From a virus (taxonomy: Duplodnaviria; Caudoviricetes): 64,000 nucleotides of DNA. The stretch covers positions 1 to 64,000 of IMG/VR virus record IMGVR_UViG_3300028591_000164; one strand, given 5' to 3'. Made by a program: the position numbers and the translations under genes. Below are positions 1 through 64,000 of this stretch, in pieces (position 1 is the stretch's first letter; each line of letters begins with the position of its first letter). The notes below the pieces were generated by a model. The model ran no database searches, was not told where the DNA came from, and saw only the letters and a program-made list of their open reading frames with translations.

Positions 1-1779
1 ATGGCGGATTTAATATTGCGTGATGGCATACCCATTGAGAAAGGAGTCGTACTTACTAAGGAATTTTTAGACGCGAACCAAGAATTATTCACTGCATATT
101 TAAATCTTTGGATATTATATCCAGACTTATATTTAGATACAATTTAGGACTCAGAGGATGCGAAGAATTTCCATTTAATGCCCTTTCAACGCATTGCCCT
201 TCGCGCGAGTATGCGTTTTAGATACCATAGCTGGACTGCTACCCGCGCGACCTCAAAATCATTTACCGCCTATTTAAGTAGCATCGTGCGTGCGGTTCTA
301 TTACCACGCTCCAATATCATGATCGCATCAGATGTTAAAGGCACGGTTGTTAAAATTGCCGAAGCCAAGTTTGAAGAAATTTTCCGTCACTGGCCTCTAT
401 TAGAGAAAGAACTTGCGACGCGCGGCGAAGATGGTAAAACCGGTATCAAATCTAGTAATAACTATTACGAACTACGATTTAAAAATGGCAGCATGATTAC
501 TGTTGTCGCAAAAGATACCTCTCGTGGTCTTCGTGCCACGGCGGCGATATTAGAGGAAGCCGCGCTAATTGATGAAGTGCCATATACCGAAGTTCTATTA
601 CCACAAATGAACATTAAGCGCCGCGAAGTTGATGGTACCATCAATCCAGAAGAACCTTCTTCTCCACAAACATTTATTACGACCGCAGCAGAACGCACCG
701 TTTTTATGTACTCTAAAGTTATAGAAATTGCGGTCAATATGGTACTGCGGCCGAATGAATACTTCTGCTGGGGCCTTTCTTATGAAGTACCACTACACTA
801 TGGTCTTGTAGATAAGGCTACAATATTAGACTAGCGCTACTCTAATACAGTAAGTGAAGAATCATTCGCACGTGAAAATCTAAGCATCTGGACAGGTAAT
901 AATAAAGAAGCCTGGTTAAATAGTTCTAGATTAAATAAAAAAAGAACTTTATTAAAATGTGAGCGTAAAGCGCAAGAGAACCCCGCTAATCCTAAAACAT
1001 TTTATTTGATAGGGGTTGATGTCGCAAGATATTCAGCAAATACTGCGGTTATGGTTGCGAAAGTATTACCAAACGCAAATGGATTTAGAAAGAATATTGT
1101 ATATACGGAAGTAATACATGGCGCAAATTATATTACAGAGTAGGCGCCGCGGCTAAAAAAATTAATTTAGCTTTACAATCCGCGCGAAATTGTTATTGAC
1201 GGTAATGGACCCGGTATTGGCTTACTTGACGCAATGGTATTACCTTCTTTTGATGCAAAAACTGGTGAGTCTTTTCCCGCATATTTTACTTTTAATAATG
1301 AATATCACCTACCCCCAGAGTTAAAACATGAAGAAGAAGCGCCACGCCCAGAGTTTAATGCAATTATATATGATATTAAAGCTGGTTCATCTAATGATGA
1401 CGCTATTCATTCTAATTTCTTTTCTCAAATTAATAATGGCTCTGTTAATTTCTTAGCACATGAGCGCATTGTTAAAGACAAGTTAATGCTTACAAAGAAA
1501 GGAAAGAAAATGGATTTATACAACAGACGCGCGTTTTTATTACCATATGAAATGACATCGCGGCTTATGGATGAATTAAATAATTTGCGGCTAAAACCGA
1601 CTGGCGTGCAGAATCAATTTAAAGTAGAACGTATTTCTAATTCAATTGAAAAAGACCGTTTCTCTGCATTAGAATACGCTTTATATAGAATTAAATATTA
1701 CGAAGATAAAGCCAATAAGAAAAATAAGAAAAGAGATTTTAGATCTTCAATTCACTTTACTCCAAGAAGAAGGGGGTGA
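1..1779 (+). CDS. terL: Terminase large subunit (592 aa, TAG=Gln)
   Basis: Frame-1 ORF from ATG at 1 to TGA, joining track ORFs 178-834 and 1234-1779 across 4 TAGs. ATPase motifs ATRATSKS and AILEEAAL; nuclease motifs YLIGVDVA, VIDGNGPG, KDRFSALEY. Confidence 0.9.
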
Positions 1780-1784
1780 TTTAA

Positions 1785-3332
1785 TTGGCAGAACAACGTG
1801 ATTTTACATCTTTTAAGAAACGGATTAAACCTATTGCCCGAGCACCCATTTCTTCGCGGGTTTATAAAAATAAATACGGATGGTAGATTGCCGACCCAGT
1901 GCGTTCTGATTTTACGCTAGAAGAAATATAGGAAATTATTCGCTCTGGGGACATAGTGGCGCTGCGGGAACTATCGCGATATTTTTATCGCACGAATAGT
2001 GAGTATAGAAATAATATAGACTTTCTCGCGCATCTACCACTATATGACACCGTAGTAATTCCTAACTTTGAAGAAGGCAAGGGCTCAAAGACGCAAATCA
2101 CAAAAGCATTTTATAATGCTTGTGATTTTATTGATAAATTAGATGTCCCGAATACTTTTGCTAATATAACCGCGGAATGGATTAAAAATGGTATCTATTA
2201 TGGTATATTGCGAATGGACGGTAGCAAGCCAGTGATTCAAGATTTACCAATAGAGTTTTGTCGTTCGCGCTTTAAGGATTTTAATAATCTTAATATGATA
2301 GAATTTAATATAATGTATTTTGAATCTATTCATGATAAAGAATTATAGAAAGAGGCGGTAGCTTCTTTCCCAGAAGTAATTCAAAAAGCATGGGCGGAGT
2401 GGATTCGCGGCGGCAAGCGTACGGACCCGTGGGTATTATTACCGGCTGGTGCGGGTGGAGTTTGTTTCTTCTTTCAACATGATTAGACCCCACTTTTAAT
2501 CGCTAGCATACCGCAATTAAAAAAACTTGATGATGCTATTGGTCGTGAAGAAAAGCGCGATGAAAATGAATTATATAAATTATTAATTCAAAAAATGCCG
2601 CTAGATAAAGATGGTGAATTAGTTTTCTAGTTAGACGAAGTTGCGGATATTCATGAATCTGTAGCTGAAATGCTTCGAGATATTGATACAGTTGATGTAT
2701 TAACTACATTCGGCGACACGGATTTAGAAAGCTTACAAGAGTCTAGCGCCGCATCTCAATCCGCAGATAGAATAGAAAAATATCGTAAGAATGTCTGGGA
2801 TGCTCTTGGCCGCGGCAATATACTATTTAATCCCGATGGTAGTTCTTCTCTTGCTTACGCAATTAAGAAGGATGAAGCATTAATGATTGCATATTTAAAT
2901 ATGTATGAGACTTGGATTAAATATCATATTAATGATAAATTTTCACGCACTGGACTTACATTCGATTTTGAAATAATTCCCACCACCGTTTTCAACCGCG
3001 ACGATTTACAGTCTGCCTACTTCCGTGGCGCGCAATATGGTTATTCTAAAATGTTTGCGGGCGTAGTAATGGGTATAAAACAAATGAGTCAATTAAGTCT
3101 AATGAATTTTGAAAACGATTTCTTAAAGATGTCAGAAAAGATGATTCCATTACAATCTTCTTATACTACTTCTGGTAATGTAGTAGCAAGTGAAGGAAAA
3201 ACTTCGCAAACTGCACAAAAAACTAGTAATAATTCATCGGGTGGTGACTTAGAAAATAAGGGAGGTCGTCCTGAGCTTCCTGATGAAGAAAAATCTGAAA
3301 AGACCTAGGCCAACATTGCGGCCGCGGGCTAA
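1785..3332 (+). CDS. Portal protein (515 aa, TAG=Gln)
   Basis: TTG start after GGGGGTGA, 6 in-frame TAG, TAA stop. Lies between terminase and protease; C-terminus GGRPELPDEEKSEKTQAN is portal-like. Confidence 0.75.
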
Positions 3333-3344
3333 GGAGAATGACTT

Positions 3345-4586
3345 ATGGATAGAGAGATACCAATTTATTTTGATACTATCATTATTGATTCTCCAACCCA
3401 AGAAGTATCTAGTGAGGATTTAAATGCTTGCCGCTTACATGTGGGCGTTTTTACAAAATATAAAAATCGTAATGGTTCATATATTACAGATGAATATGCC
3501 GATTTTTTGATTAAATCCGCGACCCGCGGCAATTGCCCAGTAGTTGGCTTCTTTGACCCAGAAGGCCAAGAATGGGCTTCTCATACAGGACCCAAACTTG
3601 CAAATGGTTATGGTTATGTAGAGAGCTTTGATGGCTGGACTCCATTTGAAGACACAGATGGCGTTACGCGTGAATATGCGACTTTTTCAGTAATTTTATT
3701 TACTGACTATTATGAAGAGGCGCGCAAAATTAAAGGCCAGCATCAGAGTATGGAATTAGATCCTGAAACAATAGATGGCGCTTGGACCGAATTTGATGGA
3801 GAACCATACTTTGTTTACACAAAAGGGAATATGCTTGGTTTTTGTGTAATTGGGGCACATGAACCTTGCTTTTCAGTATCATCTTTCTTTTCTAAAAATG
3901 ATGATACATATAAATCACAATATGAGAAGTTCTCTTCACTTTTGTTGGGGTTAAAAGAAAAGTTTGAAGAGACTCAAAATACTACAAAGGGAGGAGAACA
4001 ACCAATGGATGAGAATATGAATAAAGAAGTTGAAGAGCCAGTTGTAAATCCTGCCGAAGAGCCAACTGAATTTGAAAACGCCGAGCCGGACGAAGCTCCC
4101 GCGGCGGAAGAACCAGTTGTAGAAGAACCTGTGGCTGCGGAGGAGGAACCCGCTGAACCAACAGAATTTGAAAAACTTCAACAGGCATATGACACTCTAC
4201 AAGCTTCTTTCAATGAATTACAAACTAAATTTGATGAAGCAACAAATAACATTTCTGAATTTAATGCTACTATTGAAGAATTAAAGACAGAAAATGAGAA
4301 GCTAAAAACCGCGGTTGCGAACTATCAAGCGGTTGAAGCACAAATTGAAGTAGATAAGAAAAATACTTTAATTGAAAAATATGAAAAAGTTTTAGAAGAA
4401 GAAGAAATTAATGAAATTAAGAACAAGATTAATGACTTCTCTTACGACGAATTAGAAGGTAAATTAGCAATTATATTTGCTAATAAGCAAATGACTGGCA
4501 GTGAGGAGTCCACTAAGAAAGTGCCACTACCAGAACCTGAAAAATCTTCTTTCGCTTTACTTATTGAAAAGTATCGTAAAAAATAA
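3345..4586 (+). CDS. Putative prohead protease-scaffold fusion (413 aa)
   Basis: RBS AAGGAG; globular N-terminal half, acidic Pro/Glu linker, C-terminal coiled coil; position between portal and capsid genes. No TAG. Confidence 0.65.
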   Translation: MDREIPIYFDTIIIDSPTQEVSSEDLNACRLHVGVFTKYKNRNGSYITDEYADFLIKSATRGNCPVVGFFDPEGQEWASHTGPKLANGYGYVESFDGWTPFEDTDGVTREYATFSVILFTDYYEEARKIKGQHQSMELDPETIDGAWTEFDGEPYFVYTKGNMLGFCVIGAHEPCFSVSSFFSKNDDTYKSQYEKFSSLLLGLKEKFEETQNTTKGGEQPMDENMNKEVEEPVVNPAEEPTEFENAEPDEAPAAEEPVVEEPVAAEEEPAEPTEFEKLQQAYDTLQASFNELQTKFDEATNNISEFNATIEELKTENEKLKTAVANYQAVEAQIEVDKKNTLIEKYEKVLEEEEINEIKNKINDFSYDELEGKLAIIFANKQMTGSEESTKKVPLPEPEKSSFALLIEKYRKK

Positions 4587-4609
4587 ATTATTTTAGGAGG
4601 GAATAAGTT

Positions 4610-5176
4610 ATGGGTGATATGAAAAGATTTCCATGTGAACAATATGCCACCTTAGAGCTAAATCAAGTAGCTTTCCCTAAGACTGGTATGGTTGTTTCTC
4701 AAACTCCTCTCGGAGATGCTTTTACCGCGGACGCTCCTTGCGAAAACGGTATGTGGGTTGTAGCTGACAAGGCTGTTGGCAAAATTAATGCTCCTGCTGC
4801 TGCTACTGATAAGCCCATCGGTATTGTATATACCACAGAAAAAGAATATGATATTATGCACTATGGTCTAAAGACCTTTGGCCGCAAAGTTGCTGGCGAT
4901 TATCCTCGTGTTGGTATCCTTGGCATTGGTGACACTGTTACCACAAATTGCTTACAGTATGATACTACTGACTATGCGAATGATGCTGCTCTAGATACTG
5001 CTCTAAAGGCAATTGATACTGCTGAAATGTATGTTGGCATTTGTGCTGGTAGTGCTGTTCCACAGCTCTTCCCAAAGGCCAAGAAACCTGCCAGTGGTCC
5101 TGTTGGCAAGGTCGTAAAATATTACACTGTACCTAACGGCGAAAAAGGCGTTAAGTATCAGATTATTAGTCTATAA
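4610..5176 (+). CDS. Head structural/decoration protein (188 aa)
   Basis: RBS AGGAGG; directly upstream of the capsid gene and shares its high-expression codon bias. Confidence 0.55.
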   Translation: MGDMKRFPCEQYATLELNQVAFPKTGMVVSQTPLGDAFTADAPCENGMWVVADKAVGKINAPAAATDKPIGIVYTTEKEYDIMHYGLKTFGRKVAGDYPRVGILGIGDTVTTNCLQYDTTDYANDAALDTALKAIDTAEMYVGICAGSAVPQLFPKAKKPASGPVGKVVKYYTVPNGEKGVKYQIISL

Positions 5177-5194
5177 TAAAGGAGGTGCGGACTT

Positions 5195-6262
5195 ATGAGT
5201 AATGATCTAAAAGTTTTAATGAACGGCGTATTTGGTCGTAAAGTACCTGCCGAGTTCGCGGCCGCCGATTATGACTATGAAGCTGCTCTACATGATGAGC
5301 TAGCTAAGCTATTATGCGATGAAAATGGTCGTCTAAATCGCTATAAGTTTGAGCGCAATAAGATTGACCTATTTGAACTACTTTCTCAGAATCTAGACGA
5401 GGTTCTTCCACAGAGCCTAACTGCTGCTCTAGATATGTTCACTGAAGTTGTTCGTGTTCCACAGGGCAGCCGTCCAGAGTTCCGTGTAACTCGCGGCAAG
5501 CAACGCGGCAAGCAGTTTGTTACCCGTGCTACCGAATCTGGTAACTATGAAACCTTCCGTCTTGATAGGGATCGTTTCGACATCTACATCTTCGCACTAG
5601 GCGGAGCTGGTCAGGTCGATTTCGAGCGCTATCTAGATGGCGTTGAGTCCATTCGTGACGTTTATGACGTAATTAATGAGGGCATGGTTGACCGCATTTT
5701 TGAACTAATTCAGGAAATGCTACTCTCCACTTGGAAGAAGATGCTACCTGCTAATAAGGTTCTTGGCAACAACTTCAATCCTGCCGCGATGAAGAAACTT
5801 TGCAACACTGTTTCTGCTTATGGTTCTCCAGTTATTTACTGCTCTGCTGCTTTCGCGGCGGACATGGTAAATGCTATTACCTATAACAACACCACAAAGA
5901 TTTCTGACCAGGATGTTATTGACATTCGTGAGCGTGGCTATGTTGGCAAGTTCCAGGGCGTTCCTGTTGTAATTATGCCACAGTCCTTCACTGATGAGAC
6001 CAATGAGAATCTAGTTATGAATCCTTCCTTTGCTTATGTTATTCCTACTGGCAAGGAAAAGATGATTAAACTAATCTTTGAAGGCAATTCTTATTTCCGT
6101 GAGTGGAATGACCATGAGGGCGATAATTCTATCACTCTACAGGCTTATACCAAGGTTGGTCTAGCTCTAGTTTCTCCTCTAAACTTCTGGGGTATTTATT
6201 ACAACAGCGCTTTAGATACAAACACCAACTGGGCCACTTATAATTATAATCTAACTCACTAA
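5195..6262 (+). CDS. Major capsid protein (355 aa)
   Basis: RBS AGGAGG; size and position; strongest codon bias in the window; followed by a terminator. Confidence 0.75.
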   Translation: MSNDLKVLMNGVFGRKVPAEFAAADYDYEAALHDELAKLLCDENGRLNRYKFERNKIDLFELLSQNLDEVLPQSLTAALDMFTEVVRVPQGSRPEFRVTRGKQRGKQFVTRATESGNYETFRLDRDRFDIYIFALGGAGQVDFERYLDGVESIRDVYDVINEGMVDRIFELIQEMLLSTWKKMLPANKVLGNNFNPAAMKKLCNTVSAYGSPVIYCSAAFAADMVNAITYNNTTKISDQDVIDIRERGYVGKFQGVPVVIMPQSFTDETNENLVMNPSFAYVIPTGKEKMIKLIFEGNSYFREWNDHEGDNSITLQAYTKVGLALVSPLNFWGIYYNSALDTNTNWATYNYNLTH

Positions 6263-6276
6263 GGATTAATATATAT

Positions 6277-6304
6277 GGGGCGAGGATAACCTCGCCCCGC
6301 TTTT
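6277..6304 (+). terminator. Intrinsic terminator after capsid gene
   Basis: GGGGCGAGG-ATAA-CCTCGCCCC followed by GCTTTT. Confidence 0.75.
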
Positions 6305-6330
6305 CGGAGATAAAAGGAGGATATTATTTT

Positions 6331-6774
6331 ATGGACAGAATTACAATTAAAAACATTTGCAATGCAATGGTATCTATCAGTGTACCAGAAGCGCAATTTA
6401 GCCGCGAAATTCCATCTGGTCGCGAGATTCCGATTCCACACGATACTTATGAAGCACTAACTTTTGATCAGGGTTTTATGAATCTCGTGAATATGCATTA
6501 TATTAAAATTAATGGTGTTCCAGAGGATGAAGCAATTCTTCCACCAGATGAAGTAGTTACTACTAAAGATGAAATCGCGAAGATGCTAGATGCGCTAGAT
6601 ATTACTGCATTCGCAAAATTTATTCCTAATGCCGCTCCTGCAGAAAAGGAAACAGTTGTTGACCTTGCTGTAGAAAAAAAGATTACCCATTCTGGGTTTG
6701 TTAGTTTGATTAAGAAATATTGCGGCAGAGACGTAATTGATCTTATTCATACTAAACATCAGGAAGAAGAATAA
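6331..6774 (+). CDS. Hypothetical virion-module protein (147 aa)
   Basis: RBS AAGGAGG, TAA stop; position in head-tail region. Confidence 0.6.
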   Translation: MDRITIKNICNAMVSISVPEAQFSREIPSGREIPIPHDTYEALTFDQGFMNLVNMHYIKINGVPEDEAILPPDEVVTTKDEIAKMLDALDITAFAKFIPNAAPAEKETVVDLAVEKKITHSGFVSLIKKYCGRDVIDLIHTKHQEEE

Positions 6775-6776
6775 AA

Positions 6777-7265
6777 ATGGCGACTCCATTTTTACGTGTA
6801 TATGACGCTTTTTTAGGGCGTATTACCGCGGACGAGTGGACATTAGAAGAGGAGTTAGCCATTGTTGAGCGGGATTGGCAAGAACTTCTCCGTATGGCTA
6901 TTTTTAGATTTAAATATCCAAGAGTAGAATTAACAGTAGAAGAATTAGATAGCGAAGAGGGCGATGACAATTCTTAGCTTCATAGATACCAATTTGTTAA
7001 TGATTTAACAAATGATGAAATTCAATTACTTGCTCTTTATATGAAGCATGAATGGGTTAAAAGATGTGTAGCAAGTTGGGAGAATATCCGACAGTTGTAT
7101 GCCGATAAAGATTTTTCACAAGCAAATCATTTAGATAAATTAAATAAGTTAGAGGCGGCAATCGCGCTTGAAGTTCATAAAGCAGAAGGGATTTATGATC
7201 GTTCGCGCGAAAAACGTCCCGCGAATTTATTTAAGAAATTGGCAGGTAAAAAGAATGTCAACTGA
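6777..7265 (+). CDS. Putative head-tail adaptor (162 aa, TAG=Gln)
   Basis: Track ORFs 6777-6977 and 7041-7265 share a frame and are joined by one TAG; helical; function inferred from position. Confidence 0.5.
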
Positions 7266-7530
7266 TTTAACTTTTGACGGCTATAGAAATAAATTAAAGG
7301 GCCGTTTATATGGGTTGCTTTGTGAAAAAGAAAAAAATGGCGAATGGGAAAAATTCTTAGACTCAATTTTAATTGAATTAAAAGGATTAGGTTCCAATTC
7401 GATTAACTGGTGGCCGCTAATTGGTAAATTATCATCTTTACGGTATTTATCTTATGACTATTTTAGAAAAACCGTATTTGAATGTATGAATTTAGTTGGC
7501 GGCCTTGAGGCGCCAGATGAGTTACCTTGA
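7255..7530 (+). CDS. Hypothetical protein (91 aa)
   Basis: ATG at 7255 overlaps the previous gene end; TGA stop overlaps the next start. Confidence 0.55.
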   Translation: MSTDLTFDGYRNKLKGRLYGLLCEKEKNGEWEKFLDSILIELKGLGSNSINWWPLIGKLSSLRYLSYDYFRKTVFECMNLVGGLEAPDELP

Positions 7531-8746
7531 TGTTTATTATTCTCGTATAAATCATTTGGGTGAAACAACTGCGGAAAGAATTAGAAACGGTGGAATTCGT
7601 TCATTCTATAAATGGATGGCGGAATCGCCACATACAGTTAGACAGTTATCTGTCGAAAGAGGATTGTATTTTGATGCAATTATTCTAACTAGTAAGGATA
7701 AAGAATATTAGAAAATAATGTTTTTAAATGTAGCAAATAATATTCCTCTTGAAGTTGGAGATATAATGAATTGGCAAATAGATGATGGCTCTATTGAAAA
7801 ATGGCTGCTAATTTCAGAAGAAAAGAAAGTTAATGGCACCTATCGTACTTTCTGGATTGTTCGTTGTAATTATTTAATTAAATGGATAGATGATGATGGA
7901 CACCTACAATCTTCTTGGAGTTATTTTGTAAGCTCTTTAGATTCTAAAATTAAGGGAAATTATAGAACCTGGAACCACTTAATTACTCCGCAGCCAAATA
8001 AATACGCGGAAATTTTAATGCCGAGACGGGCTATTAGTCGCGCGACTAATTTCATTGTTGAAGAAGAGTCTTGGCAATTGATTGAATATGATCACACTAG
8101 TGTGCCGGGAACAATATATTTATCTCTAACTGAAAATAAGATTAACACCATCTATGATGATGTTGAAAATAATATAGCTGATTTGGATAAACGCGCGAAA
8201 TATACTCTGGTTCTACCGCCTACAACATAGGTATTTAAAATTGATAGCTTTATTAATCCAGTTTTTACTATTATGAAAAATGGAGTACCTGTGCAAATGG
8301 ATTATGACTTAATTAGTCTTAATAAGAAAGTTGCTCGTATGGAAGATGATTAGCTAAAAGCAATTGGCGCGGGAGAAACAGATATTTAGGTAAAACTAAA
8401 AGATTGTACTGATATTGAACCAGATGATTTGTTTATCCACATTTAGGTTGATGCCGCGGCCGAAGCTGAATTTTCTTGCTATATTGAAGGTAAGGATACA
8501 ATTCGACTTGGCCAGAAGCAAATTTATATTTTAAAAACTATTACTAAGCAAGAAGATAAAGAAGAAGAAACAATGGATGTATCGTTTAGTATAGACGATA
8601 CAACTCTTGCTAAAGTAGTTGATATAAGTAAGAATGTGTGTACAATTGAAGCGAATACTAGAAATAAATTAAATGAATTTGTATTGAGTGCAAAATATAA
8701 AAACGTTATCTATACAAAGAATATCAAAGTAGTTCCATTATGGTGA
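7517..8746 (+). CDS. Putative head-closure/neck protein with beta-rich (Ig-like) C-terminal domains (409 aa, TAG=Gln)
   Basis: One frame from ATG 7517 through 5 TAGs to TGA (ends KVVPLW); function from position only. Confidence 0.5.
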
Positions 8747-8757
8747 GGTGAGTAGAG

Positions 8758-9282
8758 ATGGATGAAGAAAAACAGACATAGCGGCGCTTCTCTGTAATGG
8801 GAGAAAATACTTTTAGAATCGCAAATAAATTGATTAATAATAAGACTATATGTCGATTATTAAAATATTAGACTAGGGACCCACTTGAAAAGAAGGACCC
8901 GATTACTGGTAAAGATTAGCCAGATGTAGATGGTATTGATTTATTACATAAACAAGTTTTAATAGTTCCTAAAGTATTTGATGATAGCACAGAAAAAATG
9001 TCATATGTTATAGCCGTATTCCATAGCTTTGTAGTTAATTAGTTAAACACAGAATTTAAAGTCTCAACAATTCGTTTTGATATTGCTTGCCCTTACGATG
9101 AATGGGTGCTTAATAATCAATCATTACGCCCATATTTAATCATGCAAGAAATTGATAACGATTTTAATGAGAAGAAAATGGCGGGTATAGGGACGTTGCA
9201 ATTCTTTCGCGCGGACCCGCTAGTATTAACCCCATGGATTGGCGGCTATTCAATGTATTATAAAATCAATGAATTTAACTGA
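8758..9282 (+). CDS. Putative tail terminator/completion protein (174 aa, TAG=Gln); missing from the ORF track
   Basis: RBS GAGGTG, ATG 8758, several TAGs, ends GGYSMYYKINEFN-TGA; position upstream of tail tube. Confidence 0.5.
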
Positions 9283-10048
9283 TGACGAGATTTTGAAGTT
9301 CCAACGCGGAACCCCAATCTTATTAGATGATATATGTGCTATTTATTCAGTTACTATAGGAGAAATTGTTGACTTGGGTTATAACACTTTTCAACAGTAT
9401 CTAAGTGTACTGACTATGACTAAACCCCCAATTAGTTCGTCTAAAGATTCAGAATTTAGACAACTATTAGAATAGCTCACTGATTTCTAGTATCTTCTTA
9501 TGATTGCTTCTTTAGATAAAGAAATGCATTCTTTATTAAAGGCGGCTTTCAAATTTTTTACCCATGAAGATATAGTAATTCTTTTAGATACTGCGCAAAT
9601 TGTAATAGGCCCGGTGGAAGAAAAACACATTCTTACTGAAGAGAAATTTTATGAACTCTAGCGAATTTTAAAACGAATGTATTTCTTGGAACAAGAGGGC
9701 GAAGAGATTATTATCTATGATGATGACCCACCCGCGACTAAGAAATTAAAGATGCAAATGCGTGAAAATCGTGAAAAAGTTCGTCGCGCGAAAGCAAAAA
9801 AGGCCGCGTAGGAAAAGAGTGATTTAAAATTTTCTGACTTAATCGGTAGTGTAACTATCAATAATTGCGGGCTAAACATGGAAAATGTTTGGCGTATTAC
9901 TTATTATGCTTTTCACGACCAGCTGAAGAGAATGGGATGGCGTGATTAGTTTAATATAAACAATCGCGCGGCTTTAGCTGGCGCAAAATTACAAAAATCG
10001 CAATTGAAGCACTGGATGCGTTCTATTGCAGATATTGAAAAATCATGA
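9269..10048 (+). CDS. Tail-module hypothetical protein, possibly assembly chaperone (259 aa, TAG=Gln)
   Basis: Continuous frame through 5 TAGs to TGA. Confidence 0.5.
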
Positions 10049-10071
10049 TTTAATTACAGGAGGTAACTACT

Positions 10072-11052
10072 ATGGCTGTAAATATTTTTGATAAATATGG
10101 CATTAAGGAAGTTGCGAATGTTTATTTTGAAGCTCTAGAAACAGATGAGAAAGCTGGCGTTTACAAGGGCGACATCGTTCTATTCCTTGATACTCTAAAG
10201 GTTTCTACCATTGAGACAACTGCTGAGAATACTGCTGCGCAGGGCGGCTGGGGCAATCCTAAGCTAGTTCAGTGGGACTATGGTAAGGAAATCAACATTA
10301 CTCTAGAAGATGCTCTAATGTCTCTTGAGTCCCTACGCTTCATGCTAGGTGGTGCTATTAAGAGAACCATTAGCGAGACCGAACCAATTATTGTTCGTCA
10401 TACTGAGGAAGTTGTACTTGGTACTGGTGGCAAAATGCCAAAGGTAACCGACCACTTAACCGGTATTGAAATGCATCCAAAGGCTACCTATGGTCATCCA
10501 ATTCGTCTAATTAATCTAACTGAAGGCACTCGTACTCAGCTAGAGCCCGCTTCTGCTGAAGCTGCTGCAATTGAAATTGGCAAGGACTCTGTTATTACTT
10601 TCAAGAATCCTAAGATGATTGATGGCGTGGGCAACTCCAAAGCTGGTGTTGCTGGCGATCACGTTCGTATTTTCTGGGAAGAGATTCTCGATGGTGAGAA
10701 TGATTCTGAGACCGCGGTTGAAGTAACCATTTCTCCTGATACTTTCCCTGGCACTTATAAGGTTGTTGGCGACACCTTCATGCGTTCTGAAAAGACCGGT
10801 AAGGACGAGCCATTCCAGTTCATTATTAATAAGGCCAAGGTTCAGAGCAATGTTACTATTACTCTACAGGCTGAAGGCGATCCTTCTACCTTTGAAATGA
10901 CTCTAAACGTTTTACGTTCTACTAACGAGCGCGGCGAGAATGAAATGATGAAGCTAGTTCGTTACAATGTTACTGGTGCAGAATCTGCTGATGCTGGTAA
11001 TGACATTGGTTCTGCCACTGCTCCTGAGAGTGGTTCTGGCGGAGGCAACTAA
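10072..11052 (+). CDS. Major tail tube protein (326 aa)
   Basis: RBS AGGAGG, capsid-like codon bias, followed by a terminator; AQGGWGNPKLVQWDYGKEINITLEDAL is tube-like; no TAG. Confidence 0.75.
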   Translation: MAVNIFDKYGIKEVANVYFEALETDEKAGVYKGDIVLFLDTLKVSTIETTAENTAAQGGWGNPKLVQWDYGKEINITLEDALMSLESLRFMLGGAIKRTISETEPIIVRHTEEVVLGTGGKMPKVTDHLTGIEMHPKATYGHPIRLINLTEGTRTQLEPASAEAAAIEIGKDSVITFKNPKMIDGVGNSKAGVAGDHVRIFWEEILDGENDSETAVEVTISPDTFPGTYKVVGDTFMRSEKTGKDEPFQFIINKAKVQSNVTITLQAEGDPSTFEMTLNVLRSTNERGENEMMKLVRYNVTGAESADAGNDIGSATAPESGSGGGN

Positions 11053-11068
11053 TAATTTATGATATAAT

Positions 11069-11106
11069 TAACTAGGGACAGTAAAGCTGTCCCTAGTTAT
11101 TTTTTT
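11069..11106 (+). terminator. Intrinsic terminator after tail tube gene
   Basis: TAACTAGGGACAG-TAAAG-CTGTCCCTAGTTA followed by a T run. Confidence 0.8.
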
Positions 11107-11122
11107 ATAGGCGGTGAGCCAT

Positions 11123-12034
11123 ATGATTGATTAGTATTCTGGTGTAAAAGAATTATATGAAGTTGTATTGCGCGCGAAAACGCCAATGCAATTTGGTTCT
11201 AGATATATAGAAGCCGAAGAACCAGTTTTATATTTTGAGAATATTAGTATGGCCCTTATTTCTGAAAAAAATAATACTATTATGGCGCGTGGTGGCTGGG
11301 CTAATATGCCACGAGTTATATGGGAAGATAGATCAGAAGTTAGTTTTACTATGTCAGAAGGTGTTATGTCCGCGATTAGTATGAGCATATTATTAAGCGC
11401 GAATGTGACGACATAGCGAGAAGATGAACCGCTTTATGTAAATAAGCGAGAAGGGCCATTTACATTAACAGAAAAAGCTTTTGTTGAGTTAGATGAAAAT
11501 GGAGAGGAAGTAGAAAAAGAACGTCATATTCTTAAACTTTCTCATTAGCCAATATATTATCCAACTAAAAAAATGTTTATTTTTGAATACGATCGTGATG
11601 TTGCGTAGAAAAAAGTTTATGGAAAAGAGTTGGGTAAAGATGAATTAGGAAACGTTTATATGGCAGTTTGTGAAGATAAAGAATTAAATATAAACGCGGA
11701 TATTAATAAAGAATACCTAGTGGATTACTACTATGAATATGGAAAGAAAGCGTTAATCTATGCTATATAGAAAGAACGCTTTAATGGATTATTCACTCTT
11801 GAGGGTAAGTTTTACTCCAAGGATGAAAACGAGGGCATTAATCGTACAAATATCTTGTACATGCCTAAGGTGAGAATTGTGAGCGATATTAATTTACGCT
11901 TGGGAGAAAGGGCTGATCCAACAGTATCGGTATTCAATATTATCGGTTTACCGGAAACGACTACCGATAAAAAGAACATGATTCTAGAAATCACTCGTTT
12001 AGACGAGGACATAGATGATGATGAATTAATTTGA
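11123..12034 (+). CDS. Second, paralogous tail-tube-like protein (303 aa, TAG=Gln)
   Basis: One frame through 5 TAGs to TGA; N- and C-terminal blocks align by eye with 10072-11052. Confidence 0.7.
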
Positions 12035-12074
12035 GCCATCCTTTAATGCGTAATTAAAGGGTGGCTCTTTTTTT
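12033..12074 (+). terminator. Intrinsic terminator before tape measure gene
   Basis: GAGCCATCCTTTAAT-GCGTA-ATTAAAGGGTGGCTC followed by T7. Confidence 0.7.
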
Positions 12075-12101
12075 ATTTGAGAAAAAGGAGTGTGAAAATA
12101 A

Positions 12102-15100
12102 ATGGCTAATGAACAGACTGTACGCATTCCAATAAATTTGGAAGTCGTTGATTCGTCTATAAAAAACATTTAGGATATTTTATCTAAAATGAAGCCAGAT
12201 ACAGCAGGCTTTAGACAATTATCTAAAATCTTAGATGAATTAGTTAAGTCTTCTGGAAAGGTTCAGACAGCTTTTGATCGCGGCTTTAGTTCTAATGCAG
12301 AATTGAAGGCGGCTGAAAAAGAGATTCGTACTATGGAAGGCGCGATGAGAAGTCTTGAATAGCTGAGTAAAAGTATTAGTTTTAAAGATTTAAAACTAGA
12401 TGCTAATTAGCAAAAAACTTTTGATGAATTAGAAAGAAAATTAAAAATAGCTCAATCACATTATAGTGATTTGGTAAAATCTTTTGATTCTAAGGATAAT
12501 GCGCAGGCTATTCAATTAATTGATAAAGATTTATCAAAAAAGAGTATTGAAGAAATTGAGAGTACACTTACCGCGGCTGTAAATCGAATGAAGGCTTAGC
12601 TTGCAGCATTACAAACCGCGACATAGGGTATTGGAGATAAGTTTAAAGATTTAAATGAGTCTAAAAAGAACGGTACTTATAAAACTGGAGATGCTTTAAA
12701 AAATATTTTAGGCGATGATATTTTTAATAAATTCTTTTAGACTAAGGGAAAAAATAATATTTTTAGTTTTAAGTCTTAGGGTGCAGGAACAATTGCTAAA
12801 GACGCATTTATTAATTATTTAAAAGATGCTTTTACCTTAACAGAAGAAGATATAAAGAAGATTCGTGATAGTAGTAATGCGGCAGATATTGAAAAGATTT
12901 TTTCTAACCAAGATACTGTAAAGGGTCTTTTTAAAGCTGGTAAACAGAATACACAAAATTATACTAATACTTATTCTTCTTTAGGAGAGCAGTTATAGCA
13001 AGTAAAAGCTGAAATGGGAACCGCTGGGGAAGATATGGAGAAATTTTAGGAGAATATGTTAAAAACCAGTGAAGCTTCTCCATAGCTAACCGCAGCTTTT
13101 GCTTCATTAATGGGTGTTTTACCTAATTTAAAAACTAATCTAGATGGTGCTGGTCAAAGCTTAGAGCGTTTTAGTAAATAGCAGCAAATGATTAGTAGTA
13201 TCAAGAGCATGGCCGACAGGTTCTTAGGATTATATTAGATTATTGGATATATTAAAAAAGGTTGGCATGAAATGACAACCACCATAAAAGAATTAGATAC
13301 AGTTATGAATGGTATTTCTATCGTAACTAAAATGTCTACTTCTGATTTATGGGATTAGGTGGATGTATATAGCGCAATGGCGCAAAAATATGGAACTTCT
13401 ATTAAGGGCGCTTATGAAGTTTCTCGTATTTATTATCAGCAAGGTTTGGAAACCAAAGATGTAATGACCTTAACAGAAGAAACATTAAAATTATCTAAAA
13501 TTTCTGGACTTGATTATGCGACAACAACTGACTACATGACAACTGCATTACGTGGCTTTAAGATGGAAATGCAAGACGCGGCTACGGTTGTAGACGTTTA
13601 TAGTAATTTGGCTGCCAATACAGCTGTATCATAGCAAGAACTTGCACAAGCTATGACACGTACAGCTTCTTCTATGGAATCTGTTGGTGCGACATTTGAA
13701 GAGACTTCTGCCATGATTGCTACAATGGTCGCGGTTACTCGTGAAAGTGCAAGCAATATTGGTAGCGCTATGAAATCTATTGCTTCTCGTTATGGTGAAT
13801 TGACTAAAGATCCTTCTAAATTAATTGATTCTGAAGGGGAAGAAATGAGTTTTAACAAGGTTGATGCTGCATTGAAATCTATTGGTATTTCTATGCAAAC
13901 TTCAGATCATCAATTTAGAGATTTCACTGACGTTATCCTTGAATTATCTGATGCTTGGAACACTTTAAGTTCTACGCAACAGCGTTATGTTGCCACACAA
14001 TTTGCTGGTAATAGATAGCAATCTCGTTTCTTAGCATTAGTTTCTAATGGATAGTTATTACGTGAAAATTTGGCTGTAGCGAATAATAGTGAAGATGTTG
14101 GTACTACATAGACATTAAAGGCGCTTGATAGTATTGAAACTAAAATTACGTAGGTAACTAATGCTTGGCAACAATTTTATTTGAATGTTGGATTAGAAGA
14201 TTTATGGAAAGGCGCATTAACTGGTATTACCAATATTTTAAATACATTAAATGAAATGCCGAAAGTATTCGGAAAATTACCAATTGCTGCAATTGGAGTG
14301 GTAACAAATGCTATTACTACAATTCGTTCTCTTATAAATATAGCTATTACAGATATTTCACGAACTGTAGTAAACGCTGCCCGTTCAACTGGAACAGAAG
14401 CATCTACTGCTATGGAGCAGGGAATACGGACAGGACAAGTAAAAATAACAAAAGCTTTTTCTGATGTATTTACTAATTTTAAATTAAATAAACAGCTTAG
14501 ATGGTCTTAGCTTAATCCAGAATCTTGGGAAGGGGTTGAAAATAGTGCCAGTAAAGTTGCCACAGCTATTGGAAGCGCAGCGTCTTTTGCTTCTTTGTTT
14601 GCTCTTTCATTAAACAATGGTACTGAATCTGCGAAAGCACTATCTGGTACTGTTAGTGCTTTAAGTGGAGCCGTATAGGCTGGCACTGGAATATTTTAGT
14701 TTTTTGCATTAAAAGATCCTCGCGGTATATTAAATATTTTTTCTGGAATTATGACATTCATAGGTGGTATAACAACCGCCATAGAGACTCCTGCCGAACG
14801 TTTAGAACGTTTAACAAAAGAGGCCGAAGAATTAAATAATACAGCAAAGCAATTAAAAACAGAAGAAAAAAATGCTGATAATTTAATTAAAAAATGGCAA
14901 CAATTAGAATAGACTTAGTATGACAGTGAAGAAGCCGCGAAAGAATTTTAGGAGGCTTCTAATAAATTAGCTGAAGCTTTCCCGCAATTAATATCTGGAT
15001 TTGACGAAGCTGGTAATGCTATTATTGATAGCAGCAATTTAGAGGGTGTTCTCGCAGCCGCTAGACGTAAAACTGCGGAAGCTACATTAGAAGCGGCTGA

Positions 15101-18100
15101 AGCCGAACGTAAAAAATAGAAAGAAAAAGTAGAATAGACTTAGAAAGATGTAGAAGAAAAAGCTAGGATATCAATCGCAAGTAATGGAGCTACAGCCAAA
15201 GCTGGAATGAGCGGATGGAGAAATTTAGGCTGGTATGAACTTTTAGATAATGAAGTTGTAATGGATAAAGTGGGAGCGGATGTTTTATCTATAGCAGCCA
15301 AAGAACAAGATGACTTATCTATGATTAGTCATATTGTTAAACAAGTAATAGCTGATGGCGCCTCTGGGGCTAATTTATCGTTAGCGGCTGGTGAAAACTT
15401 TTCTAGTTATCAAGCAGTTCAAGAATTCTATAAGACATTAAATGAAGAAGATCCGTTACGTATCATATTAGATTCTTACTTTAAATTTAATACTTAGGGA
15501 TTAGATACCATTTATAATTAGTATAAAGATGCTATAGAATAGAAAGACTATGCCACCGCCGCGCAATATGGTGAAAGTTTTATTAGTGCTTATTCTAAAG
15601 CAAGTGAATCATAGCAAGAATTATGGGAATTAGTTAATACGAATATTACTGATTTTGTTACGGAATATTAGGATCTTTTACAGACCGAATATGCTTTCGC
15701 ATCAGCGGAAAATTCCGTAATGAGGGCACAAATTGATTAGAAAATGGGCCTAAAGGCAACAGATTCTAAATATAATAATTTAATTAATTTAGTAACTGCT
15801 AATGCGAATAGATCATTTCATAATTAGAATAAATATAAAACTCCATAGGAATATATTGAATCATTAAGTCCAGCGGAAAGCCCAATAACTATTTTAAATA
15901 GTATTATTGACGATATGTCTGGTTGGAGTGAAACTCAATTTTCTACATTAAATACTGCGTTAAAAGATACTACTCATTATGGTAGTGTATCAGAATTACG
16001 ATCTATATTAGGAGAAGATTTTATCTTACCAGAGCAATTAGAAAATCAATTAAATGATTATTATACCGAAACAGCTCAAGAAGTACAAAAAACAGCAACT
16101 GCACAATTAAAATCATTAAAAACAAGTGATTCTAAAAATGCTCAATATTATTAGACATTGTTTGGAGAAGCAGGAGATCAAATTTCTACTGAATTTAATT
16201 CTTCTTTAGAATTAGGAATTGCTAATTAGTTAACAAAAGCAATAAAAGTTTTTCATACTGATGCTGATTTAGAAGAGATGGGTAATCTTGGCGCGACAAT
16301 AATTCAATACGCTGATTAGGTACCAATTGCTTTAGCAGATTCAATGAAGACGATGGGCTTTTCATCTGTGGAACAAATTGATAGTTATCTTACATAGCTA
16401 AAAACATTACGTGATAATGATCAAATTACAGATTAGACCTATACTGCATTAAGTCAAGCTTTAATAGACTTTAGAGAAAATTTAGTAAATAATCTCTCTT
16501 TAACAATTCAATCAACGATTAGTGGATTAGATAAATCTTTAGATACTGCAATCTCTGATATGGATAAGCTTCAATCTGGCATGGGATTTGAAGACGCAGC
16601 AAAAATGATTACTAAATTAAATGGATACCTTAAAGAAGGTGAAAAAAAATTTAATTTAGATACAGATTTTACTTTTGATGGTAAAAAATTCAGTATTACT
16701 GCGGACGCTTGGAACAGAGCTTATACTGCGATTTAGACCAATTTAACTGAACAAAAACAAAAGATTACAGATGATATTCAACAATATTCAATATTTGCAG
16801 ATAAGATAGCAGGAAAGGACCTTGATTGGCTTAATAGTGACAATTAGGCAGAAGATTTAAAACAATTCCGTACTCTCGCTGAGAATTTATTAGGAAAAGA
16901 TGTGGCGGCAGGATATTTTGGTGACGATGGTAAAATTAAAATAGAAACTGCTACTGAATTAGCTACTAAATTAACAAAAGCTGGTGCGACATTAGATGAA
17001 TAGTGGCAATCTTATGAAAATCGTTTAGCATATCTTGATGATTATAATGCACAAATACAATTAAGTTTCCAGCGTTAGGATACCGCATTTAAAAATTTAT
17101 TTAGTAATCCAAAAGATATATCAGTTGCGAATGTAGTAGAATTTGGTAAAAAATTTGATTTAGGTAAATCATATTCAGAAATAATAACAAGTGGTTTATT
17201 TACAATTACAAATGGTATTATTTCTATGTCTGCTTATTAGATGAAGCAAGCATTAGATGAACATGGCAAACAATTATCAGTTGAAAGTAGAAATAACTTA
17301 TAGGCAATGATTGATGCTCAATTTAAATCTGAACGTGGTTTTACTGCCGCGACCAATATTATGTCTAACTGGAGTGGCACTATTACTGATGATATGTTAC
17401 TTGCTTGGGCAAATGCTACTGGACAAGAGTTAAAAGATGTATAGAATTAGTTTATACAAGTTGGCGTTGGTAAGTGGGCCGGTGATGGAGATTTAAAGGC
17501 TTGGATTGAATCTAATGGATAGTAGTATAATCCAGATGCGGAGAAAACTTATGGTAAGTATTTAGAAACTTAGCGTAATGCAATTAACAGCACTTGGGAA
17601 TCTGTTATTAAGAGTCTTGACGGCGGTATATAGCGTATTGAAAAGAATATTAATACTGACGATTTCTTTGAAAAAAATAAACCATAGCTAGAAGCTTTTG
17701 GTATTAAAGTTTCTGAAGAATTTGGTTATTGGGTTATTGATGGCTTTGCAGGAAATACTGAATAGATTATAGAATATTTAAGTGAAGATAAGAACTTCCC
17801 GGATATGGACGCTAGTAAACGTGCGTCATTAATTGAATCGGTTACTAAAGGAAGTCTAGTCTCTGTTGTAAATTCAGTAGTTAAAAATGCTCAATCTGTT
17901 TCTGCTAGTACGGCTGAGTAGTTGGCTAAGATTTTATAGGTCGGCGATATTGCTGATTTAAAGGCATTGGGAGTAATTCATTGGGATGATAAAACTCAAA
18001 CTTATGTTGCCAATTTAAGTGAATTGTACAAGGTTCTTGGTGAAATGGAAAAGAATCTTGGTGATACATAGTAGAAAAATAATATAGAAGAATTACGTAA

Positions 18101-21100
18101 ACAAATTAAAGAAACATAGTTAGATACTTTGTCTACTGAAATTAAGTCCACAACAAGTGGCATTAAAGATGGTTTTAGTACTTATGCGGATGCCGCGGCA
18201 GTATTAAAAACTATGAATCAAAATGTACAAAAGACTGCCGATGGAAAATAGGTAGATTTAGAATTTAGTGATTTATTTGAATGGAATGCATAGTTAAATA
18301 AATATGTATATAGCTTAGATGGAATTGCTACTAGATTTTCTTATTTAAAGATTTAGCTTGATTAGGCAACTGCTGAACAAGATGTTAGTGAGATTGACCG
18401 CATTAATAAAGAAATAACCGCTTCATTAAAAGAAATTGGGCAATCGGTTGATTTAATGAAGGCGTTTTCTATTTCTGGTACAACCTAGGAGCAAGCAAAA
18501 GCTAGATAGGATATTGCTAATGAAGTTGATAAATATAATGCCGCGGCTTCTTAGATTGAAGGTGCGAAAGTTATTTCACAAGACTTATTAAATTTAGCTC
18601 TTGATGGTAGTATTTTTGCTTTAGATACTATATATACAACATTGGGTCAAACATTAACGGCTGAGAACGTGAAGACAGTTCGTGCTGCTAAATCATCTAA
18701 GATAAAGACAGCTGCTGAAGCGCTTAATGCTGGCGTTGGAACTGTAATTGATTAGACAACAAGAGAATTAATTGGAAGTGCTGCTAATTTTTAGTCTATC
18801 GGTGCAGGAATGAGTGTTATTACTTATATTAAGGACCTTGAACAAGCACAATATAATTTATATAATGCTTTAAAAGAAACAAATCAAGCAACTGCACAAG
18901 AATTAAATGAAGCGGCATTAAGAGTACTACAAGCTCGTTATCAATCTGAAGATACTGGTTTAAGCTTATTATAGAATGGCGCGAGCATGAGTATTGAATA
19001 GTTTGCCGGTTTTATGGAAAAATTAGGATTACAAATTGGTGATCTTGATAATTTTATAAGCACTGCTAATGATTATATTGAACGTATTGGTGGATCTAAC
19101 ATTAGAATCTATGATATGGTTGGTTTGTTAAGTAAGTATGGTTTAAGCCCAGATAGTTCTGAATTAGGTAGACAATATTATAGCGCTTGGTTAGATTCTA
19201 TAATTTCCGCGGGCAATAAAGCTAAAGAGGATGCATTAAAAGTAATTACTACTTTATAGTCTGCTTCTGGTGGCGATTAGATTAATGCTTTCGGTATTAC
19301 TCGTTTAACTATTACTGACGAATTAGAAGCATAGTTAAATGAATTTGGTGCTATATTTGAAAATGGTATGATTACTCTTGCAAAAAATGCAGATATACCT
19401 AGTATCATTAGTCTATTATTACAATATGCTCAAAATAAAGATTTAATTAGTGCCGATGACGCGGCGGAAGCGGTTGCAAAAACTATTACTAAAGATTAGG
19501 CAGCAACAACATTAGCATAGAATTATAATAAAGCTTCTATGGAAATGTTGAAAAATTTTGCGCGTGCAACTGGTATTGGATTAGAGCGTGTAGTGGCGAT
19601 ATTTAAGGATAATGGCAATGGCACATATAGTGGAGAAATTCCATTAGAAGATTTTGTTGAATTAATGGGATTAAAAGATACAACCGCAGGAAAGGAAATT
19701 TTACGTGCTTATGCTGAATCTTAGCGTAACGTATTAAGTAATTTTGTTTCTACCAGTATAACATCCATTACAAAAGGTACATAGAGAATTGCGATTACAG
19801 ATGAAAATCGTGAACTTCTTGTTAAATTAGCTGAAAAATATGGCGGTTATATGGAAGAAGGTGTTGGTGAATACTTAATTACTGTTACAGAAGAAACTGC
19901 TGGTGGTTTTATTGAATCTATTTTAAATGATCCTGATTTAACTTCATATGAGAAAGGCGAAGCCGTTACTTAGGTTAGAAATGGTTTAAAATAGACCGGA
20001 TTACATAATCTACTTACTACAATGGCTTCTAATTATGAAGATATTCCATTTAATATACTAAATTCAGTTGCAGATTAGTTGGGTATAGGCGTTGAGCAAT
20101 TATATGCTGAAAACGGACCTGTCAAATTTAATGGAGCAACTTAGAAATATTCTACTTCACTTCAAGATTTATATCATTTTACTGAATAGTTATTAGATGA
20201 AGGTTCTATTAGTATTGATACCGCTAGTGCTGTATTTAAATAGATTGACGATGCATTTGGTAATTTAACTCCAGAAAAACTATTTGGTACTTTTATATCT
20301 AGTAATGGCTCTATAACAAATGAAGTAATTACTACATTTGTTGAAGGATGGAATAAAATTGCTGATGATTATTCTAAAATCGCTGCAGAAGATATTAGTC
20401 AGTTCGTAGTGGATGGAGAAATAGATACATCTACTATATTAGGATTAATGGAAACATTTTAGGTTGAGATGGATGAAACCATTGCTAAATAGTTAAAGAC
20501 TAAATTTGATTCTTATGTGACTGAAGTAAATGGTTTAGCATCTGAAATAACAGGTGGTTTTACCGACGTCGCTAAAATGGGAACTATTTTAAAACAAGTC
20601 AATAGAAGATTTAGCCGTTCAGATGGTTCAGCATTAGAATTTGATGATTTATTTGAATACAATGAAGAATTAAATAAATATGTTTATACCAGCACTGGTG
20701 TGGTAACTCGTATTCGTTCATTAAAACTTGGTTTAAGTGAAATTGCTGTTGGAACTAAAGAATATGATGAAGCATTGGTCAATTTTGATTTGGCAATGAA
20801 GCAATTCGGAATTTAGTTACATGAAATAGGCAATAATATTGATTTAATGAGTATTGCTACAGCGGCTCCTGGATCAATTGAATTATAGAAAGCGGTTGAA
20901 AAGGCGCAAAGTGATTTATAGACATATAATACAGTCGCGGCAGAATTAGGTGAGACATTAATTGGGTCATTTAATTTTGATTAGCTTGCAGAGGGTGGTC
21001 TTGCCGCGGTTTAGTTAATGCAAGCTTTATATGAGAGTCTTGGTCGTGAGTTATCTACTGATGAAATTAAAAAGGTTTATCAGGGAGAAGTTAATAATTT

Positions 21101-24100
21101 ATTTTCTGCTATGGAAAATCTTTAGAAAGTAACCAAAGGCGGATTAATAGATAAAACTACTTATGAATTAGGTTAGACAGCTGGATTATTAACTGCTACA
21201 GAAATTGGTAATACTGGCATTTATGAAGTTACTTCTGTTGCTTATGAAAATTTAGCATAGGCTTATCAGAATTTATATTCTTCCTTAAAGGCAAGTGGAG
21301 AAGCAACCGCAGAATAGTTAAATTAGATTGCTTTAAAGATTTGGGGCAGTTATGGTTCTAAAGAATAGACAATTATTAGTTCTTTAAGTTCAGCAACAGG
21401 TATGACTTTTGAGCAATTTGGTACTATGCTTACTGAGTTAGGCATTGAGCTTACTGATAATACTATTGGAGAATATGCTGAGTATTTAACTTCCGTTGGT
21501 GGAAATAAATTAGTTATTTCTGATTTTAAGGGATTGATGGATAAACTTGGTTTTGATTCTACTTCAGAAGAATATCAAAAAGCATATAGTCAATATATTA
21601 CATCATTAATTTCTTGGAATAATGAAGCAAATAGTAGAGTTGAAACCGCGATTTCAAATTTACAAAATGCTAAAGTTGGAGATTAGATTAATGTTTATGA
21701 TCTAGTTGGCGATTTAGAGATAAGTAATGAAGAGTTAGGCTATAGTATTAAAAATGGCATTTTAACAATTACTAAAGGAATGAATATTCCTGAAATAATT
21801 ACTGCTGTTTTAGCTACTGCTGATACTAAAATAACTGCTGATTAGAAATATTTAGCAGAACGTATGGCGAACGAATCTAGCATACAATAGCTTTGGTTAG
21901 ATATTGGTAAAACTTATGATTCTGTATCATTTGATTTAATTAAAAAGTTAGCTTAGGCTATGGGTGCCACGATTGAAAGTGTTGAAACTACTTTCTTTAC
22001 AAAAAATGCTGATGGCAGTTATGCTGGTAAATATAATATTCAAGATATATTTACATAGTATGGTGTCGATTTAAATTCTCCGGCTGCGCAAGAAGTTTTA
22101 CGTTTATAGATGCAAAATTATAGAGAGGCTGTTGATTCTGTTATTCAAAATGGATTAAATTCTATATCTAATGGAACATAGAGAATTACTAAAAATGCAC
22201 AAACTGAAGCTATTTTTAATGCCGCAATTCAAGAGGGTACAACTTGGATACAAGAGGGCATTGGAGAATATTTAATTAATATAACTAAAGATAATATAAC
22301 ACAATTTGAAGACTTTATTAATAGACAAACAACATTAACAATTAAGTAGAAATCTAATTATCTTGCTCAGGCTCATTAGAATATTGCTGATTAGAATATT
22401 TCTAAAGTATTAAGCAGTATTGTTGGAAATGTTAATTAGGTATCTTACTAGACGGCGAGTGAGTTAGCATTATTATTAGGTAAAGATCTTGAAGAATTAA
22501 CTACTACAATTTCTAGTGGAATTTTTAGTACATCTTCACAAGGAATTTTTAGTAAGTTTAATGAAGATACTCAAAGTTTTGAATTAGATGTAATTGCTTT
22601 TACTGAATGGATTAATACTTATCAAAAGGAATTAGGTATTAGTAGTGCTACTTTAAAGCAATTAAATAGTCAATTAAAACAATATAGTGCTAACGAAGTA
22701 ATTAAGACATTTATTACTAATAGTAGTAATATTACTGATGATATGATTACAAATCTATCTAATATTACTAATTTTAGTGAATAGTAGATTAAAGACCAAA
22801 TATTGAGAAAAGAAGCGGGGCAATATAGGCTATCTTCTAAAGCTGCTTTGCAATTGGCTTAGTTATTTGGTGATGAAGAAAATGGTTTATTAGAAATTTG
22901 GAAAAATACATATTTAGACAATATTTTTAATGGTATTTCTAGTATAGGTGGTAATGTTTTTACTACTTCTTTTGATTATAATGGGTTAAAATAGTTAGTA
23001 TAGGATATTTAGGATTGGACTGGACAAACATTTGATATTTCGCAATTAGCTTCTTATAATTCATAGCTATAGCAATTTGTATTATCTCAAGAAGGTGTTT
23101 TTGCTAAAATTCAATTAGCGCGCGAACAATTAAAGGCAGCGGGAATGGATAGTGATTTAATTGATGATCAAATATAGAGTATGATTGATCAATTTGGTAA
23201 ATCTATAGATTTCTCTAAAGCATTTGATTTTAAAGCAATTGATGCTTCAAGCCAGAAACGTAATATGGCGCAATTGAATGCCAACGCTCAAGCTTATTAT
23301 GAAATGTTATATGCCGCGGGTAATTGGTCAGAGGCTAGTTTATTTAGATATAATTATGAAACTATGTTACAAGGTGGTTAGGCGGGATTAAATGCTGCTT
23401 ATAAAGTATATGAATAGACGGGTCAAGAATTGACTGCTGATATTGCTAAAAAAATATTATAGGCCCCAGTTCAAAAATTATTAGACGGTAAATCTGCGCT
23501 TGATAGTAAAGTTGGAGATGTAATTAGTTCTGAAGCAGCGGCATTAGGTGTCGCCGCGGGTTATTTAGAAGTTAATGAAACTGTTGATGGTTTGGCTCAA
23601 GTAATTAAGATTAATAAAGATAATCTTGATAATGCGTTATGGGCCTATCTTGATGGTATTCAATAGCAAATTGCTAATGGCGTAGAGGGATTAACAGAGG
23701 AATCTAATAATACAATAGTATCTATTTGGGAAGAACGTGCTAAAAAAGATTCTTCTGTTATTAATGCTTTTGATAAAGCTATGGGAATGACTTATAAAGA
23801 GTTTGGTGATATGGCAACAGAAGCTGGCTATACATTAACTGTTGGCTTACTAGACTAGTTTATAGGTGAAGGTATATTAGAAGATATTGGCAATGGAAAG
23901 GTTCGTATTTTAGACTTTGATAAATTTGCTGAAAAAATGGGATATACCGATACTAATTCTGAAGCATATAAAGAAGCAAGAAGTAAATATCGTGATTCAA
24001 TTATTTAGCTAAATAGTCAAACTCGTGATGATGTTTTAAAGAATATTAATGCTGTAAAAGATGCTAAAATTGGTGATTAGATTAATATTTCTGATATTAC

Positions 24101-27100
24101 TGATTTATTAGGTGATGGTTTAACTAATTTCTTAACAGCAGAACTTTAGGAATATGGTGGCGTTCTAGATAATGGTATATTAACTATTTAGGAAGGAGCC
24201 AATATTTATGGTTTGGCTACTAGACTTGCACAAGTGGCATAGGCAAAAGGAGCTATTTTAGAGAATGATGTTGTTGCCCTTGGAGACGCATTATAGACTG
24301 CTGTTAGTTAGTATGTTGATGTTATTACAAAAGCATTGAGTGGCGGTTTAAAAGGTGGAGATTAGAAACAATTAATTGATTTTGCTAAAAATTTTAATAT
24401 TGAATTAGGCGCTGATGACTTTGTTGAAACGGCCAATGGAATGAAATTAACTATTGACGCTGCGATAGAATTATATAACACTTTAAAATCAATTAAAGGT
24501 ATAGATACTTCTTCCTTGTTCTCTGGTCTTAAGGATGCTATAATAAAACGAGATTAGATTACTACAATGGACGGCATTATGGCGAAAATTGCGTCTATTA
24601 ATAATCAAATAGCAGCACAAAAAGCCGCGACTGGAAGCGTTAATGCGGAACTAGAACGAGAATTAGAATTGTATAAAGAAATTGCTAATGAAGCAATGAT
24701 GAATGATCCTAATAAATATAAATTTATGGATCAAGCATTACCAGATAAATTTTAGGGTCCATTAAATTATTGGGATGCAACAGAAAAAATGATGTAGACC
24801 ATGATTTCAAGTGCTAAGAGTGGCTACATGGGCGTACAAGATTTTTATAATATTGCCACCGAAATGGAAAACCTTGCTAAATTGTCTGGTAAAACCATGA
24901 GTTTTATGGGCGTTGAAATTGGTGAAGGTGCAATGACCGCGGCTGAATTAGTAGAAAAAGGTTTTTCTAATTTAAAAGAAGTCAGTGGTAAAGGTGCTTA
25001 GATCAACCTTAAAGGATTGGCCGATATTGGATTAAATCTAGCTATGAGTTCTAAACAAATGGCCGAGGGCGTAGAAGATGGCATTCATGCTATGGCCCAA
25101 TCTCAAGTTGATATGCTTGACGGTTTAATTGGTTTACTTGAGGCAATTGTTGCTATGGAAGCTATTAGTGATGTTGACACTAATGGAGATCATACCTTAG
25201 ATGTCAGTGAAATTTTTGAGGTTGAGGGCGAAGATAAATTAAGCGAAAAAATGACTAGTTTTGCTAGCAAATTATTGGAAGATATTGAGAAAAGTGAAGA
25301 ACTAAAAAAAGAGTTTGAAGCTTTGAAGATTGGTCAATATAGTCTTTATGAAATTATTAAAGATGCTGCTAGTGGCACAAAAGGTATTAAAATGGCAACA
25401 GAAGAATATACTAATCTTTGGAATGCCTTATATCAAACCGCATTAGACCAAGATTTTGATGCTTCTGATTTAATAGGAATAGTATAGCAGCTTTATAAAA
25501 ATGGTTTAAAAGATATAGAATATACATTAAAAGATGGCCGTAAAATGGTTATAAAAAATGGTCATATTTTAGTATAGACCGAAGATAAAGAATGGGTTAC
25601 AGATGATGGTGAAAAATTTTCTAGTGCAGATGCTGCTATTGCCCATATGGTAAAATTAGAAAGTAAAAAAGAAATTGAAGATTTTAATAAAGGAAAAGAA
25701 TCTAAAGGCGTAACTATTGATGCTAATGGTGAAACCGAAATTACCATCAATGGGCAAATATATAAATTACATGTTAATACTAATGAAGATGGTTCGTTCT
25801 CTATGGATGGTGTTGAAGGTAGTTTCAAAACTCCTATAGAATTACTTAGAGCATGGGTGCGACAAACTTTTAAAGATACTAAATTTGCCAATGGATTAAC
25901 GCCAAATGATTATACTGATGAACAATTAGATATTATAATGGGATTCAAAGTAGTACCAAAAATTACAGGGACATATCAATTAGCGGAAGATTAGCGTAAA
26001 AAACTTCGTGAATTATTAAATGAAAAAGGTATAACTACTAAAGAAGGATTTATTTAGAATAAAGAAGCATTATCTTTAGAATTAGGAGTAGAACTTGATG
26101 ATGACTTATTTAGTAGTGATGAAGCTTTATAGTTGTTTGCTGGTGTTTAGGTAACTGAAGCTGATACAAGTCAATTGGAAGATGTTCATGTTTAGGGTAT
26201 TGTTGATATAATTTCTGTTGAGGGGCTGGATAAAAAAGTTAAAGAATCCGTCGCTTTGGCATTATAGAATAATGAAACTTTCGCTTAGATGGATGAGCGA
26301 ATGCGCGCAGAAGGTGCCACAGAAACATAGCGCTTATAGGCAATAGAAACACTCACAAAAGTCCCAGGACGAACTCTAACGAGAAATGATATAGAGGCTT
26401 TATAGTTAAATGGTAATAATATTCTTCCATTATTAGGAGCTTCGGGAGCGTTTAATGGTGGCTATTCAACGGAATGGTATACTAGTCGAAGTCTTGATCC
26501 AACAATTGGCATGGGATTAAAATATACTTATGATGACAGAACTAAAACTTATGGTATTTATAGAAAAGATATAGAAGCAGAAATAAGTGCTCATCAAGGC
26601 TATTATGATTAGCTTGGCGTGACAGCTGATAATTTTGTTGACTTTGTAAATTATTTTCAAGGTACACATATAGAAGATATGTTACGAACGATTCCAGGCT
26701 TTTCTACTCGTTTTTGGGGGACTCCATTATTTGATTTTGCTAAAAAAATGGGATAGTAGCAGAAAAAAGAAAAAGCTGAAAAAGAAGGCATAAGCATTGG
26801 TAATTTAGAGGAACAGAAATATGATTTTAATAAAAGGAGCGTAATATTAGCACAAACAAATGCGGCTGAACTTGCGGCAAATAACTCTGCTTAGGTTGCA
26901 ACAGATAAAATTATGAATGAATATGCATAGATTGTTGCTAAAGTCGAAAGAGAGCGTGATTTAGTACGTACAGATGCTGGCGGTAATTTTAATGGATATA
27001 CTGATGAAGATTATTAGTCTTTTTTAGACAGCATTCATGAATCTAATGCATATAAGAAGGCCCAAGAATTAGGCCATAATAGTGTAATAGAAGAGCAAGC

Positions 27101-30100
27101 TCGTCAAGCTGCATTAGCCTCTTAGACCAATAAATCTGATGAAGGTGAATATAGATATCTTCATGGGCAGTATTTAAAACAATTTACTGATGAATGGTTC
27201 GCTGGATTCCAAGAAGATTAGAATAAAAATAAACCATTAACTGATACAGAAAAAAATGCTCAATCCGCGAATACGATGTCCACTGCAGCCGCTACTTTCC
27301 AATCTGCTGTTGCATCATTTGGCGCGGCTGTTTAGTCAATGATTATTGGAACTGTAGCAAATTAGCTTAATGGTAAAGATAATGTTGACGAAATAGAGCA
27401 AATTTTAACAGCTTTTGGTATGAATACAAATCAGCAAATAGAAGCAATAAAAAATACTAATTTAATTACAAATCAAAATACTCTTGATGCTCTTAACAGA
27501 TATGAAGAAGAAAAAGCAGAAGCGGCTGGCAAAGAATTCGTAAGTACATTTTTAAATGGAAAATCAATGAATGAAGTCGGTTTGCAAACTTTAATAAGTT
27601 TATCTGAAGCACTAACAACAAAATCAGAACAAGTAAAGGATAGTGATCCTTTTTTATCTAAACATTTACTTGAATTACAAACATAGGCAGAGAGTGCAAA
27701 AGATTTAGCTTTGCGAGAAGCTCGAAGAGAAGCAAATGCTCAAATAACTTCAACAACTCATGGGCCTACTACAAATACTACAAAAGAAAAAAGATTTGAT
27801 CAAGTAAATTCGAGTTTAATAGATCATGGTTTAACTGAATCTATAATAGCTTAGAGCCAAGCCAAAAATCAATTTATAATGGCAGAAACATAGTTGATAG
27901 AATAGCTTCAATAGTCTGCGGATAAAAGAACAAAATTTGCTGAATTTTCTAAAAATTGGGGCTCTTATCTTTAGGAACCAGAAAAAATGTTTAATGATAA
28001 TATAGACTAGCAAAATAAATTTACTTAGGGTTATAATGAAATATTTAATACTAATCTTTCTTTTTCTGATGCTTTAGATTAGGCTTAGGAGCAAATAAAA
28101 GCTTTAAGTGAAACTCCAATTGAATTGACACCAGAAGCAAATCTTGCCCAAGTATTAAGTTCCTTAGAATCAGTTAAGAATATTAATGGTACTATTACTT
28201 ATACTAGTGTTATTAATAATTCTGCTAGAAATACTCAAAACATTACTCCCTAGGCCAAAGGTAATGTAGCCCTTGCTTCAGGTACTCGCACATTAATGGG
28301 CGAACTTGGCCCAGAACTTGTAGTTTCTAATGGTCAATATTTCCTTGCTGGACAAAATGGTGCAGAATTTGTTGATTTAGCAAAAGATGCAATTGTATTT
28401 AATCATATCCAGACTAAACGCTTATTATCTAATGGTTCAAGCGGACGTGGCACGCCATTAACTAATGAACGTAATGCTACTTCAATGGCAACTGGTAATG
28501 TACATGGTCCCGCTATGGCATCTGCTAGTTCTGTACTTTCTACATTAAAACAACTTCGTGCACAATGGCAAGCATTAGCTGATTTAAGTATTGCTGACCT
28601 CGCCGGTAAAGGCGGCGGAGGCGGCGGAGGAAATAAACAAATCCCTGGTTTTATCCGCGATGTTGAACGTTGGTACAATTGGTTGCAGAAGATTGCTGAT
28701 CTTGAAAAAGAAATTACTTATCAAGAACAACTTCGTAATAAAATTCAATCTGATATGATTTCTAATGGTAAAGCATATTATGCTAGTTAGAAGCAATCAT
28801 ATGAAGATATGAGACTATCTGCTATTACCAGTGAATCACTTTACTTGTCTCAAAAAGATTATTTTGAACAGCGTCGTGAATAGCTTAATAGTAAGGATTC
28901 TCCATTAAGTACTTTATATACATTTGATGAAAGCGGTCAGTTACATTTCCAAGAAGGAGCATATCAATGGTTAGCTGATTTGTTTAAGGCTGATGATTAT
29001 GGTCATTAGACATTATCTCCAAAACAACAGTATGAAATGATTTTGGCTAAGAACCCACAATTTGCTTAGTTCATGAAATATGATAGTTCTGGTAAAGAGA
29101 TTATCAGAAAAGACTATAAGAGCGATGATGAATACTATCTCGCTATGGTTAAAGCTTTCTCTGAGCGTATGGATTCGGAAAAAGAAGAAATGTAGGAATT
29201 ATTTGATTCTCTACATGAGCAAGAACAAAAAGTACTTGAATAGATGTAGGCTATGAATGAATAGCTACAGGCTATGAAAGATAATCAAAAAGAAGTTGAA
29301 GAATCAGTCTTAAAGGCTATTGAAGAATCCCGTCAACGTTAGATTGATGAGATGAAAGACACTAAGGAAGCTATTCAAAAGACTAATGAGGACTTTATTG
29401 ACGGTTTAAATAAGTCTCTTGAAAAAGAGCGTCAAATGTATGAAGATACGCAGAAAGATTAGGAATTAGAGCGTAATCGTAGATAGCTTGCAATTCTAAA
29501 ACGTTCTGGCGCGTCTGCTTCATAGATTGCTCAATTACAGGAGAAAGTTGATCAAGAGGCACGCGATTAGTACTTTGATAAGCAACAAGAGCAGATTGAT
29601 GCGGTTAAAGAAGCATCCGATTTATAGCTTGAAAAAATGGACTTACAAATCGAACTTGCACAAGAGCAACTAGATTATGAAAAAGCGCATGGATTGCTTT
29701 GGGGTCAAGTTTATGATATAATGACAAAATCACCAGCAGAAATTGCTCAGTACATAAAAGATAATACGGCTGATTTTTGGAGCTATTCTCCGCTCAATAG
29801 TTCAGAAAAAGCAAATGAGATTCTTTTCAAAGCCGAGCAATGGGCGGAATTCCGTGATGATATTGACATGCAAAAAGCTTCATTGGGCATGATTAACTAG
29901 AATTTAGACATTTTCTTGGCTGCTATGAAAGAAATTCATGGCAAAGATACTAATTGGGATAAAATTGAAGAAACTGCAAAAACAAAATATGAAGCTTTAT
30001 TTGGTGGAAATTTTGATGATCCAGGAAAAACTGCTTGGGAGGCTTATTAGAGCGCGACTGAATATGCGACTAAGCCGCCTAAAACAGAAACTACAACTAC

Positions 30101-30764
30101 TACAACAACAACTGGTACTGGTTCTGGCAGTGGTAGGACTGGCTTGGAAAATAAATGGTACTATGATAATGAAAAGCACTGGAAGCGTAATTGGCACAAT
30201 GGTAAATGGTCTAGAGCAAACGAAGGAGCACATAATTGGACAGTTTTAAATTCCAGTAGTAGACATTTAACTAGATAGTGTACAGTTTGCCATTTAAAAC
30301 GCACAGATAGCGCAAGTCCTGAACCTCAATATTCTATGCCTGAAACTTCAACATAGAAACCACCAGTTTATGACCATCAAATGTCTTAGCCAAAAATAGA
30401 AGTTGGTTATTATTCTAATGGAGGAATTAATAATTAGACTGGACCTGCAATTTTACATGGTACTCCAACAGATCCAGAAGGAATTTTAAATGCCGATGAT
30501 TATAGAGCTTGGAAAGAAGATATAAAAACAACTAACTTATTATATAACGCATTAGCTGATGTCTCAGCATTATAGCATAGCGCGGCCGCGGCGGCAAGTT
30601 CTACAACAAACAATAACAGTGGTATTGTTATTGAACATGCCGAAGTGAGCATGAATGCTACAATAGCTAATGATTACGATGCACGTCGTGCCGGTGAACA
30701 AGCATTAGAGCAAATGCTTACAATCGCTCGTAAATCTGGTACTCGTAGTGCTCAAAGGAGGTAA
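12102..30764 (+). CDS. Giant tape measure protein (~6,220 aa, TAG=Gln)
   Basis: RBS AAGGAG and ATG 12102. All 16 same-frame track fragments between 13359 and 29900 end in TAG, and I saw no TAA/TGA in the stretches translated. TMP core at ~13300-14200 (AQKYGTSIKGAYEV, TRESASNIGSAMKSI); TMP-type motifs MGELGPELVVS and GPAILHGTPTDPEGILN; stop TAA 30762-30764. Confidence 0.82.
17350..24250 (+). repeat. Three diverged tandem copies of a ~720-800-aa module within the TMP (edges approximate)
   Basis: GDQIN at 19272/21678/24072; QRI at 17631/19782/22179; LFE(W/Y)N..LNKYVY at ~18270 and ~20645; EG(V/I)GEYLI in copies 2 and 3. Confidence 0.75.
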
Positions 30765-30769
30765 AAGGA

Positions 30770-32554
30770 ATGAGAGATTATGGATATGTAAATGGGAACG
30801 TTATAGACGTTCCCAATTATTCAGATACAAAATATACGCAAGTATATATGGCAACACATAAGGGGGAAGGCGCGGCATCGCGCCTTCCCTTCATGGAGCG
30901 TTCATTTATAAGCTTTACTTTTGGTGGAAAAAGTATAGAAGATTTTAATTTAATTGCTACTATTAGCGGCGATAGGATGGAACGTTCGGGTTATTCTACT
31001 TTTGAAGATTTAACATCAGAATACGAAGTACTAGATGGCCATTTTTATTGGGGCACACATTATACTAATCATGAACTGACATTTGATTTAGCTACTGACG
31101 CGATTACATAGAATGAGTTAGATCATTTTTTACATTGGTTTCAACCAGGTAAAATTCGTGAATTAATATTATCTGAGCATCCGAATCGCGCGATTGAAGC
31201 GCGCGTTAGCGCGGCGCCAGAATTACATTTACTTCCTTTTGAAGAAAAAGTTACTAAAAAAATTGGCGATTAGGAATATAAAACTAGCACTACATTATAT
31301 AAAGGTGAAATTACTTTAACATTTGTAATGGAAGAGCCATATTGGTATTCAAAAATTAATATTTTTGGTTATTATAATAAAGATACTGGCGTTTTTCATG
31401 ATGTTTGGACAGACGCAAATGGTAAAGAAGTAAGTATTTTTAATGACCCAGATGCTATTAAAATTGCTTTGGAAGATAATATTCCTATCGCTAGTATGAT
31501 TGATGCTTCTATGTTATTGGGTGATAATACTTTTGCTGATGCAGATACAAGTAAAGATGCGATGACGGCTGATATAGAAATTGATGAAAATATAAAATAT
31601 ATAGAACTTACAGACGAAAATAATGAAACATATTATGAATTAGATTATGAAAGTATGGGTGGCACACAAGAAGCAATTGACGCATTGATTCCACCTAATT
31701 CTCGTATAGCTATTACAGAATTTGATGGCGGCGAAGAAAAATGGATTTATGGCGCGCGCCTGTCTGGTGCAGTTATGAGTGAAAGTTCCGGCATAGAAAA
31801 TTTTGCTGAAAATGAAAGCCAATATTTTTATTATGCTGGTAATGCTCCATCTCATCCTACAATTGAATTTACTTTAACTCCTACATTTGATGAAAATGGT
31901 TATATAAATAGTCCAAAGAACAGTTATGCTGAAGGAACGCCGTATAATACAATTACGTTTGAAAGTTTAACTAAGAAAGAGCTTTAGTTTACTACTCCAA
32001 GCATATATACTGGTTATAATCAAGTTATAAAAATTTTACATGATGCTCCAAGTACAACAGCGTGGGTAGATATAAGAAAACAGATTCGTAATAATGTAAA
32101 TCACGCCGCTGCGCGCGCATGGGCAAATAAGGTTATTGATAGCTTTGATACTTCAACAATAGGTGGAAATCGTTAGTATGCATTAGATCGCATGAAATAC
32201 TTTTTATTAGATCAAAATGGTAATGCACTTCCTTCGCGCTTTATTATTAATAGTAAAACTGGTCGCGCGATAGGTGAAATTAAATATCGTGTACCAGATA
32301 ATCAAGAAACAATTACAAGTGAAGGATGGGCTACTTATAAAGCTGATTCTTTAACTGTACATGAAGAAGATGTTGGAGATATGATCCGGTCCAATTACTT
32401 GATTATAGAAGATTAGAATTAGCCGCGGGATGGGAAAATTGTTGCTTGGAGCAACGTTTCGGAAAATACAAGATTGAATTCACATGTTGTGCGACACGAT
32501 GTTTCTGGCGGCTTAAAAAATGTATTTATTAAATACTAGAATATGTATCTATAA
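30770..32554 (+). CDS. Distal tail (Dit-like) protein with large insertion (594 aa, TAG=Gln)
   Basis: Follows the TMP; N-terminal SFTFGGKSIEDF...WFQPGKIRELILSEHPNR is Dit-like; one frame to TAA. Confidence 0.65.
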
Positions 32555-32575
32555 TGAGTAAAAAGGAGGAATACT

Positions 32576-35500
32576 ATGGTAAGCAAAAGAACGATTAAAA
32601 TAGATGAAGAACAAGTTGCTATCCGTAGTTATGAAGTTTCTATTTGGTCCCTTCAAGACAGTTTTATAACTGTCTTGAAGTGGGCCGAGAGAGATAATAG
32701 AGGATAGATTCAACAACCGGAAATGGTATTGGATATAGATGGTACGGAAAATTTTAAGTTTTCTATCCCAATGTATTTACATCCTGGTGAAGAAAATCCC
32801 GCGTGGCATAATACATTAAATGGTAATTTAATGATTGGAATGCGGAAGATTAAGGTTATTTTAAATAAAACATTAACAGATGAACGTGTTTTTGAGTTTT
32901 TAATTACGAAAGTAACCGAACGGCATGAAGCTGATTAGCTATTCTGTGATGTTGAGTGTGAAGGACTTGCGTTTCATGAATTGGGAAAAATTGGCTATAA
33001 GGTAGTACTTTCATAGGATGAATATGACATAGACAATAATGAGTGGTTTGAAGGCGATTAGGTTAAGGAACAGCCATTACCTACAATAGACTATTGGAAT
33101 AAAAAAACAGACTTTTTATTACCATATACCGAGAATAAAAATGATATAAAACCAAACAAATGGTATTATAAAGTAGAAATGAACTGGGCTTCATATGAAG
33201 GCGGCCAAACTCGTGATCCAGAAAAAGTATATGAAGATGAATATGTTTCTTCTTGGGAAATAGATGATTCCTCGGGCGTGTTGGTTCCAGCCGCGGTTGA
33301 AGCACTAAAAGAAAAATTGCGCATCGTTGAAATTAAAGAAAGTAATATATATAATATTACGCAGAAAATTGCCGAAGCATTCGGTGTTTTTTGTAAATAT
33401 GAATATGGTTATGACGCTAATTATCATATTATTTCACGCACAGTTGTCTATTATAATAATTTTATAGAAGAAGATAAAGGGCATATGGATTTAACATATC
33501 CATATCATACTTCTGAAATTACGCGTGAAATGGACAGCACAGAATTGGTTACTAAATTATTCGTGCGTCCAATTGATGCTGAATATGGCGGTTCTAATGA
33601 ATTAGGTATTAAGGATGTCGAAGCAAATAAAAGTCGCGAAGATTATATTTTAAATTTTGATTATTTACATAAATTTAATATTATTACTGATGAATAGTAT
33701 GCGGCAATAGCAGAATATGAATAGGCGCTACATGAGAAAAATATTGCATATTCAAAATTATATGCAGAATATATGAATTTAGAAAGCCGTATTACTGATT
33801 GTGAAGCTAAAATCGCGGTTGAAACCGCGGGACTTGAAGCCGCGAATGAACAGTGGAATACAGCATAGAGCCATATTAAGGCCTTGCCTGGGCAAGAAGA
33901 ATTAATTACTATTCCACAGAATGCCCCTAAATCTGTATTGGTATTAGAAAGTCCAAAATATGGTAAATATATTAAAATGCCCGTTAATGGCATTGCGGCT
34001 AATACTGTAAGAATATATTTTGGTGTTCTTGATTATACTAAAAAGGGGAAAGAGTTAGAAGAATCAGAGAGTGCCGTTTTGATAACCGGTGGCGTTCCAG
34101 AGTTTGATGAATATAATGATTTAGTACGTATTATAAAATTACCAGATAAAGTTACCGTTGGTGAAGTTACTTCTGAACTAAAGCCTTCTGTATGGCTTAC
34201 ATGTAAATATATGCCTGATACATATTGGACTACAGTGCGAGATGTTTGGGATAGACGTAGAATAGATATTAAAAAATAGTTAGATAAGCATTAGAGTATA
34301 TTAGAGAGTTTATAGAGCGAATTAGAAAGAAAAACCGGGCAATTGGAAGTTATAACCGAAGAAATGAAAATTATACGCCAAGATTTTAATGAAATGATGG
34401 GGCCGGCACTGCGCGAAGGCTATTGGCAATCCGATGACCATTAGGATTATGGTGATAAATATTTAGTTACATTTAGTACTTCTAATGATTATGAATAGGG
34501 AAAGTTAGCATATCATGTGCTAGACACTAACGCTTATGATAATAATGATACAATTAATTATTATATTGGCGATATTGATAGTGATGAGCAAAAACAATAT
34601 TTAATTATTAGAATTAACGCTACTAATAGTTTATTAAAAGATATTAATACGCACTATGACGAATTATATTTTGTATATAATGATGTATAGGGAGTTAATC
34701 AATATCTTGATTTAGCGGCGACTAATAATCCACTGGCTACTGAATTAGCGAATTATAAGCGTAATGCTCGACGTTTAATAAAATTGGGTGGTAGCTGTCG
34801 CTTAACTTATACTTATGTTTCAGGAGAAAGTATCCCATTCTTAGCGCTAGTTATAGAAGCAAGCAAAACCATGTCTGATGAACAGATTCAGTTTTTTATA
34901 CGTAGTGGAACTTATGCTGATTCAAAATATGCTGAATTTCAATCTAAGTTTGGTATCGTTACTTTTACACAAGAAAACGAAGTAATGACCGGAGATTTTT
35001 CAGTTGAAACATTATTTGATATTACCGCAAATTCTTATATTACTAGTGGTGCGGTAGAAGCATATAAGCGTATTATTATAGATGCTCTGACATTAAAGCC
35101 GGGTGAAAATTAGTTATAGATTAAATTAGGAAATAATTTATTGGAAGCATATAAAGACTATGATGTTTATATTGAAAAAGATAAGCGGGACAATGAAGAA
35201 GATAGGCATGATAAATATATAATTGATATTAAACCGCGCGCTTTTATTACAACAGAAATGCTTAATCCACCTATTTCAATTAAATATGAATTGTCTAACG
35301 CAGATATACTATTATATTTGGATGCTTTACAGGTGGCAAAAGAAAATTCTGAACCAAAAGTATCCTATTCAATACAATTAAGTTTATACGACCCATATAT
35401 TATTCATAATATATATGAAAAAATGGCAAAAATTGTACATATTAATGACATACAATTAAAGTTTGAAAACGTATAGGGTTATATTTCACATATAGAAATG

Positions 35501-37966
35501 AATCTCGATAAGCCTTGGGAAGACAGTATCGAGATTAAAAATTATAAAACTAAGTTTGAAGATTTGTTTAGTAATATTGTGGCACAAACTGACGCAATGT
35601 AGAAAAAGAGCCATGGATACGATGTCGCGGCTTTAGCTTTTGGTGAAGATGGGAATCTAACTTCTGAAGCGGTTATAAAAATGTTAGATGCGAACGCGCC
35701 ATTATTTAATACATATATAGATGAACATTTAACAGATAATATCATTATTAAAAACACTTTAACTAGTATTTTTAATGAAGCTGGTTCTATTTTAAATAGC
35801 GCGGGCAATGCATTAGCCGATATGCGCGCAATTACTGGAACAAACGCAAGCATATTGTCTGATTTTGCGAAGAGCGCCGAAGAAGGCTTTGGCCGCGGAA
35901 TTGATTTAATCTCTTCTGTGGATGGATAGTATACCTCCGCAGTACAAATTAATAATCGCGGCATTTTTATTGGCTCTGATTAGTAGATTTCTTTATACTC
36001 TGGCGTAATTGGAGACAGTAGCGGCACATCTATTGATTTAAATCCGAAGAGATTAATTTTAGGCGTTTCTTCTGATTCTAATGGCACCGCCGCGAAATTT
36101 ACAGAAAAGTATTTGGTACTTGCAGCGGGAGATATTATCGCCGCGAATGAAGCATCAACAAATAATGAAGATAAAGTGAATGTTGGTGTAACCGGCACAA
36201 TTAATGGTTTAGTTGGTGCAAAGTTCACTAAAGATTCTATTGGTTTTGCTACTTATGACAATAGTACAATTAATGCTATTTTAATGAATAATAAAGGTAT
36301 TACTTTAGGAAGCGGCGTCATTGACCCCGTTGATGCGGAGAATAGGAGAATAGGTATTGACCTTAATAGTAATACTTAGACTCTTCGTAATAATAATAAT
36401 ACTGTTACTGGTGCATCATACGTTCGCATTTCTGGTGCCGGCATTGACATTGGTTCTGGTGGAGAGCTATATGTTAGTACAAATAATTTTGTTGTTAATT
36501 CTAATGCTGGTATAGGTGAAGATATTTTTGTATTAAAGAAAGCGGATGGCAACGGCGGCTATGAAAAGGCGCTAACTTATAATATTTAGGACGGCTTAAC
36601 TATTAACGGTCGAATTTCTGCGCAAAGTATGGTTATTGGTGATTCCACCGCGGGAAATCAATCACTTAGTAGTTGGGTTAATGCAAAAGTAACACCAGAG
36701 GCTATTTGGCTGGGTGTAGTTAAACATACGACTGGTAATAATAATGCTACTATTGGAAGTGGGACTAGTTTATCTATTACTGATGATAGTTTTTCAATTG
36801 CTAGTACCGGAACTCTTAGTGTAGATACTTCTAATGTCATTATTAATACCGCGGCGACAGAAAATAATGCTATTTTTAGAATAGGCGGGACTGGTGAAAA
36901 CTATAAACTTTTATATAGTGAAAATGCTGGTTTGAAAATAAAAGGCGAGATAGCGGCGACCGCTGGTAATTTAGGTGGCTGGATATTAGGTGAACATAAG
37001 TTATATAGTGGCTCAGGAACAAATTATGTTGCTTTAGATAGCGGGACTTCCAATGAAGGTTATGCTCTATGGGCAGGAAATGGTACATCAAGCTCCGCTC
37101 CATTTGCTGTTACACGAGATGGAAAAGTATATTTAAATTCATTAATGGTTTTAGATACTTGGGATGGAAGTAAATGGGAAATTACTTAGACCAGTACCCA
37201 AAATGATGGAAAACATGATGCTAATGGATTTACCCCCATTAATTTTTCTCGTTTAAATTTTAAGACAGCCATGACTATTACCCTTGGAGTCGATGGCGAG
37301 AATATCGTAGCAAGGGGACGTTTATGGAATACTTGGGAGTCGGAATCAACTTCTAAAAGTATATCACTTAGTGCTGGTGCTCTTGGCGGAACCGTAAACG
37401 CGGGTTCTAATTGGGATGCTCAAGGGAGTGCCACTGTTTGGATAAATGTAGCAGTAGGAGGTTCAGCTGGGCCTACCTATCAAGTAACATGCCCGGTTAA
37501 TGTTTATAATGCAACATCATGGGGCTGGGAAAGAGCTTATAATATTGTATAGGGGGCCTCAGTTAACGTAAATAGTAAAAAAGTTACAGGTCTACCAGGT
37601 TAGGCTCCTGGCACCAGTTCTACGTCAATTGATGTTAGCGATATATATGATGCTGGTTATCAAGATGGAAAGCCTAATACTATTGAATTAGTAACTACAT
37701 CTGGTTCTAATGCGGTAATAAGAGCAACTTCTACAGATGGGAATAATTCATTAAGTTCTACACTATCTATGTCTGATATTTATAATGCTGGTTGGAATGC
37801 TGCTTTAGACGCATGTACTGGTGAAGAAGTTTTGGTCAATTATAGTAATGTCGGTAATTATACTTTATATAAAGGTAATTATCCTTCAGCTCCTTCTGCT
37901 GGTACTGGATATTGGCGTTTAGGTGGTTCCACAACAACACGATATAGTTTACCTGATAGGAAATAA
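32576..37966 (+). CDS. Tail-tip / Tal-like baseplate hub with C-terminal beta-rich receptor-binding region (1,796 aa, TAG=Gln)
   Basis: RBS AAGGAGG; ten same-frame track fragments joined by TAGs, ending TAA; follows Dit; Gly/Ser/Thr-rich C-terminus. Confidence 0.7.
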
Positions 37967-38008
37967 AAAAAGACCCCTCTCATTTCTGAGAGGGGCCATT
38001 TTTTATTT
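37964..38008. terminator. Bidirectional terminator between the convergent arms
   Basis: A-run, CCCCTCTCA-TTTC-TGAGAGGGG, T-run, between two convergent stop codons. Confidence 0.8.
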
Positions 38009-38390
38009 ACTCATTAATGAATGCTTCTAGATTAATAATCTGAGCAGGAGTAATTTCAATATCGCCAATGTCTTCGGAATCAATCTTTTCAGCATTGATT
38101 TCAACGTCAGCATTTAATAGCTCATCTAGGCTCTGATAGAACTCATTTAGCCTATCCTGGTCAAGAGTGACATTGCCATTTTCATCACTCTTCATTTCGC
38201 CATTTTCATCTTTCTGCGCATATTCCTTAATTAGGTCCATACGCTTTTCATTAAACAAAGTAAATTCTTTTTCAAGTTCCCTTAGTAGCCTTGCGACACG
38301 AAAAGCTGCGCGGCCTTTTAGAGACTTATTAGATAGTTCGCGCATAATATCAGCGCTTTCAACAATATTTCTTAGGTGTGTATTAATCAT
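38007..38390 (-). CDS. Hypothetical protein, DUF1617-like (127 aa)
   Basis: SLKGRAAFRVARLL...LIKEYAQKDENG resembles this phage family (from recall). Confidence 0.5.
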   Translation of the reverse strand: MINTHLRNIVESADIMRELSNKSLKGRAAFRVARLLRELEKEFTLFNEKRMDLIKEYAQKDENGEMKSDENGNVTLDQDRLNEFYQSLDELLNADVEINAEKIDSEDIGDIEITPAQIINLEAFINE

Positions 38391-38391
38391 A

Positions 38392-39138
38392 TTAATCTTC
38401 TCCCCATTGTACTGTATTTATTTTAATTTTATTTGCAAAGTATTTTCCAATACATATTGCATCAGCTTCATCTTGTGTACAATTCTAATTGTACCACATT
38501 TTTACTTTATCTTGCGCTAGTTTCTTTTTATTTTCGCGGTGCTGGTCGCCTTCATTTATGCCGCAATATTTGCGCCATTCAGAGGCATATACTAAATCAT
38601 GGTCTATACTTGCTTCAAATAAAGTATCAAGTAAAACGCCTTGTAGATTAGCAAGCACCTAAAATGTTTTAACTTGCGCCTATGAAGCACTTGGACCAAA
38701 CTTCTGTAATTGAATATTCTCAATCCCAACAAAATCTGGTTCCCATGCTTCGAGCGCGGCTTTAAGCCAATTTTTAACCGCATTAATTCTTTCTTCCGTT
38801 GGCAATGTACTATCGGGGCTATATGTCCCATAAGAAACTAGCTAACGATTATCATATATTGAATATCCGGTTGTGCCTGTCGCGGCATCTAATCCCAATA
38901 CTCGTTCTGTGTCAATCTTTTTGGTTGGCACCTTATTTTTTTTGATTTTATATGGGTCGCCGGCCATACACTATTCACATAGCATATGTTTGCGCCATTG
39001 CCCATATGTTTGCTTTTGTAAATGCCCTTCTGGACATTTCATTTCCAATTCTGTATTTAAATTTTTATATTCAGTGCTAATCAATGTCCAATTGTTTTCG
39101 GCCAAATGATTAGCAACTGAATACACGTTAATTGGCAT
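38392..39138 (-). CDS. ruvC: RuvC-like Holliday junction resolvase with N-terminal Zn-finger (248 aa, TAG=Gln)
   Basis: VLGLDAATGTTGYS, VGIENIQ, QDEADAICIG; N-terminal CPEGH...CEQC; 5 TAGs; ATG overlaps the dUTPase stop (TAATG). Confidence 0.8.
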
Positions 39139-39944
39139 TACTTACCAGTACTCCCAAAGCCACCTTCGTCACGCTCGGTAGCTGGAAGAATATCAACTAC
39201 TTGTGGCTTAAAACGATAGGTAGGCATTACAATAAGCTGTGCGATGCGGTCGCCTGCGTTAATGGTATAATCAGAATCAGAAATGTTATCATATAGAATA
39301 CCAAGCTCACCGCGATAGTCGCTATCAATTACACCAACGCTATTGCTTAAACGCAGTGGCGTCTTTGCGCCAATAGAAGAACGTGGTACAATATATGCAG
39401 TCCAATTTTCTGGTAGAGCAATTCGTACACCAGTCTTAATCTTATTACCGACAGAATGCGCGGGAACAACTACTGTTTCGGCCGCGTATAGGTCAGCGCC
39501 GGTGTCTGTATCGTGTGCATAAGTTGGAACATGAGCTTCTTTTTCAAGCGCGATAGGAAGTTCAAAATCATATGTATGATAATGTTCAATTACTTCTCTA
39601 AATAGTTCTGTAATTGGGTCAAAAATTGCATGTAGTAGCGTGCTCTTACTCGCGGAGGGTTGAAGAGTATCAAATATATCCTGTACATCATGCTCTAAAC
39701 CAGCAAGGAACTCATGCGCACCGGCCTTATTTAAGCCGCGGGCTTCTAGACTATTAACAAGCTCTTTCTTGGACTTATCAATTAGTTCAGGGGAATACAT
39801 GCTCTGAATTGTATCACGTAAATTTTCTGCAACCTGCGGAGTTAGTAGACTCTCGTCAAAATTCATAATCTGTGTAATTGCTTCCATTAGGGGGTTTAGT
39901 GTTTCGTTTTCTCCTAATACATCGGCTAGTTCATTTATATCCAT
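39138..39944 (-). CDS. dut: Trimeric dUTPase with ~125-aa N-terminal extension (268 aa)
   Basis: Motifs TGADL, PRSSIG, GVIDSDYRGE, GDRIAQL, RDEGGFGSTG. Confidence 0.92.
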   Translation of the reverse strand: MDINELADVLGENETLNPLMEAITQIMNFDESLLTPQVAENLRDTIQSMYSPELIDKSKKELVNSLEARGLNKAGAHEFLAGLEHDVQDIFDTLQPSASKSTLLHAIFDPITELFREVIEHYHTYDFELPIALEKEAHVPTYAHDTDTGADLYAAETVVVPAHSVGNKIKTGVRIALPENWTAYIVPRSSIGAKTPLRLSNSVGVIDSDYRGELGILYDNISDSDYTINAGDRIAQLIVMPTYRFKPQVVDILPATERDEGGFGSTGK

Positions 39945-39955
39945 TTTATATTACC

Positions 39956-40165
39956 TCACTCATTAAATGTTTTTTCTAGTGAAACCACTGCCCAGCTATC
40001 AATAATTTCTCCCTTAGATTTCTTGGTCTTAATAGCATAAGCGGACTTAGTTAGTGTATAATTGTATTGAAGTTGTTCATCCTTCGCGGCGGTAATCATA
40101 TCAATCGCCTCTTCTTCTGTATCAACGCGGTAAACATCAGTTGTTTTCAGTAGTTGTCTCGCCAT
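39956..40165 (-). CDS. Hypothetical protein (69 aa)
   Basis: Likely start MARQLL after GGGAGAG; TGA stop. Confidence 0.55.
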   Translation of the reverse strand: MARQLLKTTDVYRVDTEEEAIDMITAAKDEQLQYNYTLTKSAYAIKTKKSKGEIIDSWAVVSLEKTFNE

Positions 40166-40487
40166 TTTCTTCTCTCTCCCTTTTTTCATTTAATTTTCTT
40201 AATTTTTGAATTAAATCAATATAGTTTAATTTTTCTGCGGTATCTGCGATTGTATTTATATCTTCCCTATTTTTCTTGCCAACTTTTTTAGCAAGAGCGC
40301 GGTGTTGCGCGCGATTTAATGGAGCGGTATTTGCTTTAATTTTTTTAGTTGTAAATTCTGTAATTTTATTCAGAATTTCGTCGGTAGTTTCCGCGCCGAT
40401 AAGACTTGTTGCTTCTTCTTCGCTAATGTCCTAAATATCCGCGAAGCGTTTTATTAGTTCCTACGGAGTTAAATCTTTATTCGCCAT
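40137..40487 (-). CDS. Hypothetical protein (116 aa, 2 TAG); missing from track
   Basis: RBS GAGGT, ATG 40487, continuous to TGA; fills the gap between neighbours. Confidence 0.55.
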
Positions 40488-40773
40488 ATATTACCTCTAA
40501 AAGTGAAAGTATTGTTTCATATTCTTCTTTGTTATGTAGGGTGATTAAAGTAAATAAGTGACGGTCATCATCTGCGACAAATGGAATTTCTACTTTTGCT
40601 ATTTTCTCTTCTATAATAGGAAACCAATATGGTCTATCATTTATTATTTCATCTGTCACCTTCATTTTCCCAATTAATCCATATACTAATATGTATTTAT
40701 TGTCATTTGTTTGGGCCAGCCCCGCAAAATATTCACTATTACCATGAAATTTTATAAAATTTGCTATCGTCAT
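40477..40773 (-). CDS. Hypothetical protein (98 aa)
   Basis: Track ORF, TAA stop, tightly packed with neighbours. Confidence 0.55.
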   Translation of the reverse strand: MTIANFIKFHGNSEYFAGLAQTNDNKYILVYGLIGKMKVTDEIINDRPYWFPIIEEKIAKVEIPFVADDDRHLFTLITLHNKEEYETILSLLEVIYGE

Positions 40774-40775
40774 AC

Positions 40776-41708
40776 TTAACCGCCATCCTTTCTATTATAT
40801 CCAAATTCTTGTGTTTTAAAGAAATTAATATAATACTTTTCTAATTCTCCAAGCTAATCTTTATCACAATATATTATGTATTCTATTGACCAATTCCATA
40901 GTCCTTCTTTAAGTAAGGCATGATGCACAGCCTAATCAGCAATTGATTGTATTCCAACAGCACTTTTGAAATGGTCTTGTAAACGCTTTTTAATATTTGT
41001 GCTTTTTCCTATATATGGTTTACCAGTATTTATATTTGTTATTTTATAAATACCAGGTTTATCTTCGATACCAACGCGCTTGAAAGTATCATCTATATAG
41101 GGCTTTACATATTCTGCCCACACTAATTTACTAATTATATCTGGATGTTGAACTTTTTCCGCGACATCGGTTAATAAGAAATTTATATCGTTATGATACT
41201 CTTCCGGAATTTGTATTGTATAGAATAGTTTTTCTTGCTATTCTTTATCATACTATTGTAGTGGTTCAAGTAGGGCTTTAAATTTTTCTTCTTCCTAATT
41301 ATAATTATTTTGAAGAATTTCAATTTTGTTATCAATATCTTTTTGGACCTACTGTAAATTTGCTTCTAACCATGCGGCTTCCTACTTATAATAGGTTTCT
41401 GTATTGGCAAACTATTCTGCCGCGGTTGCTTCCTTTGCAGACCACTTATCTTCAAAATCTTTTTTCCGCTATTTTTCTTGTTCTATAAGAAGATTATCTA
41501 AATTTTTAATTTTCTTATTAACTAAATCATGATAAGAATCCTATTTTATTTGAATTGCATGTTCTAATGAACCCAATTCTTCTTCAAGATTATTAACTTC
41601 CTATTCAAGCTGATTTTTGCGGCTTTCATTTAAAACTGTTTTCTATGTAAGTTTTACTGCCAGGACAATAATACAGATTATTAATACTACAATAATTCCG
41701 ACTTCCAT
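40776..41708 (-). CDS. N-terminal membrane anchor + coiled coil + C-terminal GIY-YIG nuclease domain (310 aa, 12 TAG)
   Basis: Starts MEVGIIVVLIICIIVLAVK; long E/K/Q heptad region; PGIYKITNINTGKPYIGKSTNIKKRLQDH...E...FGYN; RBS GAGGTG. Confidence 0.8.
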
Positions 41709-41736
41709 ATCACACCTCTCATAATTTCTTTATTAT

Positions 41737-41765
41737 ATTATAACAGAAAATGGATAAAAAGTCAA
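41737..41765 (-). promoter_or_regulatory. SigmaA/sigma70-type promoter
   Basis: TTGACT-17-TATAAT with extended TG, upstream of the GIY-YIG gene. Confidence 0.8.
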
Positions 41766-41799
41766 ATAAAAAGGTGGGGCGATTTTATTTTTTCGCCCC
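41766..41799 (-). terminator. Terminator closing the nrdD-nrdG-FNT unit
   Basis: GGGGCGA/TCGCCCC stem spanning the FNT stop codon, then ACCTTTTTATTT. Confidence 0.6.
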
Positions 41800-42342
41800 A
41801 AATGTGTGTGGAGAAATAAGTAATCCACCAATAATATTGCCAAGCAAAATAGCTATCCAATTTAAACTAAATTGACCAGCAGCTAAGAAATAGAAAGCAT
41901 CCGCTATACAGTGATTAAACCCAGCCGCGATGAAAGCAAATACGCCCAGTACAGTGATATATAGTGGAGTCTCTTTATATGTTGCTAATGTCATTAAAGC
42001 ACCGCAACCGATACCTTTCCATAGCGCTATGGAGAAATCTTGTTGCGCTTTATTTTGTCCTATTGCCGCAGCGGCTTGTTTTGCTTCTGGTGAAGCAATG
42101 AGAAACATCACGGCGATGCCAAATAAATTAAATATCAAAATTAATAAATATTCATACCATTTATATTGTTTAGTAAATAAATATTGAACTTTACCAGTAA
42201 ATAAATTATATTGCATTAATCTGACCGCGCATAAGCCGCAGCTGAATAATAATGCTCCAATTAATGGGCTAGGCGCCATTACATATAACTAGCACCCAAG
42301 TCCAATACATAAACCCGCGAATATAGAATTAATTATTAGCAT
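41785..42342 (-). CDS. Formate/nitrite transporter (FNT/FocA-like) family channel, short form (185 aa, 1 TAG)
   Basis: SIFAGLCIGLG, GALLFSCGL, YNLFTGK, GFNHCIADAFY, LGNIIGG match FNT signatures; several hydrophobic helices; start overlaps the nrdG end. Confidence 0.8.
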
Positions 42343-42823
42343 TGTTTTTCTCCATATAAATTATTCTTTGATTAGAAGAGCCACGCAATGGTAATGTAGT
42401 ATCGCGCTTATCTTGTTCATAGCGCCCATCAATTAAACAATCAATTTCTGATAAAATCTTATCAATAATATCAAGTTTTCTTTCTTTTAATTCTTCAAGC
42501 GTATATCCAGTCCAAACATAAACAATTAAATCTGGATAACGGCTTTTGCACCAACTAATTAAAGCGTCTACCGCGGCGAGATTTTCATCACATAATGGTT
42601 CTCCACCTAAAATACTTAAACGGCGTTCTACGCCATTTTTATGTAGTTTATCTATAACCGTACTTATAGTGTTAAAATTAAATTCTTCACCATAATTAAA
42701 GTCCCAAGCTTCTGGATTATGACAACCGGGGCAATGGAAGTGACATCCAGAAAAATAAACTGAGAGGGAGATACCGGGTGCTGCCGCGGTATCGTCCCAA
42801 TATATACCAGCAATTTTACTCAT
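42329..42823 (-). CDS. nrdG: Anaerobic RNR activase (164 aa)
   Basis: FSGCHFHCPGCHNP radical-SAM motif, ILGGEPL, LIDGRY, LRGSSNQR. Confidence 0.93.
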   Translation of the reverse strand: MSKIAGIYWDDTAAAPGISLSVYFSGCHFHCPGCHNPEAWDFNYGEEFNFNTISTVIDKLHKNGVERRLSILGGEPLCDENLAAVDALISWCKSRYPDLIVYVWTGYTLEELKERKLDIIDKILSEIDCLIDGRYEQDKRDTTLPLRGSSNQRIIYMEKNNANN

Positions 42824-42977
42824 TTTTGTTAATTTCTGATGATATGTCTCTTAATACGTCTAATAAAAGACGAAAAGTTCCATCTGCATTAATAATTGAT
42901 ATATTATATTTATTGCATAAGTCAAATATAATTTTTACTTCATTTTGTTCTATAATTTCTGGAACATCTATCATCAT
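42816..42977 (-). CDS. Small hypothetical protein (53 aa) between nrdD and nrdG
   Basis: RBS GGAGG 5 nt upstream of ATG; exactly fills the gap; overlaps the nrdG start. Confidence 0.45.
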   Translation of the reverse strand: MMIDVPEIIEQNEVKIIFDLCNKYNISIINADGTFRLLLDVLRDISSEINKNE

Positions 42978-42988
42978 ATTTTCCTCCA

Positions 42989-45259
42989 TTAATGTATATG
43001 TTTAACGCGGTCTTCTGTTTCTTTTTGTTTGCCCCAATTAAAAGCATCTTTGTAAGAGCCAGTTAAATAACCAGTAACCCTACGTAGACGAGAAATATTT
43101 TTACTGCCACATTCTGGACAAGATTCACCAATTTCATCTTGATAGCCGCAATCATTGCACATGTCTAGTGGCACGTTTATCGCGAAATATGGTATGTCCT
43201 TATCCATCGCATAATTTACTATGGTTTCAAGCGCATCAATATTATTTTTTACACCAGAAGGAACTTCTACATATGTTATACATCCCGCACTGGAATAACC
43301 AGTTAATTGCGCTTCAATATCAATCTTATCAAAGATAGAAATATCGTGCCATACAGGAACATGAATACTATTTGTAAAATATTCGCGGTCAGAAACATTA
43401 GGAATTTCACCATATTTTGCTTTGAATTTTTTCATCGCTGTGTAGCATAAATTTTCTGCTGGCGTATAATATACACCAAAGTTAAGTTTATATTCTTGTT
43501 TAAATTCTGCGCAGCGCGTTTTAAATAATTGCTCAATACGTTTTGCTAGTTCCATGCCTTCTTCAGTTGTGTGGTCTTTACCGATTAGAATTTGAAGCGT
43601 TTCAGCCAAGCCCAGTTGCCCGATAACAATGGTGCCATGTTTCAATGCTGAACGAATTCCTTCTTCTGGATGGTAGCCAAGCATTGTATGGTTTTCATAC
43701 ATAAATTTTGCTGACGCGGGAGACTGTTTACAAATCCATTCAAAACGTTCAAGAAGCATGTCTTTGGCTTCATGGATTTTTTTGTCTAATAGAAGCATAA
43801 AGTTTTCTACTAAATCCGCTTCTTTCATTATATAATCGTTTTTATCTAGCTTTTCTTTTACTTCCATTGCCAATGTTGGCATAATAATAGTTACTGGGCA
43901 AATATTGCCGCGGCCATCTTTTGTTTGTGGATTAACTCCCGGTTCTGCATTGATGTCTGCGCCATTTGCGGTTCTGCAACCCATTGTAGAGAAGTAAGTT
44001 TTTGGATCATTTATATCATAGCCAGCATTGCCACTCCAATCAACATTCGCGTAGTTTGGATAAATACGCTTGGCAGTAGATTCAAGCGCGAGGCGGAACA
44101 AATCATAATTTGGATCGCCAGGAGCACGGTTTATACCTCTCATACATTGGAAAATACCGCACGGGAAAATAGGAGTCTTATGGAACTTCCCTACACCCTT
44201 TATTGAACCTTCAAGCAACGCTTTAATTACCATGCGGCCTTCGGGTAGCGTACAGGTTCCATAATTAATAGATGTGAAAGGCAATTGATTGCCGCTACGA
44301 GATTGAAGTGTATTTAAGTTATGATACATGCCTTCAACTGCTTGTTGAAGTTCACGCATAGTCATATCCATTGCATATTTATAAGCTTTTGTTGTCTTTG
44401 CAGTTTGCACTAAAGGAAGTATTCTTTCGTCAACTGTTAAATTATGATAAGGCTCAATGGGCATTTTAGAAATATCTACATTTAAGAAATAATGATTTTC
44501 ATTATCTTCTTCAAACCATTTTAGGCCATCTTTGAAGTGCTTCCAAAAACTTTTTCTTACATAAGGAACCATAGTCCAATCTAAATGAGTTGCTGAAACT
44601 CCGCCAAACTACATTAAAGATTGAAGCTAAAATATAACTGCTACAAGTTGGAAAGCAGTATTAATTGAATTAGCTGGACGAACATCTGTTTGTCTCGTAT
44701 TAAATCCTTTGGCTAGTAAGTCATCAAATGGAATACTTAAACAGTTATGCATTCCTACTGCATAAGCGCTTAAATCATGAATATAAATTTCATTATTTAA
44801 ATGATTATTTCGCGCCATATCTGACATACAGAAATCAAGTGCATATTGTTTCATCATTTCGTCGGATGCTTCACCAACGCGGCCACCAAATGAATGCTCA
44901 TCAACATTTGCGTTTTGATTTTGAACATTTTTTGCTTGGAGCTTTTCACTAATTGAGCGAATAAACTCATCAGAACAAGAGCGCATTACGCCGCGCTTAT
45001 AACGATAACGAATGTAGGCTTTTGCGGTTAATTTATCATATTCAGTTAAGTAATCTTCTACTAATTCTTGAATTTCTTCAACATCTAGCGGCCTATCCAT
45101 TTGTGTTGCCACTTCATATACATTATCAGCAATTTTTTTACCATAATCTGGAGTTTTTTGTGTAAAATGAACATCTTTATATGCTTTATTTATTGCTTCA
45201 ACAATTTTTTGAGCATCAAAGTCTACATAATCTCCAGAGCGTTTTCTAATTTGTATCAT
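42989..45259 (-). CDS. nrdD: Class III ribonucleotide reductase with ATP cone (756 aa, 2 TAG)
   Basis: Track halves join as AVIF-Q-LQSLM-Q-FGGVSATHLDWTMVPY; QYKLNFGVYYTPAENL, CNDC/CPEC Zn site, glycyl-radical loop RVTGYL. Confidence 0.95.
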
Positions 45260-45475
45260 TTATTCTGGCCTCCCAGCATGTTTTTTTCCACAATATGGGC
45301 AAGTATCATCAACCCATACAAAATTATATCTAGCATCAAAATGCGGGCATCTGCTCTAATTAATGCGCATTTTTGCCTGAATTTCTTTTACTGTGCTTTT
45401 CTTTTCCATAGTTGCAAGCGCGATTTTTAATTCTTTATCCAATCGCTCTTTTTCTGCAATAATTTCTTCTATCAT
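45260..45475 (-). CDS. Small protein with CPH...CPYC motif (71 aa, 1 TAG)
   Basis: Continuous frame abutting the nrdD start; RBS GGAG. Confidence 0.5.
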
Positions 45476-46551
45476 ATTCTCCAAACCCCCTTAGCAGATA
45501 GTGTTGTAAAATTATGATTAAATAAATCTTTTGCTGCGGGGTATTTTTCTTGTAATAAATTGCGTGCTTCTCGCGCCGGTCCGATTTTGCCGCTTTGCTA
45601 AACAAGAGTTCGCTCAGCCAAAGACTTATTTTTTTTAGAAGGCCCTTTGCTCCATCCTTCTACTAATTTAGAAAGATGAAATAGCGGGTCAACGTAGCCA
45701 AGAGATGGCTATTCATATTTAATTTTCAATGGGATTTTACAAGCCCAAAAAGAAAATAATATATTCATTTTATATATAAAATCTTCTAAATAAAACTTTG
45801 AATATCTAAAATCACCGCCAAGTGTAATAGACACATTAGAAGACTCTGTAATATCAGCCAAAAATTTATTTTTATAATTTTTTAACATATAATGTACTTC
45901 ATCAAGTGGAATGTCCAAGTCAAGAATTATTTCATTTGCGCGACCCATTTTTTCAATTCCACGTAAAGTAAAATACTATGTTAAAGTCTTACATCGTGCG
46001 GGATGGATAGTTAAAATTTTCGCGGGATTGCGTTCTGCTACTTTATTAAGAACTTCTTCCCATCCAGGATGAAATATATCTTTATCAAATATAAAAATAC
46101 GTTTCTTTGTTTTTACTGGTGGAATTGGCAATACCTTGTCGCCCGCGAACATTCTATAATAACTATCATCCAATATATGTGTAATTACATGTGATTTAAT
46201 TCCTTCTTGATATTTCTTTTTAAGTATTTCTTTATATATTGCTGGCCGCGGAATTGTGTAATCAACAATCTATTCTTCAAACGGAATATAATTTTTAGTA
46301 AAATTTGTGCCGCCAAAGATTATATTTGTTGCTTTTTTAAATGCATCAGGAACTTGAATTGGCTGTTCGCTTTCACTAAAAAAATATATTTTATCATAAT
46401 TACTTAATTCAGTTTCATCTAAATCTATAAGGCGGCAGAAAATATTTCTTTCCGCCTTATAGTATGTTGCTAATTTCATTATTTCTATGTTAGGAATTAA
46501 TTTTGTTATAGCAGAAGCGGAATAGAAATCATAATCAACGAGCCCAATCAT
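45472..46551 (-). CDS. Hypothetical protein resembling degenerate phage radical-SAM-like proteins (359 aa, 4 TAG)
   Basis: Three track fragments joined by TAGs; N-terminus IGLVDYD..PNIEIMKLATYY..FGGT; no CxxxCxxC. Confidence 0.55.
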
Positions 46552-48827
46552 TATTCATCCACCTCCGCGCGTTCAAACTGGAATGTTAAATTTTCGCCAT
46601 CTATTAATGTAATTTTCGCAATAACTGGGAATACTGAGTTCTTCCGTTTTTTAGGAATGAAGTTATTTTCTCTTCTAATTCCTTGTACCATTAACTTAGT
46701 ACCGCGACTAAACCAGCTCTTCTCAATAACGTGTTTTTTGCCATCTTCACCACGTTGCGATAACTGTTTATCATATATCGCAAACTGATTCTTATATACT
46801 TTAACAGTTACAACACCAGTTGGAGTTAATAACGTTACCGTATTATGTAATTTATCTTTATCAATTACTGTACCAATAATCTTATGTAAAGTATATACTT
46901 TAACTTCTTGTCCATTTGTTCCACGAAAACTATATTCAATTTCTGGTTCTTCTGGTAAAGTAAAGAAATCATCATATTGTGGTGCCGCGGTGGCAAGTTC
47001 ATGCTCATGATAATAAAAACTAATACTATCCATTTCCCACTTGCTTATATTACCATTACTATATTTTTCCGCGGCTTCATTGTAAATTGTGTCATTTAAT
47101 TTCTGTAACATCTCTTGTTTATGCGCTTTTATATATTCTCTCATTGGGTCCATTGCTTTTTTATAAATGTTATCCCAAACTTTTTGAGAAATCTGCACAC
47201 CATTTTCAATTAAATCCGCATCAAAATTCTTTGTAATATAATTGATTGCTGCATCATTTAATCTATAATAAATACCATCTTTATTATCTTTTAAGAACTT
47301 ATTAAACAAGAATAACTTCTTATAAAATATCATATCTTCTGGGATTAAATCTTTTGTAATCAATGCCTGCATATTTCTTAAATTCAAATCTACCTTTTTA
47401 TCAATAGTTGATTCAAGAAACTTCCGCATTATTTCTTCTCGTGGCATTTTTTCAATTTCATCAAACGCCCCAGATTTAATCAAATTTACAATCTGTATAA
47501 TATTTAATTTATTCTTTCCTAAAAAGTCCTTTAAAGATAAGTATGGGCGCTGCTCCATAATTTCAGTAATTTTTTCTCCGGATATACGTGCGATGCCGCG
47601 TAGTCCGTATAGAATTGTATTTGTTTCCGCAATTGGGGTAAATGTATAAGAAGATTTATTAATATCTGGCGGCGAAACTTGAATCCCGTATCCACCTAAT
47701 TTACCGATTATAGACGCGATACGCCCATAATCTATATTCTTTTGCTTTTTCTTTTTCTTATCTTCTTCATTCGCTGTAATGTCTTTATTTGCCTCTTCCC
47801 ACTCTTCTAATTCTTCATCATCATCTTCTACCGCGGTATCAATAGCGTCATCATCCGGCGCCAATTCTACTTCAATCATTGCTTCATCATTATCATCTTC
47901 AAAATCGACGGTTTGCACACCACCACTATCTACAATAAGATTGGCTGTGTTCCAATATACGATTGGATACTTATATGCTAAATTCATTTCTTGAAGTGCA
48001 ATTATTGAATAGGCGAGCGTGTGACTCGCATTAAAGCCATAGCCGCGGCTTAAAGCAATCTGAACATCCCATACATAATGGCAAAAACGTTCATCGCATC
48101 CTTTTTCTTTAATACCTTTAAAAAACTTTTCAGTTAATTCTTCATATTCTTTTGGATTCTTTTTCGCAATACTTTTCCTTAACTTATCTGCGAATTGTAA
48201 GTCCCAGCCACCACATTCTGGCAACTGAACCAGTTTCATAAATTGTTCCTGCGTGATAGAAAGACCATTTGAAATATCAAGTTCTTTATGCATTAATTTC
48301 ATTCGCTCTTCTGTCAATCCATATTCGCGCATTTCTTTATCCCACATCCAAGGATGTTCACGAAATCGCGCATACTTATCAAGTGGTGATTCTGCGCCTT
48401 TCTCCGCAGCCATTAGACGAATAACGGAGTTTAAGGTTGCGAGGTCGTCTACATTACGCGGATTTGTTAAACCAATACCGCGAATACCACTATCTTTTTC
48501 CATCTGAAACAGTGAAATAATTTTGTGGTCATGCACCATATCCCACATTTTAGGATCTTCGCGTTCAAGCTGATATACATTTAATGCATGTTCATATGTT
48601 TCTCTTAAAGTTGGATATTCTTTAATATAACCATCTTTGACTAACATTTCTAAGCAAACTTGAATTTTATCCGCAGCTTCAACTGAAAGCAAGTCCATTT
48701 TAATTTCTGAAACATCTTCCAAATCATGAAGCTCAAATTGAGTTACAATTGTTCCATCAGGCGCACGCATTAAGGCAGAAGATTCTGTAAAATCTTTGTC
48801 TTTAAACACAACACCGCCTGCGTGAAT
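46551..48827 (-). CDS. dnaE: DNA polymerase III alpha, exon 2
   Basis: Begins IHAGGVVF; KMDLL, QEQFM, ADKLRKSIAKK, YGFNASHTLAY, PPDINKS, OB-fold C-terminus. Confidence 0.92.
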   Translation of the reverse strand: MHAGGVVFKDKDFTESSALMRAPDGTIVTQFELHDLEDVSEIKMDLLSVEAADKIQVCLEMLVKDGYIKEYPTLRETYEHALNVYQLEREDPKMWDMVHDHKIISLFQMEKDSGIRGIGLTNPRNVDDLATLNSVIRLMAAEKGAESPLDKYARFREHPWMWDKEMREYGLTEERMKLMHKELDISNGLSITQEQFMKLVQLPECGGWDLQFADKLRKSIAKKNPKEYEELTEKFFKGIKEKGCDERFCHYVWDVQIALSRGYGFNASHTLAYSIIALQEMNLAYKYPIVYWNTANLIVDSGGVQTVDFEDDNDEAMIEVELAPDDDAIDTAVEDDDEELEEWEEANKDITANEEDKKKKKQKNIDYGRIASIIGKLGGYGIQVSPPDINKSSYTFTPIAETNTILYGLRGIARISGEKITEIMEQRPYLSLKDFLGKNKLNIIQIVNLIKSGAFDEIEKMPREEIMRKFLESTIDKKVDLNLRNMQALITKDLIPEDMIFYKKLFLFNKFLKDNKDGIYYRLNDAAINYITKNFDADLIENGVQISQKVWDNIYKKAMDPMREYIKAHKQEMLQKLNDTIYNEAAEKYSNGNISKWEMDSISFYYHEHELATAAPQYDDFFTLPEEPEIEYSFRGTNGQEVKVYTLHKIIGTVIDKDKLHNTVTLLTPTGVVTVKVYKNQFAIYDKQLSQRGEDGKKHVIEKSWFSRGTKLMVQGIRRENNFIPKKRKNSVFPVIAKITLIDGENLTFQFERAEVDE

Positions 48828-49836
48828 CAGTTATTCCTATGTTACCATAGGCCCAGACTATATCTTCATTTCTTTCATTTTTTCTTCTCGTAAAGATTTG
48901 GCAAGCCTAAGAGCCTCTTCTTCACCATATTTTTCAACAGAAAAAGATTTTGAATGTCTTTTATGATTTTCATCTGTCCATTCACAAATCCAACTTGCTT
49001 TTGCTATTCCTGGCCGCGCTTCTCTCTTATAAACGCCACGAATATCACAAGAACTTTCTTTTCTTGGCTTGGCGTTTGCTGAATTAATTGCCCTGTTAGT
49101 TATTCGCAAATTTGTTTTTCTATTGTCTAGCGGGTCTCTATTAATATGGTCTATAACCATATTATCGTTATCATTATGTAAAATAAACTAATGTAATCCG
49201 ATTTTTTGTAATGAATTTTCATTACTTACAATTCGTATATCATTTTCATGAACTAATAATGTCCATTTATATTGGCTTACTCTTGTATAATCGTCTTTAT
49301 CTATTTTTCCAAACGCTTCTATATTTCGTGTATTTATAATATGTAAGATATAATAATCATCTTTTTCAATATATTCATTTAATACATTTTTCCTAAAAGC
49401 GTTGGCCTTCTTATTTTCATTACGAATATTAGAAGTATAATGATGTAAATTTGTATGCGCGCGACATCCATTAATTTGTTCTACTAAACTTAATGAAACA
49501 TTACATATTTTAGCAATATCTACATTGCGTTGCTGATTTTCTAAACGATGAATAATATCTAAAATAATTTCATCCGAATACTTTTTCATATTTTCACCCC
49601 CTTTATATTATATTTTATTAGGCTTATGAAAGAAATGCGAGGCGCTTCGAGTGGTAGCATCTCCACTCTACTTGGCTACATTCATCACCAATAGTCGTTA
49701 CACCTTCTACCAATAAGTAGCTTGGCACGGGATTATCACCAGCATTTTACGCGGGAGATTTCCCCGTTAGCAGAAAAATTTTCCACACCGCTTGCAAAGC
49801 GTTCACCTCGTTTTACATGGGCTATCACTTACGTTA
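48828..49836 (-). mobile_element. Group I self-splicing intron (1,009 nt, IA-like) in dnaE
   Basis: P1 AUGGGU/GCCCAU with U.G at the 5' splice site; P-like UGCUAACGGGGAAUC; Q-like AAUCCCGUGCCAAG; R AAGGUGUAACGACUA; S AAGAUAUAGUCU; P7 GACUA (49692-49696) / UAGUC (48856-48860); P9 CUAUG-GUAA-CAUAG; terminal G; splicing restores ICGMG|IHAGGVV in frame. Confidence 0.92.
48831..49589 (-). CDS. Intron-encoded HNH-AP2 homing endonuclease (252 aa with TAG=Gln)
   Basis: IDHINRDPLDNRKTNLR (HNH) and SKSFSVEKYGEEEALRLAK (AP2-like); track ORFs 49188-49589 and 48858-49160 joined by TAG; two further TAGs before TAA 48831. Confidence 0.85.
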
Positions 49837-51546
49837 ACCCATTCCGCAAATCAATCCTTCAATACGATTCGCAACTTCCCACAATTTCGGATATTTATTT
49901 ACTTCATTAATAAACATCTGATTCGGTTGAAGACCATTTTCTTCATCACCATAATACATTTGCTTCAATGTATATAACTGTCCACGTTCCGCGCCAATTA
50001 ATGAAGAAACATACTGTGCATTATCTACATCAATACCAAGACCGCGGCACGCGGTTAATATTGCGGATTTTGATTTTTCTAGTTTAAATGTTGCTACATT
50101 TGATACTCGGTTTTCTCCATAAAAATCTCTTAAATGTTCCAATACTTGCGCACGTTTAATACCAGAAATATCAACGTCAATATCAAGGACGCTAACACGC
50201 GCGGGATTGAGGAACCTCCACGGAAATGTAGGTGTTTTTTCGCGCAGGCAATTGATTTGAATAATATCTAACGCATATAGAAGTAAAAAACCACCGCCAG
50301 AACCACGCGCTGGCATGACTAATGTTCCCGCATTCCAACATTCATCTATAATCTTTTGAAGATTTAAGAAATACGCGGACCACTGCGCTTTATTTACTTC
50401 GCTTGAAATCCAAGTCATTTCTAGACACTCATTAAGCGCATCGTATGCCGCTTGATTTTGTAAATCTTCATGCTCGTGAATACCTTCAATAAGCGCCAAT
50501 GCTAATTGATTATCGGCATAATATTGAGATTTAACAAATTTTTCTAATGCTGGCATTAGTCTTGTAAAAGCAAAAACTTCATCTGGTTGCCGCCGCTTAA
50601 ATTTTCTCCATGGAAGTTGAGGAATTTCCAATGGCTTTAAAATACTAAAATCTTCACATTTATCTTTTATTTCTCTAATAGTTTTATACGCAGCCTCAAT
50701 TTGTTCTTCTGTTAAATATGGAAAAAATGAACGAATCTCTTCATCCGTCATCATATAAGTTGTTTCATAAAAACTTTTAACTTCACGCTCACCGTCTTGT
50801 GCGTTTAAAAATGTTTCATGAATAAACGCATCTTCGGGCCGCAGATAATGACTATCAGTTGTAATGATATATGGAATATTTAATTCTTCACTAATTTTTA
50901 ATAACTGCTTATTTACAAATACCTGTTCTTTTCCATTTGAAGGCTGCATCTCCAAATAAAAATTACCCACGCCAAAAATATTCTGAATATATAAACACCA
51001 ATTCTTTGCTGTTTCATAAAAATTAATATCGTTGGTATTCATATATTGAAGTAAAAATCTATCTAACTGCGAACCCAAGCAAGCACTTGAAGCAATCAAA
51101 TGCCCCGGATTTTTTCCTACTATTTCTTTTAAATCTCTATAATAAGTTGGACGCCGCCGCAACCTACGACTAATATATGACCGCTTCCATGCTCTTGTAG
51201 ATAATTCACAAATTTGATGATAACCTTCCAAATCCTTGCATAAAAGAATAAAGTGAAAATATCTATCACGGGTTTTATCAAAATTCTTCACATTTAAATC
51301 ATTACGTGTCAGATAAATCTCATTGCCGCGGATTAACTTAAAATCTGGATGTTGTTCTTTAATTTTCTTATAATATTTTTCTGCTTTAATATAACTTGAA
51401 ATTGTTTCATGGTCTGTAATCGCAACGCATTCATGCCCTAATTGAATTGCTGTATCAATTAGGGCATTTACTTTATTTATACAATCACGAAGTGTCTCAT
51501 TGCTATAATCGGTGTGATTATGCAAAGAACCAGGGTATAAACTCAC
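49837..51546 (-). CDS. dnaE: DNA polymerase III alpha, exon 1 (spliced product 1,328 aa)
   Basis: PHP motifs LHNHTDYS, AITDHE, SACLG, TTDSHY; ARGSGGG; LDIDVD. Confidence 0.93.
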
Positions 51547-51576
51547 ACAACCACCTCTTTCTATTATTCTGTAATT

Positions 51577-51605
51577 ATTATAGCATAATTTTTAATTTTC
51601 GTCAA
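51577..51605 (-). promoter_or_regulatory. SigmaA-type promoter for dnaE
   Basis: TTGACG-17-TATAAT with extended TG. Confidence 0.7.
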
Positions 51606-51804
51606 GTGTTTCCATTATTGCGGTTCGTATATGCTTATATAAATTTAGTTTAGGTCTTAATTTTCTTATCATTCCAGCGTACATTTTTGGATAATGACAC
51701 TTTTCATTACTATGGAATGCATACTGAAAAGAAAATGGACAATTATAAATATCTTCGTCATCATTCGGGTCAGTATAAGCAAATATACAATCGGTACAAA
51801 TCAT
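51592..51804 (-). CDS. Small Cys-containing hypothetical protein (70 aa)
   Basis: Track ORF; CTDC...C...C; RBS AAGGAG. Confidence 0.5.
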   Translation of the reverse strand: MICTDCIFAYTDPNDDEDIYNCPFSFQYAFHSNEKCHYPKMYAGMIRKLRPKLNLYKHIRTAIMETLDEN

Positions 51805-51926
51805 TTTTCTCGCTCCTTATAATTATTACATATATATCGTGAATCTATTTTAACATTCCATAATTTACAGTAATCATAATACCAACTGTAATAAATACAA
51901 TTATCACAACATTTTTTAGAATTCAT
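51801..51926 (-). CDS. Very small Cys-rich peptide (41 aa)
   Basis: MNSKKCCDNCIYYSWYYDYCKLWNVKIDSRYICNNYKEREK; overlaps both neighbours. Confidence 0.4.
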   Translation of the reverse strand: MNSKKCCDNCIYYSWYYDYCKLWNVKIDSRYICNNYKEREK

Positions 51927-53688
51927 ATTTACTATTATCTATTTTAAATTCATAATCATCTATAAAAACCTATATTGAGGTTTTTCCCATAAATGTATTT
52001 AAATTCGCGCGACCATATACCGTTAATGTCTTCATTCTATTATTCATAACTTCATTAACAAAATCAGCATCTTTAAATCTTACATAATCAACACCATTGT
52101 ATGAGATTTTCATACTATCTTTATTCGCGCCCATAGCCATTACATTAGCAAGAGCAATATCGGTAATAACAAATTTAATTTCATCTATGTGATTACCAAA
52201 GTATTCTGGATGTTCAGCTAGTGTATAGAGTAACTGTGCGTTTCCTTGCCTACCATCTAAAATATAATCAACTGTATAACAATTTTCAAAATCTTCTGGA
52301 TTTAAATGATTATTACAATAATCAATTAATGAATCAATTTTCTGGCTTTTAATTCCCCAACCGCAAGCATTATCGTGTCCCGCGGCATACATTAATAGTC
52401 CACTGTTTTCAAGGAATGCTTTAAAACTTGGTAGCCCATTAAAATTTCCATCACTACGAATACTTCCTTGTACTTCACCGCGGCTATTGCGGCGACCAAT
52501 CATAACAGGTTTATGATATTTAGAAACAATCGCCATAGCAATTAAGCCAGTAAGTTCTTGTTGGATATTATCAGAAGAATCTAGTTCTACAAGAATTACA
52601 TTATTAGAAAGCAAATCATTCTTCTGAATCTTAAAATCAATTAAATCAATAGCCTTTTCTTTTAGCTTATCCTGTCGCGCCTTTGCATTTTTACCTACTC
52701 GCGCAGTTTGCTCCGCGGCTGTTTCCGTATCTCCTAACTTTGCGCCGCGTTTCGTACTTGCTACTAATCTATCTGGATCAATAAAACAATAAAACATTGT
52801 TTCTTTTTCCGCGCGCGTGCCCACGCGCGTAATGGCATTAATTAGAGGTGCAATATAAAAGGCAATATCAATTGGATTTAGACCAGGCCATGGATAAACC
52901 GCTTTTTCTTTTAAGGAAAAAGCCTGCGCTTCAAGTAAAGTTTGGAATCCTTTATTTTGAATGTTGGCTAATCCCGCGAGCATTAAATAATTTGTTTCCG
53001 CAGTTGTTCTATCCATAACATCAGCAATTTCTCCAAGCGCCGTTAAGTCTAAATAATTATGTGAAAGTTCTACTCCAAGAGTATCATCTAGAACTTCGCA
53101 AAATTTATATACTACTCCCGCACCGCATAGAGATTTATTCTCATATTTTGGAGATAATTGATTATTAATAATAATCGTATTCTTCGCGGTTGAAATTACT
53201 GGATTGCCATTATCATCATATAGTTGTTCATGGTGGTCAAGAATTAAGCAATCAATTCCTAATTGTTCCAATCTTGAATGCTCTTTTACATCATAACTGG
53301 CACTGTCTGGACAAATAACTAAATTATAAACCGGATCATCTTCAATACTATTAATTATATCACTTAAACCATGTTGCTTATGTTCATGGACAACAAAATT
53401 TAAATCTGCTTGCGGAAAAATGCTTTTGATATAAAGCCATAAAATCGCAGAGCTTGTAAATCCATCACAGTCCGCATCTACTACAAATAAAATACTACTA
53501 TTCGCGCGAAGGTGGTGTAATAGCATTTCTACTCCCTCTTCAATATGTTCTAAATCATATGGATTTAATTCACAAGCAAAAGATGGATTTAAAAATTTAT
53601 CTATATCCTTTACTCCACGGTCAATTAAAATTGCTGGTAGTGCTGCCGCGGGATTCATGGGGTAATTATTTCTTAATTTATATTTCAT
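51916..53688 (-). CDS. recJ: RecJ-like DHH ssDNA exonuclease (590 aa, 1 TAG)
   Basis: VDADCDGFTS, CPDSAS, ILDHH, AAGHDNACG; TAG readthrough adds QVFIDDYEF... to TAA. Confidence 0.9.
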
Positions 53689-53705
53689 ACCATATTCATT
53701 CTCCT

Positions 53706-54833
53706 TTACTTTACTTTAACTCTTGTTTTATATAAATGTTCAAATATATCTTTACCTCTATCAAACGGGGAATCTTTTTCTTTCAATACATTATCAAAAT
53801 CCCACATATATGAAAAATTCGCTTGATTCTTATATTTCCTACACATAGAAACTATTTTTTCTTTATACTTTTTTGCTTTTTCGTCGCGACAGTTTTCATA
53901 TTCTTTATCAAGCGCGACAATAATTTCATTAGCTCCTAATATATCAGTTAATAAACTAATGTGATATTTATTAAAAGTAGAACCGCAACAAGCAACGCAA
54001 TTACTTAAATCTCCATAATAGCCATCATCTAACAAGACGGATTTTTCTCCTTCCGCGATAATTGCGCTTCTACGATATTGTATTCCAATTTGATGTTCAT
54101 ATATTCCATATAAATTAAATTGAAGCTGATGCGTATACATTATTGGTCCAATTTTAATTGGCATATATTTTCCATACTCTTCAATATCGCGTTCTTCAAT
54201 GGAGCGCGCGCGAATACCAACTAGACGACCATTTATATCAAAATGCGGAATTACAATCTTATTTTGTCCAATACAAAAACTAATTTGAAATTTATCCATT
54301 GCTTCTTTTGTAATACCATCTTTTAGCCAAAGTGGATGATAGTATTTTGTAAAGTAAGATAATATTTCTGTTGGGTATTCATCTAATATAGGAATATTTT
54401 TTGTATATTTATACTTTTCTAAATCTAAATTATCTTTATATTTTTTTCTCTGATTAACATGCACTATTTGTTTTAAGCAATGCTTTACATACATTTCTGC
54501 TTCGTCATCAGAGATTTTTCTATCTTCATTAATGTCCATAAACTTTTTGTATAAAGTAAAAATGGACATTGCTTCATTACATTCAGTATAGCAGCGGAAA
54601 ATCTTATTATTCTGATACCAATACAATTTCATAGATTCCGCCGCATGAAGTGGATTATGACAAATTGTTGGGCATACTAAATATCCTTTTTCAGGATACA
54701 TTGCTATTTGATTAACGCCCAAACTTTCTAAAAAAGTCTTTACGTCATCTAATGTAATAGATTCCATAATGTCTCTTTTAGTCATTTCTATTAAATCCAA
54801 TTCTGTATCTAAATCGCCTAGCGTAGCTATCAT
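53706..54833 (-). CDS. DNA primase (375 aa)
   Basis: Zn-binding CPTICHN...CYTEC; IVIPHFD; TOPRIM IAEGEKSV and ALDKE. Confidence 0.85.
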   Translation of the reverse strand: MIATLGDLDTELDLIEMTKRDIMESITLDDVKTFLESLGVNQIAMYPEKGYLVCPTICHNPLHAAESMKLYWYQNNKIFRCYTECNEAMSIFTLYKKFMDINEDRKISDDEAEMYVKHCLKQIVHVNQRKKYKDNLDLEKYKYTKNIPILDEYPTEILSYFTKYYHPLWLKDGITKEAMDKFQISFCIGQNKIVIPHFDINGRLVGIRARSIEERDIEEYGKYMPIKIGPIMYTHQLQFNLYGIYEHQIGIQYRRSAIIAEGEKSVLLDDGYYGDLSNCVACCGSTFNKYHISLLTDILGANEIIVALDKEYENCRDEKAKKYKEKIVSMCRKYKNQANFSYMWDFDNVLKEKDSPFDRGKDIFEHLYKTRVKVK

Positions 54834-56443
54834 TTAGATTCCCCTTCCCAATCAATTTCTAATTCTTTTGAAGGTGTAAATATCTCCATTTTAGTATCAT
54901 TAGTAATTGGATTATTGTTAGAATCCGTCATAAATAAATCTCTTCTGTAACCCGTGCCTAAATGTAGATTTAACCAAATCCTTACGTTCTTAAAACGTCC
55001 GCGGCGCATTTTATAGATGTCAATAACATGAGTTGGTTTACTATCATCTTCTAAATATTTACTACTTATAATGCCTTCGCGCACAGCCATACGAAAATTA
55101 GGAAGCAACTTTTGCCATGTTTGTTCACTGACTCGCGTCATTACATAACCCATATCGCACTTATCAGCTACTGCCTTACTGCCGCGAATACACATCTCAT
55201 TTTTAAATTCTCCATCATCACCCATTGCCATCGCATTAACCTGTGTCGCGGAAAAAATAAAAACATTGTAATCTTTGGCAACCTATTTTAACTGATTTGC
55301 CATCATCATTAGGATTGTATCTTCTCTTAAATTATTTTTAGCAAATTCATTAACCATACTCGCGGTTGTGTGAATATAGTCAAAGAAAATATATTTTACT
55401 TTATCCAGTGTGGCATATTTTCTAATTGTCGCTTCAACATTTACAAGATTTGGCTCGCTAATTTCTTCAATTATAAAATAGCCACTATATTTTTCTATAA
55501 TTTTTCCAGCATATCTAACACGCTGTTCTTCACCTAATTCATATTCGCCGCGAAGTATATGGTCCTCATTAACACCAGATAAATAAGCCAACATAATCGT
55601 TTGTAATTCTTCTTTATCCATCTCTGTTACGATAAACAATACTTTTCTTGGCTTATATACTTCTCCTGTTACATTATCTGCTTCTTGAACAAAAGTATTT
55701 TTTTCATGCGACCATTTAATTGGATATGCTAATCTACAAGCATCAAATACCGAAGTTCTCGTCTTACCCGCGTTCGTGCTTGCTGATTTTAAGAAGAAAC
55801 ATCCTTCTCTCGCACCGCGGCACGCATAATTAAATAATTTTCCTTCCAAGTTCGGTCCAATATCTGGACTTTGTTTTAATCTATCTATTAAAGCAAAAAT
55901 GCCCTCTGCCGGGTCTCCTTTTGCTTTTCCACCATTTAAATAATCATTTCTAATTATATTGTATTTACTTTCTACTGTATTTAGAATTTCTTCAAGTGTC
56001 GCATTATTAAATCTTTCTAATGTTTTTACTTCTTTTAATGGGTCATCATTTTCTTTATCATCTATATAATAATCACTAATATCATATTTATCTTCTTTTA
56101 ATCTACGAAGCAATGAATACTTTTTTAATCTTTGATAATACATATCAAAGTTACTTCCTGATGAAGAAGCATATTCATATGCATTCTTTAAATACTCTAA
56201 TCCGCCTTCTCTTTCATAAGCACTATATATTTTATCACGCCTGGCAAACTCTTGGTCTACTTCCGCAGGAGTTAATGTTTTTGCTCCTTGTGTATATAAA
56301 TATCTAATAACGCCCATGCACCTTCGTGCGATTTCTAAATCAAAATCAGCTGGGGTTAAATCTGGATATTCCAAAAAGAGAAGTGGATTATGGATTAATG
56401 CGCCAACAATTGCTCGTTGTGCTGCTGTATCTGATAAAACCAA
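54830..56443 (-). CDS. DnaB-like replicative helicase (537 aa, 1 TAG)
   Basis: STNAGKT, IVTEM, FFDYIH, QLK-Q-VAKDYNVFIFSATQVN, RGSKAVADKCD; the two track fragments are joined by TAG 55283. Confidence 0.88.
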
Positions 56444-56455
56444 TTAAATCCCCTC

Positions 56456-56935
56456 TCATTCAAACCATTCATCAAGATTTTCTTCTTGTTCCTCATCTAT
56501 ATTTTCCCGTATTGATACAGGCTTTTCTACAATTTCTATCGCGGCTGCCGCGGCTAATTGTCCGGCCGCTGCGCTTTGCTGCCTTTTATACTGTTTCATT
56601 TTTTCTACATTTGTAGGTGTTACTAAACACAAAGATTTAGATAGCACTTTTAACTTTAACACATTATATAAATAATCCAGACAATCACTAATAGTATTAT
56701 CTGTATAACCATATTTTATTATTATTCGTTTTCTATCTTTCATTATTCGCGGCCATAATTTCTGGTCATTACCAAATATAGAAACGATTTTTAATTTTAA
56801 CGCATCAAAATCTTGCTGTTCTTTTAAACATTTTTTGCAATAACTATGATAGGTTTTATACCCGGGTGCGCAATAATCAATTAATTCGTCTTTACGAAAA
56901 TTATCATGACATTTCCAACATCTTTTACTATCCAT
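56456..56935 (-). CDS. Zn-finger protein upstream of helicase (159 aa), possible loader/initiator
   Basis: CWKC...HSYCKKC; function inferred from position only. Confidence 0.5.
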   Translation of the reverse strand: MDSKRCWKCHDNFRKDELIDYCAPGYKTYHSYCKKCLKEQQDFDALKLKIVSIFGNDQKLWPRIMKDRKRIIIKYGYTDNTISDCLDYLYNVLKLKVLSKSLCLVTPTNVEKMKQYKRQQSAAAGQLAAAAAIEIVEKPVSIRENIDEEQEENLDEWFE

Positions 56936-56956
56936 TTATATTTCACCTCTATAATT

Positions 56957-56985
56957 ATTATAACATAAGTTTAAAAGAAAGTCAA
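56957..56985 (-). promoter_or_regulatory. SigmaA-type promoter for the helicase-primase-recJ unit
   Basis: TTGACT-17-TATAAT with extended TG. Confidence 0.8.
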
Positions 56986-57020
56986 ATAAAACAAGGACGT
57001 TTCTAAATTTGAAACGTCCT
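56986..57020 (-). terminator. Intrinsic terminator
   Basis: AGGACGTTTC-7-GAAACGTCCT then TGTTTTATTT. Confidence 0.75.
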
Positions 57021-57036
57021 CTCCGCTCTTTTGAGC

Positions 57037-58035
57037 TTACATTAAATCTTTCATTTCATCTATAAACAATTCAACAAGGTCGGTTTGTGAAGGCACCGCC
57101 TGGCTGAGTTTAAAATCTTCTGAGCCAAATACTCGCTTAATAATATCGCGCATAATGTTAGCGTGCTGATCTTTTTCTTCTTCATTAGCGGCTATATCTA
57201 AATAATGAATCCAGATTTGCTTGGCTTCTTCCATAACTTCTTGGAATGGACGCGCCTTAACCTGCGCGATTTCAGTATGGTCAGTTACTTCTGCTCCATC
57301 CTTTACGACTGCTTGGTCAATTGCGTCGCCAATCGCATCTACAAGCTCTTTATAACCAAACTTGATTTTAGGTGCTAGATATTGATACCTTGAACCCGCG
57401 AAAACAGTTGGAGTAGAACGTGTATATAAATAGCGCTCTGTTGTTCCATCCGCGTTCATTTGAACTTGGAGATAACCAATAATGTCTACAATACTATTTA
57501 TAATTGTATAAGCATTATTTGGTAGGTCTGGGGCGACCGCGGTAATTGGATTCCCTTCTTCATCACGCATTTCAGTTGGCTTTTCCTTACTATGTGCAAT
57601 GAATAGAATACCAAATCCTAGTAGAGTAATCTCACGCCAACATTCAGAAAACTCATTCTTAACCATTCCCCATCCTTGACCCCAAGGAATGTCTCTAATA
57701 GAATCAACTGATTCACGCTGTTTAATATATTCTTCACAAAGTTGCCAAGCAATAGAAGCTGTATCAACGACAATGCTATCATACATTTCGCGTGCCTGCG
57801 GCTTACGTAGCTGGCTTAGTACCTTTTTAAAGTCCGTCCAACGAAGAATAGGCACGCCGCGAATACCAGCAAGAGCGTTTGTACCCTATTCAAAGTTAAG
57901 GAATAATGCGCGTGGTAACTAAGAACCAAATGTAGACTTGCCGGTTTTTGGCTAGCCATATATCAGCAAGAACTTTCCTTTAAGGTCGCGAGAAATCTTA
58001 CTTGGTTCGAGGTTGAAAATGTCAATATTCGCCAT
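57037..58035 (-). CDS. Sak4/AAA_24-like ATPase, putative single-strand annealing protein (332 aa, 3 TAG)
   Basis: LIYG-Q-PKTGKST Walker A, LNFE-Q-GT, IVVDT, LFIAHS, VDIIGYL. Confidence 0.75.
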
Positions 58036-58050
58036 ATGTCATCCCTCCTA

Positions 58051-58077
58051 AAATAACCTGGGAGAATTACTCCCAGG
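58051..58077 (-). terminator. Hairpin overlapping the SSB-like gene stop
   Basis: CCTGGGAG-TAATT-CTCCCAGG then TTATTTT. Confidence 0.55.
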
Positions 58078-58957
58078 TATACTTATTAGAGGTTGCCGCA
58101 GGAGCAGGAGTGGTGCTCTTGTTCTTTGCATCAATTTGTAGCTGTTCAATTTCAGCCTTACGGGCATTAAAGCCTTTCTTAATTTCAACTGGGTCATATG
58201 CGAAATCTTCTTCCTTACCTTCATCATCACCCTTGGTAATAATAAGTTCACGCACCATACGAGTTGTAGTGTCAGGAACATCTTCGCCCCAAGAACTTGT
58301 AGAAGGTGCAGACTTCTCTTCGGTAGAAGTTACACGAATACGGCCCTTTACAGTGTTAGTATCATTTGGATTCCAATGGCTGCTGATATAATCAACCGCG
58401 TCAGGATTTTCTACAATAAACTGTAAAACATCAAGCTTGCCGCCATACTGAACTAGCGCGCCCTTGATAATTAGACGACCAGTAGGATCGCCATCGCGGT
58501 CAAGCTCATCAGTCATATCCATGATGAAAATATCTAGAATAAAAGATGCGACTTCGGGGGTATTACCAGCATTAACGAAAGAGGTATTAATCTGCCAACC
58601 AGTAATTAGCTGACCACTCTTAGATACAAAGTTATTTTCACGAATATTCGCACCAGTAATACGAATCGTATCCGCGCCGTCAATGCCATGATCCTGCGCA
58701 GTCTTCATCTTACGAAGGTCCTGAATGCTCTGCCACGCGGGATTAAGAGTACCCTTCTGCGTGAACTGAGAAGCAAACATGCTTACAGGGATTTCACTTA
58801 CTTCGTCATGGTCGCCATAATGCTGCGCTACACGAACGGTGATGTTCGCGCGCTCATATGGAACGCCCGCCTTGGTCTTACCACTATTAAAAGTTGCGTC
58901 TAGAAGCTTACCTACAATTGTTACCTTATTTGTTGATTGATCCATTAATGTTTTCAT
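58067..58957 (-). CDS. Putative ssDNA-binding protein (296 aa)
   Basis: Beta-rich, two OB-like halves, low-complexity tail, adjacent to the Sak4-like ATPase; inference. Confidence 0.5.
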   Translation of the reverse strand: MKTLMDQSTNKVTIVGKLLDATFNSGKTKAGVPYERANITVRVAQHYGDHDEVSEIPVSMFASQFTQKGTLNPAWQSIQDLRKMKTAQDHGIDGADTIRITGANIRENNFVSKSGQLITGWQINTSFVNAGNTPEVASFILDIFIMDMTDELDRDGDPTGRLIIKGALVQYGGKLDVLQFIVENPDAVDYISSHWNPNDTNTVKGRIRVTSTEEKSAPSTSSWGEDVPDTTTRMVRELIITKGDDEGKEEDFAYDPVEIKKGFNARKAEIEQLQIDAKNKSTTPAPAATSNKYTWE

Positions 58958-58983
58958 ATTATTTTTTCTCCATTTTTTTCTTT

Positions 58984-59012
58984 ATTATATTATAATTTTT
59001 ATTTTCTGTCAA
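58984..59012 (-). promoter_or_regulatory. Consensus sigmaA promoter
   Basis: TTGACA-17-TATAAT. Confidence 0.82.
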
Positions 59013-59048
59013 TTTTTAAAATGGACGGTTCCTTTTTGGAACCGTCCA
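59013..59048 (-). terminator. Intrinsic terminator
   Basis: TGGACGGTTCC-AAAAA-GGAACCGTCCA then TTTT. Confidence 0.75.
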
Positions 59049-59102
59049 CAGTAAATGTTTTTACATTTACAGAAACTGTTCCCACGCTGGTGGGTCAGAT
59101 AA

Positions 59103-59462
59103 TTAGGCGTTTTCCTTCGCAGCCTTAGCAGCAGCGCGTTCAGCAGCACGAGCAGCCTTCGCGGCTTCCTTAGCAGCTAGCTTCTCAGCTTCCTCGGCAA
59201 CAGGATCGTAGGATAGACCTGCTTCGGTTAGAGTGTGATATAGAACATTCTTAACCTGAGCCTTACGGGTCTCAGTAGCTTCGGTCACAACGACTTCCTC
59301 ACTACGGGTATTCTTGGCATAGCCCTTCTTAATTAGACCATTTAGGCTGCCAGTGACGGCGGGAACGGAAATACCTAGAGCCTCTGCAATCTAGGCCTTA
59401 GAAAATTCGCTACCATAGTTCTTCTTTAGATAATTTAGCACAAGTTCTGAGTTCTGAGTCAT
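59103..59462 (-). CDS. Winged-HTH DNA-binding protein with Ala/Lys-rich tail (119 aa, 1 TAG)
   Basis: SKA-Q-IAEALGISVPAVTGSLNGLIKKGY; RBS AAGGAG; AAKAARAAERAAAKAAK tail; high-expression codons. Confidence 0.7.
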
Positions 59463-59548
59463 AATAATCAATCTCCTTTTGTTTTAAAAAATTTATTTAT
59501 TTTATTTATATTAAAGCGGTAGGTTTTCCCTTCCCTCTTTATATACAT

Positions 59549-59577
59549 ATTATATCATACTTTTAAAGAATAGTCAA
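59549..59577 (-). promoter_or_regulatory. SigmaA-type promoter (tandem, proximal)
   Basis: TTGACT-17-TATAAT with extended TG. Confidence 0.8.
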
Positions 59578-59632
59578 ATATTTAATTCTGTTTTATATTT
59601 AAGAATTTTCATTTGCTCTTCTTTACATTTAT

Positions 59633-59661
59633 ATTATATCATGAATTTTTATTTTAGTCAA
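59633..59661 (-). promoter_or_regulatory. SigmaA-type promoter (tandem, distal)
   Basis: TTGACT-17-TATAAT with extended TG; -35 overlaps the upstream gene end. Confidence 0.78.
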
Positions 59662-60025
59662 ATAATTGATGGACTAATTTTTCAAATTCTTCGGGCTTAT
59701 CTTTTGTTTCATCTATAATTCTAGAAAGCTTAGGAATGGTGTCTGTTTTGTACCCATTAATTGCTTTCTGATACATAGTCACTTGGTCTTGTAGGTTATT
59801 AGTAATCATATATGACGCGGCAAGTAGCTTTGTATAATCATTATAAGTAGGTGTACCGCCATCTTTTAGTCTATCATGAAGTTCCATATAGTCATCACGC
59901 ATAGACTCCGCAACTTTATAACCCTTATCGTCATTCTTCTTCTTATCATAATCCATAACTCTTTCAGCCAATGTCGCGGCGGATAGAGCCATCTCTATAA
60001 ATAAATTTTGATATTCTTTCTTCAT
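59654..60025 (-). CDS. Hypothetical helical protein (123 aa)
   Basis: Track ORF with RBS GAGGT, TAA stop. Confidence 0.6.
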   Translation of the reverse strand: MKKEYQNLFIEMALSAATLAERVMDYDKKKNDDKGYKVAESMRDDYMELHDRLKDGGTPTYNDYTKLLAASYMITNNLQDQVTMYQKAINGYKTDTIPKLSRIIDETKDKPEEFEKLVHQLFD

Positions 60026-60035
60026 TTTATTAACC

Positions 60036-62423
60036 TCACATAATTTTAATTACAGCATTAGAATTACGTGCATCTATAATTTGCACGCCCGCAGTATTGC
60101 GACTCTGTACAGGAATACTATTGATTTCAAGTAGAACTGCCTTGTTATTGGCGGTTACAAAAATCTTATCCATTTCATCTGTAATTGCGCACATTGCGGC
60201 AAGCTGCTCATCTTTTAAATTCATTACTATCGCGCCTTTTGCTCCGCGCGCGGTTTCTGAAAATTCTTCTAATCCAGTAATTTTTCCACGTCCAGAACTA
60301 GAAATTGTTAGTAAGCCACGATATGTAATATTTTCTCTAATAAGTGCAGCGCATGATACATATTCATCTTTATTTAATTTAATTGCTTTAACGCCCTTTG
60401 TTGCGCGCCCAGTAGAACTTACTTCTGATAGATTGTAATAGTTATAAGAACCATTTACATTGCCAATAAATACTTTATCATTATCAGAATGAGATAGATA
60501 TACGCCTATTAGTGTATCATTCTCTTCAATTTTTACCGCGACTAAGCCTTTCTTATTTCTACTATTATACTCCTTAACCAACGTCTTTTTAATAAATCCA
60601 TTTTTACTTATCGTAATAAGATATTTGTATGCATTTAAGGAAGTTGTATCAATTAATAGAATAGGTTTTTCGTCATCTTGAAGCGCGATTAATTCATAAA
60701 CAGAATAATCTTTATCAGTATCTAACTCTCCAAGTGAGAAGCTATACATTCTACCGCGATCAGTAAATGCCGCGATCGTACCAAGATTTGTAGAATACAA
60801 AGTGTTAATTAAATTTGCGTTCTTTGGCGGCTTAATATTAACACCCTTTCTGCCGCGTTTTGCGCCTTGAAGATTATCTTTTTCAATTAAACGAATCATG
60901 TTATTATCAAATAACATAATACCCAATTCTTTTTCTTCAATTGGTTCAGTCGATTCATCATCTTGTTCTACTATATTTAGTATCTTTGTTCTACGTTCAT
61001 CACCAAATTTAGTAGCAACATCACGTAAAATTTTAATTAGTTCATTATCCAAAGCCGTAGAATCATTTAATAAGTAGTGGCACCACTCAATTTTTTCAGT
61101 AAGTTCTTCAGCTTCGTTATTCAATTTTACTATGTCTAATTTTGTTAATGAAGAAAGCTTCATAGCGAGAATTGCTTTGGCTTGTTCTTCATTAAAATCG
61201 TATTTTAAAATTAGTTTTTCCGCAGCTTCGGTTGGATTTGAAGACGCGCGAATAAGTGCTACAACTTCATCAATAATTGAATACGCCTTAATTAGACCAT
61301 CTACAATGTTTTTTCGCGCGAGAGCCTTATCTAAATCAAATTGAACGATATTGCGCTCACACTCGCGGATGTGTTTAATATACGCATCACATGCTGCACG
61401 CCAACCAAACAATTTAGGAAATCTACCTTGGTCTAGTAAAATCATATTTACAGAATACCAATTTTCTAGTGAGGTATCCTTATATAATTTTGCTATCATT
61501 TTATTTGGATTTGTGCCCTTCGTTAAATAAATACGAATGTCTGCGGTTTTCTTTGTGTGGTCTACAACACGCTCAATTCCATAACTTTCATTTTCACTGG
61601 TTATTGCCGCGAGTTGGTCAATTACTGTATTTGTAAATACACCATACGGTAATTCTGTTGCTTGAATCATATTCTGGTCAGGGAAATATTCAAGTTTCGC
61701 ACGTAAGCGAATTGACTCACCCTTACCAACACGTAGACTTTCTTTTACTTGCGCAGCATTTGTAATTGTGCCACCAGTCGCAAAATCTGGTTTACAATAA
61801 ATTTCATTAAAATCTATATCTGGATTTTGAATAATTTTAATAAGTGCTTCATTTACTTCGCGTAAATTAAACTGCGGAACAGAGGTTGCCATAGCAACAG
61901 CGATACCAGAACATCCATTTACAATATTCCAAAATCCAATTGAAGGAAATACGGATGGAATTTCTTCTGTATCATCATAATTCCAATATTTCTGATTTCC
62001 AATCGCATTCTTTTTTAATCCATCAAAGAGAATATTCGCGGTTTCTGCCGCTTTCATTTCTACATAACGCGCGGCCGCGTGACTATCTGGTGAAGATGGA
62101 TTACCATAGTTACCTTGAACCGCTTCAAGGGGATAACGATATGACCAAGGACGGGCTGCGCGGATAAATGTATCATACATCGCAGCGTCACCGTGAACAT
62201 ATGATTGCGTCATTGCCGCGGCGACGCTTTTCTGTGCTTTCTGATACTTATCTTTATATGTAAGTTTATTTGTAAATTGTGCATACAAGCCTTGCCGCAG
62301 ACCAATTTTCAGCATATCTCTTACATCTGGAATTGCTCGTTCCTGCGCGACCGATGCAGCATAGGCTAAGAATGCACTTTCAGTAGTTTTTTGGAAGTCT
62401 ACTTCTTTAATCAATGGGTTCAC
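60036..62423 (-). CDS. gyrA: Type IIA topoisomerase subunit A (GyrA/ParC-like, 795 aa)
   Basis: IPDVRDMLK, YVHGD, AAARYVE active-site Tyr, C-terminal beta-pinwheel repeats (GRATKGVKAI); gyrase versus topo IV not resolved. Confidence 0.9.
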   Translation of the reverse strand: MNPLIKEVDFQKTTESAFLAYAASVAQERAIPDVRDMLKIGLRQGLYAQFTNKLTYKDKYQKAQKSVAAAMTQSYVHGDAAMYDTFIRAARPWSYRYPLEAVQGNYGNPSSPDSHAAARYVEMKAAETANILFDGLKKNAIGNQKYWNYDDTEEIPSVFPSIGFWNIVNGCSGIAVAMATSVPQFNLREVNEALIKIIQNPDIDFNEIYCKPDFATGGTITNAAQVKESLRVGKGESIRLRAKLEYFPDQNMIQATELPYGVFTNTVIDQLAAITSENESYGIERVVDHTKKTADIRIYLTKGTNPNKMIAKLYKDTSLENWYSVNMILLDQGRFPKLFGWRAACDAYIKHIRECERNIVQFDLDKALARKNIVDGLIKAYSIIDEVVALIRASSNPTEAAEKLILKYDFNEEQAKAILAMKLSSLTKLDIVKLNNEAEELTEKIEWCHYLLNDSTALDNELIKILRDVATKFGDERRTKILNIVEQDDESTEPIEEKELGIMLFDNNMIRLIEKDNLQGAKRGRKGVNIKPPKNANLINTLYSTNLGTIAAFTDRGRMYSFSLGELDTDKDYSVYELIALQDDEKPILLIDTTSLNAYKYLITISKNGFIKKTLVKEYNSRNKKGLVAVKIEENDTLIGVYLSHSDNDKVFIGNVNGSYNYYNLSEVSSTGRATKGVKAIKLNKDEYVSCAALIRENITYRGLLTISSSGRGKITGLEEFSETARGAKGAIVMNLKDEQLAAMCAITDEMDKIFVTANNKAVLLEINSIPVQSRNTAGVQIIDARNSNAVIKIM

Positions 62424-62444
62424 TTCCTTTTCTTTATTTATTAT

Positions 62445-62473
62445 ATTATACTATAAAATTTAATTATTGTCAA
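62445..62473 (-). promoter_or_regulatory. Consensus sigmaA promoter for gyrA
   Basis: TTGACA-17-TATAAT; -35 overlaps the TGA of the upstream endonuclease. Confidence 0.78.
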
Positions 62474-63411
62474 TTATTAATTAACCATTTATCTGACATA
62501 ATATTTTCTAATGTAATTTTATCATAATCCCAGTATGGAATGCGTTTTAAGGGAATATTATGGGATTTTGCATATTCATCTTTTATCTTATCATATATTT
62601 GTCGTTCTTCAAGTGTTGTATTACCACGATCAGTTTCTTCAAAATGTTGTGTCCCATCAAATTCAAGTAAAAATTGATTATTTATAAGAAAATCATATTT
62701 GAGTTTATAATGTTTTGGTGAAATTAAATCATCATATACCTTTTGAGTTTTGAATGGTATGTTATTTTTTAATAATAATTGAATTATTTTTTCTTCGCCT
62801 TTTGAACGTATACAACCGCAACTCATTGTATGGCCACTAATTAATTTACTAGTAACCACTTCACATGTATTGCCACAATCGCATTTACACAAATGGACCC
62901 TTTCTCCACGATTATTAGAGTAAAGATATGATAATACAGTTAATTTCCCAAATTTTTTCCCAATTATATCTTTTCTAGAACTTAAAGAAGCCTGTAATTT
63001 TTGCTCACAACCACAACTTTTTGTATGTCCTGTAGTTAAACAAGAAGTAATTACATAGGTTATATTACCGCAATCACATTGACATTTCCAAAGTCTTTGT
63101 CTATAATTATTACTTCCAACTGGTTCTAAAACTAATAATTTATTAAATTTTTTTCCAACTAAATTATACCCTTTAGTAAGAGCATTTGTTTCTTTTCTAA
63201 AACATCCGCAAGATATAGTATGACCATTGCGAATATTTCCGCCAGAAGCAGTAAAAATATTTCCACAATTACATTTACATTTCCAATATATTTGTTTTGA
63301 TTGAATATGCATTTTTGTATATTCTAAATCTTCTTCTATAACTATAATACGACTATTGGGTACGCCATGCTCTTTCATAACCCAACCAGTCATATCAATT
63401 TTTTTCGCCAT
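62470..63411 (-). CDS. Free-standing homing-endonuclease-like protein (313 aa)
   Basis: Three W/L-x-C-x-C-x-CGN...SCGC repeats plus a DUF559/Vsr-like C-terminus (KYDFLINNQFLLEFDGTQH...LKRIPYW). Confidence 0.75.
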   Translation of the reverse strand: MAKKIDMTGWVMKEHGVPNSRIIVIEEDLEYTKMHIQSKQIYWKCKCNCGNIFTASGGNIRNGHTISCGCFRKETNALTKGYNLVGKKFNKLLVLEPVGSNNYRQRLWKCQCDCGNITYVITSCLTTGHTKSCGCEQKLQASLSSRKDIIGKKFGKLTVLSYLYSNNRGERVHLCKCDCGNTCEVVTSKLISGHTMSCGCIRSKGEEKIIQLLLKNNIPFKTQKVYDDLISPKHYKLKYDFLINNQFLLEFDGTQHFEETDRGNTTLEERQIYDKIKDEYAKSHNIPLKRIPYWDYDKITLENIMSDKWLINN

Positions 63412-63415
63412 TATA

Positions 63416-64000
63416 TCACCTATTCAAAATATTAAAATCAACATTCTCAAATAAGAATTCTCTTCTACCTTCAACTTCCGGTCCCATTAGTATCATTAAA
63501 CTTTCCGCTGCGGCTTCAACATCATGAATAGTAAGAACTTCAAGGCGTCTTTCAGTTGGATGAAGCATAGATTTTTCCATATCATCTGCACTTAATTCGC
63601 CCAACCCTTTTGCCCTTGTGATATCCCAATTTTCACGACCTTTTCTAATAGAAGCAAGTTCATTATCATCATAAGCGAATAATTTTTGATTACCTTTTTC
63701 AATTTTATAAAGTGGAGCGCGAAGCCAACACAGACGGCCTTCCATTACAAAAGAGGGCATTAGTGTATGGAATAAAGTTGCAATTAGACACATAATAGAA
63801 TATCCATCAACATCAGCATCTGTTGCAATTGCGACTTTACCATAATTTAATTTTCTACTATTATATTTTTCTTGAATGCCACATCCAAGCGCCATAATAA
63901 TATCAGATACTTCCTGATTTTCAAGACATTCATCAAGCGGATGCTTCAATAAATTTTTAACCTTTCCGCGCACAGCGTATAACGCTTCTTTATTAACATC
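63416..64000 (-). CDS. gyrB: Type IIA topoisomerase subunit B, C-terminal part (runs off window)
   Basis: RGKVKN, IATDADVDG TOPRIM, PLY, KGLGE. Confidence 0.9.
   Translation of the reverse strand, partial: DVNKEALYAVRGKVKNLLKHPLDECLENQEVSDIIMALGCGIQEKYNSRKLNYGKVAIATDADVDGYSIMCLIATLFHTLMPSFVMEGRLCWLRAPLYKIEKGNQKLFAYDDNELASIRKGRENWDITRAKGLGELSADDMEKSMLHPTERRLEVLTIHDVEAAAESLMILMGPEVEGRREFLFENVDFNILNR

Follow-up and report, generated by a model that had tools for sequence, protein, structure and literature searches.

A 6,220-residue tape measure gene with 188 in-frame TAG codons in a gut phage, and the tail it would set

The tail gene block and its largest gene

The 64,000-nucleotide stretch of phage DNA analysed here (the window) carries on its plus strand, from 12102 to 30764, an open reading frame that in translation table 15 runs for 6,220 residues to a terminal TAA and is the longest in the window. 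Its ATG is preceded, 11 nt upstream, by the Shine-Dalgarno motif AAGGAG. The genome is estimated at ~175 kb, of which 47% is in hand, and the source is sheep gut or rumen.

This frame is the longest of the tail block and lies between tail tube genes and a gene resembling that of the distal tail protein (Dit), all on the plus strand. The upstream tail tube protein (10072..11052) is YomU_Tube-like, contains no TAG codon and is 70% identical to the product of a gene with PF27173 in a related phage, L001. The tube gene is followed by a terminator-like hairpin (11069..11099; 14-pair stem and T run), by a gene for a tube-protein paralogue (11114..12034; phrog_2729, 57% identity to L001 9132-9938) that directly precedes the long frame, and by a second terminator-like hairpin just 5' of it (12033..12067; 15-pair stem and T run). 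Beginning 5 nt past the stop codon is the Dit-like gene (30770..32554), assigned from a weak match to phrog_33 (3.3e-5) and its synteny in relatives, and then a gene for a 1,796-residue tail tip or fibre protein (32576..37966), assigned from its position and its homology to a 2,614-residue gene product of L001. The order in relatives is YonD/YonB/YomW/YomV/YomU_Tube, tape measure protein (TMP), a gene of ~590 aa and a giant tail protein; the neighbouring genes are 46-74% identical to those of relatives, and PF27173, PF27211 and PF27256 are found in the syntenic relatives.

The protein itself matches PF10145 (PhageMin_Tail, the TP901-type TMP core) at residues 426-636 (13377..14009; E 1.2e-31, 110.6 bits against a cut-off of 33.2) and has 12 matches to TMP PHROGs, the best being phrog_4211 over residues 16-1488 (E 1e-61). 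Together with the tube and Dit-like flanks, these matches bear out the initial annotation, which had called the gene a recoded TMP. Two hydrophobic, transmembrane-like segments lie at residues 819-837 and 876-894 (14556..14783; Kyte-Doolittle scores 1.69 and 1.71 in a 19-residue window). Searches for an intein, lysin, lytic transglycosylase or peptidase domain in this TMP were negative, as were Pfam and PHROGs searches for a polymerase family, and from residue 16 onwards the protein aligns with ordinary TMP families.

The tail had also been proposed to be non-contractile from the lack of a visible sheath gene, and the structural genes available point the same way. It is conceivable that the virion is contractile or otherwise not that of a siphovirus, so that arithmetic for flexible-tail rulers would not apply, given that the available sequence covers just 47% of the genome and that several structural genes lack a functional annotation. 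However, no sheath family occurs among the structural genes, which form an unbroken block from terminase to tail fibre. The tube protein has homologues in Tsamsa, Kirov, WRP3 and Sundance (30-37% identity, covering 84-93% of its length), and electron microscopy shows non-contractile tails for Tsamsa and the Lactococcus 949 group (PMC3903500, PMC3888941). We regard a contractile virion as highly improbable.

One frame through 188 TAG codons

The TMP frame contains 188 TAG codons, no TGA and a single TAA, which is the stop, whereas each of the five other frames across 12102-30764 contains between 87 and 778 TAA and TGA codons; chance thus falls far short of explaining its openness. With table 11 the same interval yields short ORFs only, just two of which reach 150 aa (156 and 164 aa), and the public gene calls for the 81,947-bp record break the gene into pieces of 33-115 aa. 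The proposal of one 18.7-kb frame that the standard code reduces to scraps therefore stands. The accompanying expectation that code-11 annotation misses such a gene is correct for this record, but in public protein sets most relatives are already whole. Nevertheless, IMG/VR records still carry code-11 calls in which the largest structural gene of these phages is hidden.

Several observations identify TAG as a glutamine codon. In-frame TAG occurs in conserved genes, and TAA and TGA are the sole stops. When the window's TAG codons are aligned with six standard-code relatives, the residue they most often face is Gln (17.5% of 572 columns, 2.8 times background), and the residue profile opposite TAG matches that opposite CAA and CAG. 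This 572-column tally replaced a comparison of two TAG codons in NrdD with solved NrdD structures, which was ambiguous (Gln in one homologue, otherwise Met, Glu or Ala). The TAG share of Gln codons peaks in the TMP gene, at 44%, and the genes for capsid, scaffold and tube contain no TAG at all. Among eight relatives whose DNA was checked, six use the standard code, so the giant size of the TMP is not a by-product of recoding.

The alternative is that the frame does not encode one protein, being an assembly chimera, a decaying gene or a series of fragments at which TAG still terminates. Apart from the scraps obtained under code 11, such a reading could draw on the 47%-complete fragment, in which neither a suppressor tRNA nor a release factor was found. 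Complete relatives carry 19-28 tRNAs, and in one of them (G006) a tRNA with a CUA anticodon is present, although the closest complete relative (G002) has none within its tRNA cluster. Against fragmentation stand the absence of any internal TAA or TGA in 6,220 codons compared with the hundreds in other frames, the Gln found opposite TAG in standard-code homologues, and 24 IMG/VR relatives with TMP frames of 3.7-6.2 kaa that contain 23-195 TAG codons.

The assembly is likewise well supported. In the Logan assembly of the probable source run, a 17,835-bp contig spans 14021-30900 and a 1,901-bp contig spans 11900-13796, both with zero differences. Strains 5-8% diverged, from two other studies, keep the TMP frame, since their indels are of 3 nt or are compensating +1/-1 pairs. 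We found no long, near-identical DNA repeats able to cause misassembly, the best being 85% over 41 nt and 72% over 92 nt. Read support, a check that had been called for at the outset, is thus provided by independent exact contigs and by frame-preserving variation. Some joints in the read layout had just 21-27 letters to one side, and these we took as noise from other organisms. RNA-library contigs from run X2 also match the TMP gene exactly, which records the presence of the phage in a second study and not transcription. Fragmentation or chimerism is very unlikely, and we conclude that this is one intact gene.

Decoding such a gene would place unusual demands on the infected cell. All 188 TAG codons need to be read, and a full-length yield of 50% would take read-through of at least ~99.6% per codon; full-length TMP would consequently be made only after the cell's code had been switched. 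Premature products, lacking the C-terminal anchor, should not seed tails. No gene known tests recoding efficiency more severely than this one, which has 188 amber codons to be read for a single polypeptide.

Internal architecture and relatives

Some 2,400 residues of the TMP consist of three tandem copies of a ~790-aa module: copy 1 at residues 2004-2798 (18111..20495), copy 2 at 2799-3600 (20496..22901) and copy 3 at 3601-4397 (22902..25292). All three are defined by self-BLASTP (25-32% identity for copy 1) and a module HMM, and copy 1 also by a DNA repeat spacing of 2,376-2,397 nt. They are preceded by a partial, degenerate copy of the module's second half at residues 1690-1975 (17169..18026), which matches HMM positions 416-692 and aligns by BLASTP over 1749-1976 with 2467-2691. 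The nearest relatives have two module copies and most others one; an IMG/VR scan with a single module as protein query gave no match. We considered whether the triplication postdates recoding, but the numbers of TAG positions shared between copies (3, 3 and 1) are at the chance level (3.6, 3.3 and 1.0 expected) and give no support either way.

An AlphaFold2 model of module copy 2 is 64% helix and 7% strand, with residues 20-270 at pLDDT 75-88. At moderate confidence, the first ~430 residues of the module form a mixed helix/strand fold and not a plain coiled coil, so that module folds could pack more residues per nanometre. Across the two regions modelled (1,693 residues) the helix content is 58-64%, again at moderate confidence. 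Foldseek searches with both models gave nothing below E 1e-3 against the PDB and only weak, long-helical 'minor tail/TMP' rows (TM about 0.1) against BFVD.

The second model covers the conserved C-terminal region, residues 5330-6220 (28089..30761), which matches 1,506 representative proteins at E<=1e-3 and comprises a GELGPEL beta element, long helices, a small beta domain and terminal helices. A tblastn search with this region against 50,697 phage records gave no match, nor did a near-identity DNA search of the same records. Homologues in the TMPs of relatives cover the whole protein except an orphan segment of ~700 aa at about residues 4501-5206 (25602..27719), for which no relative was detectable: it aligned with none of 265 relatives, matched only the record's own scraps among shorter proteins, and returned nothing from a PDB sequence search or profile comparison (alignments A2 and A3).

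Within its lineage, the size of this TMP is not exceptional. TMPs of 29 IMG/VR relatives range from 3,714 to 6,244 aa (median 5,227), 17 of them exceeding 5,002 aa, and hundreds of TMPs in public protein sets, some of them standard-code, are 3,421 aa or longer, up to a maximum of 6,390 aa. In the relatives G001 and G002 the TMP has 5,746 and 5,369 aa, respectively. The window TMP is one of many giants in a large group of uncultured phages and not a one-off. Hints to hosts are at the binning level only, comprising a contig in an Acutalibacteraceae MAG and a 2.4-kb contig in Methanobrevibacter.

Predicted tail length and comparison with known phages

TMPs are established as tail-length rulers for lambda gpH, TP901-1 and TM4. 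By the same mechanism, a few copies of the present TMP would be stretched inside the tube, held at the tail-tip initiator by the conserved C-terminus, and tube polymerisation would halt at the N-terminal end, so that TMP length would set tail length. At infection the TMP would be ejected, and the two hydrophobic segments may help to form a membrane conduit.

Cultured phages provide the scale. Tsamsa has a 3,123-aa TMP and a 440-nm tail (PMC3903500), the TMP of WRP3 is 3,334 aa, and tails in the 949 group measure 480-500 nm (PMC3888941), giving 0.14-0.15 nm per residue over the whole length of TMPs of 3.1-3.3 kaa. The rule also holds at 3.3 kaa, with 0.16 nm per residue, in the Gordonia phages Hotorobo, Monty and Woes (for Hotorobo, a 9,984-bp TMP gene and a tail of about 540 nm; PMC4982279), although these are unrelated, standard-code actinophages. 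Since 0.14-0.16 nm per residue applies in cultured phages, 6,220 residues would correspond to a flexible tail of ~0.88-1.0 µm, a value reached by extrapolating to double what any cultured relative has. The near-micron tail of the initial annotation is thus a reasonable extrapolation, whereas its suggestion of reach through capsule, mucus or biofilm is speculative. We found no electron-microscopy reports of micron-long tails from the rumen in the searchable literature.

This estimate presumes that the whole protein acts as a ruler. A large share might instead be folded modules, orphan segment or a cleaved C-terminal part, with these portions ejected as cargo or compactly folded, in which case the tail would be ~0.5-0.7 µm, like those of many relatives. 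The confidently modelled part of the module, with its helices and short strands, and the orphan segment without homologue fit such a picture, as do the peptidoglycan-binding or choline-binding domains and inteins carried by some relatives' TMPs. The TMP of Thermus phage P23-45 bears an N-terminal RNA polymerase (PMC10770324), whereas residues 16-1488 here belong to ordinary TMP families. However, the cultured relatives scale over their whole TMPs, and TM4 with an enzymatic motif of 114 aa removed from its TMP has a tail ~20 nm shorter, as predicted (PMC1796659). Neither the ~1,700 modelled residues nor Pfam and PHROGs searches revealed an enzyme or known globular fold, and TMP length in the clade shifts by whole modules, as a ruler would. 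We therefore consider a substantial non-ruler share unlikely. The reading we prefer, to which we assign a probability of roughly 0.7, is that one intact TMP gene of a TAG=Gln siphovirus with an SPbeta/Tsamsa/949-type module sets a flexible, non-contractile tail of ~0.88-1.0 µm.

Phages with identical tube proteins can carry TMPs that differ by ~475 residues (about 70 nm) and are only 27-69% identical. A broader proposition, for which we see an even balance of chances, is that tails of 0.7-1.0 µm, longer than in any other virus, are the rule in this widespread, uncultured rumen and gut clade with genomes of ~165-190 kb, and that they change stepwise by gain or loss of large TMP modules; tail length would then evolve fast and be under selection. 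The clade's TMPs of 3.7-6.4 kaa, some on near-identical tail genes, form a natural series for an extreme test of the ruler.

Among cultured phages, Tsamsa (169 kb), Kirov, Izhevsk and Thrax resemble the window phage in tube protein (35-37% identity), genome size and structural gene order, but the Tsamsa TMP is half as long and in the standard code. The Lactococcus 949 group (949, phiL47 and WRP3) has tube proteins of 30-34% identity and long tails that scale with TMP length; its TMPs are shorter and standard-code, and its hosts are from dairy or plants. The structural Pfam families of relatives (YonD, YonB, YomW, YomV and YomU) carry SPbeta gene names, and the TMP core is 24-26% identical to that of SPbeta. 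The SPbeta TMP YomI (2,285 aa) differs in having a lytic transglycosylase, and the window TMP is about 2.7 times longer.

The phAss-1 group of TAG-recoded human-gut phages (136 kb) is similar by description, with recoded late genes, a comparison to SPbeta-like phages and a TMP broken at TAG under code 11, but its TMPs, at 3,149-3,209 aa, are half as long (PMC10607447). Genome size, Firmicutes hosts and code mix offer no more than a lead to membership of the 'Agate' clade of Borges et al. (10.1101/2021.08.26.457843).

The closest parallel in scale is with the Thermus phages P74-26 and P23-45, whose 5,002-aa TMP sets an extremely long, flexible tail of 0.8 to nearly 1 µm, described as the longest known (PMC10034513, PMC10770324). 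The comparison with P74-26 made in the initial annotation is upheld: the window TMP is 24% longer. It differs in being TAG-recoded and from a mesophilic, anaerobic gut, and we found no sequence relation between the two. If the ruler rule holds, the predicted tail would match or exceed the P74-26 record, and dozens of relatives would join this phage at or above the greatest tail length recorded for a virus. Record-length tails would then occur in the ordinary mesophilic gut and not in a hot spring, raising the questions of how errors are avoided in building a tube of ~0.9 µm, how it stays intact, and what benefit micron reach confers.

The recoded frame and its neighborhood

Read with TAG as glutamine (table 15), window 12102-30764 (+) encodes one protein of 6,220 residues that terminates at a TAA. 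This frame, by a wide margin the longest in a TAG=Gln survey of the window, contains 188 TAG codons, no TGA and a single TAA, which is the stop, and so bears out the single open recoded 18.7-kb frame proposed in the initial annotation. The other five frames of the interval each carry between 87 and 778 TAA and TGA codons. In the standard code only short pieces appear, two of which reach 150 residues (156 and 164), and the public gene calls for this record are scraps of 33-115 residues, so that the expectation that such a gene would be missed by code-11 annotation proved correct in this case. A Shine-Dalgarno sequence (AAGGAG) lies 11 nt upstream of the ATG, and 5 nt separate the stop from the start of the next gene.

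Sheep gut metagenomes are the source of the DNA, and the window corresponds to the initial 64 kb of a linear record of 81,947 bp estimated by CheckV to be 47% complete. The need for read support raised initially is answered by independent contigs in the Logan assembly of the probable source run, which reproduce stretches of the gene with zero differences (17,835 bp, covering 14021-30900, and 1,901 bp, covering 11900-13796). A further eight exact contigs are spread along the gene in an RNA-library run from a separate study, and are evidence of presence in a second study rather than proof of transcription. Strains diverged by 5-8% occur in two further studies. They differ mostly by transitions, and their indels preserve the frame, being either an insertion of 3 nt or +1/-1 pairs that cancel out within a few bases. 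Repeated DNA inside the gene is limited to short, diverged stretches (85% over 41 nt at best), making collapse or expansion by the assembler unlikely.

The finding is real, and the protein is correctly identified as a tail tape measure protein (TMP): the Pfam TMP core PF10145 matches at aa 426-636 (E 1e-31), the TMP family phrog_4211 matches over aa 16-1488 (E 1e-61) together with 11 more TMP PHROGs, and the gene is positioned among tail genes. Two transmembrane-like segments are present (aa 819-837 and 876-894). Upstream lie, in order, terminase, portal, scaffold-like, capsid-like, connector, tube (10072-11052 (+)) and tube paralogue (11114-12034 (+)) genes; downstream are a distal tail protein (Dit)-like gene and the gene for a 1,796-aa tail protein. 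The neighboring genes in relatives are 46-74% identical to their window counterparts and carry SPbeta-named Pfam families (YonD_N, YonB, YomW, YomV_2nd and YomU_Tube). The window tube protein has homologues, at 30-37% identity, in Bacillus phage Tsamsa and related phages, in WRP3 of the Lactococcus 949 group and in Sundance, a phage of Brevibacillus. Electron microscopy has shown long, flexible, non-contractile tails for Tsamsa (PMC3903500) and for the 949-group phages 949 and phiL47 (PMC3888941), and no sheath family matches among the window structural genes. Two strong terminator-like hairpins are present, which follow the tube gene (11069-11099 (+), 14 pairs and a T run) and the tube paralogue, just before the TMP gene (12033-12067 (+), 15 pairs and a T run). 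They probably act as attenuators fixing the ratio of tube protein to TMP, in keeping with the much greater amount of tube protein that a tail of this kind requires.

TAG recoding and the demand for read-through

In-frame TAG occurs in many window genes and is unevenly spread. It makes up 44% of glutamine codons in the TMP gene (3.0 per 100 aa) and 45-47% in the two tail genes downstream, and is absent from the scaffold-like, capsid-like and tube genes (3345-6262 and 10072-11052 (+)), whose products are the most abundant virion proteins. The minus-strand replication genes are nearly TAG-free. Recoding is graded gene by gene, beyond a simple early versus late division. Within the otherwise TAG-poor replication block, the anaerobic ribonucleotide reductase NrdD (42989-45259 (-)) needs two TAG read-throughs, at aa 211 and 217. 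Across the window, TAG is densest (12 codons, 3.9 per 100 aa) in a GIY-YIG homing-endonuclease-like ORF at 40776-41708 (-), and the DNA polymerase (span 46551-51546) is split between ORFs 49834-51546 and 46551-48809 (-), with a 252-aa ORF (48831-49589) between them.

Glutamine is the commonest residue opposite window TAGs in six table-11 relatives (17.5% of 572 columns, 2.8x background), followed in enrichment by Glu, Lys and Arg, a profile that is the same as that opposite CAA and CAG codons; Ser, Leu and Tyr show no enrichment. A smaller comparison agrees with this tally. No tRNA or release factor was found in this fragment of a 47%-complete genome. Complete relatives of 166-190 kb have 19-28 clustered tRNA genes, and the recoding machinery is probably encoded in the missing half of the genome. 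One complete relative, G006 (182,655 bp), has an 86-nt CUA-anticodon tRNA (locus L116:158-243), which ARAGORN labels 'Pyl' and which has a long variable arm, unlike the usual glutamine tRNA. No CUA tRNA is seen among the 17 cluster tRNAs of G002, the closest complete relative.

On the model established for lambda and TP901-1, the conserved C-terminus would dock in the tip complex, of which the Dit-like and tip proteins are part; the tube would be built up around a small number of extended TMP chains and end where their N-termini lie; and at infection the TMP would exit the tube and its hydrophobic segments insert in the membrane. With 188 amber codons, the full-length yield is the per-codon read-through to the 188th power, and is computed as 15% at 99% read-through and 0.007% at 95%, reaching 50% only at 99.6%. 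This steep loss implies that the TMP is made only once the code switch is essentially complete; truncated chains lack the docking end and should be harmless. Such a need for a completed switch would fit the proposed gating of late genes by recoding (10.1101/2021.08.26.457843).

Growth and divergence of the tape measure protein

This is one open, conserved and syntenic TMP gene that has been enlarged by module triplication. Self-comparison identifies a ~790-aa module in three tandem copies (aa 2004-2798, 2799-3600 and 3601-4397) that are 21-32% identical to each other, a degenerate half module at aa 1690-1975, and faint DNA repeats at 2,376-2,397 nt spacing. By a module HMM, the closest relatives have two full copies, many others have a single copy and some lack the module; among the proteins surveyed, only the window TMP has three. 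Other giant TMPs of the family contain their own, different internal repeats, indicating that duplication is the general route to length in this family.

The regions found family-wide are the N-terminal 1,020 residues, ~aa 4000-4480 at the end of the module region, and aa 5330-5920 and 6100-6220. An orphan segment of ~700 residues (aa ~4501-5206; 25602-27719 (+)) gave no alignment in 265 relatives, and matched no shorter protein in a 5.8-billion-sequence set, no PDB chain and neither family profile. It is coding, is present in the diverged strains and is surrounded by family-typical TMP sequence.

An AlphaFold2 model of module copy 2 (10-sequence alignment; mean pLDDT 58) has 64% helix and 7% strand, with helices and short strands at pLDDT 75-88 over residues 20-270 and a helical second half of low confidence. 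The model of the C-terminal 891 residues (27 sequences; mean pLDDT 66) contains long helices at pLDDT 80-93, one of 109 residues, terminal helices, a small beta element at a GELGPEL motif (aa 5400) and a small beta domain (pLDDT 77-88) around cysteines 6060 and 6063. These are the only two cysteines of the 6,220 residues and form a His-flanked CxxC (30279-30290 (+)) in a region unconserved across relatives. A fold search found no solved-fold match for either model, and a viral structure library gave only weak matches, to long-helical 'minor tail' or TMP models. The modelled parts show no sign of an enzyme, and part of each module may be compactly folded.

The first 5,000 residues retrieved 15 relatives of 3,467-6,390 aa, the C-terminal region 1,506 representative proteins at E<=1e-3 (the best 150 mostly 2,500-4,700 aa), and the N-terminal core at least 547 clusters of at least 3,421 aa. 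Lengths above 5,002 aa occur in 44 of the 265 relatives retrieved, and a length above 6,220 aa in one. A close tube protein is encoded on 91 IMG/VR contigs, for 29 of which the TMP frame was read exactly. These TMPs are 3,714-6,244 aa long (median 5,227; 17 above 5,002 aa); TAG recoding is seen in 24 (23-195 amber codons each), and five use the standard code, as do six of eight relatives examined via their contigs. The longest, at 6,244 aa, belongs to the complete, terminally repeated 172-kb genome G023. Given these lengths and the standard-code giants, giant TMPs are the rule in the clade, independent of recoding. The extreme size initially noted is therefore real but not unique (relatives reach 6,244 and 6,390 aa), and the window TMP is an extreme example in a large uncultured clade in which such sizes are normal.

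In the relative G001 (IMGVR_UViG_3300021431_000109; loci L015 and L099) the tube protein is 100% identical to that of the window and the 5,746-aa TMP only 27-69% identical, implying that the TMP evolves or is exchanged far faster than the tube. The comparison points either to a mosaic junction separating the two genes or to a TMP that evolves very fast. Precomputed Pfam annotation places extra domains (Hint/intein, peptidoglycan-binding, choline-binding repeats) in some relative TMPs (P0005, P0167, P0176, P0219; P0174, P0177, P0036; P0218, P0245), a hint that the hosts are Gram-positive and that TMPs can carry additional domains.

Predicted tail length and known long-tailed phages

That TMP length sets tail length is a rule derived from mutants of lambda and TP901-1 and from TM4, whose tail became ~20 nm shorter when an enzymatic motif of 114 aa was deleted (PMC1796659). 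Two calibrations come from phages with tube proteins homologous to that of the window: Tsamsa, with a 3,123-aa TMP and a 440 nm tail (PMC3903500), gives 0.141 nm per residue, and the 949 group gives 0.144-0.150 nm, combining tails of 480-500 nm in 949 and phiL47 (PMC3888941) with the 3,334-aa TMP of WRP3. The unrelated Gordonia phage Hotorobo gives 0.162 nm (3,327 aa, ~540 nm; PMC4982279). At these rates, a tail of 0.88-1.0 µm is a reasonable prediction for 6,220 residues, to be read with caution mainly because of the partly folded modules and the orphan segment.

In the papers searched, neither a TMP longer than 5,002 aa nor a tail length for this clade was found. The interest lies in a clade-wide prediction of record-length tails and in a step-wise, fast-evolving ruler, not in the uniqueness of a single gene. 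The nearest described groups have TMPs of ~3,150 aa (phAss-1, PMC10607447). Phages P74-26 and P23-45 have a 5,002-aa TMP, the N-terminal part of which is an RNA polymerase, and a tail measuring between 0.8 and almost 1 µm that has been called the longest of known viruses (PMC10034513, PMC10770324, 10.1101/2022.12.01.518664).

Follow-up and report, generated by a model that had tools for sequence, protein, structure and literature searches.

Recurrent pairing of a short FNT channel gene with formate-type anaerobic ribonucleotide reductase genes in gut phages, and its candidate role in formate supply

A gene for a short channel protein of the FNT family (mini-FNT) has been assembled next to the anaerobic ribonucleotide reductase genes nrdD and nrdG repeatedly, in related as well as unrelated phages. 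The case described here lies in a stretch of 64,000 nucleotides, hereafter the window, taken from a Caudoviricetes record of IMG/VR (IMGVR_UViG_3300028591_000164). The mini-FNT is probably a formate entry pore that feeds viral dNTP synthesis, gene context being what points to formate as its substrate.

A packed four-gene unit in a phage that reads TAG as glutamine

With TAG read as glutamine, the minus strand of the window carries nrdD, encoding the class III (anaerobic) ribonucleoside-triphosphate reductase (42989..45259; 756 aa), a small ORF (42816..42989; 57 aa, or 53 aa if the start is the ATG behind GGAGG), nrdG, encoding the radical-SAM activase of NrdD (42329..42823; 164 aa, zero TAG codons), and the mini-FNT channel gene (41785..42342; 185 aa), a six-TM FNT core without N-terminal helix. 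The preliminary description had called these genes translationally packed, and the exact coordinates bear this out: nrdD overlaps the 57-aa ORF by 1 nt (TAATG), the ORF overlaps nrdG by 8 nt (ATGAGTAA), and nrdG overlaps the FNT gene by 14 nt. The terminator said to close the unit was likewise recovered by folding. A terminator-like hairpin of 8 bp on the minus strand (41775..41800) holds the FNT stop codon within its loop and is followed by CCUUUUUAUUU, the T-run reaching ~41763; folding yields -14.2 kcal/mol (z = -4.15), a stability reached by none of 200 shuffles. The consensus terminator scan did not list this hairpin because its loop is 10 nt long. A promoter-like site for the next gene (41737..41765, minus strand; TTGACT, 17 nt, TG-TATAAT), with 11 of 12 consensus matches, shows where the nrdD-FNT unit ends; it was recognised by similarity to the consensus only, in a scan that gave 19 sites in all against 21.3 expected. 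The four genes are presumably co-transcribed.

The 57-aa ORF gave no family above cut-off in profile searches, and homologues with 65-68% identity occupy the same position at only three of 80 viral loci (L008, L009 and L017). One sheep-gut metatranscriptome library holds exact-match contigs over FNT, nrdG and nrdD, a weak hint of expression; none of its RNA contigs spans a gene junction, DNA carry-over is possible, and bins lacking RNA contigs are uninformative.

The four-gene reading depends on TAG read-through, a caveat absent from the preliminary description. Under table 11, nrdD splits into 210 and 527 aa, and the FNT ORF begins at Met22 and spans 164 aa. Under the recoded reading, nrdD contains TAG at codons 211 (44627-44629) and 217 (44609-44611), and the FNT gene at codon 18 (42289-42291). 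The phage reads TAG as Gln (genetic code 15) throughout the window. TAG recoding raises the window-wide summed ORF length from 14,654 to 26,993 aa, the longest recoded ORF having 6220 aa and 188 in-frame TAGs, and ORFs are lengthened far more when TAG is read as Gln than when TGA is read as Trp. In addition, NrdD position 211 is Q in 21 of 30 homologues and position 217 in 27 of 30. No tRNA, and hence no suppressor tRNA (CUA), was detected either in the window or across the whole record of 81,947 bp, an absence that says little because the record is only ~47% complete.

A formate-type reductase and a minimal FNT fold

NrdD matches PF13597 with 496 bits, and the profile search further identified an ATP-cone and a glycyl-radical domain (PF01228). 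Its layout comprises ATP-cone, barrel, Zn ribbon and a glycyl-radical site at G730 within RRVTGYL, with CxxC motifs beginning at 701 and 714. NrdG scores 152.2 bits against TIGR02491 (cut-off 126.1) and 133 bits against PF13353, and its translation contains a CxxxCxxC motif. As hints of the host, nrdD is weakly similar to Thomasclavelia phages, and the FNT tree neighbours are mostly Bacillota.

Three types of the reductase, NrdD1-3, were reportedly defined by Wei et al. in 2014, and each turnover of the type discussed here consumes one formate by oxidation. The criteria for the subtypes come from three sources (PMC4493059, PMC9176816, PMC11226230), the last of which states that in formate-using NrdD an Asn replaces the third active-site Cys (beta-strand 6) of the thioredoxin-type enzyme. 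Window NrdD has N452 in place of this third Cys, which by these criteria is the formate-dependent (NrdD1 type) state. N452 aligns with Asn435, C428 with Cys416 and C173 with Cys171 of Prevotella copri NrdD (PcNrdD), and both M426-G-C428 in the finger loop and N172-C173 align with the T4, S. thermophilus and P. copri enzymes. The best solved relative is the formate-requiring P. copri NrdD (8p23; 385 bits); T4 NrdD scores 245 bits, whereas the thioredoxin-type NrdD of T. maritima scores just 53 bits. Judged from its residues, therefore, the active site of window NrdD is built like that of the formate-requiring type (N452, Met426-x-Cys428 and Cys173), in agreement with the subclass proposed initially. 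The same pattern recurs at FNT-linked viral loci with an NrdD (Asn 31/31, Met 31/31, finger-loop Cys 30/31), even where the enzyme is just 27% identical to that of the window, although phage NrdDs may be mostly of the formate type anyway, so that this agreement comes without a control.

The NrdD-NrdG systems of T4, E. coli and P. copri (PDB 1h78, 8p23) share the active-site pattern, Zn ribbon and glycyl-radical motif with window NrdD, and the ATP-cone is common to the window and P. copri enzymes. A literature search found no dedicated channel gene described in the operons of these three systems. Unlike all three, window nrdD has two codons at which TAG is read as Gln.

The mini-FNT matches PF01226 with 88.6 bits (cut-off 34.6) over profile positions 21-233 of 240. 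Its AF2 model (pLDDT 94.8, pTM 0.90) contains nine helical segments and predicts a six-TM aquaporin-like fold with TM2 and TM5 broken; Foldseek places it closest to HSC (TMq 0.83-0.84) and FocA (0.82), with probability 1.00. The Pfam family and the six-TM fold are shared with FocA of E. coli, Salmonella and Vibrio (PDB 3kcu, 3q7k, 3kly, 9g49). The central constriction F-F-H-A is identical in the two, with conservation extending to the Omega-loop Leu/Thr and the vestibule Lys. In contrast to FocA, the mini-FNT is ~100 residues shorter, has shorter TM1-TM2 and TM5b-TM6 loops and a short C-terminus, and has no counterpart of the N-terminal helix that serves FocA as its PflB docking and gating element. 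Alignment begins only at FocA residue 32-33, and TM1 of the model begins at residue 2, so that the N-terminal extension, thought missing from the outset, is indeed absent. The FocA equivalog models TIGR04060 and NF008069 failed (35.8 vs 290.1 and 16 vs 440 bits, respectively).

Pore residues are strongly conserved. None of 143 subfamily representatives lacks F33, L47, T49, N72, F137 or H144, and A147 is kept in 141; these correspond to FocA F75, L89, T91, N121, F202, H209 and A212. L37 is a further conserved pore residue across the subfamily, and N169 (N262 in 3KCU numbering) is kept in 142-143 of the 143. One source lists L89, T91, H209, F75, N121 and N262 (3KCU numbering) as near-invariant FNT pore residues and gives the open-state cytoplasmic slit of FocA as L-L-F-N-V (PMC5525234). 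The window slit is instead L37-L47-F48-G114-M117, G114 and M117 occupying the FocA N172 and V175 positions; Gly occupies position 114 in 130 of the 143, and position 117 is Met or Ile in 133. At the FocA E208 position, the window protein and its clade have Asn. According to the same source, YfdC-type FNTs share Gly at the N172 position and Met/Ile at the V175 position, but their N-termini, at 42-55 residues, are the longest, and F202 and A212 are substituted (PMC5525234); the mini-FNT, unlike them, keeps the F and A and has no N-terminus of this kind.

These short proteins form a large and apparently undescribed subfamily of ~180-215 aa, with members in phages, bacteria and archaea. Since lengths of ~185-215 aa are normal across the subfamily, bacteria and archaea included, the idea that the window channel is a phage-specific truncation finds no support, nor does the idea that it is short in order to act on a host pentamer. 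Truncation or pseudogene formation was rejected in view of the family-wide short length. A holin-like or exclusion role was rejected too: nothing favoured it, and the cellular homologues sit in biosynthetic operons. No smaller natural FNT core than that of the window protein was met in the analysis.

The missing gating helix lends something to a reading, put forward in part in the preliminary description, in which the protein manipulates host formate handling rather than importing formate, either through a gate-less or blocking subunit in host FocA pentamers or through a release valve; FNTs are pentameric according to the titles of solved structures. Against it, the short form is usual in cellular genomes as a stand-alone gene in biosynthetic operons, the nearest cellular relatives of the window FNT are only ~35-39% identical, leaving no evident host partner, and a release valve would oppose NrdD because NrdD consumes formate. 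This manipulation of the host is accordingly improbable. The absence of the helix also bears on the mini-FNT as a working channel: in one report, stripping E. coli FocA of its N-terminal helix severely disrupted translocation (PMC11841067), which counts against the channel reading because the mini-FNT lacks that helix.

Recurrence of the linkage and its cellular counterparts

Adjacency between FNT and nrdDG, which the preliminary description had expected to be conserved, proved both conserved and recurrent. Of 80 viral FNT loci, 33 have nrdD, nrdG or both within 6 kb and on the strand that carries the FNT gene, compared with none of 80 cellular loci. Three gene orders occur at the linked viral loci (D-G-F at 27, D-F-G at four and F-D at two), and the linked NrdDs fall into classes with ~77-87%, 68%, 56-61% and 27% identity to that of the window. 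On the FNT tree, adjacency needs eight changes, at least four of which are forced by well-supported branches, and a single FNT clade may carry different NrdD classes, as where L059 and L066 (27%) group with L067 (68%). Repeated assembly with varied NrdD lineages and gene orders is a signal that usually marks real functional coupling.

The FNT gene is, at the same time, accessory and dispensable. Adjoining nrdDG is lacking at 47 of the 80 viral FNT loci, and five of 13 searched records of phages with a non-adjacent FNT contain no nrdD at all, two of these five having completeness ratings of 100% and 87%. Counting only nrdD loci that have room downstream, FNT is present at 18 of the 29 closest and absent from 11; among more distant ones it is absent from 29 of 30. 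In deposited phage genomes, an FNT match was found in one of 50,697 records, a 4.6-kb unannotated fragment, and cultured phages therefore provide no context.

Its absence from those 11 closest loci would suit a passenger gene without a role in infection, for instance one recently captured from a host or being lost, in which the codon-18 TAG is a nonsense mutation; codon 18 is TGG (Trp) in the 17 nearest relatives and TAG in the window. However, TAG is Gln throughout this phage, codon 18 is variable across the family, the 17 residues before the TAG include A9, G10 and I13, all three of them invariant in the family, and the pore residues are intact. Furthermore, the window's clade comprises 21 viral sequences, 19 of which keep the gene beside nrdG. 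A passenger is thus the least credible of the explanations considered.

The mini-FNT also differs from FocA in its neighbours, being linked to nrdDG where FocA is linked to pflB. A closer parallel in organisation is the cyanophage focA-nirA pair, in which a phage FNT gene shares one transcription unit with the gene of an enzyme that uses up the anion transported, as proposed here (PMC8115048). There the FNT protein is a nitrite transporter of cyanobacterial type and full length, with 86% identity to a host gene and paired with nitrite reductase on a single marine scaffold. The mini-FNT, by contrast, is divergent, accompanies formate-type NrdD/NrdG and is spread over many gut and rumen phage lineages.

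In cellular genomes, the mini-FNT gene lies between purM and purN at 14 of 80 loci, and pur, gua or fhs genes occur within 6 kb at 22 of 80. Formate-tetrahydrofolate ligase is encoded near FNT at four of the 80 (L094, L122, L137 and L139), two of which have the order FNT-glyA-fhs. These purine operons and ligase neighbours provide an independent contextual pointer to formate as the substrate.

The pore might nevertheless be for a small anion or acid other than formate (nitrite, hydrosulfide, bicarbonate, lactate or acetate) or serve the infected cell's pH and anion homeostasis in general, with adjacency to nrdDG reflecting shared timing. Several FNT substrates are known, the top fold matches are the hydrosulfide channel HSC, nrdD is absent from some FNT phages, and purine operons also include a carboxylation step. 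In addition, the G114/M117 slit resembles not FocA but the uncharacterised YfdC groups (PMC5525234), and the sole viral FNT found in print is interpreted as a nitrite transporter (PMC8115048). What weighs against a different substrate is that the metabolite common to three unrelated contexts (phage formate-type NrdD, purN/purH operons and cellular fhs) is formate, and that the neighbour clusters examined showed no recurrent nitrite or sulfite reductase. Another substrate is on these grounds rather unlikely, and formate remains the preferred one.

A candidate formate supply for viral DNA synthesis

The formate-supply module originally suggested has thus fared unevenly: the NrdD subtype and the recurrent linkage speak for it, while the interpretation of the short channel as truncated or directed at a host pentamer is not supported. 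In the mechanism that we propose, the four genes would act as one expression unit in a ruminant-gut phage whose TAG codons are recoded to glutamine. NrdG would activate NrdD, which would turn NTPs into dNTPs with consumption of formate. The 185-aa protein, a minimal FNT member retaining both pore constrictions, would be made alongside NrdD and inserted in the host membrane, where its pore would operate independently of PflB. From gut or rumen fluid, which is rich in formate, this compound or formic acid would then equilibrate into the cell, and viral DNA synthesis would be freed from the limit set by the host's own formate production. Flux would presumably be inward and of benefit to the phage.

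In E. coli, gating of FocA by pyruvate formate-lyase acts through the cytoplasmic N-terminal helix. A PFL-like gene was found neither in the window's record, which is 47% complete, nor in five relatives, four of them complete, and no formate source encoded by these phages thus came to light. More tentatively, and with less confidence than in a formate entry pore as such, the mini-FNT may be a constitutive, PflB-free formate/formic-acid pore by which large gut and rumen phages run DNA synthesis on extracellular formate, with the cellular subfamily serving as a formate-uptake route.

Phage auxiliary genes usually encode enzymes, and the pairing of a channel with the enzyme that consumes its presumed cargo is rare. 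Such a pairing suggests that, in anaerobes, viral DNA synthesis can be limited by how much reductant is supplied. The mini-FNT is, moreover, an attractive minimal model for FNT channel function without a gating helix, and the presence of the short subfamily in purine and formyl-folate clusters makes it a concrete candidate for the route by which gut anaerobes take up formate. If the more tentative proposal is true, phage productivity would be tied to the interspecies formate pool, which also feeds methanogens, and in gut Clostridia, Bacteroidales and some methanogen-related archaea the subfamily would be the means by which formate is taken up for purine and one-carbon synthesis.

Organization and recoding of the nrdDG–FNT cluster

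Four closely packed genes occupy positions 41785-45259 on the minus strand. The nrdD product (42989-45259) carries an ATP-cone, an NRDD barrel and a glycyl-radical domain, and its gene is followed by a 57-aa ORF (42816-42989) for which no family was matched, by nrdG (42329-42823; TIGR02491, 152 bits against a cut-off of 126), and by a gene of the formate/nitrite transporter (FNT) family (41785-42342). The latter scores 88.6 bits with the Pfam FNT model (cut-off 34.6) and 35.8 bits, below the cut-off of 290.1, with the FocA equivalog models. Successive overlaps of 1, 8 and 14 nt, read from the sequence, agree with the tight translational packing given in the preliminary description. The terminator placed there after FNT is likewise supported by folding, which yields an 8-bp G+C-rich hairpin at the FNT stop followed by a T-run (−14.2 kcal/mol, z = −4.15), although this hairpin is absent from the list of a consensus terminator scan. 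Beyond the hairpin lies a strong promoter-like site that would serve the following gene. Past the terminator, a 310-aa product with 12 in-frame TAGs (40776-41708, minus) combines an N-terminal TM segment, a coiled-coil-like region and a GIY-YIG nuclease domain. Homologues of the 57-aa ORF (65-68% identity) were found in the same position in only three of the 80 listed viral FNT loci (L008, L009 and L017; L-numbers denote loci from scans of viral and cellular contigs), and in the closest relative, L001, nrdD is joined straight to nrdG without it.

The rest of the window is that of a large tailed phage, encoding a portal, virion proteins, a split DnaE-type polymerase, RecJ, primase, DnaB, Sak4, topoisomerase II and dUTPase; complete relatives measure 181-190 kb and bear direct terminal repeats. 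The polymerase lies in two minus-strand ORFs (49834-51546 and 46551-48809) with an HNH endonuclease ORF (48831-49589) between them, and the region 46551-51546 could be explained by a split gene or by an intron-like insertion. The dUTPase (39138-39944, minus) has an N-terminal extension of ~125 aa without a family match.

Under the standard code, nrdD is split into 210 + 527 aa and the FNT ORF begins at an internal Met (164 aa), the break being an in-frame TAG in both. With TAG decoded as Gln, NrdD becomes 756 aa long, with TAG at codons 211 and 217, and the FNT membrane protein 185 aa, with TAG at codon 18; the summed ORF length of the whole window rises from 14,654 to 26,993 aa. TAG recoding is a property of the entire window, not of the cluster alone. 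Homologues at related loci carry Gln in 21/30 cases at NrdD position 211 and in 27/30 at 217. FNT codon 18 (42289-42291, minus), a position variable across the family, is TAG in the window and TGG (Trp), one transition apart, in the 17 nearest relatives. Among the virion genes, a 6220-aa frame (12102-30764, plus strand) with 188 in-frame TAGs opens only when TAG is read as a residue. No tRNA was found in the window or in its 81,947-bp source record, which is rated ~47% complete. Because full-length NrdD and FNT require TAG suppression and NrdG does not, the NrdD-FNT pair would work in the recoded phase of infection. In one sheep-gut metatranscriptome library that may contain DNA, low-depth exact-match contigs fall on parts of FNT (41965-42116), nrdG and nrdD, with no gene junction bridged by an RNA contig; these matches hint weakly at expression of the cluster.

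A short FNT subfamily

The FNT protein aligns with solved FocA structures over FocA residues 32-267 and lacks ~100 residues, including the entire N-terminal helix, the C-terminal tail, and some of the loop sequence between TM1 and TM2 and between TM5b and TM6. An AlphaFold model built with 35 relatives as input (pLDDT 94.8, pTM 0.90) resembles HSC and FocA structures (TMq 0.82-0.84) and starts TM1 at residue 2, so that the N-terminal extension is missing as had been supposed. The short length, remarked on in the preliminary description, proved common: among 534 matches at E <= 1e-10 drawn from 1.84 billion cluster representatives, 140 of the best 150 measure 170-225 aa. Truncation by the phage was accordingly rejected as its cause. 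A word-indexed search returned 121 relatives of 107-248 aa, a few of which, in MAGs, carry no more specific name than "formate/nitrite transporter family protein".

With residue roles taken from PMC5525234, the central constriction (F33, F137, H144, A147), Omega-loop L47 and T49, and two invariant Asn residues are each kept in 141-143 of 143 representatives. The cytoplasmic slit differs from that of FocA, which counts against a formate pore: N172 (FocA numbering) is replaced by Gly in 130/143 and V175 by Met or Ile in 133/143. That the channel passes another anion, or serves general homeostasis, is an unlikely alternative. A further point against a helix-less pore is that E. coli FocA depends on its N-terminal helix to translocate in vivo (PMC11841067); interference of the short protein with host FocA is considered very improbable. 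Sequences with short helices were discarded in PMC5525234, and the portions of that paper used here describe no such short group. A literature search likewise yielded no description of the subfamily, which apparently has been undescribed so far.

Linkage to nrdDG in phages and to purine genes in cells

A family-alignment scan of viral contigs confirmed 95 FNT loci, of which 80 were listed; the same alignment against one-genome-per-species contigs gave 80 listed cellular loci of at least 418 confirmed. A tblastn search of the 6-kb flanks of listed loci, using NrdD and NrdG of the window as queries, placed nrdD/nrdG, always on the FNT strand, at 33/80 listed viral and 0/80 listed cellular loci, a conserved linkage such as the earlier proposal required. 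The order nrdD-nrdG-FNT is seen at 27 loci, two of which are truncated by contig ends; nrdD-FNT-nrdG occurs at 4 and FNT-nrdD at 2. Adjacent NrdDs fall into classes ~77-87%, 68%, 56-61% and 27% identical to the window's, and single FNT clades adjoin differing classes. On a tree of all 161 FNT segments, adjacency requires 8 changes, compared with 31 on average after shuffling, and well-supported branches force at least 4 of the 8. This suggests that the pairing was assembled repeatedly, or maintained through replacement of nrdD; that FNT is a passenger gene seems highly improbable. In L001, L002, L010, L011, L017, L023, L078 and several of L161-L228, nrdD was matched as two or three pieces over ~3.0-3.4 kb, which suggests insertions, and an HNH endonuclease is annotated within the nrdD region of Thomasclavelia phage records.

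The remaining 47/80 listed viral loci have no nrdDG adjacency. Their recurrent neighbours, on very large viral contigs and typical of very large phages, are DnaK/DnaJ/Hsp20 (10 loci: L025, L026, L028, L041-L043, L050, L051, L063, L064) or a sodium:dicarboxylate symporter family gene, a second transporter alongside (6 loci: L030, L031, L040, L045, L048, L077). Of 13 such records searched, nrdD lies elsewhere in 8 and was not found in 5 (completeness 16, 34, 35, 87 and 100%). In the converse survey, starting from NrdD, 59/69 viral loci include 1.5 kb or more of downstream sequence; FNT occurs there in 19, made up of 18/29 loci whose NrdD shares 75% or more identity with that of the window and 1/30 loci below 75%. 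Among deposited phage genomes, one fragment only had an FNT match. Since many FNT loci lie away from nrdDG and many nrdD loci lack FNT, the channel is an accessory gene of particular lineages rather than a fixed partner of NrdD.

In cells, neighbours of the listed loci were clustered and cluster representatives named by Pfam. The short FNT lies between purM and purN at 14/80 listed loci, all in Clostridia-type genomes (L081, L084, L100, L108, L109, L112, L116, L121, L127, L138, L150, L151, L152, L155), within a purC-purF-purM-FNT-purN-IMP cyclohydrolase-purH operon. Any pur gene occurs within 6 kb at 16/80, and pur or guaA/guaB at 20/80. Formate-tetrahydrofolate ligase (Fhs) is encoded within 6 kb at four listed loci (L094, L122, L137, L139), two of which have the order FNT-glyA-fhs. 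Because Fhs uses formate, which via 10-formyl-tetrahydrofolate supplies two purine carbons, formate is the sole metabolite common to phage NrdD, purine operons and fhs. PMC11841067 likewise assigns formate a role in the synthesis of purines and in anaerobic DNA synthesis.

A formate-type reductase and its putative conduit

The Prevotella copri NrdD requires formate, its diagnostic positions being Cys416 in the finger loop, Cys171 in strand 1, and Asn435 replacing the thioredoxin-type third cysteine (PMC11226230). It is the best match of the window's NrdD (385 bits), followed by those of S. thermophilus and T4, and the T. maritima enzyme scores far lower (53 bits). C428, C173 and N452 align to the three positions, the residue pattern of a formate-type rather than a thioredoxin-dependent NrdD, as the proposal of a phage formate-supply module demanded; Met426 sits two residues ahead of the thiyl Cys. 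Asn occupies the third-Cys position in 31/31 NrdDs present at FNT-linked viral loci.

A PFL-like gene was found neither in the window's record (~47% complete) nor in five relatives (four complete), so the phage supplies a formate consumer and a putative conduit without a producer. A gate-less formate pore expressed along with a formate-oxidising reductase is the best reading, and a reasonably probable one. In the sole published case found, a cyanophage scaffold carrying focA-nirA, read as nitrite uptake (PMC8115048), a phage FNT is likewise paired with an enzyme using its cargo. A literature search on formate, NrdD, phage and transporter, covering main texts, found no FNT-nrdDG module. With a putative gate-less pore for formate made alongside the formate-oxidising NrdD, the phage could tap external formate for dNTP synthesis for its ~180-kb genome.
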